From contig NC_090378.1 in the NCBI RefSeq assembly GCF_036365525.1, positions 120,203,593 through 120,267,592 of the forward strand: a stretch of DNA of 64,000 nt, given 5' to 3'. Below are positions 1 through 64,000 of this stretch, piece by piece (within the stretch, counting starts at the first letter, position 1; every line of letters starts with the position of its first letter). The position numbers and the translations under genes were made by a program. This stretch comes from Heterodontus francisci. Taxonomy: Eukaryota. The notes beneath the pieces were generated by a model. It ran no database searches, had not been told where the DNA came from, and was given only the letters and a program-made list of their open reading frames with translations.

Positions 1-258
1 GTGGGACTGTGTGTCCAATATTATATATTATATATAACTGTGGGATGTGTCAGTGCAGGAGGCGTGACTGTGTGTCCATTATTATATATTATATATAACT
101 GTGGGATGTGTCAGTACAGGAGGTGGGACTGTGTGTCCATTATTATATATTATATATAACTGTGGGATGTGTCAGTACAGGAGGTGGGACTGTGTGTCCA
201 TTATTATATATTTCTATAACTGTGGGATGTGTCAGTACAGGAGGTGGGACTGTGTGTA
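1..258. repeat. 61-bp minisatellite (GTGGGACTGTGTGTCCATTATTATATATTATATATAACTGTGGGATGTGTCAGTACAGGAG), at least 4.2 copies, truncated by window edge
   Basis: Units start at 1, 62, 123, 184 and 244 (one 60-bp unit); near-identical; array ends ~4 bp from the RSS nonamer. Confidence 0.95.
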
Positions 259-262
259 TTGA

Positions 263-290
263 GGTTTTTGTACGGCTCTGTCTCACTGTG
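263..290 (-). other. Recombination signal sequence, 12-bp spacer (V-RSS)
   Basis: Minus strand reads CACAGTG (290-284) + AGACAGAGCCGT (12 bp, 283-272) + ACAAAAACC (271-263). Heptamer and nonamer are both perfect consensus and directly follow the V exon. Confidence 0.98.
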
Positions 291-592
291 TAGAGGGTAG
301 CTGCTATATTGCTGACAGTAATAATCTGCGACATCCTCATTCTGTACATTACTGATTGTCAGAGTGAATTTGGTGTTCTGTTGACTGCCGGTGAATCGTT
401 CGGATGTTCCTGTGTATCGATCCGTTGCCTCATTGATCAGGAGAGTGGGTTTCTGACCGTCTCGCTGCTGATACCAAGCTACATCATCGCTAACGGACTG
501 GCTGGCCGTACAGGTGATCGTTGCGGTCTGTCCCAGTGTCACTGACAGTGCCGGTGGAGACTGGGTCATGATGATGGTGTCTCCACTGATAC
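291..592 (-). CDS. IGKV: Immunoglobulin light-chain variable segment, kappa type (elasmobranch type III/NS4-like), V exon, germline unrearranged
   Basis: Acceptor ...TACCCCTCAG| (AG at 594-593), then (G)[100 protein letters not shown]. Shows both conserved Cys, WYQQ, DVADYYC and kappa-like MTQSP and CDR3 QQ..SYP; no stops. A 12-RSS is consistent with kappa. The ORF track start at 710 is intronic read-through. Confidence 0.93.
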
Positions 593-778
593 CTGAGGGG
601 TAATAGAGAAACAGAGTGAAGTAAGAACTGTCACAGAAAGACCCTGTAAAATGAGATATTATTTGAGACAGTGACCGTTCCTCTTGTTTCAGCATTTTCA
701 CTCCTATCACAAGTCAGTCGAATTGGACTGAAATAAACAGCAGGAAAATATTAAACGTGGAAGGAGAGAGATTTGTAC

Positions 779-827
779 CTGCGACGCAGAATGCCAGAGG
801 CCAGATCAGCTGGATGGGTGAAATCAT
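779..827 (-). CDS. IGKV: Leader (signal peptide) exon of the Ig kappa V gene: MISPIQLIWPLAFCVA(G)
   Basis: GGCACCATG Kozak context at 827. The 49-nt exon ends in a phase-1 donor CAG|GTACAA at 779/778. Intron 593-778 (186 bp) splices in frame to the V exon, the classic split Ig leader. Confidence 0.92.
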
Positions 828-885
828 GGTGCCTGCTCCTGTCTCTGTGCCTGGTTACTGATAAACTCTCCCTTCACTGGGCTCT

Positions 886-897
886 GCTTTATAAAGC
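886..897 (-). promoter_or_regulatory. TATA box of the V promoter (palindromic GCTTTATAAAGC)
   Basis: TATAAA ~60-70 bp upstream of the leader ATG and ~40 bp downstream of the octamer-like site. Confidence 0.75.
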
Positions 898-933
898 TGC
901 AGCCTGTGAGAGTCTGACTGCCTGTTTCTCAGT

Positions 934-941
934 ATGTAAAT
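934..941 (-). promoter_or_regulatory. Octamer-like element ATTTACAT (7/8 match to the light-chain octamer ATTTGCAT)
   Basis: Plus strand ATGTAAAT at 934-941; light-chain orientation; ~107-114 bp upstream of the ATG, where the IgL octamer is expected. Confidence 0.7.
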
Positions 942-974
942 GGTATCACCCAGAGAAAGGCACGTCAGCAACTC

Positions 975-1214
975 TCACTTCCTCTTCTCTCTCCCTCTTC
1001 CCCCCTCTCTCACTCTACCTCTCCCCCCTCTCTTCCTCACTCTCCCTCTCCTCCTTCTCTTCCACTTCCTCTGTCTCCCTCTCTCACTATCCCTCTCCCT
1101 CACTCACTCTCTTTCTCTCCCCTTCTCTCTATCCTTGTCTCTGTTTTGCTCTTTTGTGCTCTTTCTTTGTCATCCTCTCTTTCTGCCTCTCTCTCTCTGT
1201 TACTCTGTCTCACT
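975..1214. repeat. CT-rich low-complexity polypyrimidine tract
   Basis: Almost entirely C/T on the plus strand; degenerate (CT)n. Confidence 0.9.
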
Positions 1215-1635
1215 GGCCTGGATTTTAAGGCTCCCTCGACATTGTGATCCCTGGTGGGAGATCCTGAAGTTGGCTCCGGATGAGGCCACCACGGACCTTG
1301 ACGCCGGCAGAGCCACTCCCGATCCTCCCGGTGACGGGGAGGCTCTGTGCCGACCACTCGGCCGCTGGGCGACAGGACCACAATTTAAATATTTAAATTA
1401 ATAATACTAATGAATTTAAATCTACTCACCCGTGATCTTGAGGGTCCGTCACAGTGTCGCACCTTCAGAACCCTGTCTGGGGAAACAAGGCACCACACTG
1501 GTGGGGAGGTGGGAGCAGGTCAGTTTCTCAGTGCAGGAGTTGGGGGGGAAACAGGGTCAAATAAACAGCAGGATGGAGGGGATGGTGGGAATTTTCTGTC
1601 ATTTTCTGAACTCGCTGACGAGCTCATAGAACCCA
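1215..1635 (+). mobile_element. Non-autonomous DNA transposon/MITE fragment (Harbinger-like), truncated by the gap
   Basis: Begins GGCCTGGATTTTA, resembling the TIR at 1956. Colinear with 4972-5400 (CCCGATC.TCC.GGTG, GCTGGG.GAC, ATATTTAAATTAA, CACCTTCA, GGGGAAAC, GGTGGGGA blocks). CpG-rich interior. Superfamily is inferred. Confidence 0.6.
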
Positions 1636-1916
1636 NNNNNNNNNNNNNNNNNNNNNNNNNNNNNNNNNNNNNNNNNNNNNNNNNNNNNNNNNNNNNNNNN
1701 NNNNNNNNNNNNNNNNNNNNNNNNNNNNNNNNNNNNNNNNNNNNNNNNNNNNNNNNNNNNNNNNNNNNNNNNNNNNNNNNNNNNNNNNNNNNNNNNNNNN
1801 NNNNNNNNNNNNNNNNNNNNNNNNNNNNNNNNNNNNNNNNNNNNNNNNNNNNNNNNNNNNNNNNNNNNNNNNNNNNNNNNNNNNNNNNNNNNNNNNNNNN
1901 NNNNNNNNNNNNNNNN
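1636..1916. other. Assembly gap (281 N)
   Basis: Run of N; distance and contiguity across it are uncertain. Confidence 1.
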
Positions 1917-1955
1917 TCTCCCTCTCCCTCTCTCTGTCTCAGGATTCGAGCCTCT

Positions 1956-2521
1956 GGGCTGAATTTTACCAGCCCCTCCACTCGCGGGTCACAGCGCTGG
2001 GGCAGTTAAAATTATGTGGGGAGTCGCCCGCCTCGACCCCCCGTGTTGTGGAGAAGGGCTCGCCGCATATTACCAGTGGCGAGGGGACATTGGTGCCACC
2101 GCCCACTGCCACTGGTGGCGGGACCTTCATCTCCATATTAAAATGAACCTTAATTCCGAGGCGGGAACCTGGTGGGGAGTGGGGAGGAATAAAACTTTCA
2201 GGGCGGGAGGGGTGGGGGAGCGGGGGAGCGGGGAAAACAATTTTGATTGGATGTGGGGATGGTGGGAAGAGGTTGAAGGGTAAAGATTGAAGGTTGGGGT
2301 GAAAGTTCAGGTATTTGAAAAAGCCAGTTGTTGATCATTTCGGGCAATGAAATGACCATTGGGGAGTTGGGGAAGGGCTTCCATCACAAAGATTTTTATT
2401 TAATAAAATTTTACAATAATACACCTTTATTTAAATGAGCCCCTATGTGTAATATCGCGGGGGCTCCGGGACGACACATCTGCACAGTCTCCATCCCGAC
2501 AACACTCATAAAATTCATCCT
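1956..2521 (+). mobile_element. MITE with terminal inverted repeats (~566 bp, Harbinger-like)
   Basis: Left end GGGCTGAATTTTA (1956-1968); right end TAAAATTCATCCT (2509-2521; reverse complement AGGATGAATTTTA), 11/13 match. No coding capacity; no clear TSD. Confidence 0.7.
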
Positions 2522-2544
2522 TGGATTTCTATCACCCTGTTCGT

Positions 2545-2932
2545 CCACCTCTCTGTATCTCTCTCAGTTATACTTTCACCCTCCTCTCTCTCATTGCATA
2601 TCTGTCTTTCACATTCTTCTCATCTCGCTCTCCCTGTTTTGCTCTTCTCCCTGTCGCTCTGTCTCTTTCTCATTCTCTCTCATTTCTGGTCTCTCTCTCC
2701 CATTGCGTTTCTCTCTCCCTCTTTCCCTGTCTCTATCTCTCTGTCTTTGTTCCTCTGCCTACTCATCTCTCTCTCCCACCCTCCATTGTTCTGTAATTCT
2801 GTAACTGATCTCTATAACAGGAGTTATTACTGGAGACTGGAACACTTTGAGGCCTGGTGCAGCAGTTAAATGTCTCCCCCTCTCTCTTTCTCTCACTCTG
2901 TCTCACAGCCTCCACCTCTCTCTCTTTCCCAC
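2545..2932. repeat. CT-rich low-complexity tracts (2545-2790 and ~2873-2932)
   Basis: Degenerate (CT)n; source of spurious S/L-rich ORFs. Confidence 0.85.
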
Positions 2933-3407
2933 AGTCTCCCAGGTGGAGCACAGTTAAATGAAGGGTAAAACTCCCTCTGTTCTGCCCCACCAATGGATGT
3001 TAATTCTTGACCCCAGAAACATGCCTTCTCCTGGAGTAAGGCCCCATTCCCCACAGTGACCATGCTTTGGCCTCTCTCAGTAAGACTGGCAGATTATTGT
3101 TAAATTTAGGACAGTTCTGTGCTGTTGGCCTATTCTCAATGGGACTGGTTTGGACAGAAAGCTCATTTCGTGAAGGCCCAGCAGAGAGAGGAGATCCTCA
3201 CCCCATCAGTGTGAGCTGGAGGGACAGGACAGGGTCTGACCCACTGCCCCATCCTGTCAGCTCATAACATGTTCAAATCCCTTCCCCTCTCCATCCCCTT
3301 CCATGGTCAGGCTCCGGGTCATGGAGTTTTACTGGGATGAGGGGTCGACAATCACACATTTACAACATAAAGGAGCTTTGCTTCACATCAACCATGGTGA
3401 CCATGTT

Positions 3408-4240
3408 CCACTGGACCTCCAATAGGGACCAGTAAACATGGGCCTCCTTCCCACTGGACCCTCCAATCGGGACCAATAAACATGGGCCTCCTTCCCACTG
3501 GACCCTTCAATAGGGACCAGTAAACATGGGCCTCCTTCCCACTGGACCCTTCAATAGGGACCAGTAAACATGGGCCTCCTTCCTGCTGGGCATCCAATAG
3601 GGACCAGTAAACATGGGCCTCCTTCCCACTGGACCCTTCAATAGGGACCAGTAAACATGGGCCTCCTTCCTGCTGGGCATCCAATAGGGACCAGTAAACA
3701 TGGGCCTGCTTCCCACTGGGCCTCCAATAGGGACCAGCAAACATGGGCCTCCTTCCCACTGGACCCTCCAATAGGGACCAGTAAACATGGGCCTCCTTCC
3801 CACTGGGCATCCAATAGGGACCAGTAAACATGGGCCTCCTTCCCACTGGGCCTCCAATAGGGACCAGTAAACATGGGCTTCCATCCCACTGGGCATCCAA
3901 TAGGGACCAGCAAACATGGGCTTCCATCCCACTGGACCCTCCAATCGGGACCAATAAACATGGGCCTCCTTCCCACTGCACCCTTCAATAGGGACCAGTA
4001 AACATGGGCCTCCTTCCCACTGGACCCTCCAATCGGGACCAATAAACATGGGCCTCCTTCCCACTGCACCCTTCAATAGGGACCAGTAAACATGGGCTTC
4101 CATCCCACTGGGCATCCAATAGGGACCAGCAAACATGGGCTTCCAACCCACTGGGCCTCCAGTAGGGATCAGTAAATATGGGCCTCCTTCCCACTGGCCC
4201 TCCAGTAGGGACCAGTAAACAATGGCCTCCTTCCCACTGG
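3408..4240. repeat. 43/44-bp minisatellite (ACTGGACCCTCCAATAGGGACCAGTAAACATGGGCCTCCTTCCC), ~19 copies
   Basis: Tandem units with 43- and 44-bp variants; right-hand copies are more diverged. Confidence 0.95.
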
Positions 4241-4289
4241 GGCTAAAGTAGTTGAGCTTCAAACCCCACATCCTCTCCATCATGTGAGC

Positions 4290-4880
4290 CTCTTATTTCT
4301 ATCCCCACAACATTGCCTGTCTCTACACTCCATCAGCCCCTTGACCACACAAACCCTTATCCCTGCTCATCTTGTCTCCAAACTTGATTATTCCCATGTC
4401 TGCTGCCGGCTTCTTTCATCCACTCTCCATAAACCCCGACTTGTCTGAAATGCAGTGGTCAGTACACTGTCTGACACCAAGTGCCGTTCCAACACGACCC
4501 CTGACCTCACTGACCTACTACCCTGACCTCACTGACCTCTGTTTCCCTCCTCCCTACCCTCTGCCTCCTGCTGCAGACTCACATTCCCTCCCTCACTCTT
4601 CCATCTTCTAACTCGCCTCTCCTGCCCATCGCTGCTTCCTTCATCCCACCATTGACAGCAGAGCCTTCAGATGCCTCGGCCCTGCTCTCTGAACTCCCGC
4701 CATTAATCCCTCCCCCTCTCCAGGTCTCTCTCTGCTCCATCAAACTCCATCCTTTCACCCAAGACTTTGATCACTCTTCCGAAAGACTCCTCACCCCCTA
4801 CCCCGTTCCTCTTACTGTGGCTCTGTGAAGCATCTTGTGATGTTTTGTACTTTAAAGGTGCTATATAAATGCAAGTTGTG
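4290..4880 (+). mobile_element. Degenerate L2-clade LINE 3' fragment
   Basis: Decayed remnants of the L2 ORF2 C-terminus (ACATTGCC...TCTCCAAACTTGATTATTCC, cf. NIAR...SRLDYSN), ending in the tail TTTAAAGGTGCTATATAAATGCAAGTTGT. Homologous to 6340-6994 and 8286-8700. Confidence 0.7.
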
Positions 4881-4971
4881 TGTGGATTTCCGGTGGGGAC
4901 AGAATTGGACACAGTTGTGATGGCCCCTGCAGTCAAATATCCTGCTAACAGGGTCCAGGTTTACACATGTA

Positions 4972-5760
4972 GGCTGGGATTTAGTTGAGGTCCCGATGTC
5001 GGGATCCGTGACGGGGGATGGTGGCGGGGACGCCGGAAGATCATTCTGACAGCGGCCGGACACGGAGTCCGACGCCAGGAGTGTCGGACCCGATCTTCCT
5101 GGTGGTGACGTGGCTCCGGGGCGGTCCCTCCGCTGCTGGGTGACGGGATCCGACTTTACATATTTAAATTAAGTAAATGAATAAATTTAAATAAAATCAA
5201 CAGCAATCTTCCCGGCTGCCCGCGATCTTCCGAGCGGCGGCCGGCACTCACACCTTCACTTCCCCGTCCAGGGAAAACTAGCACCACCGAGGTGGGGATG
5301 GGGGGAGACTTAGGATCTTTAGTGCAGTGAGAGGGGGTTCAGGGTCCAATCAGCATTAATAGTGCAGGGGAGGGTGGGAAGGGGTGACCTCTGAACTTTG
5401 ATCAGTTTGGGGGGAAGGTCAAGTCTTGCAGGTAAGTGTTTTGTTGGGGGAGAGGAGGACAACCATTACATTTAATTGTTATTGGGGGGAAGGGGCGAGA
5501 GTTTATTTTGCAGTTCATTGGGTGGGGAGGGGTTAGGGCGTTAAAAATGTAAATGTAGCAGCAGGACTGGCTGTCCTTTCAAAATGGCACCAGCGCCTGT
5601 GTAAAGGCAGCTGATGCTGTTGCCAGCGTGGCAGAGCACCCCCTCTCCATGTGATTGAGGGGGCAGCACGACCATCGTTTTATGTTGGGCCACCGTGCGG
5701 TCGATCGTGGTAGCATGGCGGCACGGGGACCACATGTGTGACCACCATATTGTTCACCCA
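4972..5760 (+). mobile_element. MITE/non-autonomous DNA transposon, same family as 1215-1635; right end uncertain
   Basis: Begins GGCTGGGATTTA; colinear similarity to 1215-1600; no clear right TIR. Confidence 0.55.
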
Positions 5761-5974
5761 CAGAATGGGGAAGTGGGTGAGGTAGGAATGTGCTGTCGGG
5801 GCCCATGGAACTGTTACCCCAGCATGAAGTGTCCCTCAGGAGGGGAGAGGGAATGTTCCGAGTCCTGAGCTCCATTACCCACACCAGGCATTTTGTCTTC
5901 CAATGAATGAATGAGATGCCAATTTCGAGTCCGGGTTAGGGACAGTCTCGTACTGTGGGTCCAGGTCTACAAGA

Positions 5975-6102
5975 GGGAATTGGAGATAGACCTGAAAAGG
6001 AAAGATTTGCTGGGTTATGGGGCTGGAGAGGGGCAGTGGGAGTAATTGGGTAGCTCACAGGCACGATGGGCTGAATGGCCTCCTTCTGTGCTGTAAGATT
6101 CT
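5975..6102 (+). mobile_element. CR1-type LINE 3' end fragment
   Basis: GGGTTATGGGG...GGCACGATGGGCTGAATGGCCTCCTTCTGTGCTGTAAGATTCTA; the same terminal motif occurs at 9097-9123 and inverted at 7480-7515. Confidence 0.75.
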
Positions 6103-6340
6103 AGGTGGTGTGTGCGGTTCACAGTTTTCTCCCGTGTCATTAACAAACGTCCAGCTGCTCCGAGCTCCTTCTTTCACTTCCTCTGTTAGTTAAGTTTCAA
6201 TCTTCCGATCTGAGTCTTTGCAGTTATTTTTTACATTGGGGATTTCTGCTGTGGTCGGAGTCTCTAATAATAACCGTCCAATCAAAGAAAATAACAGCAG
6301 CTAAGACCAGTCAGCACTGAGGACCCAGTCTCACTGGGGA
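6103..6340. promoter_or_regulatory. Candidate lymphoid enhancer (EICE + E-box + two RUNX sites + CCAAT)
   Basis: TTTCACTTCCTC 6172-6183 (GAGGAAGTGAAA on minus), CAGCTG 6152-6157, TGCGGTT 6113-6119, TGTGGTC 6250-6256, CCAATCA from 6278. Lies in apparently non-repeat sequence between two LINE fragments. Motif evidence only. Confidence 0.4.
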
Positions 6341-6994
6341 ACACATTGGGAAGATCAAAGCCATTGTCTTCAGTTCCTGGTACAAACTCCATCCCTCTCC
6401 CTGAACACTGTCTGCTGCCGAACCAGACTCTTTACAACCTTAGCCTCATCTTTGACCCTGATCTGACCCCAAATCCTCCACATCTCAATGATTATCCACT
6501 TCCCCCTCTGTAACATTGCCCATCTCTGCCCCTCCCTCACTCCTTCCGCTACTGAAACTCTTCTTCATGTCTTTGTCACCTCTAACTTTACTATTCCAGT
6601 GTTCTCCTGACCAGACTGCCATCCTCCACTCTCTGTATTCTTCAGCTCATCCGAAGCTCTGCTCTCTATATCCTGTTCCAAACCAAGTCCTGTTCACCAT
6701 CACCCCCGTCCATGCTGACCTACATTGGGCTTCCATCCCCCAACACCATCACATTTCAATGTAAAATTCTACTCTCTGGATTGAAATCCCTCCGTAGTCT
6801 TGACCCACCCCCGTATCTAGAACCTCCTTTAACCTTGGTCTCCTTGAAACACTTCACCCTCCTTAAAACCCACATCTTTAACCAAGCATTTGGTCACCCC
6901 TCCTAATCTCTCTGTATCACTTGTGTCTGTTTTCCTGATGTCATGTGAGGTGGCGTGCGATGTTTCTCTACATTAAAGAGGTGACTTGTTGCTG
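6340..6994 (+). mobile_element. Degenerate L2-clade LINE 3' fragment
   Basis: AAGCCATTGTCTTC...CTGAAACTCTTCTTCATGTCTTTGTCACCTCTA...CTCCTTAAAACCCACATCTTTAACCAAGC (LLKTHIFNQAF), then a decayed tail; aligns with 8286-8700. Confidence 0.75.
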
Positions 6995-7285
6995 ATATAT
7001 ATCGATGATTTGGTCTTGGACAGAGGGAGCACGATCATTGGAATGTGCTGATTACACAGAAGGAGAGGTTTGACAAACAGGGAGGAGACCAGACAAAGAC
7101 TTGGGGAGAGGGATCAGGGAAGGGACAGATCGGAGACTGACACAATTCAATGTCGAGGGGTTTGAGATGATGGGTTTTGGAAGGAAAAGGAGTGAAAAGC
7201 TGATGAAGGAAGTGTAGAAGCAGAGAGATCTCGGGTTCAATTACATCATTCCTTGAAAGTGGAAATGCAGATCGATAAACCCTTG
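6995..7285 (+). mobile_element. Highly degenerate CR1 reverse-transcriptase fragment
   Basis: ATATATATCGATGATTTG (IYIDDL), GCTGATTACACA (decayed ADDT), CAATTCAATGTCGAG (QFNVE), TTTGGAAGGAAA (FGRK), CAGAGAGATCTCGGGTT (QRDLG), with frameshifts. Confidence 0.6.
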
Positions 7286-7479
7286 AATTAAAACAATCAA
7301 CAGCGTTTGGAAACTAAAAACTACAGATAGTAGAAATCTGAAATCAAAACCAAGAATTCACTAAACATTCAGCAGCCTCTCGGGGATTAAACTTCAGGTT
7401 TTTATTCAAATTGTATTCAATAAACATGTGAATCTGAGGAGAATACAGGACTATGGGGATAGAGCAGGGTAGTGGGATT

Positions 7480-8285
7480 GGGAATATAGGAACAGGAGGA
7501 GGCTGTTCAGCCCATCGAGCCTGTTCTATCCTTCAGTTTGATCAGCTGATCTGTATCTGATCTCCATCTCCCTGCCTTGGTTGCATAACCCACAATACCC
7601 CGACCCAACAAAATCTATCAAGCTCATTGTTAAATATTTAAATTGATCTTCAGCCTCAACAGCTTTATGAGGGAGAGAGTTCCCGATTTCCACTCACCTT
7701 TATGTGAAGAAATGCCTCCTGACATCACCCCGAGCTCTAATATTAAGATTATGTCCCCTTGTTCTCGACTCCCCCACCAGAGGAAACAGTTTCTCTCCAT
7801 CTCTCTGAATCATTTTAATCCTTTATTCATCTTAAATACCTCAATGAGATCACCCCTAAATTCTCTAAACTCAAGGGAATACAAGCCTAGTCTATACAGT
7901 CTGTCCTGATAATTTAACCCTTTCAGTCCCGGTATCATTCTGGTGAATCTGTGCTGCACCCCCTCCAAGGCCAATCTCTTCTTCCTGAGGTGCGGGGCCC
8001 AGAACTGAACACAGTTACTCCAGATGTAGTTAAACCAGAGCTTTATACAACTGGAGTAAAACCCCTTTGTATTCCAGTCCCCTTGATGGAAAGACCAACA
8101 TTCCATTAGCCTTATTCAATATGTTTTGTACCTGTCACTAGATTTTAATGCTTTCTGTACTTGGACCCCTAAATCTCTCTGTTCCTCCACAGTTCCCAGC
8201 TTCTCACCATTTAGAAATTACTTTGATTTATCTTCCTCAGGTCCAAACTGGATGACCTCACACTGTCCACATTGAACTCCATCTG
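7480..8285 (-). mobile_element. CR1 LINE, ORF2 C-terminus and 3' end (pseudogenised)
   Basis: Minus strand encodes WQMEFNV...CVQFWAPHLRK..LALEGVQHRFTRMIPGLKGLNYQDRLYRLGLYSLEFREFRGDLIEVFKM; 3' tail GGGCTGAACAGCCTCCTCCTGTTCCTATATTCC ends at ~7481. Confidence 0.9.
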
Positions 8286-8700
8286 CCATTGTCTTCGGTC
8301 CCCGTCACAAACTCCATTCCCGAGCCACTGATTCCATCCCTCTCCCAGGGACTGTCTGAGACTGAACCAGGCAGTTCACAGCCATGGTGTTGTATTTGAC
8401 CCTGAGATGTGTTACTGACCACATAAACCACATCATCATTAAAACCACCTATTTCCACCTCCGTAACCTCGCCCGAGTCCTTCCTGCCTCAGCTCATCTA
8501 CTGCTGAAACACTCATCCATGCCTTTGTTACCTCTAGACTTGACTATTCCAATGTTCTCCTGTTCGCATCACAGTTACCATCCTCTGTAAACTAGAGCTG
8601 ATCCAAAACTCTGCTGCCCATGTCTGAACCCAGACCATGTCACATTCCCCCATCACTGTGATCACTGACCGACATTGGCTCCTGTTCCAGCAACACCTCG
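8286..8700 (+). mobile_element. L2-clade LINE fragment nested between the two CR1 pieces
   Basis: Encodes KTTYFHLRNLAR and frameshifted ETLIHAFVTSRLDYSN and LELIQNSAA motifs typical of L2 ORF2. Confidence 0.85.
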
Positions 8701-8719
8701 ATGTTGCCTCATCTTGCCT

Positions 8720-9047
8720 CACATTATCCCTACTCTCTGTCTCCTACCTCCTAACCAATTCCTTACCCATGTCAAAAGGTTTCCTCACATTCCATATGCT
8801 TCGATTTTGCGAACAGTCTCTTGTGTGGAACCTTCTCAAATGCCTTCTGGAAATCCATATAAATAACATCCATAGACATTCCCTTATCTACCACATTAGT
8901 GACCTCTTCAAAAAATACAACTCGATTAGTTAAACATGTTTCACCCTTTTTAAATCCGTGCTGACTCTCTCTGATCAGTTTATATTTGTCAGTCATTCTG
9001 TCCCTAATAACAGATTCAAATAACTTCCCCACAACAGATATTAAACT
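8720..9047 (-). mobile_element. CR1 LINE reverse-transcriptase N-terminal part (pseudogenised)
   Basis: GKLFESVIRD...ESQHGFKKGETCLTN..FFEEVT.VVDKG..MDVIYMDFQKAFEKVPHKRL, followed in another frame by WVRNWLGGRRQRVGI. Confidence 0.9.
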
Positions 9048-9074
9048 GAGATGTTAGTCGTGAATTACTCGAGC

Positions 9075-9130
9075 AAACAGCTGGAAGAGAGACGAGGGGC
9101 TGAACGGCCTCCTCCTGTGCTGCAGAATTA
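9075..9130 (+). mobile_element. Short CR1 3' tail remnant
   Basis: GACGAGGGGCTGAACGGCCTCCTCCTGTGCTG. Confidence 0.6.
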
Positions 9131-9289
9131 TACTGCTTTTTGGCTGAAACATGTGGATTGGAACAGGAGGTGTGCTGGAGTTTAAACAATGAGTTAAATA
9201 TGGAGGTAGTGTCATTAGTGGGTAATGCACAGTCTACATTGTGTCCAGGACCCTCTCTAAAAGATGTCTTTCTCTTTTTCCTTTTTCAG

Positions 9290-9380
9290 GTCCAGGGCTG
9301 TAATTAAGGAGCTGAAAGAATATTTAGTGAAGAAGTTTCCGGACTGTGCGGTGTGTGTGAAGGTGTTCGGCAGTGACTGA
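9290..9380 (+). CDS. Candidate terminal coding exon of an unidentified gene or gene fragment (SRAVIKELKEYLVKKFPDCAVCVKVFGSD*)
   Basis: Strong acceptor TCTTTCTCTTTTTCCTTTTTCAG|G at 9289/9290, branch-like CTCTAA at 9255-9260, 29 protein-like codons (phase 2), TGA TGA stop, ATTAAA at 9623-9628. No upstream exon identified. Confidence 0.35.
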
Positions 9381-9659
9381 TGATTACAGCTCCTTGTTCA
9401 GGCAGCTCCGCCCTCACCACTGATCAAGCCATGTAACCTCCTGTCACACTGAGTGAAATTACAATCGATATCATAGTGTCAGTCACAGAAAACAACAGCA
9501 TCACAGTCTGAGTCACTGGGACAGACATCACTGCCTCACATCAAAGAACAGACCCCTTATCCCCTCTCACCATGTTCATAAACCATACAGTAGAGAAAAT
9601 ATACTGACAAACACCACCTTATATTAAACACTCACACCCATAGAACACCTTCAGAGGTA

Positions 9660-9782
9660 GAAGACAGGATAGAGATTGAGAGAGAAAGAGAAGGAGTGAG
9701 ATGGAGAGAGAGAAAGAGAGTGAGATGGAGAGAGAGAGAGAGGGAGTGAGAGGGAGTGAGATGGAGAGAGAGAGACAGAGAC
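9660..9782. repeat. GA-rich simple repeat with GAGTGAGATGGAGAGAGAGA subunits
   Basis: Purine tract with three copies of GAGTGAGATGGAGAGAGAGA. Confidence 0.9.
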
Positions 9783-9799
9783 TCTGTGTCAGCTCCTGT

Positions 9800-10250
9800 A
9801 CATGGAAGAGTGAAGAAGTCTTATTGCAGTTGGATCGGACCTTGCTGAGACCACACCTGGTGAACTGTGGACAGTTTTGGTCTCTTTACCAAAGGAAGGA
9901 TATTCTGGCCTTAGAAGGAGAGCAGCAAAGATTCACCAGACTGATTCCTGGGATGAGGAGATTGTCCTATGAGGAGAGATTGAGTAGACTGGGATATTAT
10001 TCCCTGAAATGTAGAAGAATGAGAGGTGATCTGATTGAAAGATATACAATTTTTAATGTGATTGACAGGGTAGATACTGGGAGGATGTTTTCCCCTGGCT
10101 GGGGAATCTAGAACTAGGGGTCACAGTCTCAGAATAAGGGGTCGGCCATTTCGGATTGAGATCAGGAGAAAGTTCTTCACTCAAGGGGTTGTGAATCTTT
10201 GGAATTCTGTTTCCCAGAGAGCAGTGGATGCTCAGTCATTGAAGACAGGA
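9800..10250 (+). mobile_element. CR1 LINE ORF2 C-terminal fragment, truncated at both ends
   Basis: KSEEVLLQLDRTLLRPHLVNCGQFWSLYQRKDILALEGEQQRFTRLIPGMRRLSYEERLSRLGYYSLKCRRMRGDLIE, then frameshifted TRGHSLRIRGRPF..EIRRKFFTQGVVNLWNS. Confidence 0.92.
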
Positions 10251-10376
10251 GTCTATAGATCCGGAGTGCGCCTGTTCCTGTCCAATTTCTAATACAATGG
10301 TGGAATTACACTCGAAGCCTTGCTGCATGTAAAGGATCAGCCATGGCTCAGTGTTTGCAGTAACGTTTATACTCAT

Positions 10377-13300
10377 CAGTCTCCAGACAGAGCGCAATTC
10401 ATCCAGTGCAGTCTCCAGCCGGGGCTCCATTCATCCAGTGCAGTCTCCAGCCAGGGCTCCATTCATCCAGTGCAGTCTCCAGCCAGAGCACAATTCATCC
10501 AGTGCAGTCTCCAGCCGGGGCTCCATTCATCCAGTGCAGTCTCCAGTCAGGGCTCCATTCATCCAGTGCCGTCTCCAGCCAGGGCTCCATTCATCCAGTG
10601 CAGTCTCCAGTCACGGCTCCATTCATCCAGTGCAGTCTCCAGTCAGGGCTCCGTTCATCCAGTGCCGTCTCCAGCCAGGGCTCCATTCATCCAGTGCAGT
10701 CTCCAGCCAGGGCTCCATTCATCCAGTGCCGTCTCCAGCCAGGGCTCCATTCATCCAGTTCAGTCTTCAGCCAGGGCTCCATTCATCCAGTGCAGTCTGC
10801 AGCCAGGGCTCCATTCATCCAGTGCAGTCTCCAGCCAGCCCTCATTCATCCAGTTCAGTCTTCAGCCAGGGCTCCATTCATCCAGTGAGTCTGCAGCCAG
10901 GGCTCCATTCATCCCGTGCAGTCTCCAGCCAGCCCGCCATTCATCCAGTGCAGTCTCCAGCCAGGGCTCCATTCATCCAGTTCAGTCTTCAGCCAGGGCT
11001 CAATTCATCCAGTGCAGTCTCCATCCGGGGCTCCATTCATCCAGTGCAGTCTCCAGCCAGGGCTCCATTCATCCAGTGCAGTCTGCAGCCAGAGCACAAT
11101 TCATCCAGTGCAGTCTCCAGCCGGGGCTCAATTCATCCAGTGCAGTCTCCAGTCAGGGCTCCGTTCATTCAGTGCCGTCTCCAGCCAGGGCTCCATTCAT
11201 CCAGTGCAGTCTCCAGTCAGGGCTCCATTCATCCAGTGCAATCTCCAGTCAGGGCTCCGTTCATCCAGTGCCGTCTCCAGCCAGGGGTCCATTCATCCAG
11301 TGCAGTCTCCAGTCAGGGCTCCGTTCATCCAGTGCCGTCTCCAGTCAGGGCTCCATTCATCCAGTTTTGTCTTCAGCCAGGGCTCCATTCATCCAGTGCA
11401 GTCTCCGGTCAAGGCTCCATTCATCCAGTGCAGTCTCTAGCCATGGCTCCATTCATCCAGTGCAGTCTCCAGTCAGGGCACCGTTCATCCAGTGCCGTCT
11501 CCAGTCAGGGCTCCATTCATCCAGTGCAGTCTTGAGCCAGGGCTCCATTCGTCCAGTGCAGTCTCCAGCCAGGGCTCCATTCATCCAGTGCAGTCTCCAG
11601 CCAGTGCTCCATTCATCCAGTGCCGTCTCCAGCCAAAGCTCCATTCATTCAGTGCAGTCTCTAGCCAGGGCTCCATTCATGCAGTGCAGTCTCCAGCCAG
11701 GGTTCAATTCATCCAGTGCAGTCTCCAGTCAGGGCTCCATTCATCCAGTGCCGTCTCCAGCCAGGTCTCCATTCATCCAGTGCCGTCTCCAGCCAGGGCT
11801 CCATTCATCCAGTGCCGTCTGCAGCCAGGGCTCCATTCATCCAGTGCAGGCTCCAGCCAGCCCTACACAAATCCAGTGCAGTCTCCAGCCAGGGCTCCGT
11901 TCATCCAGTGCCGTTTCCAGCCATGGCGCCATTCATCCAGTGTAGTCTTCAGCCAGGGCTCCATTCATCCAGTGCAGTCTCCAGCCAGGGCTCCATTCAT
12001 CCAGTTAAGTCTTCAGCCAGGGCTCCATTCATCCAGTGCGGTCTCAAGCCAGGGCTCCATTCATCCAGTTCAGTCTTCAGCCAGGGCTCCATTCATCCAG
12101 TGCCGTCTCAAGTCAGGGCTCCATTCATCCAGTTCAGTCTTCAGCGAGGGCTCCATTCATCCAGTGCAGTCTCAAGCCAGGGCTCCATTCATCCAGTGCA
12201 GTCTCCGGTCAAGGCTCCATTCATCCAGAGCAGTCTCCAGTCAGGGCAACATTCATCCAGTGCCGTCTCGTGTCAGGGCTCCATTCATCCACACTCAGTC
12301 TTTAGCCAGGGCTCGATTCATCCAGTGCCGTCTCCAGTCAGGGCTCCATTCATCCAGTGCAGTCTCCAGCCAAGGCTCCATTCATCCAGTGCAGTCTCCG
12401 GTCAAGGCTCCATTCATCCAGTGCAGTCTCCAGCCAGGGCTCCATTCATCCAGTGCAGTCTCCAGTCAGGGCTCCGTTCATGCAGTGCCGTCTCCAGTCA
12501 GGGCTCCATTCATCCAGTTCAGTCTCCAGCCAGGGCTCCATTCATCCAGTGCAGACTCCGGTCAAGGCTCCATTCATCCAGTGCAGTCTCCAGCCAGGGC
12601 ACCATTCATCCAGTGCAGTCTCCAGTCAGGGCTCCGTTCGTCCAGTGCTGTCTCCAGTGCGGGCTCCATTCATCCAGTTCAGTCTTCAGCCAGGGCTCGA
12701 TTCATCCAGTGACATCACAAGTCAGGGCTCCATTCATCCAGTGCAGTCTCTAGCCAGGGCTCCATTCATGCAGTGCAGTCTCCAGCCAGGGCTCAATTCA
12801 TCGAGTGCAGTCTCCAGTCAGGGCTCCATTCATCCAGTGCAGTCTCCAGCCAGGGCTCCATTCATCCAGTGCAGTCTCCAGTCAGGGCTCCGTTCATCCA
12901 GTGCCGTCTCCAGTCAGGGCTCCATACATCCAGTGCAGTCTCGAGCCAGGGCTCCATTCGTCCAGTGCAGTCTAAAGCCAGGGCTCCATTCATCCAGTGC
13001 AGTCTCCAGCCGGGGCTCCATTCATCCAGTGCCGTCTCCAGCCAAGGCTCCATTCATTCAGTGCAGTCTCTAGCCAGGGCTCCATTCATGCAGTGCAGTC
13101 TCCAGCCAGGGCTCAATTCATCCAGTGCAGTCTCCAGTCAGGGCTCCATTCATCCAGTGCAGACTCCAGCCAGGAATCCATTCATCCAGTGCAGTCTCCA
13201 GTCAGGGCTCCGTTCATCCAGTGCCGTCTTAAGCCAGGGCTCCATTCATCCAGTGCAGTCTCCAGCCAGGTCTCCATTCATCCAGTGCAGTCTCCAGCCA

Positions 13301-16300
13301 GGGCTCCATTCATCCAGTTCAGTCTTCAGCCAGGGCTCCATTCATACAGTGCAGTCTGCAGCCAGGGCTCCATTCATCCAGTGCAGTCTCCAGCCAGCCC
13401 TCCATTCATCCAGATCAGTCTTCAGCCAGGGCTCCATTCATCCAGTGCAGTCTGCAGCCAGGGCTCCATTCATCCAGTGCAGTCTCCAGCCAGCCCGCCA
13501 TTCATCCAGTGCAGTCTCCAGCCAGGACTCCATTCATCCAGTTCAGTCTTCAGCCAGGGCTCCATTCATCCAGTGCAGTCTCCAGCCGGGGCTCCATTCA
13601 TCCAGTGCAGTCTCCAGTCAGGGCTCCGTTCATTCAGTGCCGTCTCCAGCCAGGGCTCCATTCATCCAGTGCAGTCTCCAGTCAGGGCTCCATTCATCCA
13701 GTGCAATCTCCAGTCAGGGCTCCGTTCATCCAGTGCCGTCTCCAGCCAGGGCTCCATTCATCCACTGCAGTCTCCAGTCAGGGCTCCGTTCATCCAGTGC
13801 CGTCTCCAGTCAGGGCTCCATTCATCCAGTTTTGTCTTCAGCCAGGGCTTTTTCATCCAGTGCAGTCTCCGGTCAAGGCTCCATTCATCCAGTGCAGTCT
13901 CTAGCCATGGCTCCATTCATCCAGTGCAGTCTCCAGTCAGGGCTCCGTTCATCCAGTGCCGCCTCCAGTCAGGGCTCCATTCATCCAGTGCAGCCTCGAG
14001 CCAGGGCTCCATTCGTCCAGTGCAGTCTCCAGCCAGGGCTCCATTCATCCAGTGCAGTCTCCAGCCAGGGCTCCATTCATCCAGTGCCGTCTCCAGCCAA
14101 GGCTCCATTCATTCAGTGCAGTCTCTAGCCATGGTCCATTCATGCAGTGCAGGTCCAGCCAGGGCTCATTTCATCCAGTGCAGTCTCCAGTCAGGGCTCC
14201 ATTCATCCAGTGCAGTCTGCAGCCAGGTCTCCATTCATCCAGTGCCGTCTGCTGCCAGGGCTCCATTCATCCAGTGCAGTCTCCAGCCAGCCCTCCACTC
14301 ATCCAGTGCAGTCTCCAGCAACGGCTCCGTTCATCCAGTGCCGTTTCCAGCAATGGCTCCATTCATCCAGTGAAGTCTTCAGCCAGGACTCCATTCATCC
14401 AGTGCAGTCTCCAGTCAGGGCTCCGTTCATCCAGTGCCATCTCCAGTCCGGGCTCCATTCATCCAGTTCAGTCTCCAGCCAGGGCTCCATTCATCCAGTG
14501 CAGTCTCCGGTCAAGGCTCCATTCATCCAGTGCAGTCTCCAGCCAGGGCACCATTCATCCAGTGCAGTCTCCAGTCAGGGCTCCGTTCGTCCAGTGCCGT
14601 CTCCAGTCCGGGCTCCATTCATCCAGTTCAGTCTTCAGCCAGGGCTCGATTCATCCAGTGCCATCACAAGTCAGGGCTCCATTCATCCAGTGCATTCTCT
14701 AGCCAGGGCTCCATTCATGCAGTGCAGTCTCCAGCCAGGGCTCAATTCATCGAGTGCAGTCTCCAGTCAGGGCTCCATTCATCCAGTGCAGTCTCCAGCC
14801 AGGGCTCCATTCATCCAGTGCAGTCTCCAGTCAGGGCTCCGTTCATCCAGTGCCGTCTCCAGTCAGGGCTCCATTCATCCAATGCAGTCTCAAGCCAGGG
14901 CTCCATTCGTCCAGTGCAGTCTCCAGCCAGGGCTCCATTCATCCAGTGCAGTCTCCAGCCAGGGCTCCATTCATCCAGTGCCGTCTCCAGCCAAGGCTCC
15001 ATTCATTCAGTGCAGTATCTAGCCAGGGCTCCATTCATGCAGTGCAGTCTCCAGCCAGGGCTCAATTCATCCAGTGCAGTCTCCAGTCAGGGCTCCATTC
15101 ATCCAATGCAGTCTCCAGCCAGGTCTCCATTCATCGAGTGCCGTCTCCAGCCAGGGCTCCATTCATCCAGTGCTGTCTTCAGCCAGGGCTCCATTCATCC
15201 AGTGCCGTCTGCAGCCAGGGCTCCATTGATCCAGTGCAGTCTCCAGCCAGCCCTCCACTCATCCAGTGCCGTCTCCAGCCATGGCTCCATTCATCCAGTT
15301 AAGTCTTCAGCCAGGGCTCCATTCATCCAGTGCGGTCTCAAGACAGGGCTCCATTCATCCAGTTCAGTCTTCAGCCAGGGCTCGATTCATCCAGTGCCGT
15401 CTCACGTCAGGGCTCCATACATCCAGTGCAGTCTCCAGCCAGGGCAACATTCATCCAGTGCCGTCTCGTGTCAGGGCTCCATTCATCCACTTCAGTCTTC
15501 AGCCAGGGCTCCATTCATCCAGTGCAGTCTCCAGCCAAGGCTCCATTCATCCAGTGCAGTCTCCGGTCAAGACTCCATTCATCCAGTGCAGTCTCCAGCC
15601 AGGGCTCCATTCATCCAGTGCAGTCTCCAGTCAGGGCTCCGTTCATCCAGTGCCGTCTCCAGTCAGGGCTCCATTCATCCAGTTCAGTCTCCAGCCAGGG
15701 CTCCATTCATCCAGTGCAGTCTCCGGTCAAGGCTCCATTCATCCAGTGCAGTCTCCAGCCAGGGCACCATTCATCCAGGGCAGTCTCCAGTCAGGGCTCC
15801 GTTCGTCCAGTGCCGTCTCCAGTGCGGCCTCCATTCATCCAGTTCAGTCTTCAGCCAGGGCTCGATTCATCCAGTGCCATCACAAGTCAGGGCTCCATTC
15901 ATCCAGTGCAGTCTCTAGCCAGGGCTCCATTCATGCAGTGCAGTATGCAGCCAGGGCTCAATTCCTCGAGTGCAGTCTCCAGTCAGGGCTCCATTGATCC
16001 AGTGCAGTCTCCAGCCAGGGCTCCATTCATCCAGTGCCGTCTTCAGCCAGGGCTCCATTCATCCAGTGACGTCTGCAGCCAGGGCTCCATTCATCCAGTG
16101 CAGTCTCCAGCCAGCCCTCCATTCATCCAGTGAAGTCTCCAGCCAGGGCTCCGTCTATCCAGTGCCGTCTCCAGCCATGGCTCCATTTATCCAGTGCAGT
16201 CTTCAGCCAGGGCGCCATTCATCCAGTGCGGTCTCCAGCCAGGGCTCCATTCATCCAGTTCAGTCTTCAGCCAGGGCTCCATTCATCCAGTGCAGTCTCC

Positions 16301-19300
16301 AGCCTGGGCTCCATTCATCCAGTTCAGTCTTCAGCCAGGGCTAGATTCATCCAGTGCCGTCTCCAGTCAGGGCTCCATTCATCCAGTTCAGTCTTCAGCG
16401 AGGCCTCCATTCATCCAGTGCATTCTCCGGTCAAGGCTCCATTCATCCAGTGCAGTCTCCAGTCAGGGCTCCGTTCATCCAGTGCCATCTCGTGTCAGGG
16501 CTACATTCATCCAGTTCACTCTTCAGCCAGGGCTTGATTAATCCAGTGCCTTCCCCAGTCAGGGCTCCATTCATCCAGTGCAGTCTCTAGCCATGGCTCC
16601 ATTCATCCAGTGCAGTCTCCAGTCAGGGCTCCGTTCATCCAGTGCCGTCTCCAGTCAGGGCTCCATTCATCCAGTGCTGTTTAGAGCCAGGGCTCCATTC
16701 ATCCAGTGCAGTCTCCAGCCAGCCCTCCATTCATCCAGTGCAGTCTCCAGCCAGGGCTCCGTCTCTCCAGTGCCATCTCCAGCCATGGCTCCATTCATCC
16801 AGTGCAGTCTTCAGCCAGGGCGCCATTCATCCAGTGCAGTATCCAGCCAGGGCTCCATTCATCCAGTTCAGTCTTCAGCCAGGTCTCCATTCATCCAGTG
16901 CAGTCTCCAGCCAGGGCTCCATTCATCCAGTTCAGTCTTCAGCCAGGGCTCCATTCATCCAGTGCCGTCTCCAGTCAGGTCTCCATTCATCCAGTTCAGT
17001 CTTCAGCGAGGGCTCCATTCATCCAGTGCAGTCTCCAGCCAGCCCTCCATTCATCCAGTGAAGTCTTCAGCCAGGGCTCCATTCATCCAGTACAGTCTCC
17101 AGCCAGCCCTCCATTCATCCAGTGAAGTCTCCAGCCAGGGCTCCGTCTATCCAGTGCCGTCTCCAGCCATGGCTCCATTTATCCAGTGCAGTCTTCAGCC
17201 AGGGCGCCATTCATCCAGTGCGGTCTCCAGCCAGGGCTCCATTCATCCAGTTCAGTCTTCAGCCAGGGCTCCATTCATCCAGTGCAGTCTCCAGCCTGGG
17301 CTCCATTCATCCAGTTCAGTCTTCAGCCAGGGCTCGATTCATCCAGTGCCATCTCCAGTCAGGGCTCCATTCATCCAGTTCAGTCTTCAGCGAGGCCTCC
17401 ATTCATCCAGTGCATTCTCCAGCCAGGGCTCCATTCATCCAGTGCAGTCTCCGGTCAAGGCTCCATTCATCCAGTGCAGTCTCCAGTCAGGGCTCCGTTC
17501 ATCCAGTGCCATCTCGTGTCAGGGCTACATTCATCCAGTTCACTCTTCAGCCAGGGCTCGATTCATCCAGTGCCTTCTCCAGTCAGGGCTCCATTCATCC
17601 AGTGCAGTCTCTAGCCATGGCTCCATTCATCTAGTGCAGTCTCCAGTCAGGGCCCCGTTCATCCAGTGCCGTCTCCAGTCAGGGCTCCATTCATCCAGTG
17701 CTGTTTAGAGCCAGGACTCCATTCATCCAGTGCAGTCTCTAGCCAGGGCACCATTCATCCAGTGCCGTCTTCAGCCAGGGCTCCATTCATCCAGTGCCGT
17801 CTGCAGCCAGGGCTCCATTCATCCACTGCAGTCTCCAGCCAGCCCTCCATTCATCCAGTGAAGTCTTCAGCCAGGGCTCCATTCATCCAGTACAGTCTCC
17901 AGCCAGCCCTCCATTCATCCAGTGAAGTCTCCAGCCAGGGCTCCGTCTATCCAGTGCCGTCTCCAGCCATGGCTCCATTTATCCAGTGCAGTCTTCAGCC
18001 AGGGCGCCATTCATCCAGTGCGGTCTCCAGCCAGGGCTCCATTCATCCAGTTCAGTCTTCAGCCAGGGCTCCATTCATCCAGTGCAGTCTCCAGCCTGGG
18101 CTCCATTCATCCAGTTCAGTCTTCAGCCAGGGCTCGATTCATCCAGTGCCATCTCCAGTCAGGGCTCCATTCATCCAGTTCAGTCTTCAGCGAGGCCTCC
18201 ATTCATCCAGTGCATTCTCCAGCCAGGGCTCCATTCATCCAGTGCAGTCTCCGGTCAAGGCTCCATTCATCCAGTGCAGTCTCCAGTCAGGGCTCCGTTC
18301 ATCCAGTGCCATCTCGTGTCAGGGCTACATTCATCCAGTTCACTCTTCAGCCAGGGCTCGATTCATCCAGTGCCTTCTCCAGTCAGGGCTCCATTCATCC
18401 AGTGCAGTCTCTAGCCATGGCTCCATTCATCTAGTGCAGTCTCCAGTCAGGGCCCCGTTCATCCAGTGCCGTCTCCAGTCAGGGCTCCATTCATCCAGTG
18501 CTGTTTAGAGCCAGGACTCCATTCATCCAGTGCAGTCTCTAGCCAGGGCACCATTCATCCAGTGCCGTCTTCAGCCAGGGCTCCATTCATCCAGTGCCGT
18601 CTGCAGCCAGGGCTCCATTCATCCAGTGCAGTCTCCAGCCAGCCCTCCATTCATCCAGTGCAGTCTCCAGCCAGGGCTCCGTCTATCCAGTGCCGTCTCC
18701 AGCCATGGCTCCATTCATCCAGTGCAGTCTTCAGCCAGGGCGCCATTCATCCAGTGCAGTATCCAGCCAGGGCTCCATTCATCCAGTTCAGTCTTCAGCC
18801 AGGTCTCCATTCATCCAGTGCAGTCTCCAGCCAGGGCTCCATTCATCCAGTTCAGTCTTCAGCCAGTGCTCCATTCATCCTGTGCCGTCTACAGTCAGGG
18901 CTCCATTCATCCAGTTCAGTCTTCAGCGAGAGCTCCATTCATCCAGTGCAGTCTCCAGCCAGGGCTCCATTCATCCAGTGCAGTCTCCTGTCAAGGCTCC
19001 ATTCATCCAGTGCAATCTCCAGTCAGGACTCCGTTCATCCAGTGCCGTCTCGTGTCAGGGCTCCATTCATCCAGTTCAGTCTTCAGCCAGGGCTCGATTC
19101 ATCCAGTGCCATCTCCAGTCAGGGCTCCATTCATCCAGTTCAGTCTTCAGCCAGGGCTCCATTCATCCAGTGCCGTCTCCAGCCAAGGCTCCATTCATTC
19201 AGTGCAGTCTCTAGCCAGGGCTCCATTCATCCAGTGCAGTCTCCAGCCAGGGCTCCATTCATCCATTGCAGTCTCCAGTCAGGGCTCCATTCATCCGGTG

Positions 19301-22300
19301 CAGTCTCCAGCCAGGGCTCCATTTATCCAGTGCAGTCTCCAGCCAGAGCTCCATTCATCCGGTGCAGTCTCCAGCCAGGGCTCCATTCATCCAGTGCCAT
19401 CTCCAGCCAAGGCTCCATTCATCCAATGAAGTCTCTAGCCAGGGCTCCATTCATCCAGTGCAGTCTCCAGCCAGGGCTGCATTCATCCAGTGCAGTCTCC
19501 AGCCAGGGCTGCATTCATCCAGTGCAGTCTCCGGTCAAGGCTCCATTCATCCAGTGCCCTCTCCAGTCAGGGCAACATTCATCCAGTGCCGTCTCGTGTC
19601 AGGGCTCCATTCATCCACTTCAGTCTTCAGCCAGTGCTCGATTCATCCAGTGCCGTCTCCAGTCAGGGCTCCATTCATCCAGTGCAGTCTCCAGCCAAGG
19701 CTCCATTCATCCAGTGCAGTCTCCGGTCAAGGCTCCATTCATCCAGTGCAGTCTCCAGCCAGGGCTCCATTCATCCAGTGCAGTCTCCAGTCAGGGCTCT
19801 GTTCATCCAGTGCCGTCTCCAGTCAGGGCTTCATTCATCCAGTTCAGTCTCCAGCCAGGGCTCCATTCATCCAGTGCAGTCTCCGGTCAAGGCTCCATTC
19901 ATCCAGTGCAGTCTCCAGCCAGGGCACCATTCATCCAGGGCAGTCTCCAGTCAGGGCTCCGTTCGTCCAGTGCCGTCTCCAGTGCGGGCTCCATTCATCC
20001 AGTTCAGTCTTCAGCCAGGGCTCGATTCATCCAGTGCCGTCACAAGTCAGGGCTCCATTCATCCAGTGCAGTCTCTAGCCAGGGCTCCATTCATGCAGTG
20101 CAGTACCCAGCCTGGGCTCAATTCATCGAGTGCAGTCTCCAGTCAGGGCTCCATTCATCCAGTGCCGTCTTCAGCCAGGGCTCCATTCATCCAGTGACGT
20201 CTGCAGCCAGGGCTCCATTCATCCAGTGCAGTCTCCAGCCAGCCTTCCATTCATCCAGTGAAGTCTCCAGCCAGGGCTCCGTCTATCCAGTGCCGTCTCC
20301 AGCCATGGCTCCATTTATCCAGTGCAGTCTTCAGCCAGGGTGCCATTCATCCAGTGCGGTCTCCAGCCAGTGCTCCATTCATCCAGTTCAGTCTTCAGCC
20401 AGGGCTCCATTCATCCAGTGCAGTCTCCAGCCTGGGCTCCATTCATCCAGTTCAGTCTTCAGCCAGGGCTCCATTCATCCAGTTCAGTCTTCAGCGAGGC
20501 CTCCAGTCATCCAGTGCATTCTCCAGCCAGGGCTCCATTCATCCAGTGCAGTCTCCGGTCAAGGCTCCATTCATCCAGTGCAGTCTCCAGTCAGGGCTCC
20601 ATCCATCCAGTGCCATCTCGTGTCAGGGGTACATTCATCCAGTTCACTCTTCAGCCAGGGCTCGATTCATCCAGTGCCTTCTCCAGTCAGGGCTCCATTC
20701 ATCCAGTGCAGTCTCTAGCCATGGCTCCATTCATCCAGTGCAGTCTCCAGTCAGGGCTCTGTTCATCCAGTGCCGTCTCCAGTCAGGGCTTCATTCATCC
20801 AGTTCAGTCTCCAGCCAGGGCTCCATTCATCCAGTGCAGTCTCCGGTCAAGGCTCCATTCATCCAGTGCAGTCTCCAGCCAGGGCTCCATTCATCCAGGG
20901 CAGTCTCCAGTCAGGGCTCCGTTTGTCCAGTGCCGTCTCCAGTGCGGGCTCCATTCATCCAGTTCAGTCTTCAGCCAGGGCTCGATTCATCCAGTGCCGT
21001 CACAAGTCAGGGCTCCATTCATCCAGTGCAGTCTCTAGCCAGGGCTCCATTCATGCAGTGCAGTACCCAGCCAGGGCTCAATTCATCGAGTGCAGTCTCC
21101 AGTCAGGGCTCCATTCATCCAGTGCAGTCTCCAGCCAGGGCTCCATTCATCCAGTGCCGTCTTCAGCCAGGGCTCCATTCATCCAGTGACGTCTGCAGCC
21201 AGGGCTCCATTCATCCAGTGCAGTCTCCAGCCAGCCTTCCATTCATCCAGTGAAGTCTCCAGCCAGGGCTCCGTCTATCCAGTGCCGTCTCCAGCCATGG
21301 CTCCATTTATCCAGTGCAGTCTTCAGCCAGGGCGCCATTCATCCAGTGCGGTCTCCAGCCAGGGCTCCATTCATCCAGTTCAGTCTTCAGCCAGGGCTCC
21401 ATTGATCCAGTGCAGTCTCCAGCCTGGGCTCCATTCATCCAGTTCAGTCTTCAGCCAGGGCTCCATTCATCCAGTTCAGTCTTCAGCGAGGCCTCCAGTC
21501 ATCCAGTGCATTCTCCAGCCAGGGCTCCATTCATCCAGTGCAGTCTCCGGTCAAGGCTCCATTCATCCAGTGCAGTCTCCAGCCAGGGCTCCATTCATCC
21601 AGTGCAGTCTCCAGTCAGGGCTCTGTTCATCCAGTGCCGTCTCCAGTCAGGGCTTCATTCATCCAGTTCAGTCTCCAGCCAGGGCTCCATTCATCCAGTG
21701 CAGTCTCCGGTCAAGGCTCCATTCATCCAGTGCAGTCTCCAGCCAGGGCACCATTCATCCAGGGCAGTCTCCAGTCAGGGCTCCGTTCGTCCAGTGCCGT
21801 CTCCAGTGCGGGCTCCATTCATCCAGTTCAGTCTTCAGCCAGGGCTCGATTCATCCAGTGCCGTCACAAGTCAGGGCTCCATTCATCCAGTGCAGTCTCT
21901 AGCCAGGGCTCCATTCATGCAGTGCAGTACCCAGCCAGGGCTCAATTCATCGAGTGCAGTCTCCAGTCAGGGCTCCATTCATCCAGTGCCGTCTTCAGCC
22001 AGGGCTCCATTCATCCAGTGACGTCTGCAGCCAGGGCTCCATTCATCCAGTGCAGTCTCCAGCCAGCCTTCCATTCATCCAGTGAAGTCTCCAGCCAGGG
22101 CTCCGTCTATCCAGTGCCGTCTCCAGCCATGGCTCCATTTATCCAGTGCAGTCTTCAGCCAGGGTGCCATTCATCCAGTGCGGTCTCCAGCCAGTGCTCC
22201 ATTCATCCAGTTCAGTCTTCAGCCAGGGCTCCATTCATCCAGTGCAGTCTCCAGCCTGGGCTCCATTCATCCAGTTCAGTCTTCAGCCAGGGCTCCATTC

Positions 22301-24993
22301 ATCCAGTTCAGTCTTCAGCGAGGCCTCCAGTCATCCAGTGCATTCTCCAGCCAGGGCTCCATTCATCAAGTGCAGTCTCCGGTCAAGGCTCCATTCATCC
22401 AGTGCAGTCTCCAGTCAGGGCTCCATCCATCCAGTGCCATCTCGTGTCAGGGGTACATTCATCCAGTTCACTCTTCAGCCAGGGCTCGATTCATCCAGTG
22501 CCTTCTCCAGTCAGGGCTCCATTCATCCAGTGCAGTCTCTAGCCATGGCTCCATTCATCCAGTGCAGTCTCCAGTCAGGGCTCTGTTCATCCAGTGCCGT
22601 CTCCAGTCAGGGCTTCATTCATCCAGTTCAGTCTCCAGCCAGGGCTCCATTCATCCAGTGCAGTCTCCGGTCAAGGCTCCATTCATCCAGTGCAGTCTCC
22701 AGCCAGGGCACCATTCATCCAGGGCAGTCTCCAGTCAGGGCTCCGTTTGTCCAGTGCCGTCTCCAGTGCGGGCTCCATTCATCCAGTTCAGTCTTCAGCC
22801 AGGGCTCGATTCATCCGATGCCGTCACAAGTCAGGGCTCCATTCATCCAGTGCAGTCTCTAGCCAGGGCTCCATTCATGCAGTGCAGTACCCAGCCAGGG
22901 CTCAATTCATCGAGTGCAGTCTCCAGTCAGGGCTCCATTCATCCAGTGCAGTCTCCAGCCAGGGCTCCATTCATCCAGTGCCGTCTTCAGCCAGGGCTCC
23001 ATTCATCCAGTGACGTCTGCAGCCAGGGCTCCATTCATCCAGTGCAGTCTCCAGCCAGCCTTCCATTCATCCAGTGAAGTCTCCAGCCAGGGCTCCGTCT
23101 ATCCAGTGCCGTCTCCAGCCATGGCTCCATTTATCCAGTGCAGTCTTCAGCCAGGGCGCCATTCATCCAGTGCGGTCTCCAGCCAGGGCTCCATTCATCC
23201 AGTTCAGTCTTCAGCCAGGGCTCCATTCATCCAGTGCAGTCTCCAGCCTGGGCTCCATTCATCCAGTTCAGTCTTCAGCCAGGGCTCCATTCATCCAGTT
23301 CAGTCTTCAGCGAGGCCTCCAGTCATCCAGTGCATTCTCCAGCCAGGGCTCCATTCATCCAGTGCAGTCTCCGGTCAAGGCTCCATTCATCCAGTGCAGT
23401 CTCCAGTCAGGGCTCCATCCATCCAGTGCCATCTCGTGTCAGGGGTACATTCATCCAGTTCACTCTTCAGCCAGGGCTCGATTCATCCAGTGCCTTCTCC
23501 AGTCAGGGCTCCATTCATCCAGTGCAGTCTCTAGCCATGGCTCCATTCATCCAGTGCAGTCTCCAGTCAGGGCTCCGTTCATCCATTGCCGTCTCCAGTC
23601 AGGGCTCCATTCATCCAGTGCTGTTTAGAGCCAGGGCTCCATTCATCCAGTGCAATCTCTAGCCAGGGCACCATTCATCCAGTGCCGTCTTCAGCCAGGG
23701 CTCCATTCATCCAGTGCCGTCTTCAGCCAGGGCTCCATTCATCCAGTGCAGTCTCCAGCCAGCCCTCCATTCATCCAGTGCAGTCTTCAGCCAGGGCGCC
23801 ATTCATCCAGTGCAGTATCCAGCCAGGGCTCCATTCATCCAGTTCAGTCTTCAGCCAGGTCTCCATTCATCCAGTGCAGTCTCCAGCCAGGGCTCCATTC
23901 ATCCAGTTCAGTCTTCAGCCAGGGCTCCATTCATCCAGTGCCGTCTCCAGTCAGGGCTCCATTCATCCAGTTCAGTCTTCAGCGAGGGCTCCATTCATCC
24001 AGTGCAGTCTCCAGCCAGGGCTCCATTCATCCAGTGCAGTCTCCGGTCAAGGCTCCATTCATCCAGTGCAATCTCCAGTCAGGACTCCGTTCATCCAGTG
24101 CCGTCTCGTGTCAGGGCTCCATTCATCCAGTTCAGTCTTCAGCCAGGGCTCGATTCATCCAGTGCCGTCTCCAGTCAGGGCTCCATTCATCCAGTTCAGT
24201 CTTCAGCCAGGGCTCCATTCATCCAGTGCCGTCTCCAGCCAAGGCTCCATTCATTCAGTGCAGTCTCTAGCCAGGGCTCCATTCATCCAGTGCAGTCTCC
24301 AGCCAGGGCTCCATTCATCCATTGCAGTCTCCAGTCAGGGCTCCATTCATCCAGTGCAGTCTCCAGCCAGGGCTCCATTTATCCAGTGCAGTCTCCAGCC
24401 AGAGCTCCATTCATCCAGTGCAGTCTCCAGTCAGGGCTCCATTCATCCAGTGCCATCTCCAGCCAAGGCTCCATTCATCCAGTGCAGTCTCCAGCCATGG
24501 CTCCATTCATCCAATGAAGTCTCTAGCCAGGGCTCCATTCATCCAGTGCAGTCTCCAGCCAGGGCTCCATTCATCCAGTGCAGTCTCTAGCCAGGGCTCC
24601 ATTCATCCAGTGCAGTCTCCAGCCAGGGCTCCATTCATCCAGTTCAGTCTTCAGCCAGGGCTCGATTCATCCAGTGCGGTCTCCAGTCAGGGCTCCATTC
24701 ATCCAGTTCAGTCTTCAGCGAGGGCACCATTCATCCAGTGCAGTCTCCAGCCAGGGCTCCATTCATCCAGTGCAGTCTCCGGTCAAGGCTCCATTCATCC
24801 AGTGCAGTCTCCAGTCAGGGCTCCGTTCATCCAGTGCCGTCTCGTGTCAGGGCTCCATTCATCCTGTTCAGTCTTCAGCCAGGGCTCGATTCATCCAGTG
24901 CCGTCTCCAGCCAGGGCTCCATTCATCCAGTGCCGTCTTCAGCCAAGGCTCCATTCATCCAGTGCAGTCTCCAGCCAGGGCTCCGTTCATCCA
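10377..24993. repeat. 32-bp tandem satellite (consensus CCAGGGCTCCATTCATCCAGTGCAGTCTCCAG), ~14.6 kb, ~457 copies
   Basis: Continuous head-to-tail units, mostly 0-3 substitutions each, rare 1-bp indels (~12291, ~13848, ~14135); 59% GC consensus; multi-unit duplications visible. Confidence 0.98.
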
Positions 24994-25123
24994 TCATATC
25001 AGTAAAAAGTACAAGGTGAAAACCATCAAAATGTAATAGTGGAGTCTGTCCTCAGGATGGGGGAGCAGGGAGCTCCATGGATTGGTGCTGCGACATCCTC
25101 TTTTCTCTCAGATGGACACCTCC

Positions 25124-25373
25124 CTGACCTCCATCCCTCCCTCTATCTGACCTTCATCCCTCTCTCTATCTGATCTCCATCCCTCCCTCTATCTGACCTC
25201 CATCCCTCCCTCTATCTGATCTCCATCCCTCCCTCTATCTGACCTCCATCCCTCCCTCTATCTGATCTCCATCCCTCTCTCTATCTGAGCTCCATTCCTC
25301 CCTCTATCTGATCTCCATCCCTCCCTCTATCTGATCTCCATCCCTCCCTCTATCTGATCTCCATCCCTCCCTC
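25124..25373. repeat. 23-bp pyrimidine-rich minisatellite (CTGA[C/T]CTCCATCCCTCCCTCTAT), ~11 copies
   Basis: Units start at 25124, 25147, etc.; lies inside the 640-bp spacer between the two satellites. Confidence 0.95.
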
Positions 25374-25633
25374 CAGAGCTTTCTGCAAATAAACACTGAA
25401 TGGATGAAAGATACAATAAAAGAATTATGAAGATGATTTTCAGAGATGTGTCATTATTATAGTTAAAAAGGTCTCCTTCTCAGTGAAGTTATATCCTGCT
25501 GAGTAATATATACAGACAGGCTGTGCTAAAGTTGGACAATGTTGAGATGTAGATTTTATATTTTGCCAAAAAGCAGAATTGAGTAAACAAGATGTGAACA
25601 AGATGATTAGAAAATGTTTACAGACACTGATGA

Positions 25634-28600
25634 CAGGTACATCACACTTCACAATCCAGTCTGTGTACTCAGGTATATCACACTTGACAATACGGACTGT
25701 GTACTCAGAGACATCACCGTTCACAATCCAATCTGTGTACTCAGGTATATCACACTTCACAATCCAGTCTGTGTACTCAGGTACATCACACTTCACAATC
25801 CAGTCTGTGTACTCAGGTACATCACACTTCACAATCCAGTCTGTTTACTCAGGTACATCACACTTCACAATCCAGTCTGTGTACTCAGGGACATCACACT
25901 TCACAGTCCAGTCTCTGTACTCAGATACCTCACACTTCACAATCCAGTCTGTGTACTCGGGTACATCACACTTCACAATCCAGTCTCTGTACTCAGATAC
26001 ATCACACTTCACAATCCAGTCTGTGTATTCTGATACATCTCACTTCACAATCCAGTTTGTGTACTCAGGTACATCACACTTCACAATCCAGTCTGTTTAC
26101 TCAGGGACATCACACTTCACAATCCAGTCTGTGTACTCAGGTACATCACTCTTCACAATCCAGTCTGTGTCCTCAGGTACATCACACTTCACAATCCAGT
26201 CTGTGTACTCAGATACATCGCACTTCACAATCCAGTCTGCGTACTCAGATACATCACACTTCACAATCCAGTCTGTGTACTCAGATACATCACACTTCAC
26301 AATCCAGTCTGTGTACTCAGATACCTCATACTGCACAATCCAGTCTGTGTACTCGGGTACATCACACTTCGCAATCCAGTCTGTGTACTCAGATACATCA
26401 CACTTCACAATCCAGTCTGTGTACTCAGGTACATCACTCTTCACAATCCAGTCTGTGTACTCAGATACATCACACTTCACAATCCAGTCTGTGTACTCAG
26501 ATACATCACACTTCACAATCCAGTCTGTGTACTCAGATACCTCACACTGCACAATCCAGTCTGTGTACTCGGGTACATCACACTTCACAATCCAGTCTGT
26601 GTACTCAGATACATCACACTTCACAATCCAGTCTGTGTATTCTGATGCATCTCACTTCACAATCCAGTTTGTGTACTCAGGGACATCAGACTTCACAATC
26701 CAGTCTGTTTACTCAGGGACATCACACTTCACAATCCAGTCTGTGTACTCAGGTACATCACACTTCACAATCCAGTCTGTGTACTCAGGTACATCACACT
26801 TCACAATCCAGTCTGTGTACTCAGGTACATCACACTTCACAATCCAGTCTGTGTACTCAGGGACATCACACTTCACAATCCGGTCTGTGTACTCAGGTAC
26901 ATCACACTTCATAATCCAGTCTGTGTACTCAGGTACATCACACTTCACAATCCAGTCTGTGTACTCAGATACATCACACTTCACAATCCAGTATGTGTAC
27001 TCAGGTACATCACAATTCACAATCCATTCTGTGTACTCAGGTACATCACACTTCACAATGCAATCTGTGTACTCAGGTATATCACACTTCACAATCCAGA
27101 CTGTGTAATCAGGTACATCACACTTCGCAATCCAGTCCGTGTACACAGGTACATCACACTTCACAATCCAGTCTGTGTACTCAGGTACATCACACTTCAC
27201 AATCCTGTCTGTGTACTCAGGTACATCACACTTCACAATCCAGTCTGTGTACACAGGTACATCACACTTCACAATCCAGTCTGTGTACTCAGGTACATCA
27301 CACTTCACAATCCGTTCTGTGTACTCAGATACATCACTCTTCACAATCCGGTCTGTGTACTCAGGTACATCACTCTTCACAATCCGGTCTGTGTACTCAG
27401 GTACATCACACTTCAGAATCCGGTCTGTGTACTCAGGTACATCACACTTCACAATCCAGTCTGTGTACTCAGGAACATCACAATCCACAATCCTGTCTGT
27501 GTACTCAGGTACATCACACTTCACAATCCGGTCTGAGTACTCAGGTATATCAAACTTCACAATCCGGTGTGTGCACATTGGTACATCACACTTCACAATC
27601 CGGTCTGTGTACTCAGGTACATCACACTTCATAATCCAGTCTGTGTACTCAGGTACATCACACTTCACAATCCAGTCTGTGTACTCAGATACATCACACT
27701 TCACAATCCAGTATGTGTACTCAGGTACATCACAATTCACAATCCATTCTGTGTACTCAGGTACATCACACTTCACAATGCAGTCTGTGTACTCAGGTAT
27801 ATCACACTTCACAATCCAGACTGTGTAATCAGGTACATCACACTTCGCAATCCAGTCCGTGTACACAGGTACATCACACTTCACAATCCAGTCTGTGTAC
27901 TCAGGTACATCACACTTCACAATCCTGTCTGTGCACTCAGGAACATCACACTTCACAATCCAGTCTGTGTACACAGGTACATCACACTTCACAATCCAGT
28001 CTGTGTACTCAGGTACATCACACTTCACAATCCGTTCTGTGTACTCAGATACATCACTCTTCACAATCCGGTCTGTGTACTCAGGTACATCACTCTTCAC
28101 AATCCGGTCTGTGTACTCAGGTACATCACACTTCACAATCCGGTCTGTGTACTCAGGTACATCACACTTCAAAATCCAGTCTGTGTACTCAGGAACATCA
28201 TAATCCACAATCCTGTCTGTGTACTCAGGTACATCACACTTCACAATCCGGTCAGAGTACTCAGGTATATCAAACTTCACAATCCGGTGTGTGCACATAG
28301 GTACATCACACTTCACAATCCGGTCTGTGTACTCAGGTACATCACACTTCAGAATCCAGTCTGTGGACTCAGGTACATCACACTTCACAATCCGTTCTGT
28401 GTACTCAGGTACATCACCCTTCACAATCCAATGTGTGTAGTCAGGTACATCACACTTAGCAATCCAGTCCGTGTACTCAGGTACATCACACTTCACTATC
28501 CAGACTGTGTACTCAGGTACATCACACTTCACAATCCATTCTGTCTACTCAGGTACATCACACTTCGCAATCCAGTCCTTGTACTCAGGTACATCACACT

Positions 28601-31600
28601 TCACAATCCGGTCTGTGTACTCAGGTACATCACACTTCACAGTCCAGTCTGTGTACTCAGGTACATCACACTTCGCAATCCAGTCCGTGTACTCAGGTAC
28701 ATCACACTTCACAATCCAGACTGCGTAGACAGATACATCACCCTTCACAATCCAATGTGTGTAGTCAGGTACATCACACTTCGCAATCCAGTCCGTGTAC
28801 TCAGGTACATCACACTTCACAATCCGGTCTGTGTACTCAGGTACATCACACTTCACAATCCAGACTGTGTACTCAGGTACATCACACTTCACAATCCATT
28901 CTGTGTACTCAGGTACATCACACTTCGCAATCCAGTCCGTGTACTCAGGTACATCACACTTCACAATCCGGTCTGTGTACTCAGGTACATCACACTTCAC
29001 AGTCCAGTCTGTGTACTCAGGTACATCACACTTCGCAATCCAGTCCGTGTTCTCAGATACATCACACTTCACAATCCAGTCTGTGTACTCAGATACATCA
29101 CACTTCACAATCCAGTCTGTGTACTCAGATACATCACACTTCACAATCCAGTCTGTGTACTCAGATACCTCACACTGCACAATTCAGTCTGTGTACTCGG
29201 GTACATCACACTTCACAATCCAGTCTGTGTACTCAGATACATCACACTTCACAATCCAGTCTGTGTGCACAGGTACATCACTCTTCACAATCCAGTCAGT
29301 GTACTCAGGTACATCACACTTCACAATCCAGTCTGTGTACTCAGATACATCACACTTCACAATCCAGTCAGTGTCCTCAGATACATCACACTTCACAATC
29401 CAGTCTGTGTACTCAGATACCTCACACTGCACAATCCAGTCTGTGTACTCAGGTACATCACACTTCACAATCCAGTCTGTGCACTCAGATACATCACACT
29501 TCACAATCCAGTCTGTGTATTCTGATACATCTCACTTCACAATCCAGTTTGTGTACTCAGGGACATCAGACTTCACAATCCAGTCTGTGTACTCAGGTAC
29601 ATCACACTTCACAATCCAGTCTGTGTTCTCAGGTTCATCACACTTCACAATCCAGTCTGTGTACTCAGGTACATCACACTTCACAATCCAGTCTGTGTAC
29701 TCAGGGACATCACACTTCACAATCCGGTCTGTGTACTCAGGAACATCACACTTCAGAATCCAGTCTGTGTACTCAGGTACATCACACTTCACAATCCAGT
29801 CTGTGTACTCAGGTACATCACAATTCACAATCCATTCTGTGTACTCAGGTACATCACACTTCACAATGCAATCTGTGTACTCAGGTATATAACACTTCAC
29901 AATCCAGACTGTGTACTCAGGTACATCACACTTCGCAATCCAGTCCGTGTACACAGGTACATCACACTTCACAATCCAGTCTGTGTACTCAGGTACATCA
30001 CACTTCACAATCCAGTCTGTGTACTCAGGAACATCACACTTCACAATCCAGTCTGTGTACACAGGTACATCACACTTCACAATCCAGTCTGTGTACTCAG
30101 GTACATCACACTTCACAATCCGTTCTGTGTACTCAGGTACATCACAATTCACAGTCCAGTCTGTGTACTCAGGTGCATCACACTTCACAATGCATTCTGT
30201 GTACTCAGGTACATCACACTTCACAATCCGGTCTGTGTACTCAGATACATCACACTTCACAATCCAGTCTGTGTACTCAGGTACTTCACACTTCACAATC
30301 CAGTCTGTGTACTCAGGTACATCACACTTCACAATCCAGTCTGTGTACTCAGGTACATCACACTTCACAATCCAGTCTGTGTACTCAGGAACATCACACT
30401 TCACAATCCAGACTGTGTACTCAGGTACATCACACTTCACAATCCAGACTTTGTACTCAGGTACATCACACTTCACAATCCATTCTGTGTACTCAGGTAC
30501 ATCACACTTCGCAATCCAGTCCGTGCACTCAGGTACATCACACGTCACAATCCGGTCTGTGTACTCAGGTACATCACACTTCACAGTCCAGTCTGTGTAC
30601 TCAGGTACATCACACTTCACAATCCAGTCCGTGTTCTCAGGTACATCACACTTCACAATCCAGTCTGTGTCTTCAGGTACATCAAACTTCACAATCCATT
30701 CTGTGTACTCAGGTACATCACACTTCACAATCCAGTCCGTGTTCTCAGGTACATCACACTTCGCAATCCAGTCCGTGTATTCAGGTACATCACACTTCAC
30801 AATCCGTTCTGTGTACTCAGGTACATCACACTTCACAATCCAGTCTGTGTACTCAGGTACATCACACTTCACAATCCAGTCCGTGTTCTCAGGTACATCA
30901 CACTTCGCAATCCAGTCTGTGTACTCAGGTACATCACACTTCACAATCCCGTCTGTGTGCTCAGGTACATCACACTTCACAATCCAGTCTGTGTACTCAG
31001 GTACATCACACTTCACAATCCAGTCTCTGCACTCAGGTACATCACACTTCACAATCCACTCTGTGTACTCAGGTACATCACACTTCACAATCCAGTCCAT
31101 GTTCTCAGGTACATCACACTTCACAATCCAGTCTGTGTACTCAGGTACATCACACTTCACAATCCAGTCTGTGTTCTCAGGTACATCACACTTCACAATC
31201 CAGTCTGTGTACTCAGGTACATCACACTTCACAATCCAGTCTGTGTACTCAGGGACATCACACTTCACAATCCGGTCTGTGTACTCAGGTACATCACACT
31301 TCACAATCCATTCTGTGTACTCAGGTACATCACACTTCACAATCCGGTCTGTGTACTCAGATACATCACACTTCACAATCCAGTCTGTGTACTCAGGTAC
31401 TTCACACTTCACAATCCAGTCTGTGTACTCAGGTATATCACACTTCACAATCCAGTCTGTGTACTCAGGTACATCACACTTCACAATACAGTCTGTGTAC
31501 TCAGGAACATCACACTTCACAATCCAGACTGTGTACTCAGGTACATCACACTTCACAATCCAGACTGTGTACTCAGGTACATCACACTTCACAATCCATT

Positions 31601-34600
31601 CTGTGTACTCAGGTACATCACACTTCGCAATCCAGTCCGTGTACTCAGGTACATCACACGTCACAATACGGTCTGTGTACTCAAGTACATCACACTTCAC
31701 AGTCCAGTCTGTGTACTCAGGTACATCACACTTCACAGTCCAGTCCGTGTCCTCAGGTACATCACACTTCACAATCCAGTCTGTGTCTTCAGGTACATCA
31801 CACTTCACAATCCACTCTGTGTACTCAGGTACATCACACTTCACAATCCAGACTGTGTACTCAGGTACATCACACTTCACAATCCATTCTGTGTACTCAG
31901 GTACATCACACTTCGCAATCCAGTCCGTGTACTCAGGTACATCACACGTCACAATCTGGTCTGTGTACTCAGGTACATCACACTTCACAGTCCAGTCTGT
32001 GTACTCAGGTACATCACACTTCACAATCCAGTCCGTATTCTCAGGTACATCACACTTCACAATCCAGTCTGTGTACTCAGATACATCACACTTCACAATC
32101 CAGTCTGTGTATTCTGATACATCTCACTTCACAATCCAGTTTGTGTACTCAGGGACATCAGACTTCACAATCCAGTCTGTGTACTCAGGTACATCACACT
32201 TCACAATCCAGTCTGTGTTCTCAGGTACATCACACTTCACAATCCAGTCTGTGTACTCAGGTACATCACACTTCACAATCCAGTCTGTGTACTCAGGAAC
32301 ATCACACTTCACAATCCTGTCTGTGTACACAGGTACATCACACTTCACAATCCAGTCTGTGTACTCAGGTACATCACACTTCACAATCCGTTCTGTGTAC
32401 TCAGGTACATCACAATTCACAGTCCAGTCTGTGTACTCAGGTGCATCACACTTCACAATCCATTCTGTGTACTCAGGTACATCACACTTCACAATCCGGT
32501 CTGTGTACTCAGATACATCACATTTCACAATCCAGTCTGTGTACTCAGGTACTTCACACTTCACAATCCAGTCTGTGTACTCAGGTACATCACACTTCAC
32601 AATCCAGTCTGTGTACTCAGGAACATCACACTTCACAATCCAGACTGTGTACTCAGGTACATCACACTTCACAATCCAGACTGTGTACTCAGGTACATCA
32701 CACTTCAAAATCCATTCTGTGTAATCAGGTACATCACACTTCGCAATCCAGTCCGTGTACTCAGGTACATCACACGTCACAATCCGGTCTGTGTACTCAG
32801 GTACATCACACTTCACAGTCCAGTCTGTGTACTCAGGTACATCACACTTCACAATCCAGTCCGTGTTCTCAGGTACATCACACTTCACAATCCAGTCTGT
32901 GTCTTCAGGTACATCACACTTCACAATCCATTCTGTGTACTCAGGTACATCACACTTCACAATCCAGTCCGTGTTCTCAGGTACATCACACTTCGCAATC
33001 CAGTCCGTGTATTCAGGTACATCACACTTCACAATCCATTCTGTGTACTCAGGTACATCACACTTCACAATCCAGTCTGTGTACTCAGGTACATCACACT
33101 TCACAATCCAGTCTGTGTTCTCAGGTACATCACACTTCGCAATCCAGTCTGTGTAATCAGGTACATCACACTTCACAATCCCGTCTGTGTGCTCAGGTAC
33201 ATAACACTTCACAATCCAGTCTGTGTACTCAGGTACATCACACTTCACAATCCAGACTGTGTACTCAGGTACATCACACTTCACAATCCATTCTGTGTAC
33301 TCAGGTACATCACACTTCGCAATCCAGTCCGTGTACTCAGGTACATCACACTTCACAATCCGGTCTGTGTACTCAGGTACATCACACTTCACAGTCCAGT
33401 CTGTGTACTCAGGTACATCACACTTCGCAATCCAGTCCGTGTTCTCAGATACATCACACTTCACAATCCAGTCTGTGTACTCAGATACATCACACTTCAC
33501 AATCCAGTCTGTGTACTCAGATACATCACACTTCACAATCCAGTCTGTGTACTCAGATACCTCACACTGCACAATTCAGTCTGTGTACTCGGGTACATCA
33601 CACTTCACAATCCAGTCTGTGTACTCAGATACATCACACTTCACAATCCAGTCTGTGCACTCAGGTACATCACTCTTCACAATCCAGTCAGTGTACTCAG
33701 GTACATCACACTTCACAATCCAGTCTGTGTACTCAGATACATCACACTTCACAATCCAGTCAGTGTCCTCAGATACATCACACTTCACAATCCAGTCTGT
33801 GTACTCAGATACCTCACACTGCACAATCCAGTCTGTGTACTCGGGTACATCACACTTCACAATCCAGTCTGTGTACTCAGATACATCACACTTCACAATC
33901 CAGTCTGTGTATTCTGATACATCTCACTTCACAATCCAGTTTGTGTACTCAGGGACATCAGACTTCACAATCCAGTCTGTGTACTCAGGTACATCACACT
34001 TCACAATCCAGTCCATGTTCTCAGGTACATCACACTTCACAATCCAGTCTGTGTACTCAGGTACATCACACTTCACAATCCAGTCTGTGTTCTCAGGTAC
34101 ATCACACTTTACAATCCAGTCTGTGTGCTCAGGTACATCACACTTCACAATCCAGTCTGTGTACTCAGGGACATCACACTTCACAATCCGGTCTGTGTAC
34201 TCAGGTACATCACACTTCACAATCCATTCTGTGTACTCAGGAACATCACACTTCACAATCCGGTCTGTGGACTCAGATACATCACACTTCACAATCCAGT
34301 CTGTGCACTCAGGTACTTCACACTTCACAATCCAGTCTGTGTACTCAGGTACATCACACTTCACAATCCAGTCTGTGTACTCAGGTACATCACACTTCAC
34401 AATCCAGTCTGTGTACTCAGGAACATCACACTTCACAATCCAGACTGTGTACTCAGGTACATCACACTTCACAATCCAGACTGTGTACTCAGGTACATCA
34501 CACTTCACAATCCAGACTGTGTACTCAGGTACATCACACTTCACAATCCATTCTGTGTACTCAGGTACATCACACTTCGCAATCCAGTCCGTGTACTCAG

Positions 34601-37600
34601 GTACATCACACGTCACAATCCGGTCTGTGTACTCAGGTACATCACACTTCACAGTCCAGTCTGTGTACTCAGGTACATCACACTTCACAATCCAGTCCGT
34701 GTTCTCAGGTACATCACACTTCACAATCCAGTCTGTGTACTCAGATACATCACACTTCACAATCCAGTTTGTGTACTCAGGGACATCAGACTTCACAATC
34801 CAGTCTGTGTACTCAGGTACATCACACTTCACAATCCAGTCTGTGTTCTCAGGTACATCACACTTCACAATCCAGTCTGTGTACTCAGGTACATCACACT
34901 TCACAATCCAGTCTGTGTACTCAGGGACATCACACTTCACAATCCGGTCTGTGTACTCAGGTACATCACACTTCAGAATCCAGTCTGTGTACTCAGGTAC
35001 ATCACACTTCACAATCCAGTCTGTGTACTCAGGTACATCACAATTCACAATCCATTCTGTGTACTCAGGTACATCACACTTCACAATGCAATCTGTGTAC
35101 TCAGGTATATAACACTTCACAATCCAGACTGTGTACTCAGGTACATCACACTTCGCAATCCAGTCCGTGTACACAGGTACATCACACTTCACAATCCAGT
35201 CTGTGTACTCAGGTACATCACACTTCACAATCCAGTCTGTGTACTCAGGAACATCACACTTCACAATCCTGTCTGTGTACACAGGTACATCACACTTCAC
35301 AATCCAGTCTGTGTACTCAGGTACATCACACTTCACAATCCGTTCTGTGTACTCAGGTATATCACAATTCACAGTCCAGTCTGTGTACTCAGGTGCATCA
35401 CACTTCACAATCCATTCTGTGTACTCAGGTACATCACCCTTCACAATCCGGTCTGTGTACTCAGATACATCACACTTCACAATCCAGTCTGTGTACTCAG
35501 GTACATCACACTTCACAATCCAGTCTGTGTACTCAGGTACATCACACTTCACAATCCAGTCTGTGTACTCAGGAACATCACACTTCACAATCCAGACTGT
35601 GTACTCAGGTACATCACACTTCACAATCCAGACTGTGTACTCAGGTACATCACACTTCAAAATCCATTCTGTGTACTCAGGTACATCACACTTCGCAATC
35701 CAGTCCGTGTACTCAGGTACATCACACGTCACAATCCGGTCTGTGTACTCAGGTACATCACACTTCACAGTCCAGTCTGTGTACTCAGGTACATCACACT
35801 TCACAATCCAGTCCGTGTTCTCAGGTACATCACACTTCACAATCCAGTCTGTGTCTTCAGGTACATCACACTTCACAATCCATTCTGTGTACTCAGGTAC
35901 ATCACACTTCACAATCCAGTCCGTGTTCTCAGGTACATCACACTTCGCAATCCAGTCCGTGTATTCAGGTACATCACACTTCACAATCCATTCTGTGTAC
36001 TCAGGTACATCACACTTCACAATCCAGTCTGTGTACTCAGGTACATCACACTTCACAATCCAGTCCGTGTTCTCAGGTACATCACACTTCGCAATCCAGT
36101 CTGTGTACTCAGGTACATCACACTTCACAATCCCGTCTGTGTGCTCAGGTACATCACACTTCACAATCCAGTCTGTGTACTCAGGTACATCACACTTCAC
36201 AATCCAGTCTCTGCACTCAGGTACATCACACTTCACAATCCACTCTGTGTACTCAGGTACATCACACTTCACAATCCAGTCCATGTTCTCAGGTACATCA
36301 CACTTCACAATCCAGTCTGTGTACTCAGGTATATCGCACTTCACAATCCAGTCTGTGTACTCAGGTATATCACACTTCACAATCCGGTCTGTGTACTCAG
36401 GTACATCACACTTCACAATCCATTCTGTGTACTCAGGTACATCACACTTCACAATCCAGTCCGTGTACTCAGGTACATCACACTTCACAATCCAGTCTGT
36501 GTACTCAGGTACATGACACTTCACAATCCAGTCTGTGTACTCAGGTACATCACACTTCACAATCCAGTCTCTGTACTCAGGTACATCACAGTTCACAATC
36601 CATTCTGTGTACTCAGGTACATCACACTTCACAACCCAGTCCGTCTTCTCAGGTATATCACACTTCACAATCCACTCTTTGTCCTCAGGTACATCACACT
36701 TCACAATCCAGTCCGTGTACTCAGGTACATCACACTTCACAATCCAGTCTGTGTACTCAGGGACATCACACTTCACCATCCGGTCTGTGTACTCAGGTAC
36801 ATCACACTTCACAATCCAGTCTGTGTACTCAGGTACATCACACTTCACAATTCAGTCTGTGTACTCAGGTACATCACACTTCACAATCCAGTCTGTGTAC
36901 TCAGGTACATCACAATTCACAATCCATTCTGTGTACTCAGGTACATCACACTTCACAATGCAATCTGTGTACTCAGGAACATCACACTTCACAATCCAGT
37001 CTGTGTACACAGGTACATCACACTTGACAATCCACTCTGTGTACTCAGGTACATCACACTTCACAATTTGTTCTGTGTACTCAGGTACATCACAATTCAC
37101 AGTCCAGTCTGTGTACTCAGGTGCATCACACTTCACAATCCATTCTGTGTACTCAGGTACATCACTCTTCACAATCCGGTCTGTGTACTCAGGTACATCA
37201 CACTTCACAATCCGGCCTGTGTACTCAGGTACATCACACCTCACAATCCAGTCTGTGTACTCAGGAACATCACAATTCACAATCCTGTCTGTGTACTCAG
37301 GTACATCACACTTCACAATCCGGTCTGAGTACTCAGGTATATCAAACTTCACAATCCGGTCCGTGTACTCAGAACATCACAATTCACAATCCAGTCTGTG
37401 CACTCAGGTACATCACACTTCACAATCCGGTCTGAGTACTCAGGTATATCAAACTTCACAATCCGGTCTGTGTACTCAGAACATCACAATTCACAATCCA
37501 GTCTGTGTACTCAGATACATCACACTTCGCAATCCAGTCTGTGTTCTCAGATACATCACCCTTCACAATCCAATCTGTGTACTCAGGTACATCACACTTC

Positions 37601-40600
37601 ACAATCCAGTCTATGTACTCACGTACATCACACTTCACAATCCAGTCTGTGCACTCAGGAACATCACACTTCACAATCCAGTCTGTGTACTCAGGTACAT
37701 CACACTTCACAATCCAGTCTGTGTACTCAGGTATATAACACTTCACAAACCAGACTGTGTACTCATGTACATCACACTTCACAATCCGGTCTGTGTAATC
37801 AGGTACATCACACTTCACAATCCAGTCTGTGTACACAGGTACATCACACTTCACAATCCAGTCTGTGTAATCAGGAACATCACACTTCACAATCCAGTCT
37901 GTGTACACAGATACATCACCCTTCACAATCCAATCTGTGTACTCGTGTACATCACACTTCACAATCCGGTCTGTGTACTCAGGTACATCACACTTCACAA
38001 TCCAGACTGTGTGCTCAGGTACATCACACTTCGCAATCCTGTCCGTGTACTCAGGTACATCACACGTCACAATCCGGTCTGTATACTCAGGTACATCACA
38101 CTTCACAGTCCAGTCTGTGTACTCATGTACATCACACTTCACAATCCAGTCCGTGTTCTCAGGTACATCACACTTCGCAATCCAGTCCGTGTATTCAGGT
38201 ACATCACACTTCACAATCCAGTCTGTGTACTCAGGAAAATCACACTTCACAATCCAGTCTGTGTACTCAGGAAAATCACACTTCACAATCCAGTCTGTGT
38301 ACTCAGGTACATCACACTTCGCAATCCCGTCTGTGTACCCAGGTACATCACACTTCACAATCCAGTCTGTGTACTCAGGTACATCACACTTCACAATCCA
38401 GTCTCTGTACTCAAGTACATCACACTTCACAATCCATTCTGTGTACTCAGGTACATCACACTTCACAATCCAGTCTGTGTAGTCTGGTACATCACACTTC
38501 ACAATCCACTCTGTGTACTCAGGAACATCACACTTCACAATCCAGTCCGTGTTCTCAGGTACATCACACTTCACAATCCAGTCTGTGTACTCAGGTATAT
38601 CACACTTCACAATCCAGTCTGTGTACTCCGATACATCACACTTCACAATTCAGTCTGTGTACTCAGGTACATCACACTTCACAATCCGGTCTGTGTACTC
38701 AGGTACATCACACTTCACAATCCATTCTGTGTACTCAGGAACATCACACTTCACAATCCAGTCTGTGCACTCAGGTACATCACAATTCACAATCCATTCT
38801 GTGTACTCAGGTACATCACACTTCACAATGCAATCTGTGTACTCAGGTATATAACACTTCACAATCCATTCTGTGTACTCAGGTACATCACACTTCACAA
38901 TGCAATCTGTGTACTCAGGAACATCACACTTCACAATCCAGTCTGTGTACACAGGTACATCACACTTGACAATCCACTCTGTGTACTCAGGTACATCACA
39001 CTTGACAATCCAGTCTGTGTACACAGGGACATCACACTTGACAATCCATTCTGTGTACTCAGGTACATCACACTTCACAATCCAGTCTGTGTACTCAGGT
39101 ACATCACAATTCACAATCCATTCTGTGTACTCAGGTACATCACACTTCACAATGCAATCTGTGTACTCAGGAACATCACACTTCACAATCCAGTCTGTGT
39201 ACACAGGTACATCACACTTGACAATCCACTCTGTGTACTCAGGTACATCACACTTGACAATCCACTCTGTGTACTCAGGTACATCACACTTCACAATCCG
39301 TTCTGTGTACTCAGGTACATCACAATTCACAGTCCAGTCTGTGTACTCAGGTGCATCACACTTCACAATCCATTCTGTGTTCTCAGGTACATCACACTTC
39401 GCAATCCAGTCTGTGTACTCAGGTACATCACACTTCAAAATCCCGTCTGTGTGCTCAGGTACATCACACTTCACAATCCAGTCTGTGTACTCAGGTACAT
39501 CACACTTCACAATCCAGTCTCTGCACTCAGGTACATCACACTTCACAATCCACTCTGTGTACTCAGGTACATCACACTTCACAATCCAGTCCATGTTCTC
39601 AGGTACATCACACTTCACAATCCAGTCTGTGTACTCAGGTATATCACACTTCACAATCCAGTCTGTGTACTCAGGTGTATCACACTTCACAATCCGGTCT
39701 GTGTACTCAGGTACATCACACTTCACAATCCATTCTGTGTACTCAGGTACATCACACTTCACCATCCAGTCCATGTACTCAGGTACATCACACTTCACAA
39801 TCCAGTCTGTGTACTCAGGTACATGACACTTCACAATCCAGTCTGTGTACTCAGGTACATCACACTTCACAATCCAGTCTCTGTAATCAGGTACATCACA
39901 CTTCACAATCCATTCTGTGTACTCAGGTACATCACACTTCACAACCCAGTCCGTGTTCTCAGGTATATCACACTTCACAATCCACTCTTTGTCCTCAGGT
40001 ACATCACACTTCACAATCCAGTCCGTGTACTCAGGTACATCACACTTCACAATCCAGTCTGTGTACTCAGGGACATCACACTTCACCATCCGGTCTGTGT
40101 ACTCAGGTACATCACACTTCACAATCCAGTCTGTGTACTCAGGTACATCACACTTCACAATTCAGTCTGTGTACTCAGGTACATCACACTTCACAATCCA
40201 GTCTGTGTACTCAGGTACATCACAATTCACAATCCATTCTGTGTACTCAGGTACATCACACTTCACAATGCAATCTGTGTACTCAGGAACATCACACTTC
40301 ACAATCCAGTCTGTGTACACAGGTACATCACACTTGACAATCCACTCTGTGTACTCAGGTACATCACACTTCACAATTTGTTCTGTGTACTCAGGTACAT
40401 CACAATTCACAGTCCAGTCTGTGTACTCAGGTGCATCACACTTCACAATCCATTCTGTGTACTCAGGTACATCACTCTTCACAATCCGGTCTGTGTACTC
40501 AGGTACATCACACTTCACAATCCGGCCTGTGTACTCAGGTACATCACACCTCACAATCCAGTCTGTGTACTCAGGAACATCACAATTCACAATCCTGTCT

Positions 40601-43600
40601 GTGTACTCAGGTACATCACACTTCACAATCCGGTCTGAGTTCTCAGGTATATCAAACTTCACAATCCGGTCCGTGTACTCAGAACATCACAATTCACAAT
40701 CCAGTCTGTGCACTCAGGTACATCACACTTCACAATCCGGTCTGAGTGCTCAGGTATATCAAACTTCACAATCCGGTCTGTGTACTCAGAACATCACAAT
40801 TCACAATCCAGTCTGTGTACTCAGATACATCACACTTCGCAATCCAGTCTGTGTTCTCAGATACATCACCCTTCACAATCCAATCTGTGTACTCAGGTAC
40901 ATCACACTTCACAATCCAGTCTATGTACTCACGTACATCACACTTCACAATCCAGTCTGTGCACTCAGGAACATCACACTTCACAATCCAGTCTGTGTAC
41001 TCAGGTACATCACACTTCACAATCCAGTCTGTGTACTCAGGTATATAACACTTCACAAACCAGACTGTGTACTCATGTACATCACACTTCACAATCCGGT
41101 CTGTGTAATCAGGTACATCACACTTCACAATCCAGTCTGTGTACATAGGTACATCACACTTCACAATCCAGTCTGTGTAATCAGGAACATCACACTTCAC
41201 AATCCAGTCTGTGTACACAGATACATCACCCTTCACAATCCAATCTGTGTACTCGTGTACATCACACTTCACAATCCGGTCTGTGTACTCAGGTACATCA
41301 CACTTCACAATCCAGACTGTGTGCTCAGGTACATCACACTTCGCAATCCTGTCCGTGTACTCAGGTACATCACACGTCACAATCCGGTCTGTATACTCAG
41401 GTACATCACACTTCACAGTCCAGTCTGTGTACTCATGTACATCACACTTCACAATCCAGTCCGTGTTCTCAGGTACATCACACTTCGCAATCCAGTCCGT
41501 GTATTCAGGTACATCACACTTCACAATCCAGTCTGTGTACTCAGGAAAATCACACTTCACAATCCAGTCTGTGTACTCAGGAAAATCACACTTCACAATC
41601 CAGTCTGTGTACTCAGGTACATCACACTTCGCAATCCCGTCTGTGTACTCAGGTACATCACACTTCACAATCCAGTCTGTGTACTCAGGTACATCACACT
41701 TCACAATCCAGTCTCTGTACTCAAGTACATCACACTTCACAATCCATTCTGTGTACTCAGGTACATCACACTTCACAATCCAGTCTGTGTAGTCAGGTAC
41801 ATCACACTTCACAATCCACTCTGTGTACTCAGGAACATCACACTTCACAATCCAGTCCGTGTTCTCAGGTACATCACACTTCACAATCCAGTCTGTGTAC
41901 TCAGGTATATCACACTTCACAATCCAGTCTGTGTACTCCGATACATCACACTTCACAATTCAGTCTGTGTACTCAGGTACATCACACTTCACAATCCGGT
42001 CTGTGTACTCAGGTACATCACACTTCACAATCCATTCTGTGTACTCAGGAACATCACACTTCACAATCCAGTCTGTGTACTCAGGTACATCACAATTCAC
42101 AATCCATTCTGTGTACTCAGGTACATCACACTTCACAATGCAATCTGTGTACTCAGGAACATCACACTTCACAATCCAGTCTGTGTACACAGGGACATCA
42201 CACTTGGCAATCCATTCTGTGTACTCAGGTACATCACACTTCACAATCCAGTCTGTGTACTCAGGTACATCACAATTCACAATCCATTCTGTGTACTCAG
42301 GTACATCACACTTCACAATGCAATCTGTGTACTCAGGAACATCACACTTCACAATCCAGTCTGTGTACACAGGTACATCACACTTGACAATCCACTCTGT
42401 GTACTCAGGTACATCACACTTGACAATCCACTCTGTGTACTCAGGTACATCACACTTCACAATCCGTTCTGTGTACTCAGGTACATCACAATTCACAGTC
42501 CAGTCTGTGTACTCAGGTGCATCACACTTCACAATGCATTCTGTGTACTCAGGTACATCACTCTTCACAATCCGGTCTGTGTACTCAGGTACATCACACT
42601 TCACAATCCGGTCTGTGTACTCAGGTACATCACACCTCACAATCCAGTCTGTGTACTCAGGAACATCACAATTCACAATCCTGTCTGTGTACTCAGGTAC
42701 ATCACACTTCACAATCCGGTCTGAGTACTCAGGTATATCAAACTTCACAATCCGGTCCGTGTACTCAGAACATCACAATTCACAATCCAGTCTGTGCACT
42801 CAGGTACATCACACTTCACAATCCGGTCTGAGTACTCAGGTATATCAAACTTCACAATCCGGTCTGTGTACTCAGAACATCACAATTCACAATCCAGTCT
42901 GTGTACTCAGATACATCACACTTCACAATCCAGTCTGTGTACTCAGATACATCACCCTTCACAATCCAATCTGTGTACTCAGGTACATCACACTTCACAA
43001 TCCAGTCTATGTACTCAGGTACATCACACTTCACAATCCAGTCTGTGTACTCAGGAACATCACACTTCACAATCCAGTCTGTGTACTCAGGTACATCACT
43101 CTACACAATCCAGTCTGTGTACTCAGGTATATAACACTTCACAAACCTGACTGTGTACTCATGTACATCACACTTCACAATCCGGTCTGTGTACTCAGGT
43201 ACATCACACTTCACAATCCAGTCTGTGTACACAGGTACATCACACTTCACAATCCCATCTGTGTACTCGTGTACATCACACTACACAATCCAGTCTGTGT
43301 ACTCAGGTACATCACACTTCACAGTCCAGTCTGTGTACTCATGTACATCACACTTCACAATCCAGTCCGTGTTCTCAGGTACATCACACTTCGCAATCCA
43401 GTCCGTGTATTCAGGTACATCACACTTCACAATCCAGTCTGCGTACTCAGGAAAATCACACTTCACAATCCAGTCTGTGTACTCAGGAAAATCACACCTC
43501 ACAATCCAGTCTGTGTACTCAGGTACATCACACTTCGCAATCCCGTCTGTGTACTCAGGTACATCACACTTCACAATCCAGTCTGTGTACTCAGGTACAT

Positions 43601-46600
43601 CAAACTTCACAATCCACTCTCTGTTCTCAGGTACATCACACTTCACAATCCATTCTGTGTACTCAGGTACATCACACTTCACAATCCAGTCTGTGTAGTC
43701 AGGTACATCACACTTCACAATCCACTCTGTGTACTCAGGTACATCACACTTCACAATCCAGTCCGTGTTCTCAGGTACATCACACTTCACAATCCACTCT
43801 GTGTACTCAGGTATATCACACTTCACAATCCAGTCTGTGTACTCCGATACATCACACTTCACAATTCAGTCTGTGTACTCAGGTACATCACACTTCACAA
43901 TCCGGTCTGTGTACTCAGGTACATCACACTTCACAATCCATTCTGTGTACTCAGGAACATCACACTTCACAATCCAGTCTGTGTACTCAGGTACATCACA
44001 ATTCACAATCCATTCTGTGTACTCAGGTACATCACACTTCACAATGCAATCTGTGTACTCAGGAACATCACACTTCACAATCCAGTCTGTGTACACAGGG
44101 ACATCACACTTGACAATCCATTCTGTGTACTCAGGTACATCACACTTCACAATCCAGTCTGTGTACTCAGGTACATCACAATTCACAATCCATTCTGTGT
44201 ACTCAGGTACATCACACTTCACAATGCAATCTGTGTACTCAGGAACATCACACTTCACAATCCTGTCTGTGTACACAGGTACATCACACTTGACAATCCA
44301 CTCTGTTTACTCAGGTACATCACACTTGACAATCCACTCTGTGTACTCAGGTACATCACACTTCACAATCCGTTCTGTGTACTCAGGTACATCACAATTC
44401 ACAGTCCAGTCTGTGTACTCAGGTGCATCACACTTCACAATCCATTCTGTGTACTCAGGTACATCACTCTTCACAATCCGGTCTGTGTACTCAGGTACAT
44501 CACACTTCACAATCCGGTCTGTGTACTCAGGTACATCACACCTCACAATACAGTCTGTGTTCTCAGGAACATCACAATTCACAATCCTGTCTGTGTACTC
44601 AGGTACATCACACTTCACAATCCGGTCTGAGTACTCAGGTATATCAAACTTCACAATCCGGTCCGTGTACTCAGAACATCACAATTCACAATCCAGTCTG
44701 TGCACTCAGGTACATCACACTTCACAATCCGGTCTGAGTACTCAGGTATATCAAACTTCACAATCCGGTCTGTGTACTCAGAACATCACAATTCACAATC
44801 CAGTCTGTGTACTCAGATACATCACACTTCACAATCCAGTCTGTGTACTCAGATACATCACCCTTCACAATCCAATCTGTGTACTCAGGTACATCACACT
44901 TCACAATCCAGTCGATGTACTCAGGTACATCACACTTCACAATCCAGTCTGTGTACTCAGGAACATCACACTTCACAATCCAGTCTGTGTACTCAGGTAC
45001 ATCACACTTCACAATCCAGTCTGTGTACTCAGGTATATAACACTTCAGAAACCTGACTGTGTACTCATGTACATCACACTTCACAATCCGGTCTGTGTAC
45101 TCAGGTACATCACACTTCACAATCCAGTCTGTGTACACAGGGACATCACACTTCACAATCCCATCTGTGTACTCGTGTACATCACACTACACAATCCGGT
45201 CTGTGTACTCAGGTACATCACACTTCACAATCCAGTCTGTGTACTCATGTACATCACACTTCACAATCCAGTCCATGTTCTCAGGTACATCACACTTCAC
45301 AATCCAGTCCGTGTATTCAGGTACGTCACACTTCACAATCCAGTCTGTGTACTCAGGAAAATCACACTTCACAATCCAGTCTGTGTACTCAGGAAAATCA
45401 CACCTCACAATCCAGTCTGTGTACTCAGGTACATCACACTTCGCAATCCCGTCTGTGTACTCAGGTACATCACACTTGACAATCCAGTCTGTGTACTCAG
45501 GTACATCACACTTCACAATCCAGTCTCTGTACTCAGGTACATCACACATCACAATCCATTCTGTGTACTCAGGTACATCACACTTCACAATCCAGTCTGT
45601 GTAGTCAGGTACATCACACTTCACAATCCACTCTGTGTACTCAGGTACATCACACTTCACAATCCAGTCCGTGTTCTCAGGTACATCATACTTCACAATC
45701 CACTCTGTGTACTCAGGTATATCACACTTCACAATCCAGTCTGTGTACTCCGATACATCACACTTCACAATTCAGTCTGTGTACTCAGGTACATCACACT
45801 TCACAATCCGGTCTGTGTACTCAGGTACATCACACTTCACAATCCATTCTGTGTACTCAGGAACATCACACTTCACAATCCAGTCTGTGTACTCAGGTAC
45901 ATCACACTTCACAATCCAGTCTCTGTGCTCAGGTACATCACACTTCACAATCCAGTCTGTGTTCTCAGATACATCACACTTCACAATCCAGTCTGTGTAC
46001 TCAGGTACATCACACTTCACAATCCAGTCTGTGTACTCAGGGACATCACACTTCACAATCCGGTCTGTGTACTCAGGTACATCACACTTCACAATCCATT
46101 CTGTGTACTCAGGTACATCAGACTTCACAATCCGGTCTGTGGACTCAGATACATCACACTTCACAATCCAGTCTGTGTACTCAGGTACATCACACTTCAC
46201 AATCCAGTCTGTGTACTCAGGTACATCACACTTCACAATCCAGTCTGTGTATTCAGGTACATCACACTTCACAATCCAGTCTGTGTACTCAGGAACATCA
46301 CACTTCACAATCCTGACTGTGTACTCAGGTACATCACACTTCACAATCCAGACTCTGTACTCAGGTACATCACACTTCACAATCCAGACTGTGTACTCAG
46401 GTACATCACACTTCACAATCCATTCTGTGTACTCAGGTACATCACACTTCGCAATCCAGTCCGTGTACTCAGGTACATCACACGTCACAATCCGGTCTGT
46501 GTACTCAGGTACATCACACTTCACAGTCCAGTCTGTGTACTCAGGTACATCACACTTCACAATCCAGTTCGTGTTCTCAGGTACATCACACTTCACAATC

Positions 46601-49600
46601 CAGTCTGTGTACTCAGATACATCACACTTCACAATCCAGTTTGTGTACTCAGGGACATCAGACTTCACAATCCAGTCTGTGTACTCAGGTACATCACACT
46701 TCACAATCCAGTCTGTGTTCTCAGGTACATCACACTTCACAATCCAGTCTGTGTACTCAGGTACATCACACTTCACAATCCAGTCTGTGTACTCAGGGAC
46801 ATCACACTTCACAATCCGGTCTGTGTACTCAGGTACATCACACTTCAGAATCCAGTCTGTGTTCTCAGGTACATCACACTTCACAATCCAGTCTGTGTAC
46901 TCAGGTACATCACAATTCACAATGCATTCTGTGTACTCAGGTACATCACACTTCACAATGCAATCTGTGTACTCAGGTATATAACACTTCACAATCCAGA
47001 CTGTGTACTCAGGTACATCACACTTCGCAATCCAGTCCGTGTACACAGGTACATCACACTTCACAATCCAGTCTGTGTACTCAGGTACATCACACTTCAC
47101 AATCCAGTCTGTGTACTCAGGAACATCACACTTCACAATCCTGTCTGTGTACACAGGTACATCACACTTCACAATCCAGTCTGTGTACTCAGGTACATCA
47201 CACTTCACAATCCGTTCTGTGTACTCAGGTACATCACAATTCACAGTCCAGTCTGTGTACTCAGGTGCATCACACTTCACAATCCATTCTGTGTACTCAG
47301 GTACATCACACTTCACAATCCGGTCTGTGTACTCAGATACATCACACTTCACAATCCAGTCTGTGTACTCAGGTACATCACACTTCACAATCCAGTCTGT
47401 GTACTCAGGTACATCACACTTCACAATCCAGTCTGTGTACTCAGGAACATCACACTTCACAATCCAGACTGTGTACTCAGGTACATCACACTTCACAATC
47501 CAGACTGTGTACTCAGGTACATCACACTTCAAAATCCATTCTGTGTACTCAGGTACATCACACTTCGCAATCCAGTCCGTGTACTCAGGTACATCACACG
47601 TCACAATCCGGTCTGTGTACTCAGGTACATCACACTTCACAGTCCAGTCTGTGTACTCAGGTACATCACACTTCACAATCCAGTCCGTGTTCTCAGGTAC
47701 ATCACACTTCACAATCCAGTCTGTGTCTTCAGGTACATCACACTTCACAATCCATTCTGTGTACTCAGGTACATCACACTTCACAATCCAGTCCGTGTTC
47801 TCAGGTACATCACACTTCGCAATCCAGTCCGTGTATTCAGGTACATCACACTTCACAATCCATTCTGTGTACTCAGGTACATCACACTTCACAATCCAGT
47901 CTGTGTACTCAGGTACATCACACTTCACAATCCAGTCCGTGTTCCCAGGTACATCACACTTCGCAATCCAGTCTGTGTACTCAGGTACATCACACTTCAC
48001 AATCCCGTCTGTGTGCTCAGGTACATCACACTTCACAATCCAGTCTGTGTACTCAGGTACATCACACTTCACAATCCAGTCTCTGCACTCAGGTACATCA
48101 CACTTCACAATCCGGTCTGTGTACTCAGGTACATCACACTTCACAATCCATTCTGTGTACTCAGGTACATCACACTTCACAATCCATTCTGTGTACTCAG
48201 GTACATCACACTTCACAATCCAGTCTGTGTACTCAGGTACATGACACTTCACAATCCAGTCTGTGTACTCAGGTACATCACACTTCACAATCCAGTCTCT
48301 GTACTCAGGTACATCACACTTCACAATCCATTCTGTGTACTCAGGTACATCACACTTCACAACCCAGTCCGTGTTCTCAGGTATATCACACTTCACAATC
48401 CACTCTTTGTCCTCAGGTACATCACACTTCACAATCCAGTCCGTGTACTCAGGTACATCACACTTCACATTCCAGTCTGTGTACTCAGGGACATCACACT
48501 TCACCATCCGGTCTGTGTACTCAGGTACATCACACTTCACAATCCAGTCTGTGTACTCAGGTACATCACACTTCACAAGTCAGTCGGTGTACTCAGGTAC
48601 ATCACACTTCACAATCCAGTCTGTGTACTCAGGTACATCACAATTCACAATCCATTCTGTGTACTCAGGTACATCACACTTCACAATGCAATCTGTGTAC
48701 TCAGGAACATCACACTTCACAATCCAGTCTGTGTACACAGGTACATCACACTTGACAATCCACTCTGTGTACTCAGGTACATCACACTTCACAATTTGTT
48801 CTGAGTACTCAGGTACATCACAATTCACAGTCCAGTCTGTGTACTCAGGTGCATCACACTTCACAATCCATTCTGTGTACTCAGGTACATCACTCTTCAC
48901 AATCCGGTCTGTGTACTCAGGTACATCACACTTCACAATCCGGTCTGTGTACTCAGGTACATCACACCTCACAATCCAGTCTGTGTACTCAGGAACATCA
49001 CAATTCACAATCCTGTCTGTGTACTCAGGTACATCACACTTCACAATCCGGTCTGAGTACTCAGGTATATCAAACTTCACAATCCGGTCCGTGTACTCAG
49101 AACATCACAATTCACAATCCAGTCTGTGCACTCAGGTACATCACACTTCACAATCCGGTCTGAGTACTCAGGTATATCAAACTTCACAATCCGGTCTGTG
49201 TACTCAGAACATCACAATTCACAATCCACTCTGTGTACTCAGATACATCACACTTCGCAATCCAGTCTGTGTTCTCAGATACATCACCCTTCACAATCCA
49301 ATCTGTGTACTCAGGTACATCACACTTCACAATCCAGTCTATGTATTCAGGTACATCACACTTCACAATCCAGTCTGTGCACACAGGAACATCACACTTC
49401 ACAATCCAGTCTGTGTACTCAGGTACATCACACTTCACAATCCAGTCTGTGTACTCAGGTATATAACACTTCACAAACCAGACTGTGTACTCATGTACAT
49501 CACACTTCACAATCCGGTCTGTGTACTCAGGTACATCACACTTCACAATCCAGTCTGTGTACACAGGTACATCACACTTCACAATCCAGTCTGTGTAATC

Positions 49601-52600
49601 AGGAACATCACACTTCACAATCCAGTCTGTGTACACAGATACATCACCCTTCACAATCCAATCTGTGTACTCGTGTACATCACACTTCACAATCCGGTCT
49701 GTGTACTCAGGTACATCACACTTCACAATCCAGACTGTGTGCTCAGGTACATCACACTTCGCAATCCTGTCCGTGTACTCAGGTACATCACACGTCACAA
49801 TCCGGTCTGTATACTCAGGTACATCACACTTCACAGTCCAGTCTGTGTACTCATGTACATCACACTTCACAATCCAGTCCGTGTTCTCAGGTACATCACA
49901 CTTTGCAATCCAGTCCGTGTATTCAGGTACATCACACTTCACAATCCAGTCTGTGTACTCAGGAAAATCACACTTCACAATCCAGTCTGTGTACTCAGGA
50001 AAATCACACTTCACAATCCAGTCTGTGTACTCAGGTACATCACACTTTGCAATCCCGTCTGTGTACTCAGGTACATCACACTTCACAATCCAGTCTGTGT
50101 ACTCAGGTACATCACACTTCACAATCCAGTCTCTGTACTCAAGTACATCACACTTCACAATCCATTCTGTGTACTCAGGTACATCACACTTCACAATCCA
50201 GTCTGTGTACTCAGGTACATCACAATTCACAATCCATTCTGTGTACTCAGGTACATCACACTTCACAATGCAATCTGTGTACTCAGGAACATCACACTTC
50301 ACAATCCAGTCTGTGTACACAGGTACATCACACTTGACAATCCACTCTGTGTACTCAGGTACATCACACTTCACAATTTGTTCTGTGTACTCAGGTACAT
50401 CACAATTCACAGTCCAGTCTGTGTACTCAGGTGCATCACACTTCACAATCCATTCTGTGTACTCAGGTACATCACTCTTCACAATCCGGTCTGTGTACTC
50501 AGGTACATCACACTTCACAATCCGGTCTGTGTACTCAGGTACATCACACCTCACAATCCAGTCTGTGTACTCAGGAACATCACAATTCACAATCCATTCT
50601 GTGTACTCAGGTACATCACACTTCACAATGCAATCTGTGTACTCAGGAACATCACACTTCACAATCCAGTCTGTGTACACAGGTACATCACACTTGACAA
50701 TCCACTCTGTGTACTCAGGTACATCACACTTCACAATTTGTTCTGTGTACTCAGGTACATCACAATTCACAGTCCAGTCTGTGTACTCAGGTGCATCACA
50801 CTTCACAATCCATTCTGTGTACTCAGGTACATCACTCTTCACAATCCGGTCTGTGTACTCAGGTACATCACACTTCACAATCCGGTCTGTGTACTCAGGT
50901 ACATCACACCTCACAATCCAGTCTGTGTACTCAGGAACATCACAATTCACAATCCTGTCTGTGTACTCAGGTACATCACACTTCACAATCCGGTCTGAGT
51001 ACTCAGGTATATCAAACTTCACAATCCGGTCCGTGTACTCAGAACATCACAATTCACAATCCAGTCTGTGCACTCAGGTACATCACACTTCACAATCCGG
51101 TCTGAGTACTCAGGTATATCAAACTTCACAATCCGGTCTGTGTACTCAGAACATCACAATTCACAATCCAGTCTGTGTACTCAGATACATCACACTTCGC
51201 AATCCAGTCTGTGTTCTCAGATACATCACCCTTCACAATCCAATCTGTGTACTCAGGTACATCACACTTCACAATCCAGTCTATGTACTCAGGTACATCA
51301 CACTTCACAATCCAGTCTGTGCACACAGGAACATCACACTTCACAATCCAGTCTGTGTACTCAGGTACATCACACTTCACAATCCAGTCTGTGTACTCAG
51401 GTATATAACACTTCACAAACCAGACTGTGTACTCATGTACATCACACTTCACAATCCGGTCTGTGTACTCAGGTACATCACACTTCACAATCCAGTCTGT
51501 GTACACAGGTACATCACACTTCACAATCCAGTCTGTGTAATCAGGAACATCACACTTCACAATCCAGTCTGTGTACACAGATACATCACCCTTCACAATC
51601 CAATCTGTGTACTCGTGTACATCACACTTCACAATCCGGTCTGTGTACTCAGGTACATCACACTTCACAATCCAGACTGTGTGCTCAGGTACATCACACT
51701 TCGCAATCCTGTCCGTGTACTCAGGTACATCACACGTCACAATCCGGTCTGTATACTCAGGTACATCACACTTCACAGTCCAGTCTGTGTACTCATGTAC
51801 ATCACACTTCACAATCCAGTCCGTGTTCTCAGGTACATCACACTTCGCAATCCAGTCCGTGTATTCAGGTACATCACACTTCACAATCCAGTCTGTGTAC
51901 TCAGGAAAATCACACTTCACAATCCAGTCTGTGTACTCAGGAAAATCACACTTCACAATCCAGTCTGTGTACTCAGGTACATCACACTTTGCAATCCCGT
52001 CTGTGTACTCAGGTACATCACACTTCACAATCCAGTCTGTGTACTCAGGTACATCACACTTCACAATCCAGTCTCTGTACTCAAGTACATCACACTTCAC
52101 AATCCATTCTGTGTACTCAGGTACATCACACTTCACAATCCAGTCTGTGTAGTCAGGTACATCACACTTCACAATCCACTCTGTGTACTCAGGAACATCA
52201 CACTTCACAATCCAGTCCGTGTTCTCAGATACATCACCCTTCACAATCCAATCTGTGTACTCAGGTACATCACACTTCACAATCCAGTCTATGTACTCAG
52301 GTAAATCACACTTCACAATCCAGTCTGTGCACACAGGAACATCACACTTCACAATCCAGTCTGTGTACTCAGGTACATCACACTTCACAATCCAGTCTGT
52401 GTACTCAGGTATATAACACTTCACAAACCAGACTGTGTACTCATGTACATCACACTTCACAATCCGGTCTGTGTACTCAGGTACATCACACTTCACAATC
52501 CAGTCTGTGTACACAGGTACATCACACTTCACAATCCAGTCTGTGTAATCAGGAACATCACACTTCACAATCCAGTCTGTGTACACAGATACATCACCCT

Positions 52601-55600
52601 TCACAATCCAATCTGTGTACTCGTGTACATCACACTTCACAATCCGGTCTGTGTACTCAGGTACATCACACTTCACAATCCAGACTGTGTGCTCAGGTAC
52701 ATCACACTTCGCAATCCTGTCCGTGTACTCAGGTACATCACACGTCACAATCCGGTCTGTATACTCAGGTACATCACACTTCACAGTCCAGTCTGTGTAC
52801 TCATGTACATCACACTTCACAATCCAGTCCGTGTTCTCAGGTACATCACACTTCGCAATCCAGTCCGTGTATTCAGGTACATCACACTTCACAATCCAGT
52901 CTGTGTACTCAGGAAAATCACACTTCACAATCCAGTCTGTGTACTCAGGAAAATCACACTTCACAATCCAGTCTGTGTACTCAGGTACATCACACTTCGC
53001 AATCCCGTCTGTGTACTCAGGTACATCACACTTCACAATCCAGTCTGTGTACTCAGGTACATCACACTTCACAATCCAGTCTCTGTACTCAAGTACATCA
53101 CACTTCACAATCCATTCTGTGTACTCAGGTACATCACACTTCACAATCCAGTCTGTGTAGTCAGGTACATCACACTTCACAATCCACTCTGTGTACTCAG
53201 GAACATCACACTTCACAATCCAGTCCGTGTTCTCAGGTACATCACACTTCACAATCCAGTCTGTGTACTCAGGTATATCACACTTCACAATCCAGTCTGT
53301 GTACTCCGATACATCACACTTCACAATTCAGTCTGTGTACTCAGGTACATCACACTTCACAATCCGGTCTGTGTACTCAGGTACATCACACTTCACAATC
53401 CACTCTGTGTACTCAGGAACATCACACTTCACAATCCAGTCTGTGTACTCAGGTACATCACAATTCACAATCCATTCTGTGTACTCAGGTACATCACACT
53501 TCACAATGCAATCTGTGTACTCAGGAACATCACACTTCACAATCCAGTCTGTGTACACAGGGACATCACACTTGACAATCCATTCTGTGTACTCAGGTAC
53601 ATCACACTTCACAATCCAGTCTGTGTACTCAGGTACATCACAATTCACAATCCATTCTGTGTACACAGGTACATCACACTTCACAATGCAATCTGTGTAC
53701 TCAGGAACATCACACTTCACAATCCTGTCTGTGTACACAGGTACATCACACTTGACAATCCACTCTGTGTACTCAGGTACATCACACTTGACAATCCACT
53801 CTGTGTACTCAGGTACATCACACTTCACAATCCGTTCTGTGTACTCAGGTACATCACAATTCACAGTCCAGTCTGTGTACTCAGGTGCATCACACTTCAC
53901 AATCCATTCTGTGTACTCAGGTACATCACTCTTCACAATCCGGTCTGTGTACTCAGGTACATCACACTTCACAATCCGGTCTGTGTACTCAGGTACATCA
54001 CACCTCACAATACATTCTGTGTACTCAGGAACATCACAATTCACAATACTGTCTGTGTACTCAGGTACATCACACTTCACAATCCGGTCTGAGTACTCAG
54101 GTATATCAAACTTCACAATCCGGTCCGTGTACTCAGAACATCACAATTCACAATCCAGTCTGTGCACTCAGGTACATCACACTTCACAATCCGGTCTGAG
54201 TACTCAGGTATATCAAACTTCACAATCCGGTCTGTGTACTCAGAACATCACAATTCACAATCCAGTCTGTGTACTCAGATACATCACACTTCACAATCCA
54301 GTCTGTGTACTCAGATACATCACCCTTCACAATCCAATCTGTGTACTCAGGTACATCACACTTCACAATCCAGTCGATGTACTCAGGTACATCACACTTC
54401 ACAATCCAGTCTGTGTACTCAGGAACATCACACTTCACAATCCAGTCTGTGTACTCAGGTACATCACACTTCACAATCCAGTCTGTGTACTCAGGTATAT
54501 AACACTTCACAAACCTGACTGTGTACTCATGTACATCACACTTCACAATCCGGTCTGTGTACTCAGGTACATCACACTTCACAATCCAGTCTGTGTACAC
54601 AGGTACATCACACTTCACAATCCCATCTGTGTACTCGTGTACATCACACTACACAATCCGGTCTGTGTACTCAGGTACATCACACTTCACAGTCCAGTCT
54701 GTGTACTCATGTACATCACACTTCACAATCCAGTCCGTGTTCTCAGGTACATCACACTTCGCAATCCAGTCCGTGTATTCAGGTACATCACACTTCACAA
54801 TCCAGTCTGTGTACTCAGGAAAATCACACTTCACAATCCAGTCTGTGTACTCAGGAAAATCACACCTCACAATCCAGTCTGTGTACTCAGGTACATCACA
54901 CTTCGCAATCCCGTCTGTGTACTCAGGTACATCACACTTCACAATCCAGTCTGTGTACTCAGGTACATCACACTTCACAATCCAGTCTCTGTACTCAGGT
55001 ACATCACACTTCACAATCCATTCTGTGTACTCAGGTACATCACACTTCACAATCCAGTCTGTGTAGTCAGGTACATCACACTTCACAATCCACTCTGTGT
55101 ACTCAGGTACATCACACTTCACAATCCAGTCCGTGTTCTCAGGTACATCATACTTCACAATCCACTCTGTGTACTCAGGTATATCACACTTCACAATCCA
55201 GTCTGTGTACTCCGATACATCACACTTCACAATTCAGTCTGTGTACTCAGGTACATCACACTTCACAATCCGGTCTGTGTACTCAGGTACATCACACTTC
55301 ACAATCCATTCTGTGTACTCAGGAACATCACACTTCACAATCCAGTCTGTGTACTCAGGTACATCACACTTCACAATCCAGCCTCTGTGCTCAGGTACAT
55401 CACACTTCACAATCCATTCTGTGTACTCAGGTACATCGCACTTCACAATCCGGTCTGTGTAATCAGGTACTTCACACCTCACAATCCAGTCTGTGTACTC
55501 AGGTACATCACACTTCACAATCCAGTCTCTGTACTCAGGTACATCACACTTCACAATCCATTCTGTGTACTCAGATACATCACACTTCACAATCCGGTCT

Positions 55601-58600
55601 GTGTACTCAGATACATCACACTTCACAATCCAGTCTGTGTACTCAGGTACATCACACTTCACAATCCAGTCTGTGTACTCAGGAAAATCACACTTCACAA
55701 TCCAGTCTGTGTACTCAGGAAAATCACACTTCACAATCCAGTCTGTGTACTCAGGTACATCACACTTCGCAATCCCGTCTGTGTACTCAGGTACATCACA
55801 CTTCACAATCCATCTGTGTACTCAGGTACATCACACTACACAATCCAGTCTCTGTACTCAGGTACATCACACTTCACAATCCATTCTGTGTACTCAGGTA
55901 CATCACTCTTCACAATCCAGTCTGTGTAGTCAGGTACATCACACTTCACAATCCTCTCTGTGTACTCAGGTACATCACACTTCACAATCCAGTCCGTGTT
56001 TTCAGGTACATCACACTTCACAATCCAGTCTGTGTACTCAGGTAAATCACACTTCACAATCCAGTCTGTGTACTCTGATACATCACACTTCACAATCCAG
56101 TCTGTGTACTCAGGTACATCACACTTCACAATCCAGTCTGTGTACTCAGGTACATCACACTTCACAATCCAGTCTGTGTACACAGGTACATCACACTTCA
56201 CAATCCAGTCTGTGTAATCAGGAACATCACACTTCACAATCCAGTCTGTGTACACAGATACATCACCCTTCACAATCCAATCTGTGTACACGTGTACATC
56301 ACACTTCACAATCCGGTCTGTGTACTCAGGTACATCACACTTCACAATCCAGACTGTGTGCTCAGGTAAATCACACTTCGCAATCCTGTCCGTGTACTCA
56401 GGTACATCACACGTCACAATCCGGTCTGTGTACTCAGGTACATCACACTTCACAATCCAGACTGTGTGCTCAGGTACATCACACTTCGCAATCCTGTCCG
56501 TGTACTCAGGTACATCACACTTCGCAATCCTGTCCGTGTACTCAGGTACATCACACTTCACAATCCAGTCCGTGTTCTCAGGTACATCACACTTCGCAAT
56601 CCAGTCCGTGTATTCAGGTACATCACACTTCACAATCCAGTCTGTGTACTCAGGAAAATCACACTTCACAATCCAGTCTGTGTACTCTGGAAAATCACAC
56701 TTCACAATCCAGTCTGTGTACTCAGGTACATCACACTTAGCAATCCCGTCTGTGTACTCAGGTACATCACACTTCACAATCCAGTCTGTGTACTCAGGTA
56801 CAGCACACTTCACAATCCAGTCTCTGTACTCAGGTACATCACACTTCACAATCCATTCTGTGTACTCAGGTACATCACACTTCACAACCCAGTCCGTGTT
56901 CTCAGGTATATCACACTTCACAATCCACTCTGTGTACTCAGGTACATCACACTTCACAATCCAGTCCGTGTACACAGGTACATCACACTTCACAATCCAG
57001 TCTGTGTACTCAGGGACATCACACTTCACCATCCGGTCTCTGTGCTCAGGTACATCACACTTCACAATCCATTCTGTGTACTCAGGTACATCGCACTTCA
57101 CAATCCGGTCTGTGTACTCAGGTACTTCACACCTCACAATCCAGTCTGTGTACTCAGGTACATCACACTTCACAATCCAGTCTCTGTACTCAGGTACATC
57201 ACACTTCACAATCCATTCTGTGTACTCAGATACATCACACTTCACAATCCGGTCTGTGTACTCAGATACATCACACTTCACAATCCAGTCTGTGTACTCA
57301 GGTACATCACACTTCACAATCCAGTCTGTGTACTCAGGAAAATCACACTTCACAATCCAGTCTGTGTACTCAGGAAAATCACACTTCACAATCCAGTCTG
57401 TGTACTCAGGTACATCACACTTCGCAATCCCGTCTGTGTACTCAGGTACATCACACTTCACAATCCATCTGTGTACTCAGGTACATCACACTACACAATC
57501 CAGTCTCTGTACTCAGGTACATCACACTTCACAATCCATTCTGTGTACTCAGGTACATCACTCTTCACAATCCAGTCTGTGTAGTCAGGTACATCACACT
57601 TCACAATCCTCTCTGTGTACTCAGGTACATCACACTTCACAATCCAGTCCGTGTTCTCAGGTACATCACACTTCACAATCCAGTCTGTGTACTCAGGTAA
57701 ATCACACTTCACAATCCAGTCTGTGTACTCTGATACATCACACTTCACAATCCAGTCTGTGTACTCAGGTACATCACACTTCACAATCCAGTCTGTGTAC
57801 TCAGGTACATCACACTTCACAATCCAGTCTGTGTACACAGGTACATCACACTTCACAATCCAGTCTGTGTAATCAGGAACATCACACTTCACAATCCAGT
57901 CTGTGTACACAGATACATCACCCTTCACAATCCAATCTGTGTACTCGTGTACATCACACTTCACAATCCGGTCTGTGTACTCAGGTACATCACACTTCAC
58001 AATCCAGACTGTGTGCTCAGGTAAATCACACTTCGCAATCCTGTCCGTGTACTCAGGTACATCACACGTCACAATCCGGTCTGTGTACTCAGGTACATCA
58101 CACTTCACAATCCAGACTGTGTGCTCAGGTACATCACACTTCGCAATCCTGTCCGTGTACTCAGGTACATCACACTTCGCAATCCTGTCCGTGTACTCAG
58201 GTACATCACACTTCACAATCCAGTCCGTGTTCTCAGGTACATCACACTTCGCAATCCAGTCCGTGTATTCAGGTACATCACACTTCACAATCCAGTCTGT
58301 GTACTCAGGAAAATCACACTTCACAATCCAGTCTGTGTACTCAGGTACATCACACTTCGCAATCCCGTCTGTGTACTCAGGTACATCACACTTCACAATC
58401 CAGTCTGTGTACTCAGGTACAGCACACTTCACAATCCAGTCTCTGTACTCAGGTACATCACACTTCACAATCCATTCTGTGTACTCAGGTACATCACACT
58501 TCACAACCCAGTCCGTGTTCTCAGGTATATCACACTTCACAATCCACTCTGTGTACTCAGGTACATCACACTTCACAATCCAGTCCGTGTACACAGGTAC

Positions 58601-61600
58601 ATCACACTTCACAATCCAGTCTGTGTACTCAGGGACATCACACTTCACCATCCGGTCTGTGTACTCAGGTACATCACACTTCACAATCCAGTCTGTGTAC
58701 TCAGGTACATCACACTTCACAATTCAGTCTGTGTACTCAGGTACATCACACTTCACAATCCAGTCTGTGTACTCAGGTACATCACACTTCACAATCCAGT
58801 CTCTGTACTCAGGTACATCACACTTCACAATCCATTCTGTGTACTCAGGTACATCACACTTCACAATCCAGTCTGTGTAGTCAGGTACATCACACTTCAC
58901 AATCCACTCTGTGTACTCAGGTACATCACACTTCACAATCCAGTCCGTGTTCTCAGGTACATCATACTTCACAATCCACTCTGTGTACTCAGGTATATCA
59001 CACTTCACAATCCAGTCTGTGTACTCCGATACATCACACTTCACAATTCAGTCTGTGTACTCAGGTACATCACACTTCACAATCCGGTCTGTGTACTCAG
59101 GTACATCACACTTCACAATCCATTCTGTGTACTCAGGAACATCACACTTCACAATCCAGTCTGTGTACTCAGGTACATCACACTTCACAATCCAGTCTGT
59201 GTACTCAGGTGCATCACACTTCACAATCCAGTCTGTGTACACAGGTACATCACACTTCACAATCCAGTCTGTGTAATCAGGAACATCACACTTCACAATC
59301 CAGTCTGTGTACACAGATACATCACCCTTCACAATCCAATCTGTGTACACGTGTACATCACACTTCACAATCCGGTCTGTGTACTCAGGTACATCACACT
59401 TCACAATCCAGACTGTGTGCTCAGGTAAATCACACTTCGCAATCCTGTCCGTGTACTCAGGTACATCACACGTCACAATCCGGTCTGTGTACTCAGGTAC
59501 ATCACACTTCACAATCCAGACTGTGTGCTCAGGTACATCACACTTCGCAATCCTGTCCGTGTACTCAGGTACATCACACTTCGCAATCCTGTCCGTGTAC
59601 TCAGGTACATCACACTTCACAATCCAGTCCGTGTTCTCAGGTACATCACACTTCGCAATCCAGTCCGTGTATTCAGGTACATCACACTTCACAATCCAGT
59701 CTGTGTACTCAGGAAAATCACACTTCACAATCCAGTCTGTGTACTCTGGAAAATCACACTTCACAATCCAGTCTGTGTACTCAGGTACATCACACTTAGC
59801 AATCCCGTCTGTGTACTCAGGTACATCACACTTCACAATCCAGTCTGTGTACTCAGGTACAGCACACTTCACAATCCAGTCTCTGTACTCAGGTACATCA
59901 CACTTCACAATCCATTCTGTGTACTCAGGTACATCACACTTCACAACCCAGTCCGTGTTCTCAGGTATATCACACTTCACAATCCACTCTGTGTACTCAG
60001 GTACATCACACTTCACAATCCAGTCCGTGTACACAGGTACATCACACTTCACAATCCAGTCTGTGTACTCAGGGACATCACACTTCACCATCCGGTCTCT
60101 GTGCTCAGGTACATCACACTTCACAATCCATTCTGTGTACTCAGGTACATCGCACTTCACAATCCGGTCTGTGTACTCAGGTACTTCACACCTCACAATC
60201 CAGTCTGTGTACTCAGGTACATCACACTTCACAATCCAGTCTCTGTACTCAGGTACATCACACTTCACAATCCATTCTGTGTACTCAGATACATCACACT
60301 TCACAATCCGGTCTGTGTACTCAGATACATCACACTTCACAATCCAGTCTGTGTACTCAGGTACATCACACTTCACAATCCAGTCTGTGTACTCAGGAAA
60401 ATCACACTTCACAATCCAGTCTGTGTACTCAGGAAAATCACACTTCACAATCCAGTCTGTGTACTCAGGTACATCACACTTCGCAATCCCGTCTGTGTAC
60501 TCAGGTACATCACACTTCACAATCCATCTGTGTACTCAGGTACATCACACTACACAATCCAGTCTCTGTACTCAGGTACATCACACTTCACAATCCATTC
60601 TGTGTACTCAGGTACATCACTCTTCACAATCCAGTCTGTGTAGTCAGGTACATCACACTTCACAATCCTCTCTGTGTACTCAGGTACATCACACTTCACA
60701 ATCCAGTCCGTGTTCTCAGGTACATCACACTTCACAATCCAGTCTGTGTACTCAGGTAAATCACACTTCACAATCCAGTCTGTGTACTCTGATACATCAC
60801 ACTTCACAATCCAGTCTGTGTACTCAGGTACATCACACTTCACAATCCAGTCTGTGTACTCAGGTACATCACACTTCACAATCCAGTCTGTGTACACAGG
60901 TACATCACACTTCACAATCCAGTCTGTGTAATCAGGAACATCACACTTCACAATCCAGTCTGTGTACACAGATACATCACCCTTCACAATCCAATCTGTG
61001 TACTCGTGTACATCACACTTCACAATCCGGTCTGTGTACTCAGGTACATCACACTTCACAATCCAGACTGTGTGCTCAGGTAAATCACACTTCGCAATCC
61101 TGTCCGTGTACTCAGGTACATCACACGTCACAATCCGGTCTGTGTACTCAGGTACATCACACTTCACAATCCAGACTGTGTGCTCAGGTACATCACACTT
61201 CGCAATCCTGTCCGTGTACTCAGGTACATCACACTTCGCAATCCTGTCCGTGTACTCAGGTACATCACACTTCACAATCCAGTCCGTGTTCTCAGGTACA
61301 TCACACTTCGCAATCCAGTCCGTGTATTCAGGTACATCACACTTCACAATCCAGTCTGTGTACTCAGGAAAATCACACTTCACAATCCAGTCTGTGTACT
61401 CAGGTACATCACACTTCGCAATCCCGTCTGTGTACTCAGGTACATCACACTTCACAATCCAGTCTGTGTACTCAGGTACAGCACACTTCACAATCCAGTC
61501 TCTGTACTCAGGTACATCACACTTCACAATCCATTCTGTGTACTCAGGTACATCACACTTCACAACCCAGTCCGTGTTCTCAGGTATATCACACTTCACA

Positions 61601-64000
61601 ATCCACTCTGTGTACTCAGGTACATCACACTTCACAATCCAGTCCGTGTACACAGGTACATCACACTTCACAATCCAGTCTGTGTACTCAGGGACATCAC
61701 ACTTCACCATCCGGTCTGTGTACTCAGGTACATCACACTTCACAATCCAGTCTGTGTACTCAGGTACATCACACTTCACAATTCAGTCTGTGTACTCAGG
61801 TACATCACACTTCACAATCCAGTCTGTGTACTCAGGTACATCACAATTCACAATCCATTCTGTGTACTCAGGCACATCACACTTCACAATGCAATCTGTG
61901 TACACAGGAACATCACACTTCACAATCCAGTCTGTGTACACAGGTACATCACACTTGACAATCCACTCTGTGTACTCAGGTACATCACACTTCACAATCC
62001 GTTCTGTGTACTCAGGTACATCACAATTCATAGTCCAGTCTGGGTACTCAGGTGCATCACACTTCATAATCCATTCTGTGTACTCAGGTACATCACTCTT
62101 CACAATCCGGTCTGTGTACTCAGGTACATCACACTTCACAATCCGGTCTGTGTACTCAGGTACATCACACCTCACAATCCAGTCTGTGTACTCAGGAACA
62201 TCACTATTCACAATCCTGTCTGTGTACTCAGGTACATCACACTTCACAATCCGGTCTGAGTACTCAGGTATATCAAACTTCACAATCCGGTCTGTGTACT
62301 CAGAACATCACAATTCACAATCCAGTCTGTGTACTCAGATACATCACACTTCACAATCCAGTCTGTGTACTCAGATACATCACCCTTCACAATCCAATCT
62401 GTGTACTCAGGTACATCACACTTCACAATCCAGTCTATGTACTCAGGTACATCACACTTCACAATCCAGTCTGTGTACTCAGGAACATCACACTTCACAA
62501 TCCAGTCTGTGTACTCAGGTACATCACACTTCACAATCCGGTCTGTGTACTCAGGTACATCACACTTCACAATCCATTCTGTGTACTCAGGAACATCACA
62601 CTTCACAATCCAGTCTGTGTACTCAGGTACATCACACTTCACAATCCAGTCTCTGTGCTCAGGTACATCACACTTCACAATCCATTCTGTGTACTCAGGT
62701 ACATCGCACTTCACAATCCGGTCTGTGTACTCAGGTACTTCACACCTCACAATCCAGTCTGTGTACTCAGGTACATCACACTTCACAATCCAGTCTCTGT
62801 ACTCAGGTACATCACACTTCACAATCCATTCTGTGTACTCAGATACATCACACTTCACAATCCGGTCTGTGTACTCAGATACATCACACTTCACAATCCA
62901 GTCTGTGTACTCAGGTACATCACACTTCACAATCCAGTCTGTGTACTCAGGAAAATCACACTTCACAATCCAGTCTGTGTACTCAGGAAAATCACACTTC
63001 ACAATCCAGTCTGTGTACTCAGGTACATCACACTTCGCAATCCCGTCTGTGTACTCAGGTACATCACACTTCACAATCCATCTGTGTACTCAGGTACATC
63101 ACACTACACAATCCAGTCTCTGTACTCAGGTACATCACACTTCACAATCCATTCTGTGTACTCAGGTACATCACTCTTCACAATCCAGTCTGTGTAGTCA
63201 GGTACATCACACTTCACAATCCTCTCTGTGTACTCAGGTACATCACACTTCACAATCCAGTCCGTGTTCTCAGGTACATCACACTTCACAATCCAGTCTG
63301 TGTACTCAGGTAAATCACACTTCACAATCCAGTCTGTGTACTCTGATACATCACACTTCACAATCCAGTCTGTGTACTCAGGTACATCACACTTCACAAT
63401 CCAGTCTGTGTACTCAGGTACATCACACTTCACAATCCTGTCTGTGTACACAGGTACATCACACTTCACAATCCAGTCTGTGTAATCAGGAACATCACAC
63501 TTCACAATCCAGTCTGTGTACACAGATACATCACCCTTCACAATCCAATCTGTGTACTCGTGTACATCACACTTCACAATCCGGTCTGTGTACTCAGGTA
63601 CATCACACTTCACAATCCAGACTGTGTGCTCAGGTAAATCACACTTCGCAATCCTGTCCGTGTACTCAGGTACATCACACGTCACAATCCGGTCTGTGTA
63701 CTCAGGTACATCACACTTCACAATCCAGTCTGTGTGCTCAGGTACATCACACTTCGCAATCCTGTCCGTGTACTCAGGTACATCACACTTCGCAATCCTG
63801 TCCGTGTACTCAGGTACATCACACTTCACAATCCAGTCCGTGTTCTCAGGTACATCACACTTCGCAATCCAGTCCGTGTATTCAGGTACATCACACTTCA
63901 CAATCCAGTCTGTGTACTCAGGAAAATCACACTTCACAATCCAGTCTGTGTACTCAGGAAAATCACACTTCACAATCCAGTCTGTGTACTCAGGTACATC
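25634..64000. repeat. 36-bp tandem satellite (consensus TCAGGTACATCACACTTCACAATCCAGTCTGTGTAC), at least 38.4 kb, ~1065 copies, runs off the window
   Basis: Continuous head-to-tail units with 0-3 substitutions, two GTAC per unit, no spacers; recurrent 35-bp variants mark larger duplications. Confidence 0.98.

What the first reader, a model, noticed from the sequence alone, without database searches (positions are those of the whole stretch)
6103..6340. Candidate B-cell enhancer: consensus PU.1/IRF composite (EICE) with E-box and two RUNX sites in a unique island
Seen: GAGGAAGTGAAAG (minus, 6183-6171), CAGCTG 14 bp away, a second IRF-type half-site TGAAACT (minus, 6199-6193), RUNX sites at 6113 and 6250, AP-1-like TGAGTCT at 6211 and Maf-like TGCTGACT (minus, ~6317-6310). 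All lie within ~240 bp flanked by LINE debris. Known: GGAAnnGAAA sites bound by PU.1/Spi-B with IRF4/8, together with E2A sites, are core to mammalian kappa 3' and lambda enhancers. Inference: an enhancer for this kappa cluster lying unusually 5' of V (~5.3 kb nominal), or a promoter/enhancer for the nearby orphan exon.
Basis: partly seen in the sequence, partly recalled or inferred. Interest (0 to 1): 0.7.

Follow-up and report, generated by a model that had tools for sequence, protein, structure and literature searches.

The report
Upstream switch in shark kappa clusters
A 240-base non-coding stretch sits once upstream of each of this shark's 28 antibody kappa light-chain gene clusters and is also present in the DNA of two other organisms; it carries the binding words of known B-cell enhancers, so it is likely an on-switch that would let each cluster be activated on its own, but its activity is untested.

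Summary
The motifs are real, but the island is not unique. It has 31 copies in G000. Of these, 28 lie one per kappa V-J-C cluster, with the PU.1-IRF site 1.8-6.9 kb upstream of the V start codon; 3 copies have no V nearby. The PU.1-IRF site, E-box, one RUNX site and a MEF2 consensus site are intact in 28 of 28 V-linked copies; the IRF half and MEF2 site are broken in the 3 related V-less copies. The core (6114-6302) also occurs in contigs of 2 of 3 other organisms laid (87%; 90-95%). In organism B, differences avoid the motifs (0 of 32 motif versus 14 of 91 other positions, p=0.011). The AP-1-like site is a private 2-bp deletion, and the Maf-like site is not kept in the other organisms. No copy lies in the J-C intron or 20 kb 3' of C in 4 clusters. 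Against: paralogue comparison alone shows no clean constraint, the homologues are not shown to be next to V, and no activity data exist. Verdict: likely a per-cluster B-cell enhancer 5' of V (0.68), a new positional variant of the known PU.1-IRF light-chain enhancers.

The parts
6103..6340 (.). Cluster-specific non-coding element (candidate enhancer); cross-species core about 6114-6302
   Evidence: 31 copies in G000; kept in 27 of 27 other C8 clusters while both flanks are indels; core laid by contigs of organisms B and C
6171..6183 (-). PU.1/Spi-B-IRF composite site GAGGAAGTGAAAG
   Evidence: 10-bp core intact in 28 of 28 V-linked copies, IRF half broken in 3 of 3 V-less copies; no difference in organism B; not fully checkable in organism C
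6152..6157 (.). E-box CAGCTG, 14 bp from the IRF half
   Evidence: 31 of 31 copies; intact in organisms B and C although C differs at 6151 and 6158-6160
6113..6118 (+). RUNX-type site TGCGGT
   Evidence: 27 of 28 V-linked, 2 of 3 V-less; in B and C the match begins at its second base and the first base reads C
6193..6199 (-). Second IRF-type half-site TGAAACT
   Evidence: 27 of 28 V-linked, 1 of 3 V-less; no difference in B
6211..6217 (+). AP-1-like word: not a conserved part, made by a 2-bp deletion private to this copy
   Evidence: 30 of 31 copies read TGACAGTCT; 3 differences here in B
6238..6247 (+). NF-kB-like site GGGGATTTCT (one mismatch to a recalled consensus)
   Evidence: 25 of 28 V-linked unchanged, 3 positions changed in 3 of 3 V-less; one change within the consensus in B
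6250..6255 (+). RUNX-type site TGTGGT
   Evidence: 31 of 31; no difference in B
6264..6273 (.).
   Evidence: 28 of 28 V-linked, broken in 3 of 3 V-less; cross-species state not checkable
6309..6316 (-). Maf-like half-site TGCTGACT, outside the cross-species core
   Evidence: 31 of 31 in G000; loose ends show it missing in B and changed in C
887..984 (-). Kappa V promoter, the likely target: TATA-like 895-887, octamer variant ATTTACAT 941-934, TGCTGACGTG 970-961, Ets box GAGGAAGTGAGAG 984-972
   Evidence: ATTTACAT in 28 of 28 and the exact Ets word in 26 of 28 clusters; 9 of 115 columns vary
263..827 (-). Kappa V gene: leader 827-779, V exon 592-291, 12-bp-spacer RSS 290-263
   Evidence: nearest named proteins are shark kappa light chains, horn shark 86-91%
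9290..9667 (+). Orphan exon pointing away from V, 28 copies on C8; upstream exon unknown
   Evidence: RNA-guess contigs begin at the acceptor

Best explanation
It is a conserved non-coding element carried once upstream of every kappa V gene, and it likely works as that cluster's own B-cell enhancer. Shown: position, copy number, motif content and selective retention of the motifs. Inferred from tetrapod light-chain enhancers: PU.1 or Spi-B binds the Ets box and recruits IRF4/IRF8 to the adjacent half-site; E2A, RUNX and MEF2 bind nearby; the complex contacts the V promoter 1.8-6.9 kb away, whose octamer is non-consensus; this opens V for V-J joining and then sustains transcription. In a one-V-one-J cluster a 5' element survives V-J deletion and stays near the promoter whatever the V-J gap (7.5-80 kb in the 4 clusters measured), so it need not lie 3' of J as in translocon loci.
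For: 28 islands, 28 V and 28 kappa C on C8; each island pairs with a different V in one orientation. The block is kept in 27 of 27 other clusters while the flanks are in 13 and 16 of 27. Contigs of organisms B and C cover the core and go unlike at about the same edges; in B, 0 of 32 motif versus 14 of 91 other positions differ (one-sided p=0.011; 0.022 after dropping 2 sites where B equals the window); in C, 6 differences flank an intact E-box. IRF half, MEF2 and kB-like sites are broken in the V-less copies. No shared PU.1-IRF word and no island homologue were found in 16 loci around J and C of 4 clusters. The kappa promoter has ATTTACAT where 6 of 6 non-kappa light-chain V genes found have ATTTGCAT. 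The same motif set is needed in tetrapod lambda enhancers (PMC3972084, PMC10602925; passages).
Against: No chromatin or reporter data. Paralogue constraint is confounded: the island varies less than its V-side flank (23 of 238 vs 69 of 343 columns, p=0.0007) but not less than its far-side repeat flank (17 of 238 vs 14 of 339 and 22 of 448 in 17 copies). Motif columns are not significantly less variable among paralogues (2 of 45 vs 21 of 193, p=0.27). Several other upstream blocks are also near-universal. The footprint test falls to p=0.25 if the AP-1-like position is counted. B rests on one contig; only 14 of 25 differences in B and 8 of 20 in C are listed; how distant B and C are, and whether their copies lie beside V, is unknown. 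This window's own cluster has a J heptamer reading CAT instead of CAC yet keeps the element intact.
Confidence: 0.68

Rival explanations
1. It mainly targets somatic hypermutation to the cluster (a DIVAC-type element) rather than driving transcription or rearrangement; the two roles can coexist.
For: E-box, NF-kB, MEF2 and PU.1-IRF4 motifs are what DIVAC activity needs, and DIVACs work upstream or downstream (PMC3972084, passages); three are present as consensus matches and one with a mismatch.
Against: Sequence cannot separate the two roles; the known DIVACs in that paper overlap transcriptional enhancers. No other PU.1-IRF element was found to supply transcriptional activation in 4 clusters.
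Confidence: 0.09
2. It is a neutral passenger of the duplicated cluster unit; the motif cluster is chance and the homologues reflect slow shark sequence evolution.
For: Paralogue tests are confounded or non-significant; other upstream blocks are also near-universal; the loose site is common (26 in 400 kb); the relatedness of B and C is unknown.
Against: Differences in B avoid the motifs named in advance (p=0.011-0.022) and the match ends at the island's edges in both B and C; all four motif types together occur in 0 of 7,840 background windows (post hoc set).
Confidence: 0.09
3. It is the promoter or enhancer of the divergent transcript that includes the orphan exon at 9290, not of V.
For: The exon has 28 copies, all on C8 among the clusters, is covered by RNA-guess contigs from its acceptor in two organisms, and the island has a CCAATCAG box on the same strand in 25 of 31 copies.
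Against: One cluster has its island 1.8 kb from V but the nearest unpaired exon copy about 106 kb away, beyond C; the 3 V-less copies have no exon copy on their contig; the motif set is that of Ig enhancers.
Confidence: 0.07
4. It is a functional element of another sign or lineage, such as an IRF8/Spi-C/E-protein silencer that keeps clusters off, or a myeloid PU.1-IRF8 enhancer acting on something else.
For: The same composite word is read by IRF8 and in myeloid cells (established knowledge, recalled); conservation shows function, not sign.
Against: Strict one-per-cluster linkage to kappa V and decay in V-less copies point to V; the E-box and MEF2 companions match activating Ig enhancers.
Confidence: 0.07

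Closest known systems
Ig lambda enhancers of chicken, mouse (E-lambda-3-1) and human
   Same: PU.1-IRF4 composite site with E-box, MEF2 and an NF-kB(-like) site in about 200 bp (motif list from PMC3972084 and PMC10602925, passages)
   Different: Those lie 3' of C; this lies 5' of V, one copy per cluster. MEF2 and kB appear in swapped order, the kB site has a mismatch, two RUNX sites are added, and no activity is shown. Sequence homology was not tested.
Mammalian Ig kappa 3' enhancer
   Same: E-box, NF-kB and PU.1-IRF4 sites (figure legend S5 of PMC3972084); serves the kappa isotype
   Different: A single enhancer 3' of C serving many V genes; here 28 copies upstream of V and no copy 3' of C in 4 clusters
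PU.1-bound, enhancer-marked chromatin near mouse V-kappa genes (PMC6146092, passages); the V-region enhancer E88 is recalled and comes from no call
   Same: PU.1 and enhancer marks beside V genes predict rearrangement, so regulation from the V side has precedent
   Different: Those are accessory to J-C and 3' enhancers in a translocon; here the V-side element is a discrete conserved module and the only composite site found per cluster

Membership tests
PU.1-IRF type Ig light-chain enhancer | Ets-IRF composite site GGAAnnGAAA | tested here: met
   6181-6172; 28 of 28 V-linked copies; intact in organism B
PU.1-IRF type Ig light-chain enhancer | Companion E-box, MEF2 and NF-kB motifs | tested here: met
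   E-box and MEF2 consensus met; kB site has one mismatch; MEF2 and kB consensus recalled
PU.1-IRF type Ig light-chain enhancer | Motifs conserved between species above the spacer sequence | tested here: met
   Organism B 0 of 32 vs 14 of 91, p=0.011; one contig; C only partly checkable
PU.1-IRF type Ig light-chain enhancer | Linked in cis to the light-chain gene | tested here: met
   28 of 28 in G000; linkage in B and C not testable
Kappa 3' / lambda enhancers proper (orthologue) | Position 3' of the C exon | tested here: not met
   Lies 5' of V; no copy in the J-C intron or 20 kb 3' of C in 4 of 28 clusters read, and none elsewhere genome-wide
Kappa 3' / lambda enhancers proper (orthologue) | Sequence homology or synteny with tetrapod enhancers | not testable with these tools
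   No tetrapod genomic DNA is served
PU.1-IRF type Ig light-chain enhancer | B-cell-specific open chromatin, factor binding, distance- and orientation-independent activation | not testable with these tools
   Needs ATAC, ChIP and reporter assays
DIVAC (hypermutation-targeting element) | Raises AID mutation of a linked transcription unit | not testable with these tools
   Needs the DT40 assay (PMC3972084)
Dispersed repeat (LINE/SINE) | Many copies scattered over the genome | tested here: not met
   31 of 31 candidates, on 2 contigs, against 945 candidates for the adjacent flank; the search skips very common words

The most novel reading that the evidence does not exclude
Every shark kappa cluster carries its own 5' PU.1-IRF/E2A/MEF2 enhancer, shared across shark lineages, that makes up for a degenerate promoter octamer and is the limiting, probabilistic switch by which a B cell opens one cluster at a time. 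It would be the first defined Ig enhancer of cartilaginous fish and an ancestral arrangement, from before translocon loci forced light-chain enhancers 3' of J.
Probability: 0.2. Interest if true: 0.8.

Novelty: new variant of a known kind. Interest (0 to 1): 0.55.

Why it matters
How a shark B cell expresses one of dozens of independent Ig clusters is open. PMC2435157 (passages) proposes that promoter-enhancer complexes form rarely because factors are limiting, and the passages seen name no shark enhancer. This element gives a 190-bp candidate with natural broken variants (the V-less copies) and a range of promoter distances (1.8-6.9 kb) that can be compared with cluster usage. It would also date the PU.1-IRF/E-box/MEF2 light-chain enhancer code to the base of jawed vertebrates and show that a 3' position is not intrinsic to it.

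Tried and rejected
Paralogue variability as proof of constraint: rejected because the far-side repeat flank is equally conserved. AP-1 and Maf sites as core parts: rejected. A second copy 3' of C or in the J-C intron, as noted for another shark (e1-9569506): not found in 16 loci from 4 clusters; the one GGAAGTGAAA there is in a single cluster and the same context recurs in an unrelated locus. Homologues at other Ig loci: none in 20 loci (blastn word 7, best 17-19 nt); IgH V-upstream regions were barely sampled. No RNA holder is on record. RNA-guess run X6 covers the island only in part at depth up to 28, with no joint or exon-like loose end; this is not counted as evidence. The orphan exon's peptide gave only a sub-threshold Pfam hint (MTPAP-like_central, E 0.084) and no longer homologue; its upstream exon was not found. 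Literature: 7 searches aimed at shark or fish Ig regulation listed no paper describing a shark Ig enhancer; two searches served the comparison. PMC2192082 (only 9.8 kb of text held) and PMC5192425 had no hits for the terms; two further papers were not held; subscription journals and supplements were not seen, so 'not in print' is weak.

Full report
Setting. The window holds a kappa V gene on the minus strand (leader 827-779, V exon 592-291, 12-spacer RSS at 290), about 10 kb of mixed upstream DNA, and two satellite arrays from 10.4 kb to the end. The nearest named proteins are shark kappa light chains. J lies at C8:120123455 and C at C8:120115374-120115697, so the V-J gap is about 80 kb; about 46 of the roughly 52 kb read in it are a 61-bp satellite. 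The labels CR1 and L2 for the flanking repeats are recalled and come from no call; that the V-side flank is repetitive is shown.

Observation. All listed words are present at the stated places, the Maf-like word one base off. The strict composite site is uncommon: 4 of 100 window shuffles, and AGGAAGTGAAA occurs 0 times in 400 kb of 40 other Ig-region loci. The loose form is common: 61 of 100 shuffles, 26 times in 400 kb. Loose site + E-box + two RUNX sites fall together in 8 of 7,840 overlapping background windows.

Copy number and linkage. The island has 31 matches among 31 candidates in G000: 28 on C8 between 115.7 and 124.6 Mb and 3 on C1183. C8 also has 28 V and 28 kappa C exons at 90% identity or more (150 of 567 candidates scored). 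Each island pairs with a different V, always upstream and in the same relative orientation, with the composite site 1,772-6,880 bp from the start codon. The block 5756-6361 is in 27 of 27 other clusters, whereas 4965-5755 is in 13 and 6362-7150 in 16; some other upstream blocks are also in 25-27. The C1183 copies have no V in the 8, 28 and 28 kb read on their V side, and no kappa V or C was found on that contig.

Motifs across the 31 copies. In V-linked copies the composite core is intact in 28 of 28, the E-box in 28, RUNX 6250 in 28, RUNX 6113 in 27 and the second IRF half in 27. A MEF2 consensus site at 6264-6273 is intact in 28, and a kB-like site at 6238-6247 is unchanged in 25 (both consensus words recalled and added after the fact). 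In the 3 V-less copies, which form one lineage, the IRF half, MEF2 and kB-like sites are all broken, while the E-box and RUNX 6250 are intact. The AP-1-like word is made by a 2-bp deletion found only in this copy.

Results against constraint from paralogues. The island varies less than the V-side flank (23 of 238 vs 69 of 343 columns, p=0.0007). In the 17 copies that share the far-side repeat insertion, that repeat is at least as conserved (14 of 339 and 22 of 448 vs 17 of 238), and the same holds in the basal copies, so a homogenisation boundary near 6100 explains the contrast equally well. Motif versus non-motif columns (p=0.27) and V-linked versus V-less copies (p=1.0 and 0.066) are not significant.

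Cross-species test. The island of a compact paralogue (L039:3122-3412) was laid on one RNA-guess run and on DNA-guess contigs of three other organisms. Organism B has one contig matching window 6114-6300 without gaps at 87% (25 differences in 189). Organism C has four contigs at 90-95% with depths of 101-700, which would fit many copies but is not a copy number. Organism E gave none. Both matches begin at 6114 and end at 6300-6302. B's loose letters are unlike the V-side repeat and show the Maf-like site missing before similarity resumes (compared by eye with the flank printed). The tool lists differences only away from piece ends (14 of 25 for B, 8 of 20 for C). In the zone where B's differences are listed, 0 of 32 positions of the E-box, composite site, IRF half and RUNX 6250 differ against 14 of 91 others (one-sided p=0.011; 0.022 dropping 2 sites where B equals the window; 0.25 if the AP-1-like position is counted as motif). 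In C six differences surround an intact E-box; its Ets half lies too near a contig end to check. B and C hold only 0.08 and 0.06 of the words of 5700-9700 against 0.64 for the own organism, and they lack the flanks that all 31 G000 copies share, so I infer that they split before these paralogues radiated. Their identity and linkage to V are unknown.

Rest of the cluster. In 16 loci covering J, the J-C intron and 20 kb 3' of C of 4 clusters there is no island homologue and no composite site shared between clusters. The kappa promoter carries ATTTACAT in 28 of 28 clusters, at the place where 6 of 6 non-kappa light-chain V genes found in 20 other loci have the consensus ATTTGCAT, and it carries its own Ets box with an imperfect IRF half. 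RNA-guess runs show V joined to J and a spliced leader, so these clusters rearrange and appear to be expressed.

Orphan exon. An exon at 9290-9667 points away from V, has 28 copies, all on C8, and is covered from its acceptor by RNA-guess contigs of this organism and in part by one of organism F (11 differences in 345). Its first exon is unknown. One cluster has its island 1.8 kb from V and the nearest unpaired exon copy about 106 kb away beyond C, which argues against the island being that exon's promoter.

Mechanism and comparison. In tetrapod lambda enhancers the E-box, NF-kB, MEF2 and PU.1-IRF4 motifs are conserved and needed for hypermutation targeting (PMC3972084, passages). In the mouse enhancer PU.1 gives IRF4 a platform, followed by E2A and p300 recruitment and V and J germline transcription (PMC10602925, passages). 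The island has this vocabulary, so I infer the same working mode, aimed at the adjacent V promoter. It fails the positional feature of those enhancers (3' of C), so I do not file it as their orthologue. The 5' position makes sense in a one-V-one-J cluster: it is never deleted by joining and does not depend on the V-J gap (inference). Nurse shark kappa genes have a V-J gap of about 500 bp and expanded independently of the horned shark's (PMC2193156, passages). V-side PU.1 and enhancer marks have precedent in mouse (PMC6146092, passages). PMC4279169, PMC9936319 and PMC13320880 (passages) gave nothing on shark enhancers.

Earlier notes of this scan (unchecked AI notes, not evidence) describe upstream PU.1-IRF modules at kappa clusters of other sharks; the place and sequence look-ups were empty. 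Verdict: a real, cluster-linked element with a cross-species motif footprint; likely a B-cell enhancer (0.68); a new variant of a known kind; interest 0.55 until activity is shown.

Noticed in passing
window 9290-9667 (+): Orphan exon in 28 copies among the kappa clusters, apparently spliced and transcribed away from V, also seen in organism F; its 29-residue frame is identical in 22 of 28 copies and has only a sub-threshold nucleotidyltransferase-like Pfam hint. Upstream exon unknown.
   Followed up: partly
window 1-257 and G000:C8:120123455-120203882: The V-J interval is about 80 kb and mostly a 61-bp satellite; 7.5, 9.6 and 56 kb in three other clusters, against about 500 bp reported for nurse shark NS4. 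May affect cluster usage.
   Followed up: partly
L070, J segment at G000:C8:120123455: This cluster's J heptamer reads CAT instead of the CAC seen in 3 of 3 other clusters read, so this copy may rearrange poorly.
   Followed up: partly
window 934-984 (-): The kappa promoter has a fixed non-consensus octamer (28 of 28) with an Ets box and a Maf/CRE-like word, while the non-kappa light-chain V genes examined have the consensus octamer.
   Followed up: partly
G000:C1183:1540358, 2902154, 2977306: Three V-less copies of the upstream cluster block on a separate contig, with several motifs broken: natural negative controls.
   Followed up: yes
G000:C8:115.7-124.8 Mb: The 28 clusters form two blocks of opposite orientation that switch near 120.8 Mb, with several near-identical pairs across the two blocks, suggesting a large inverted duplication or gene conversion.
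   Followed up: no
window 10377-24993 and 25634-64000: Two very long satellite arrays (32-bp and 36-bp units) start 4 kb beyond the island.
   Followed up: no
L039:807-1212 (window about 870-1200): One RNA-guess contig of depth 87 covers the region just upstream of the V promoter without differences; it could be upstream transcription from a paralogue, strand unknown.
   Followed up: no
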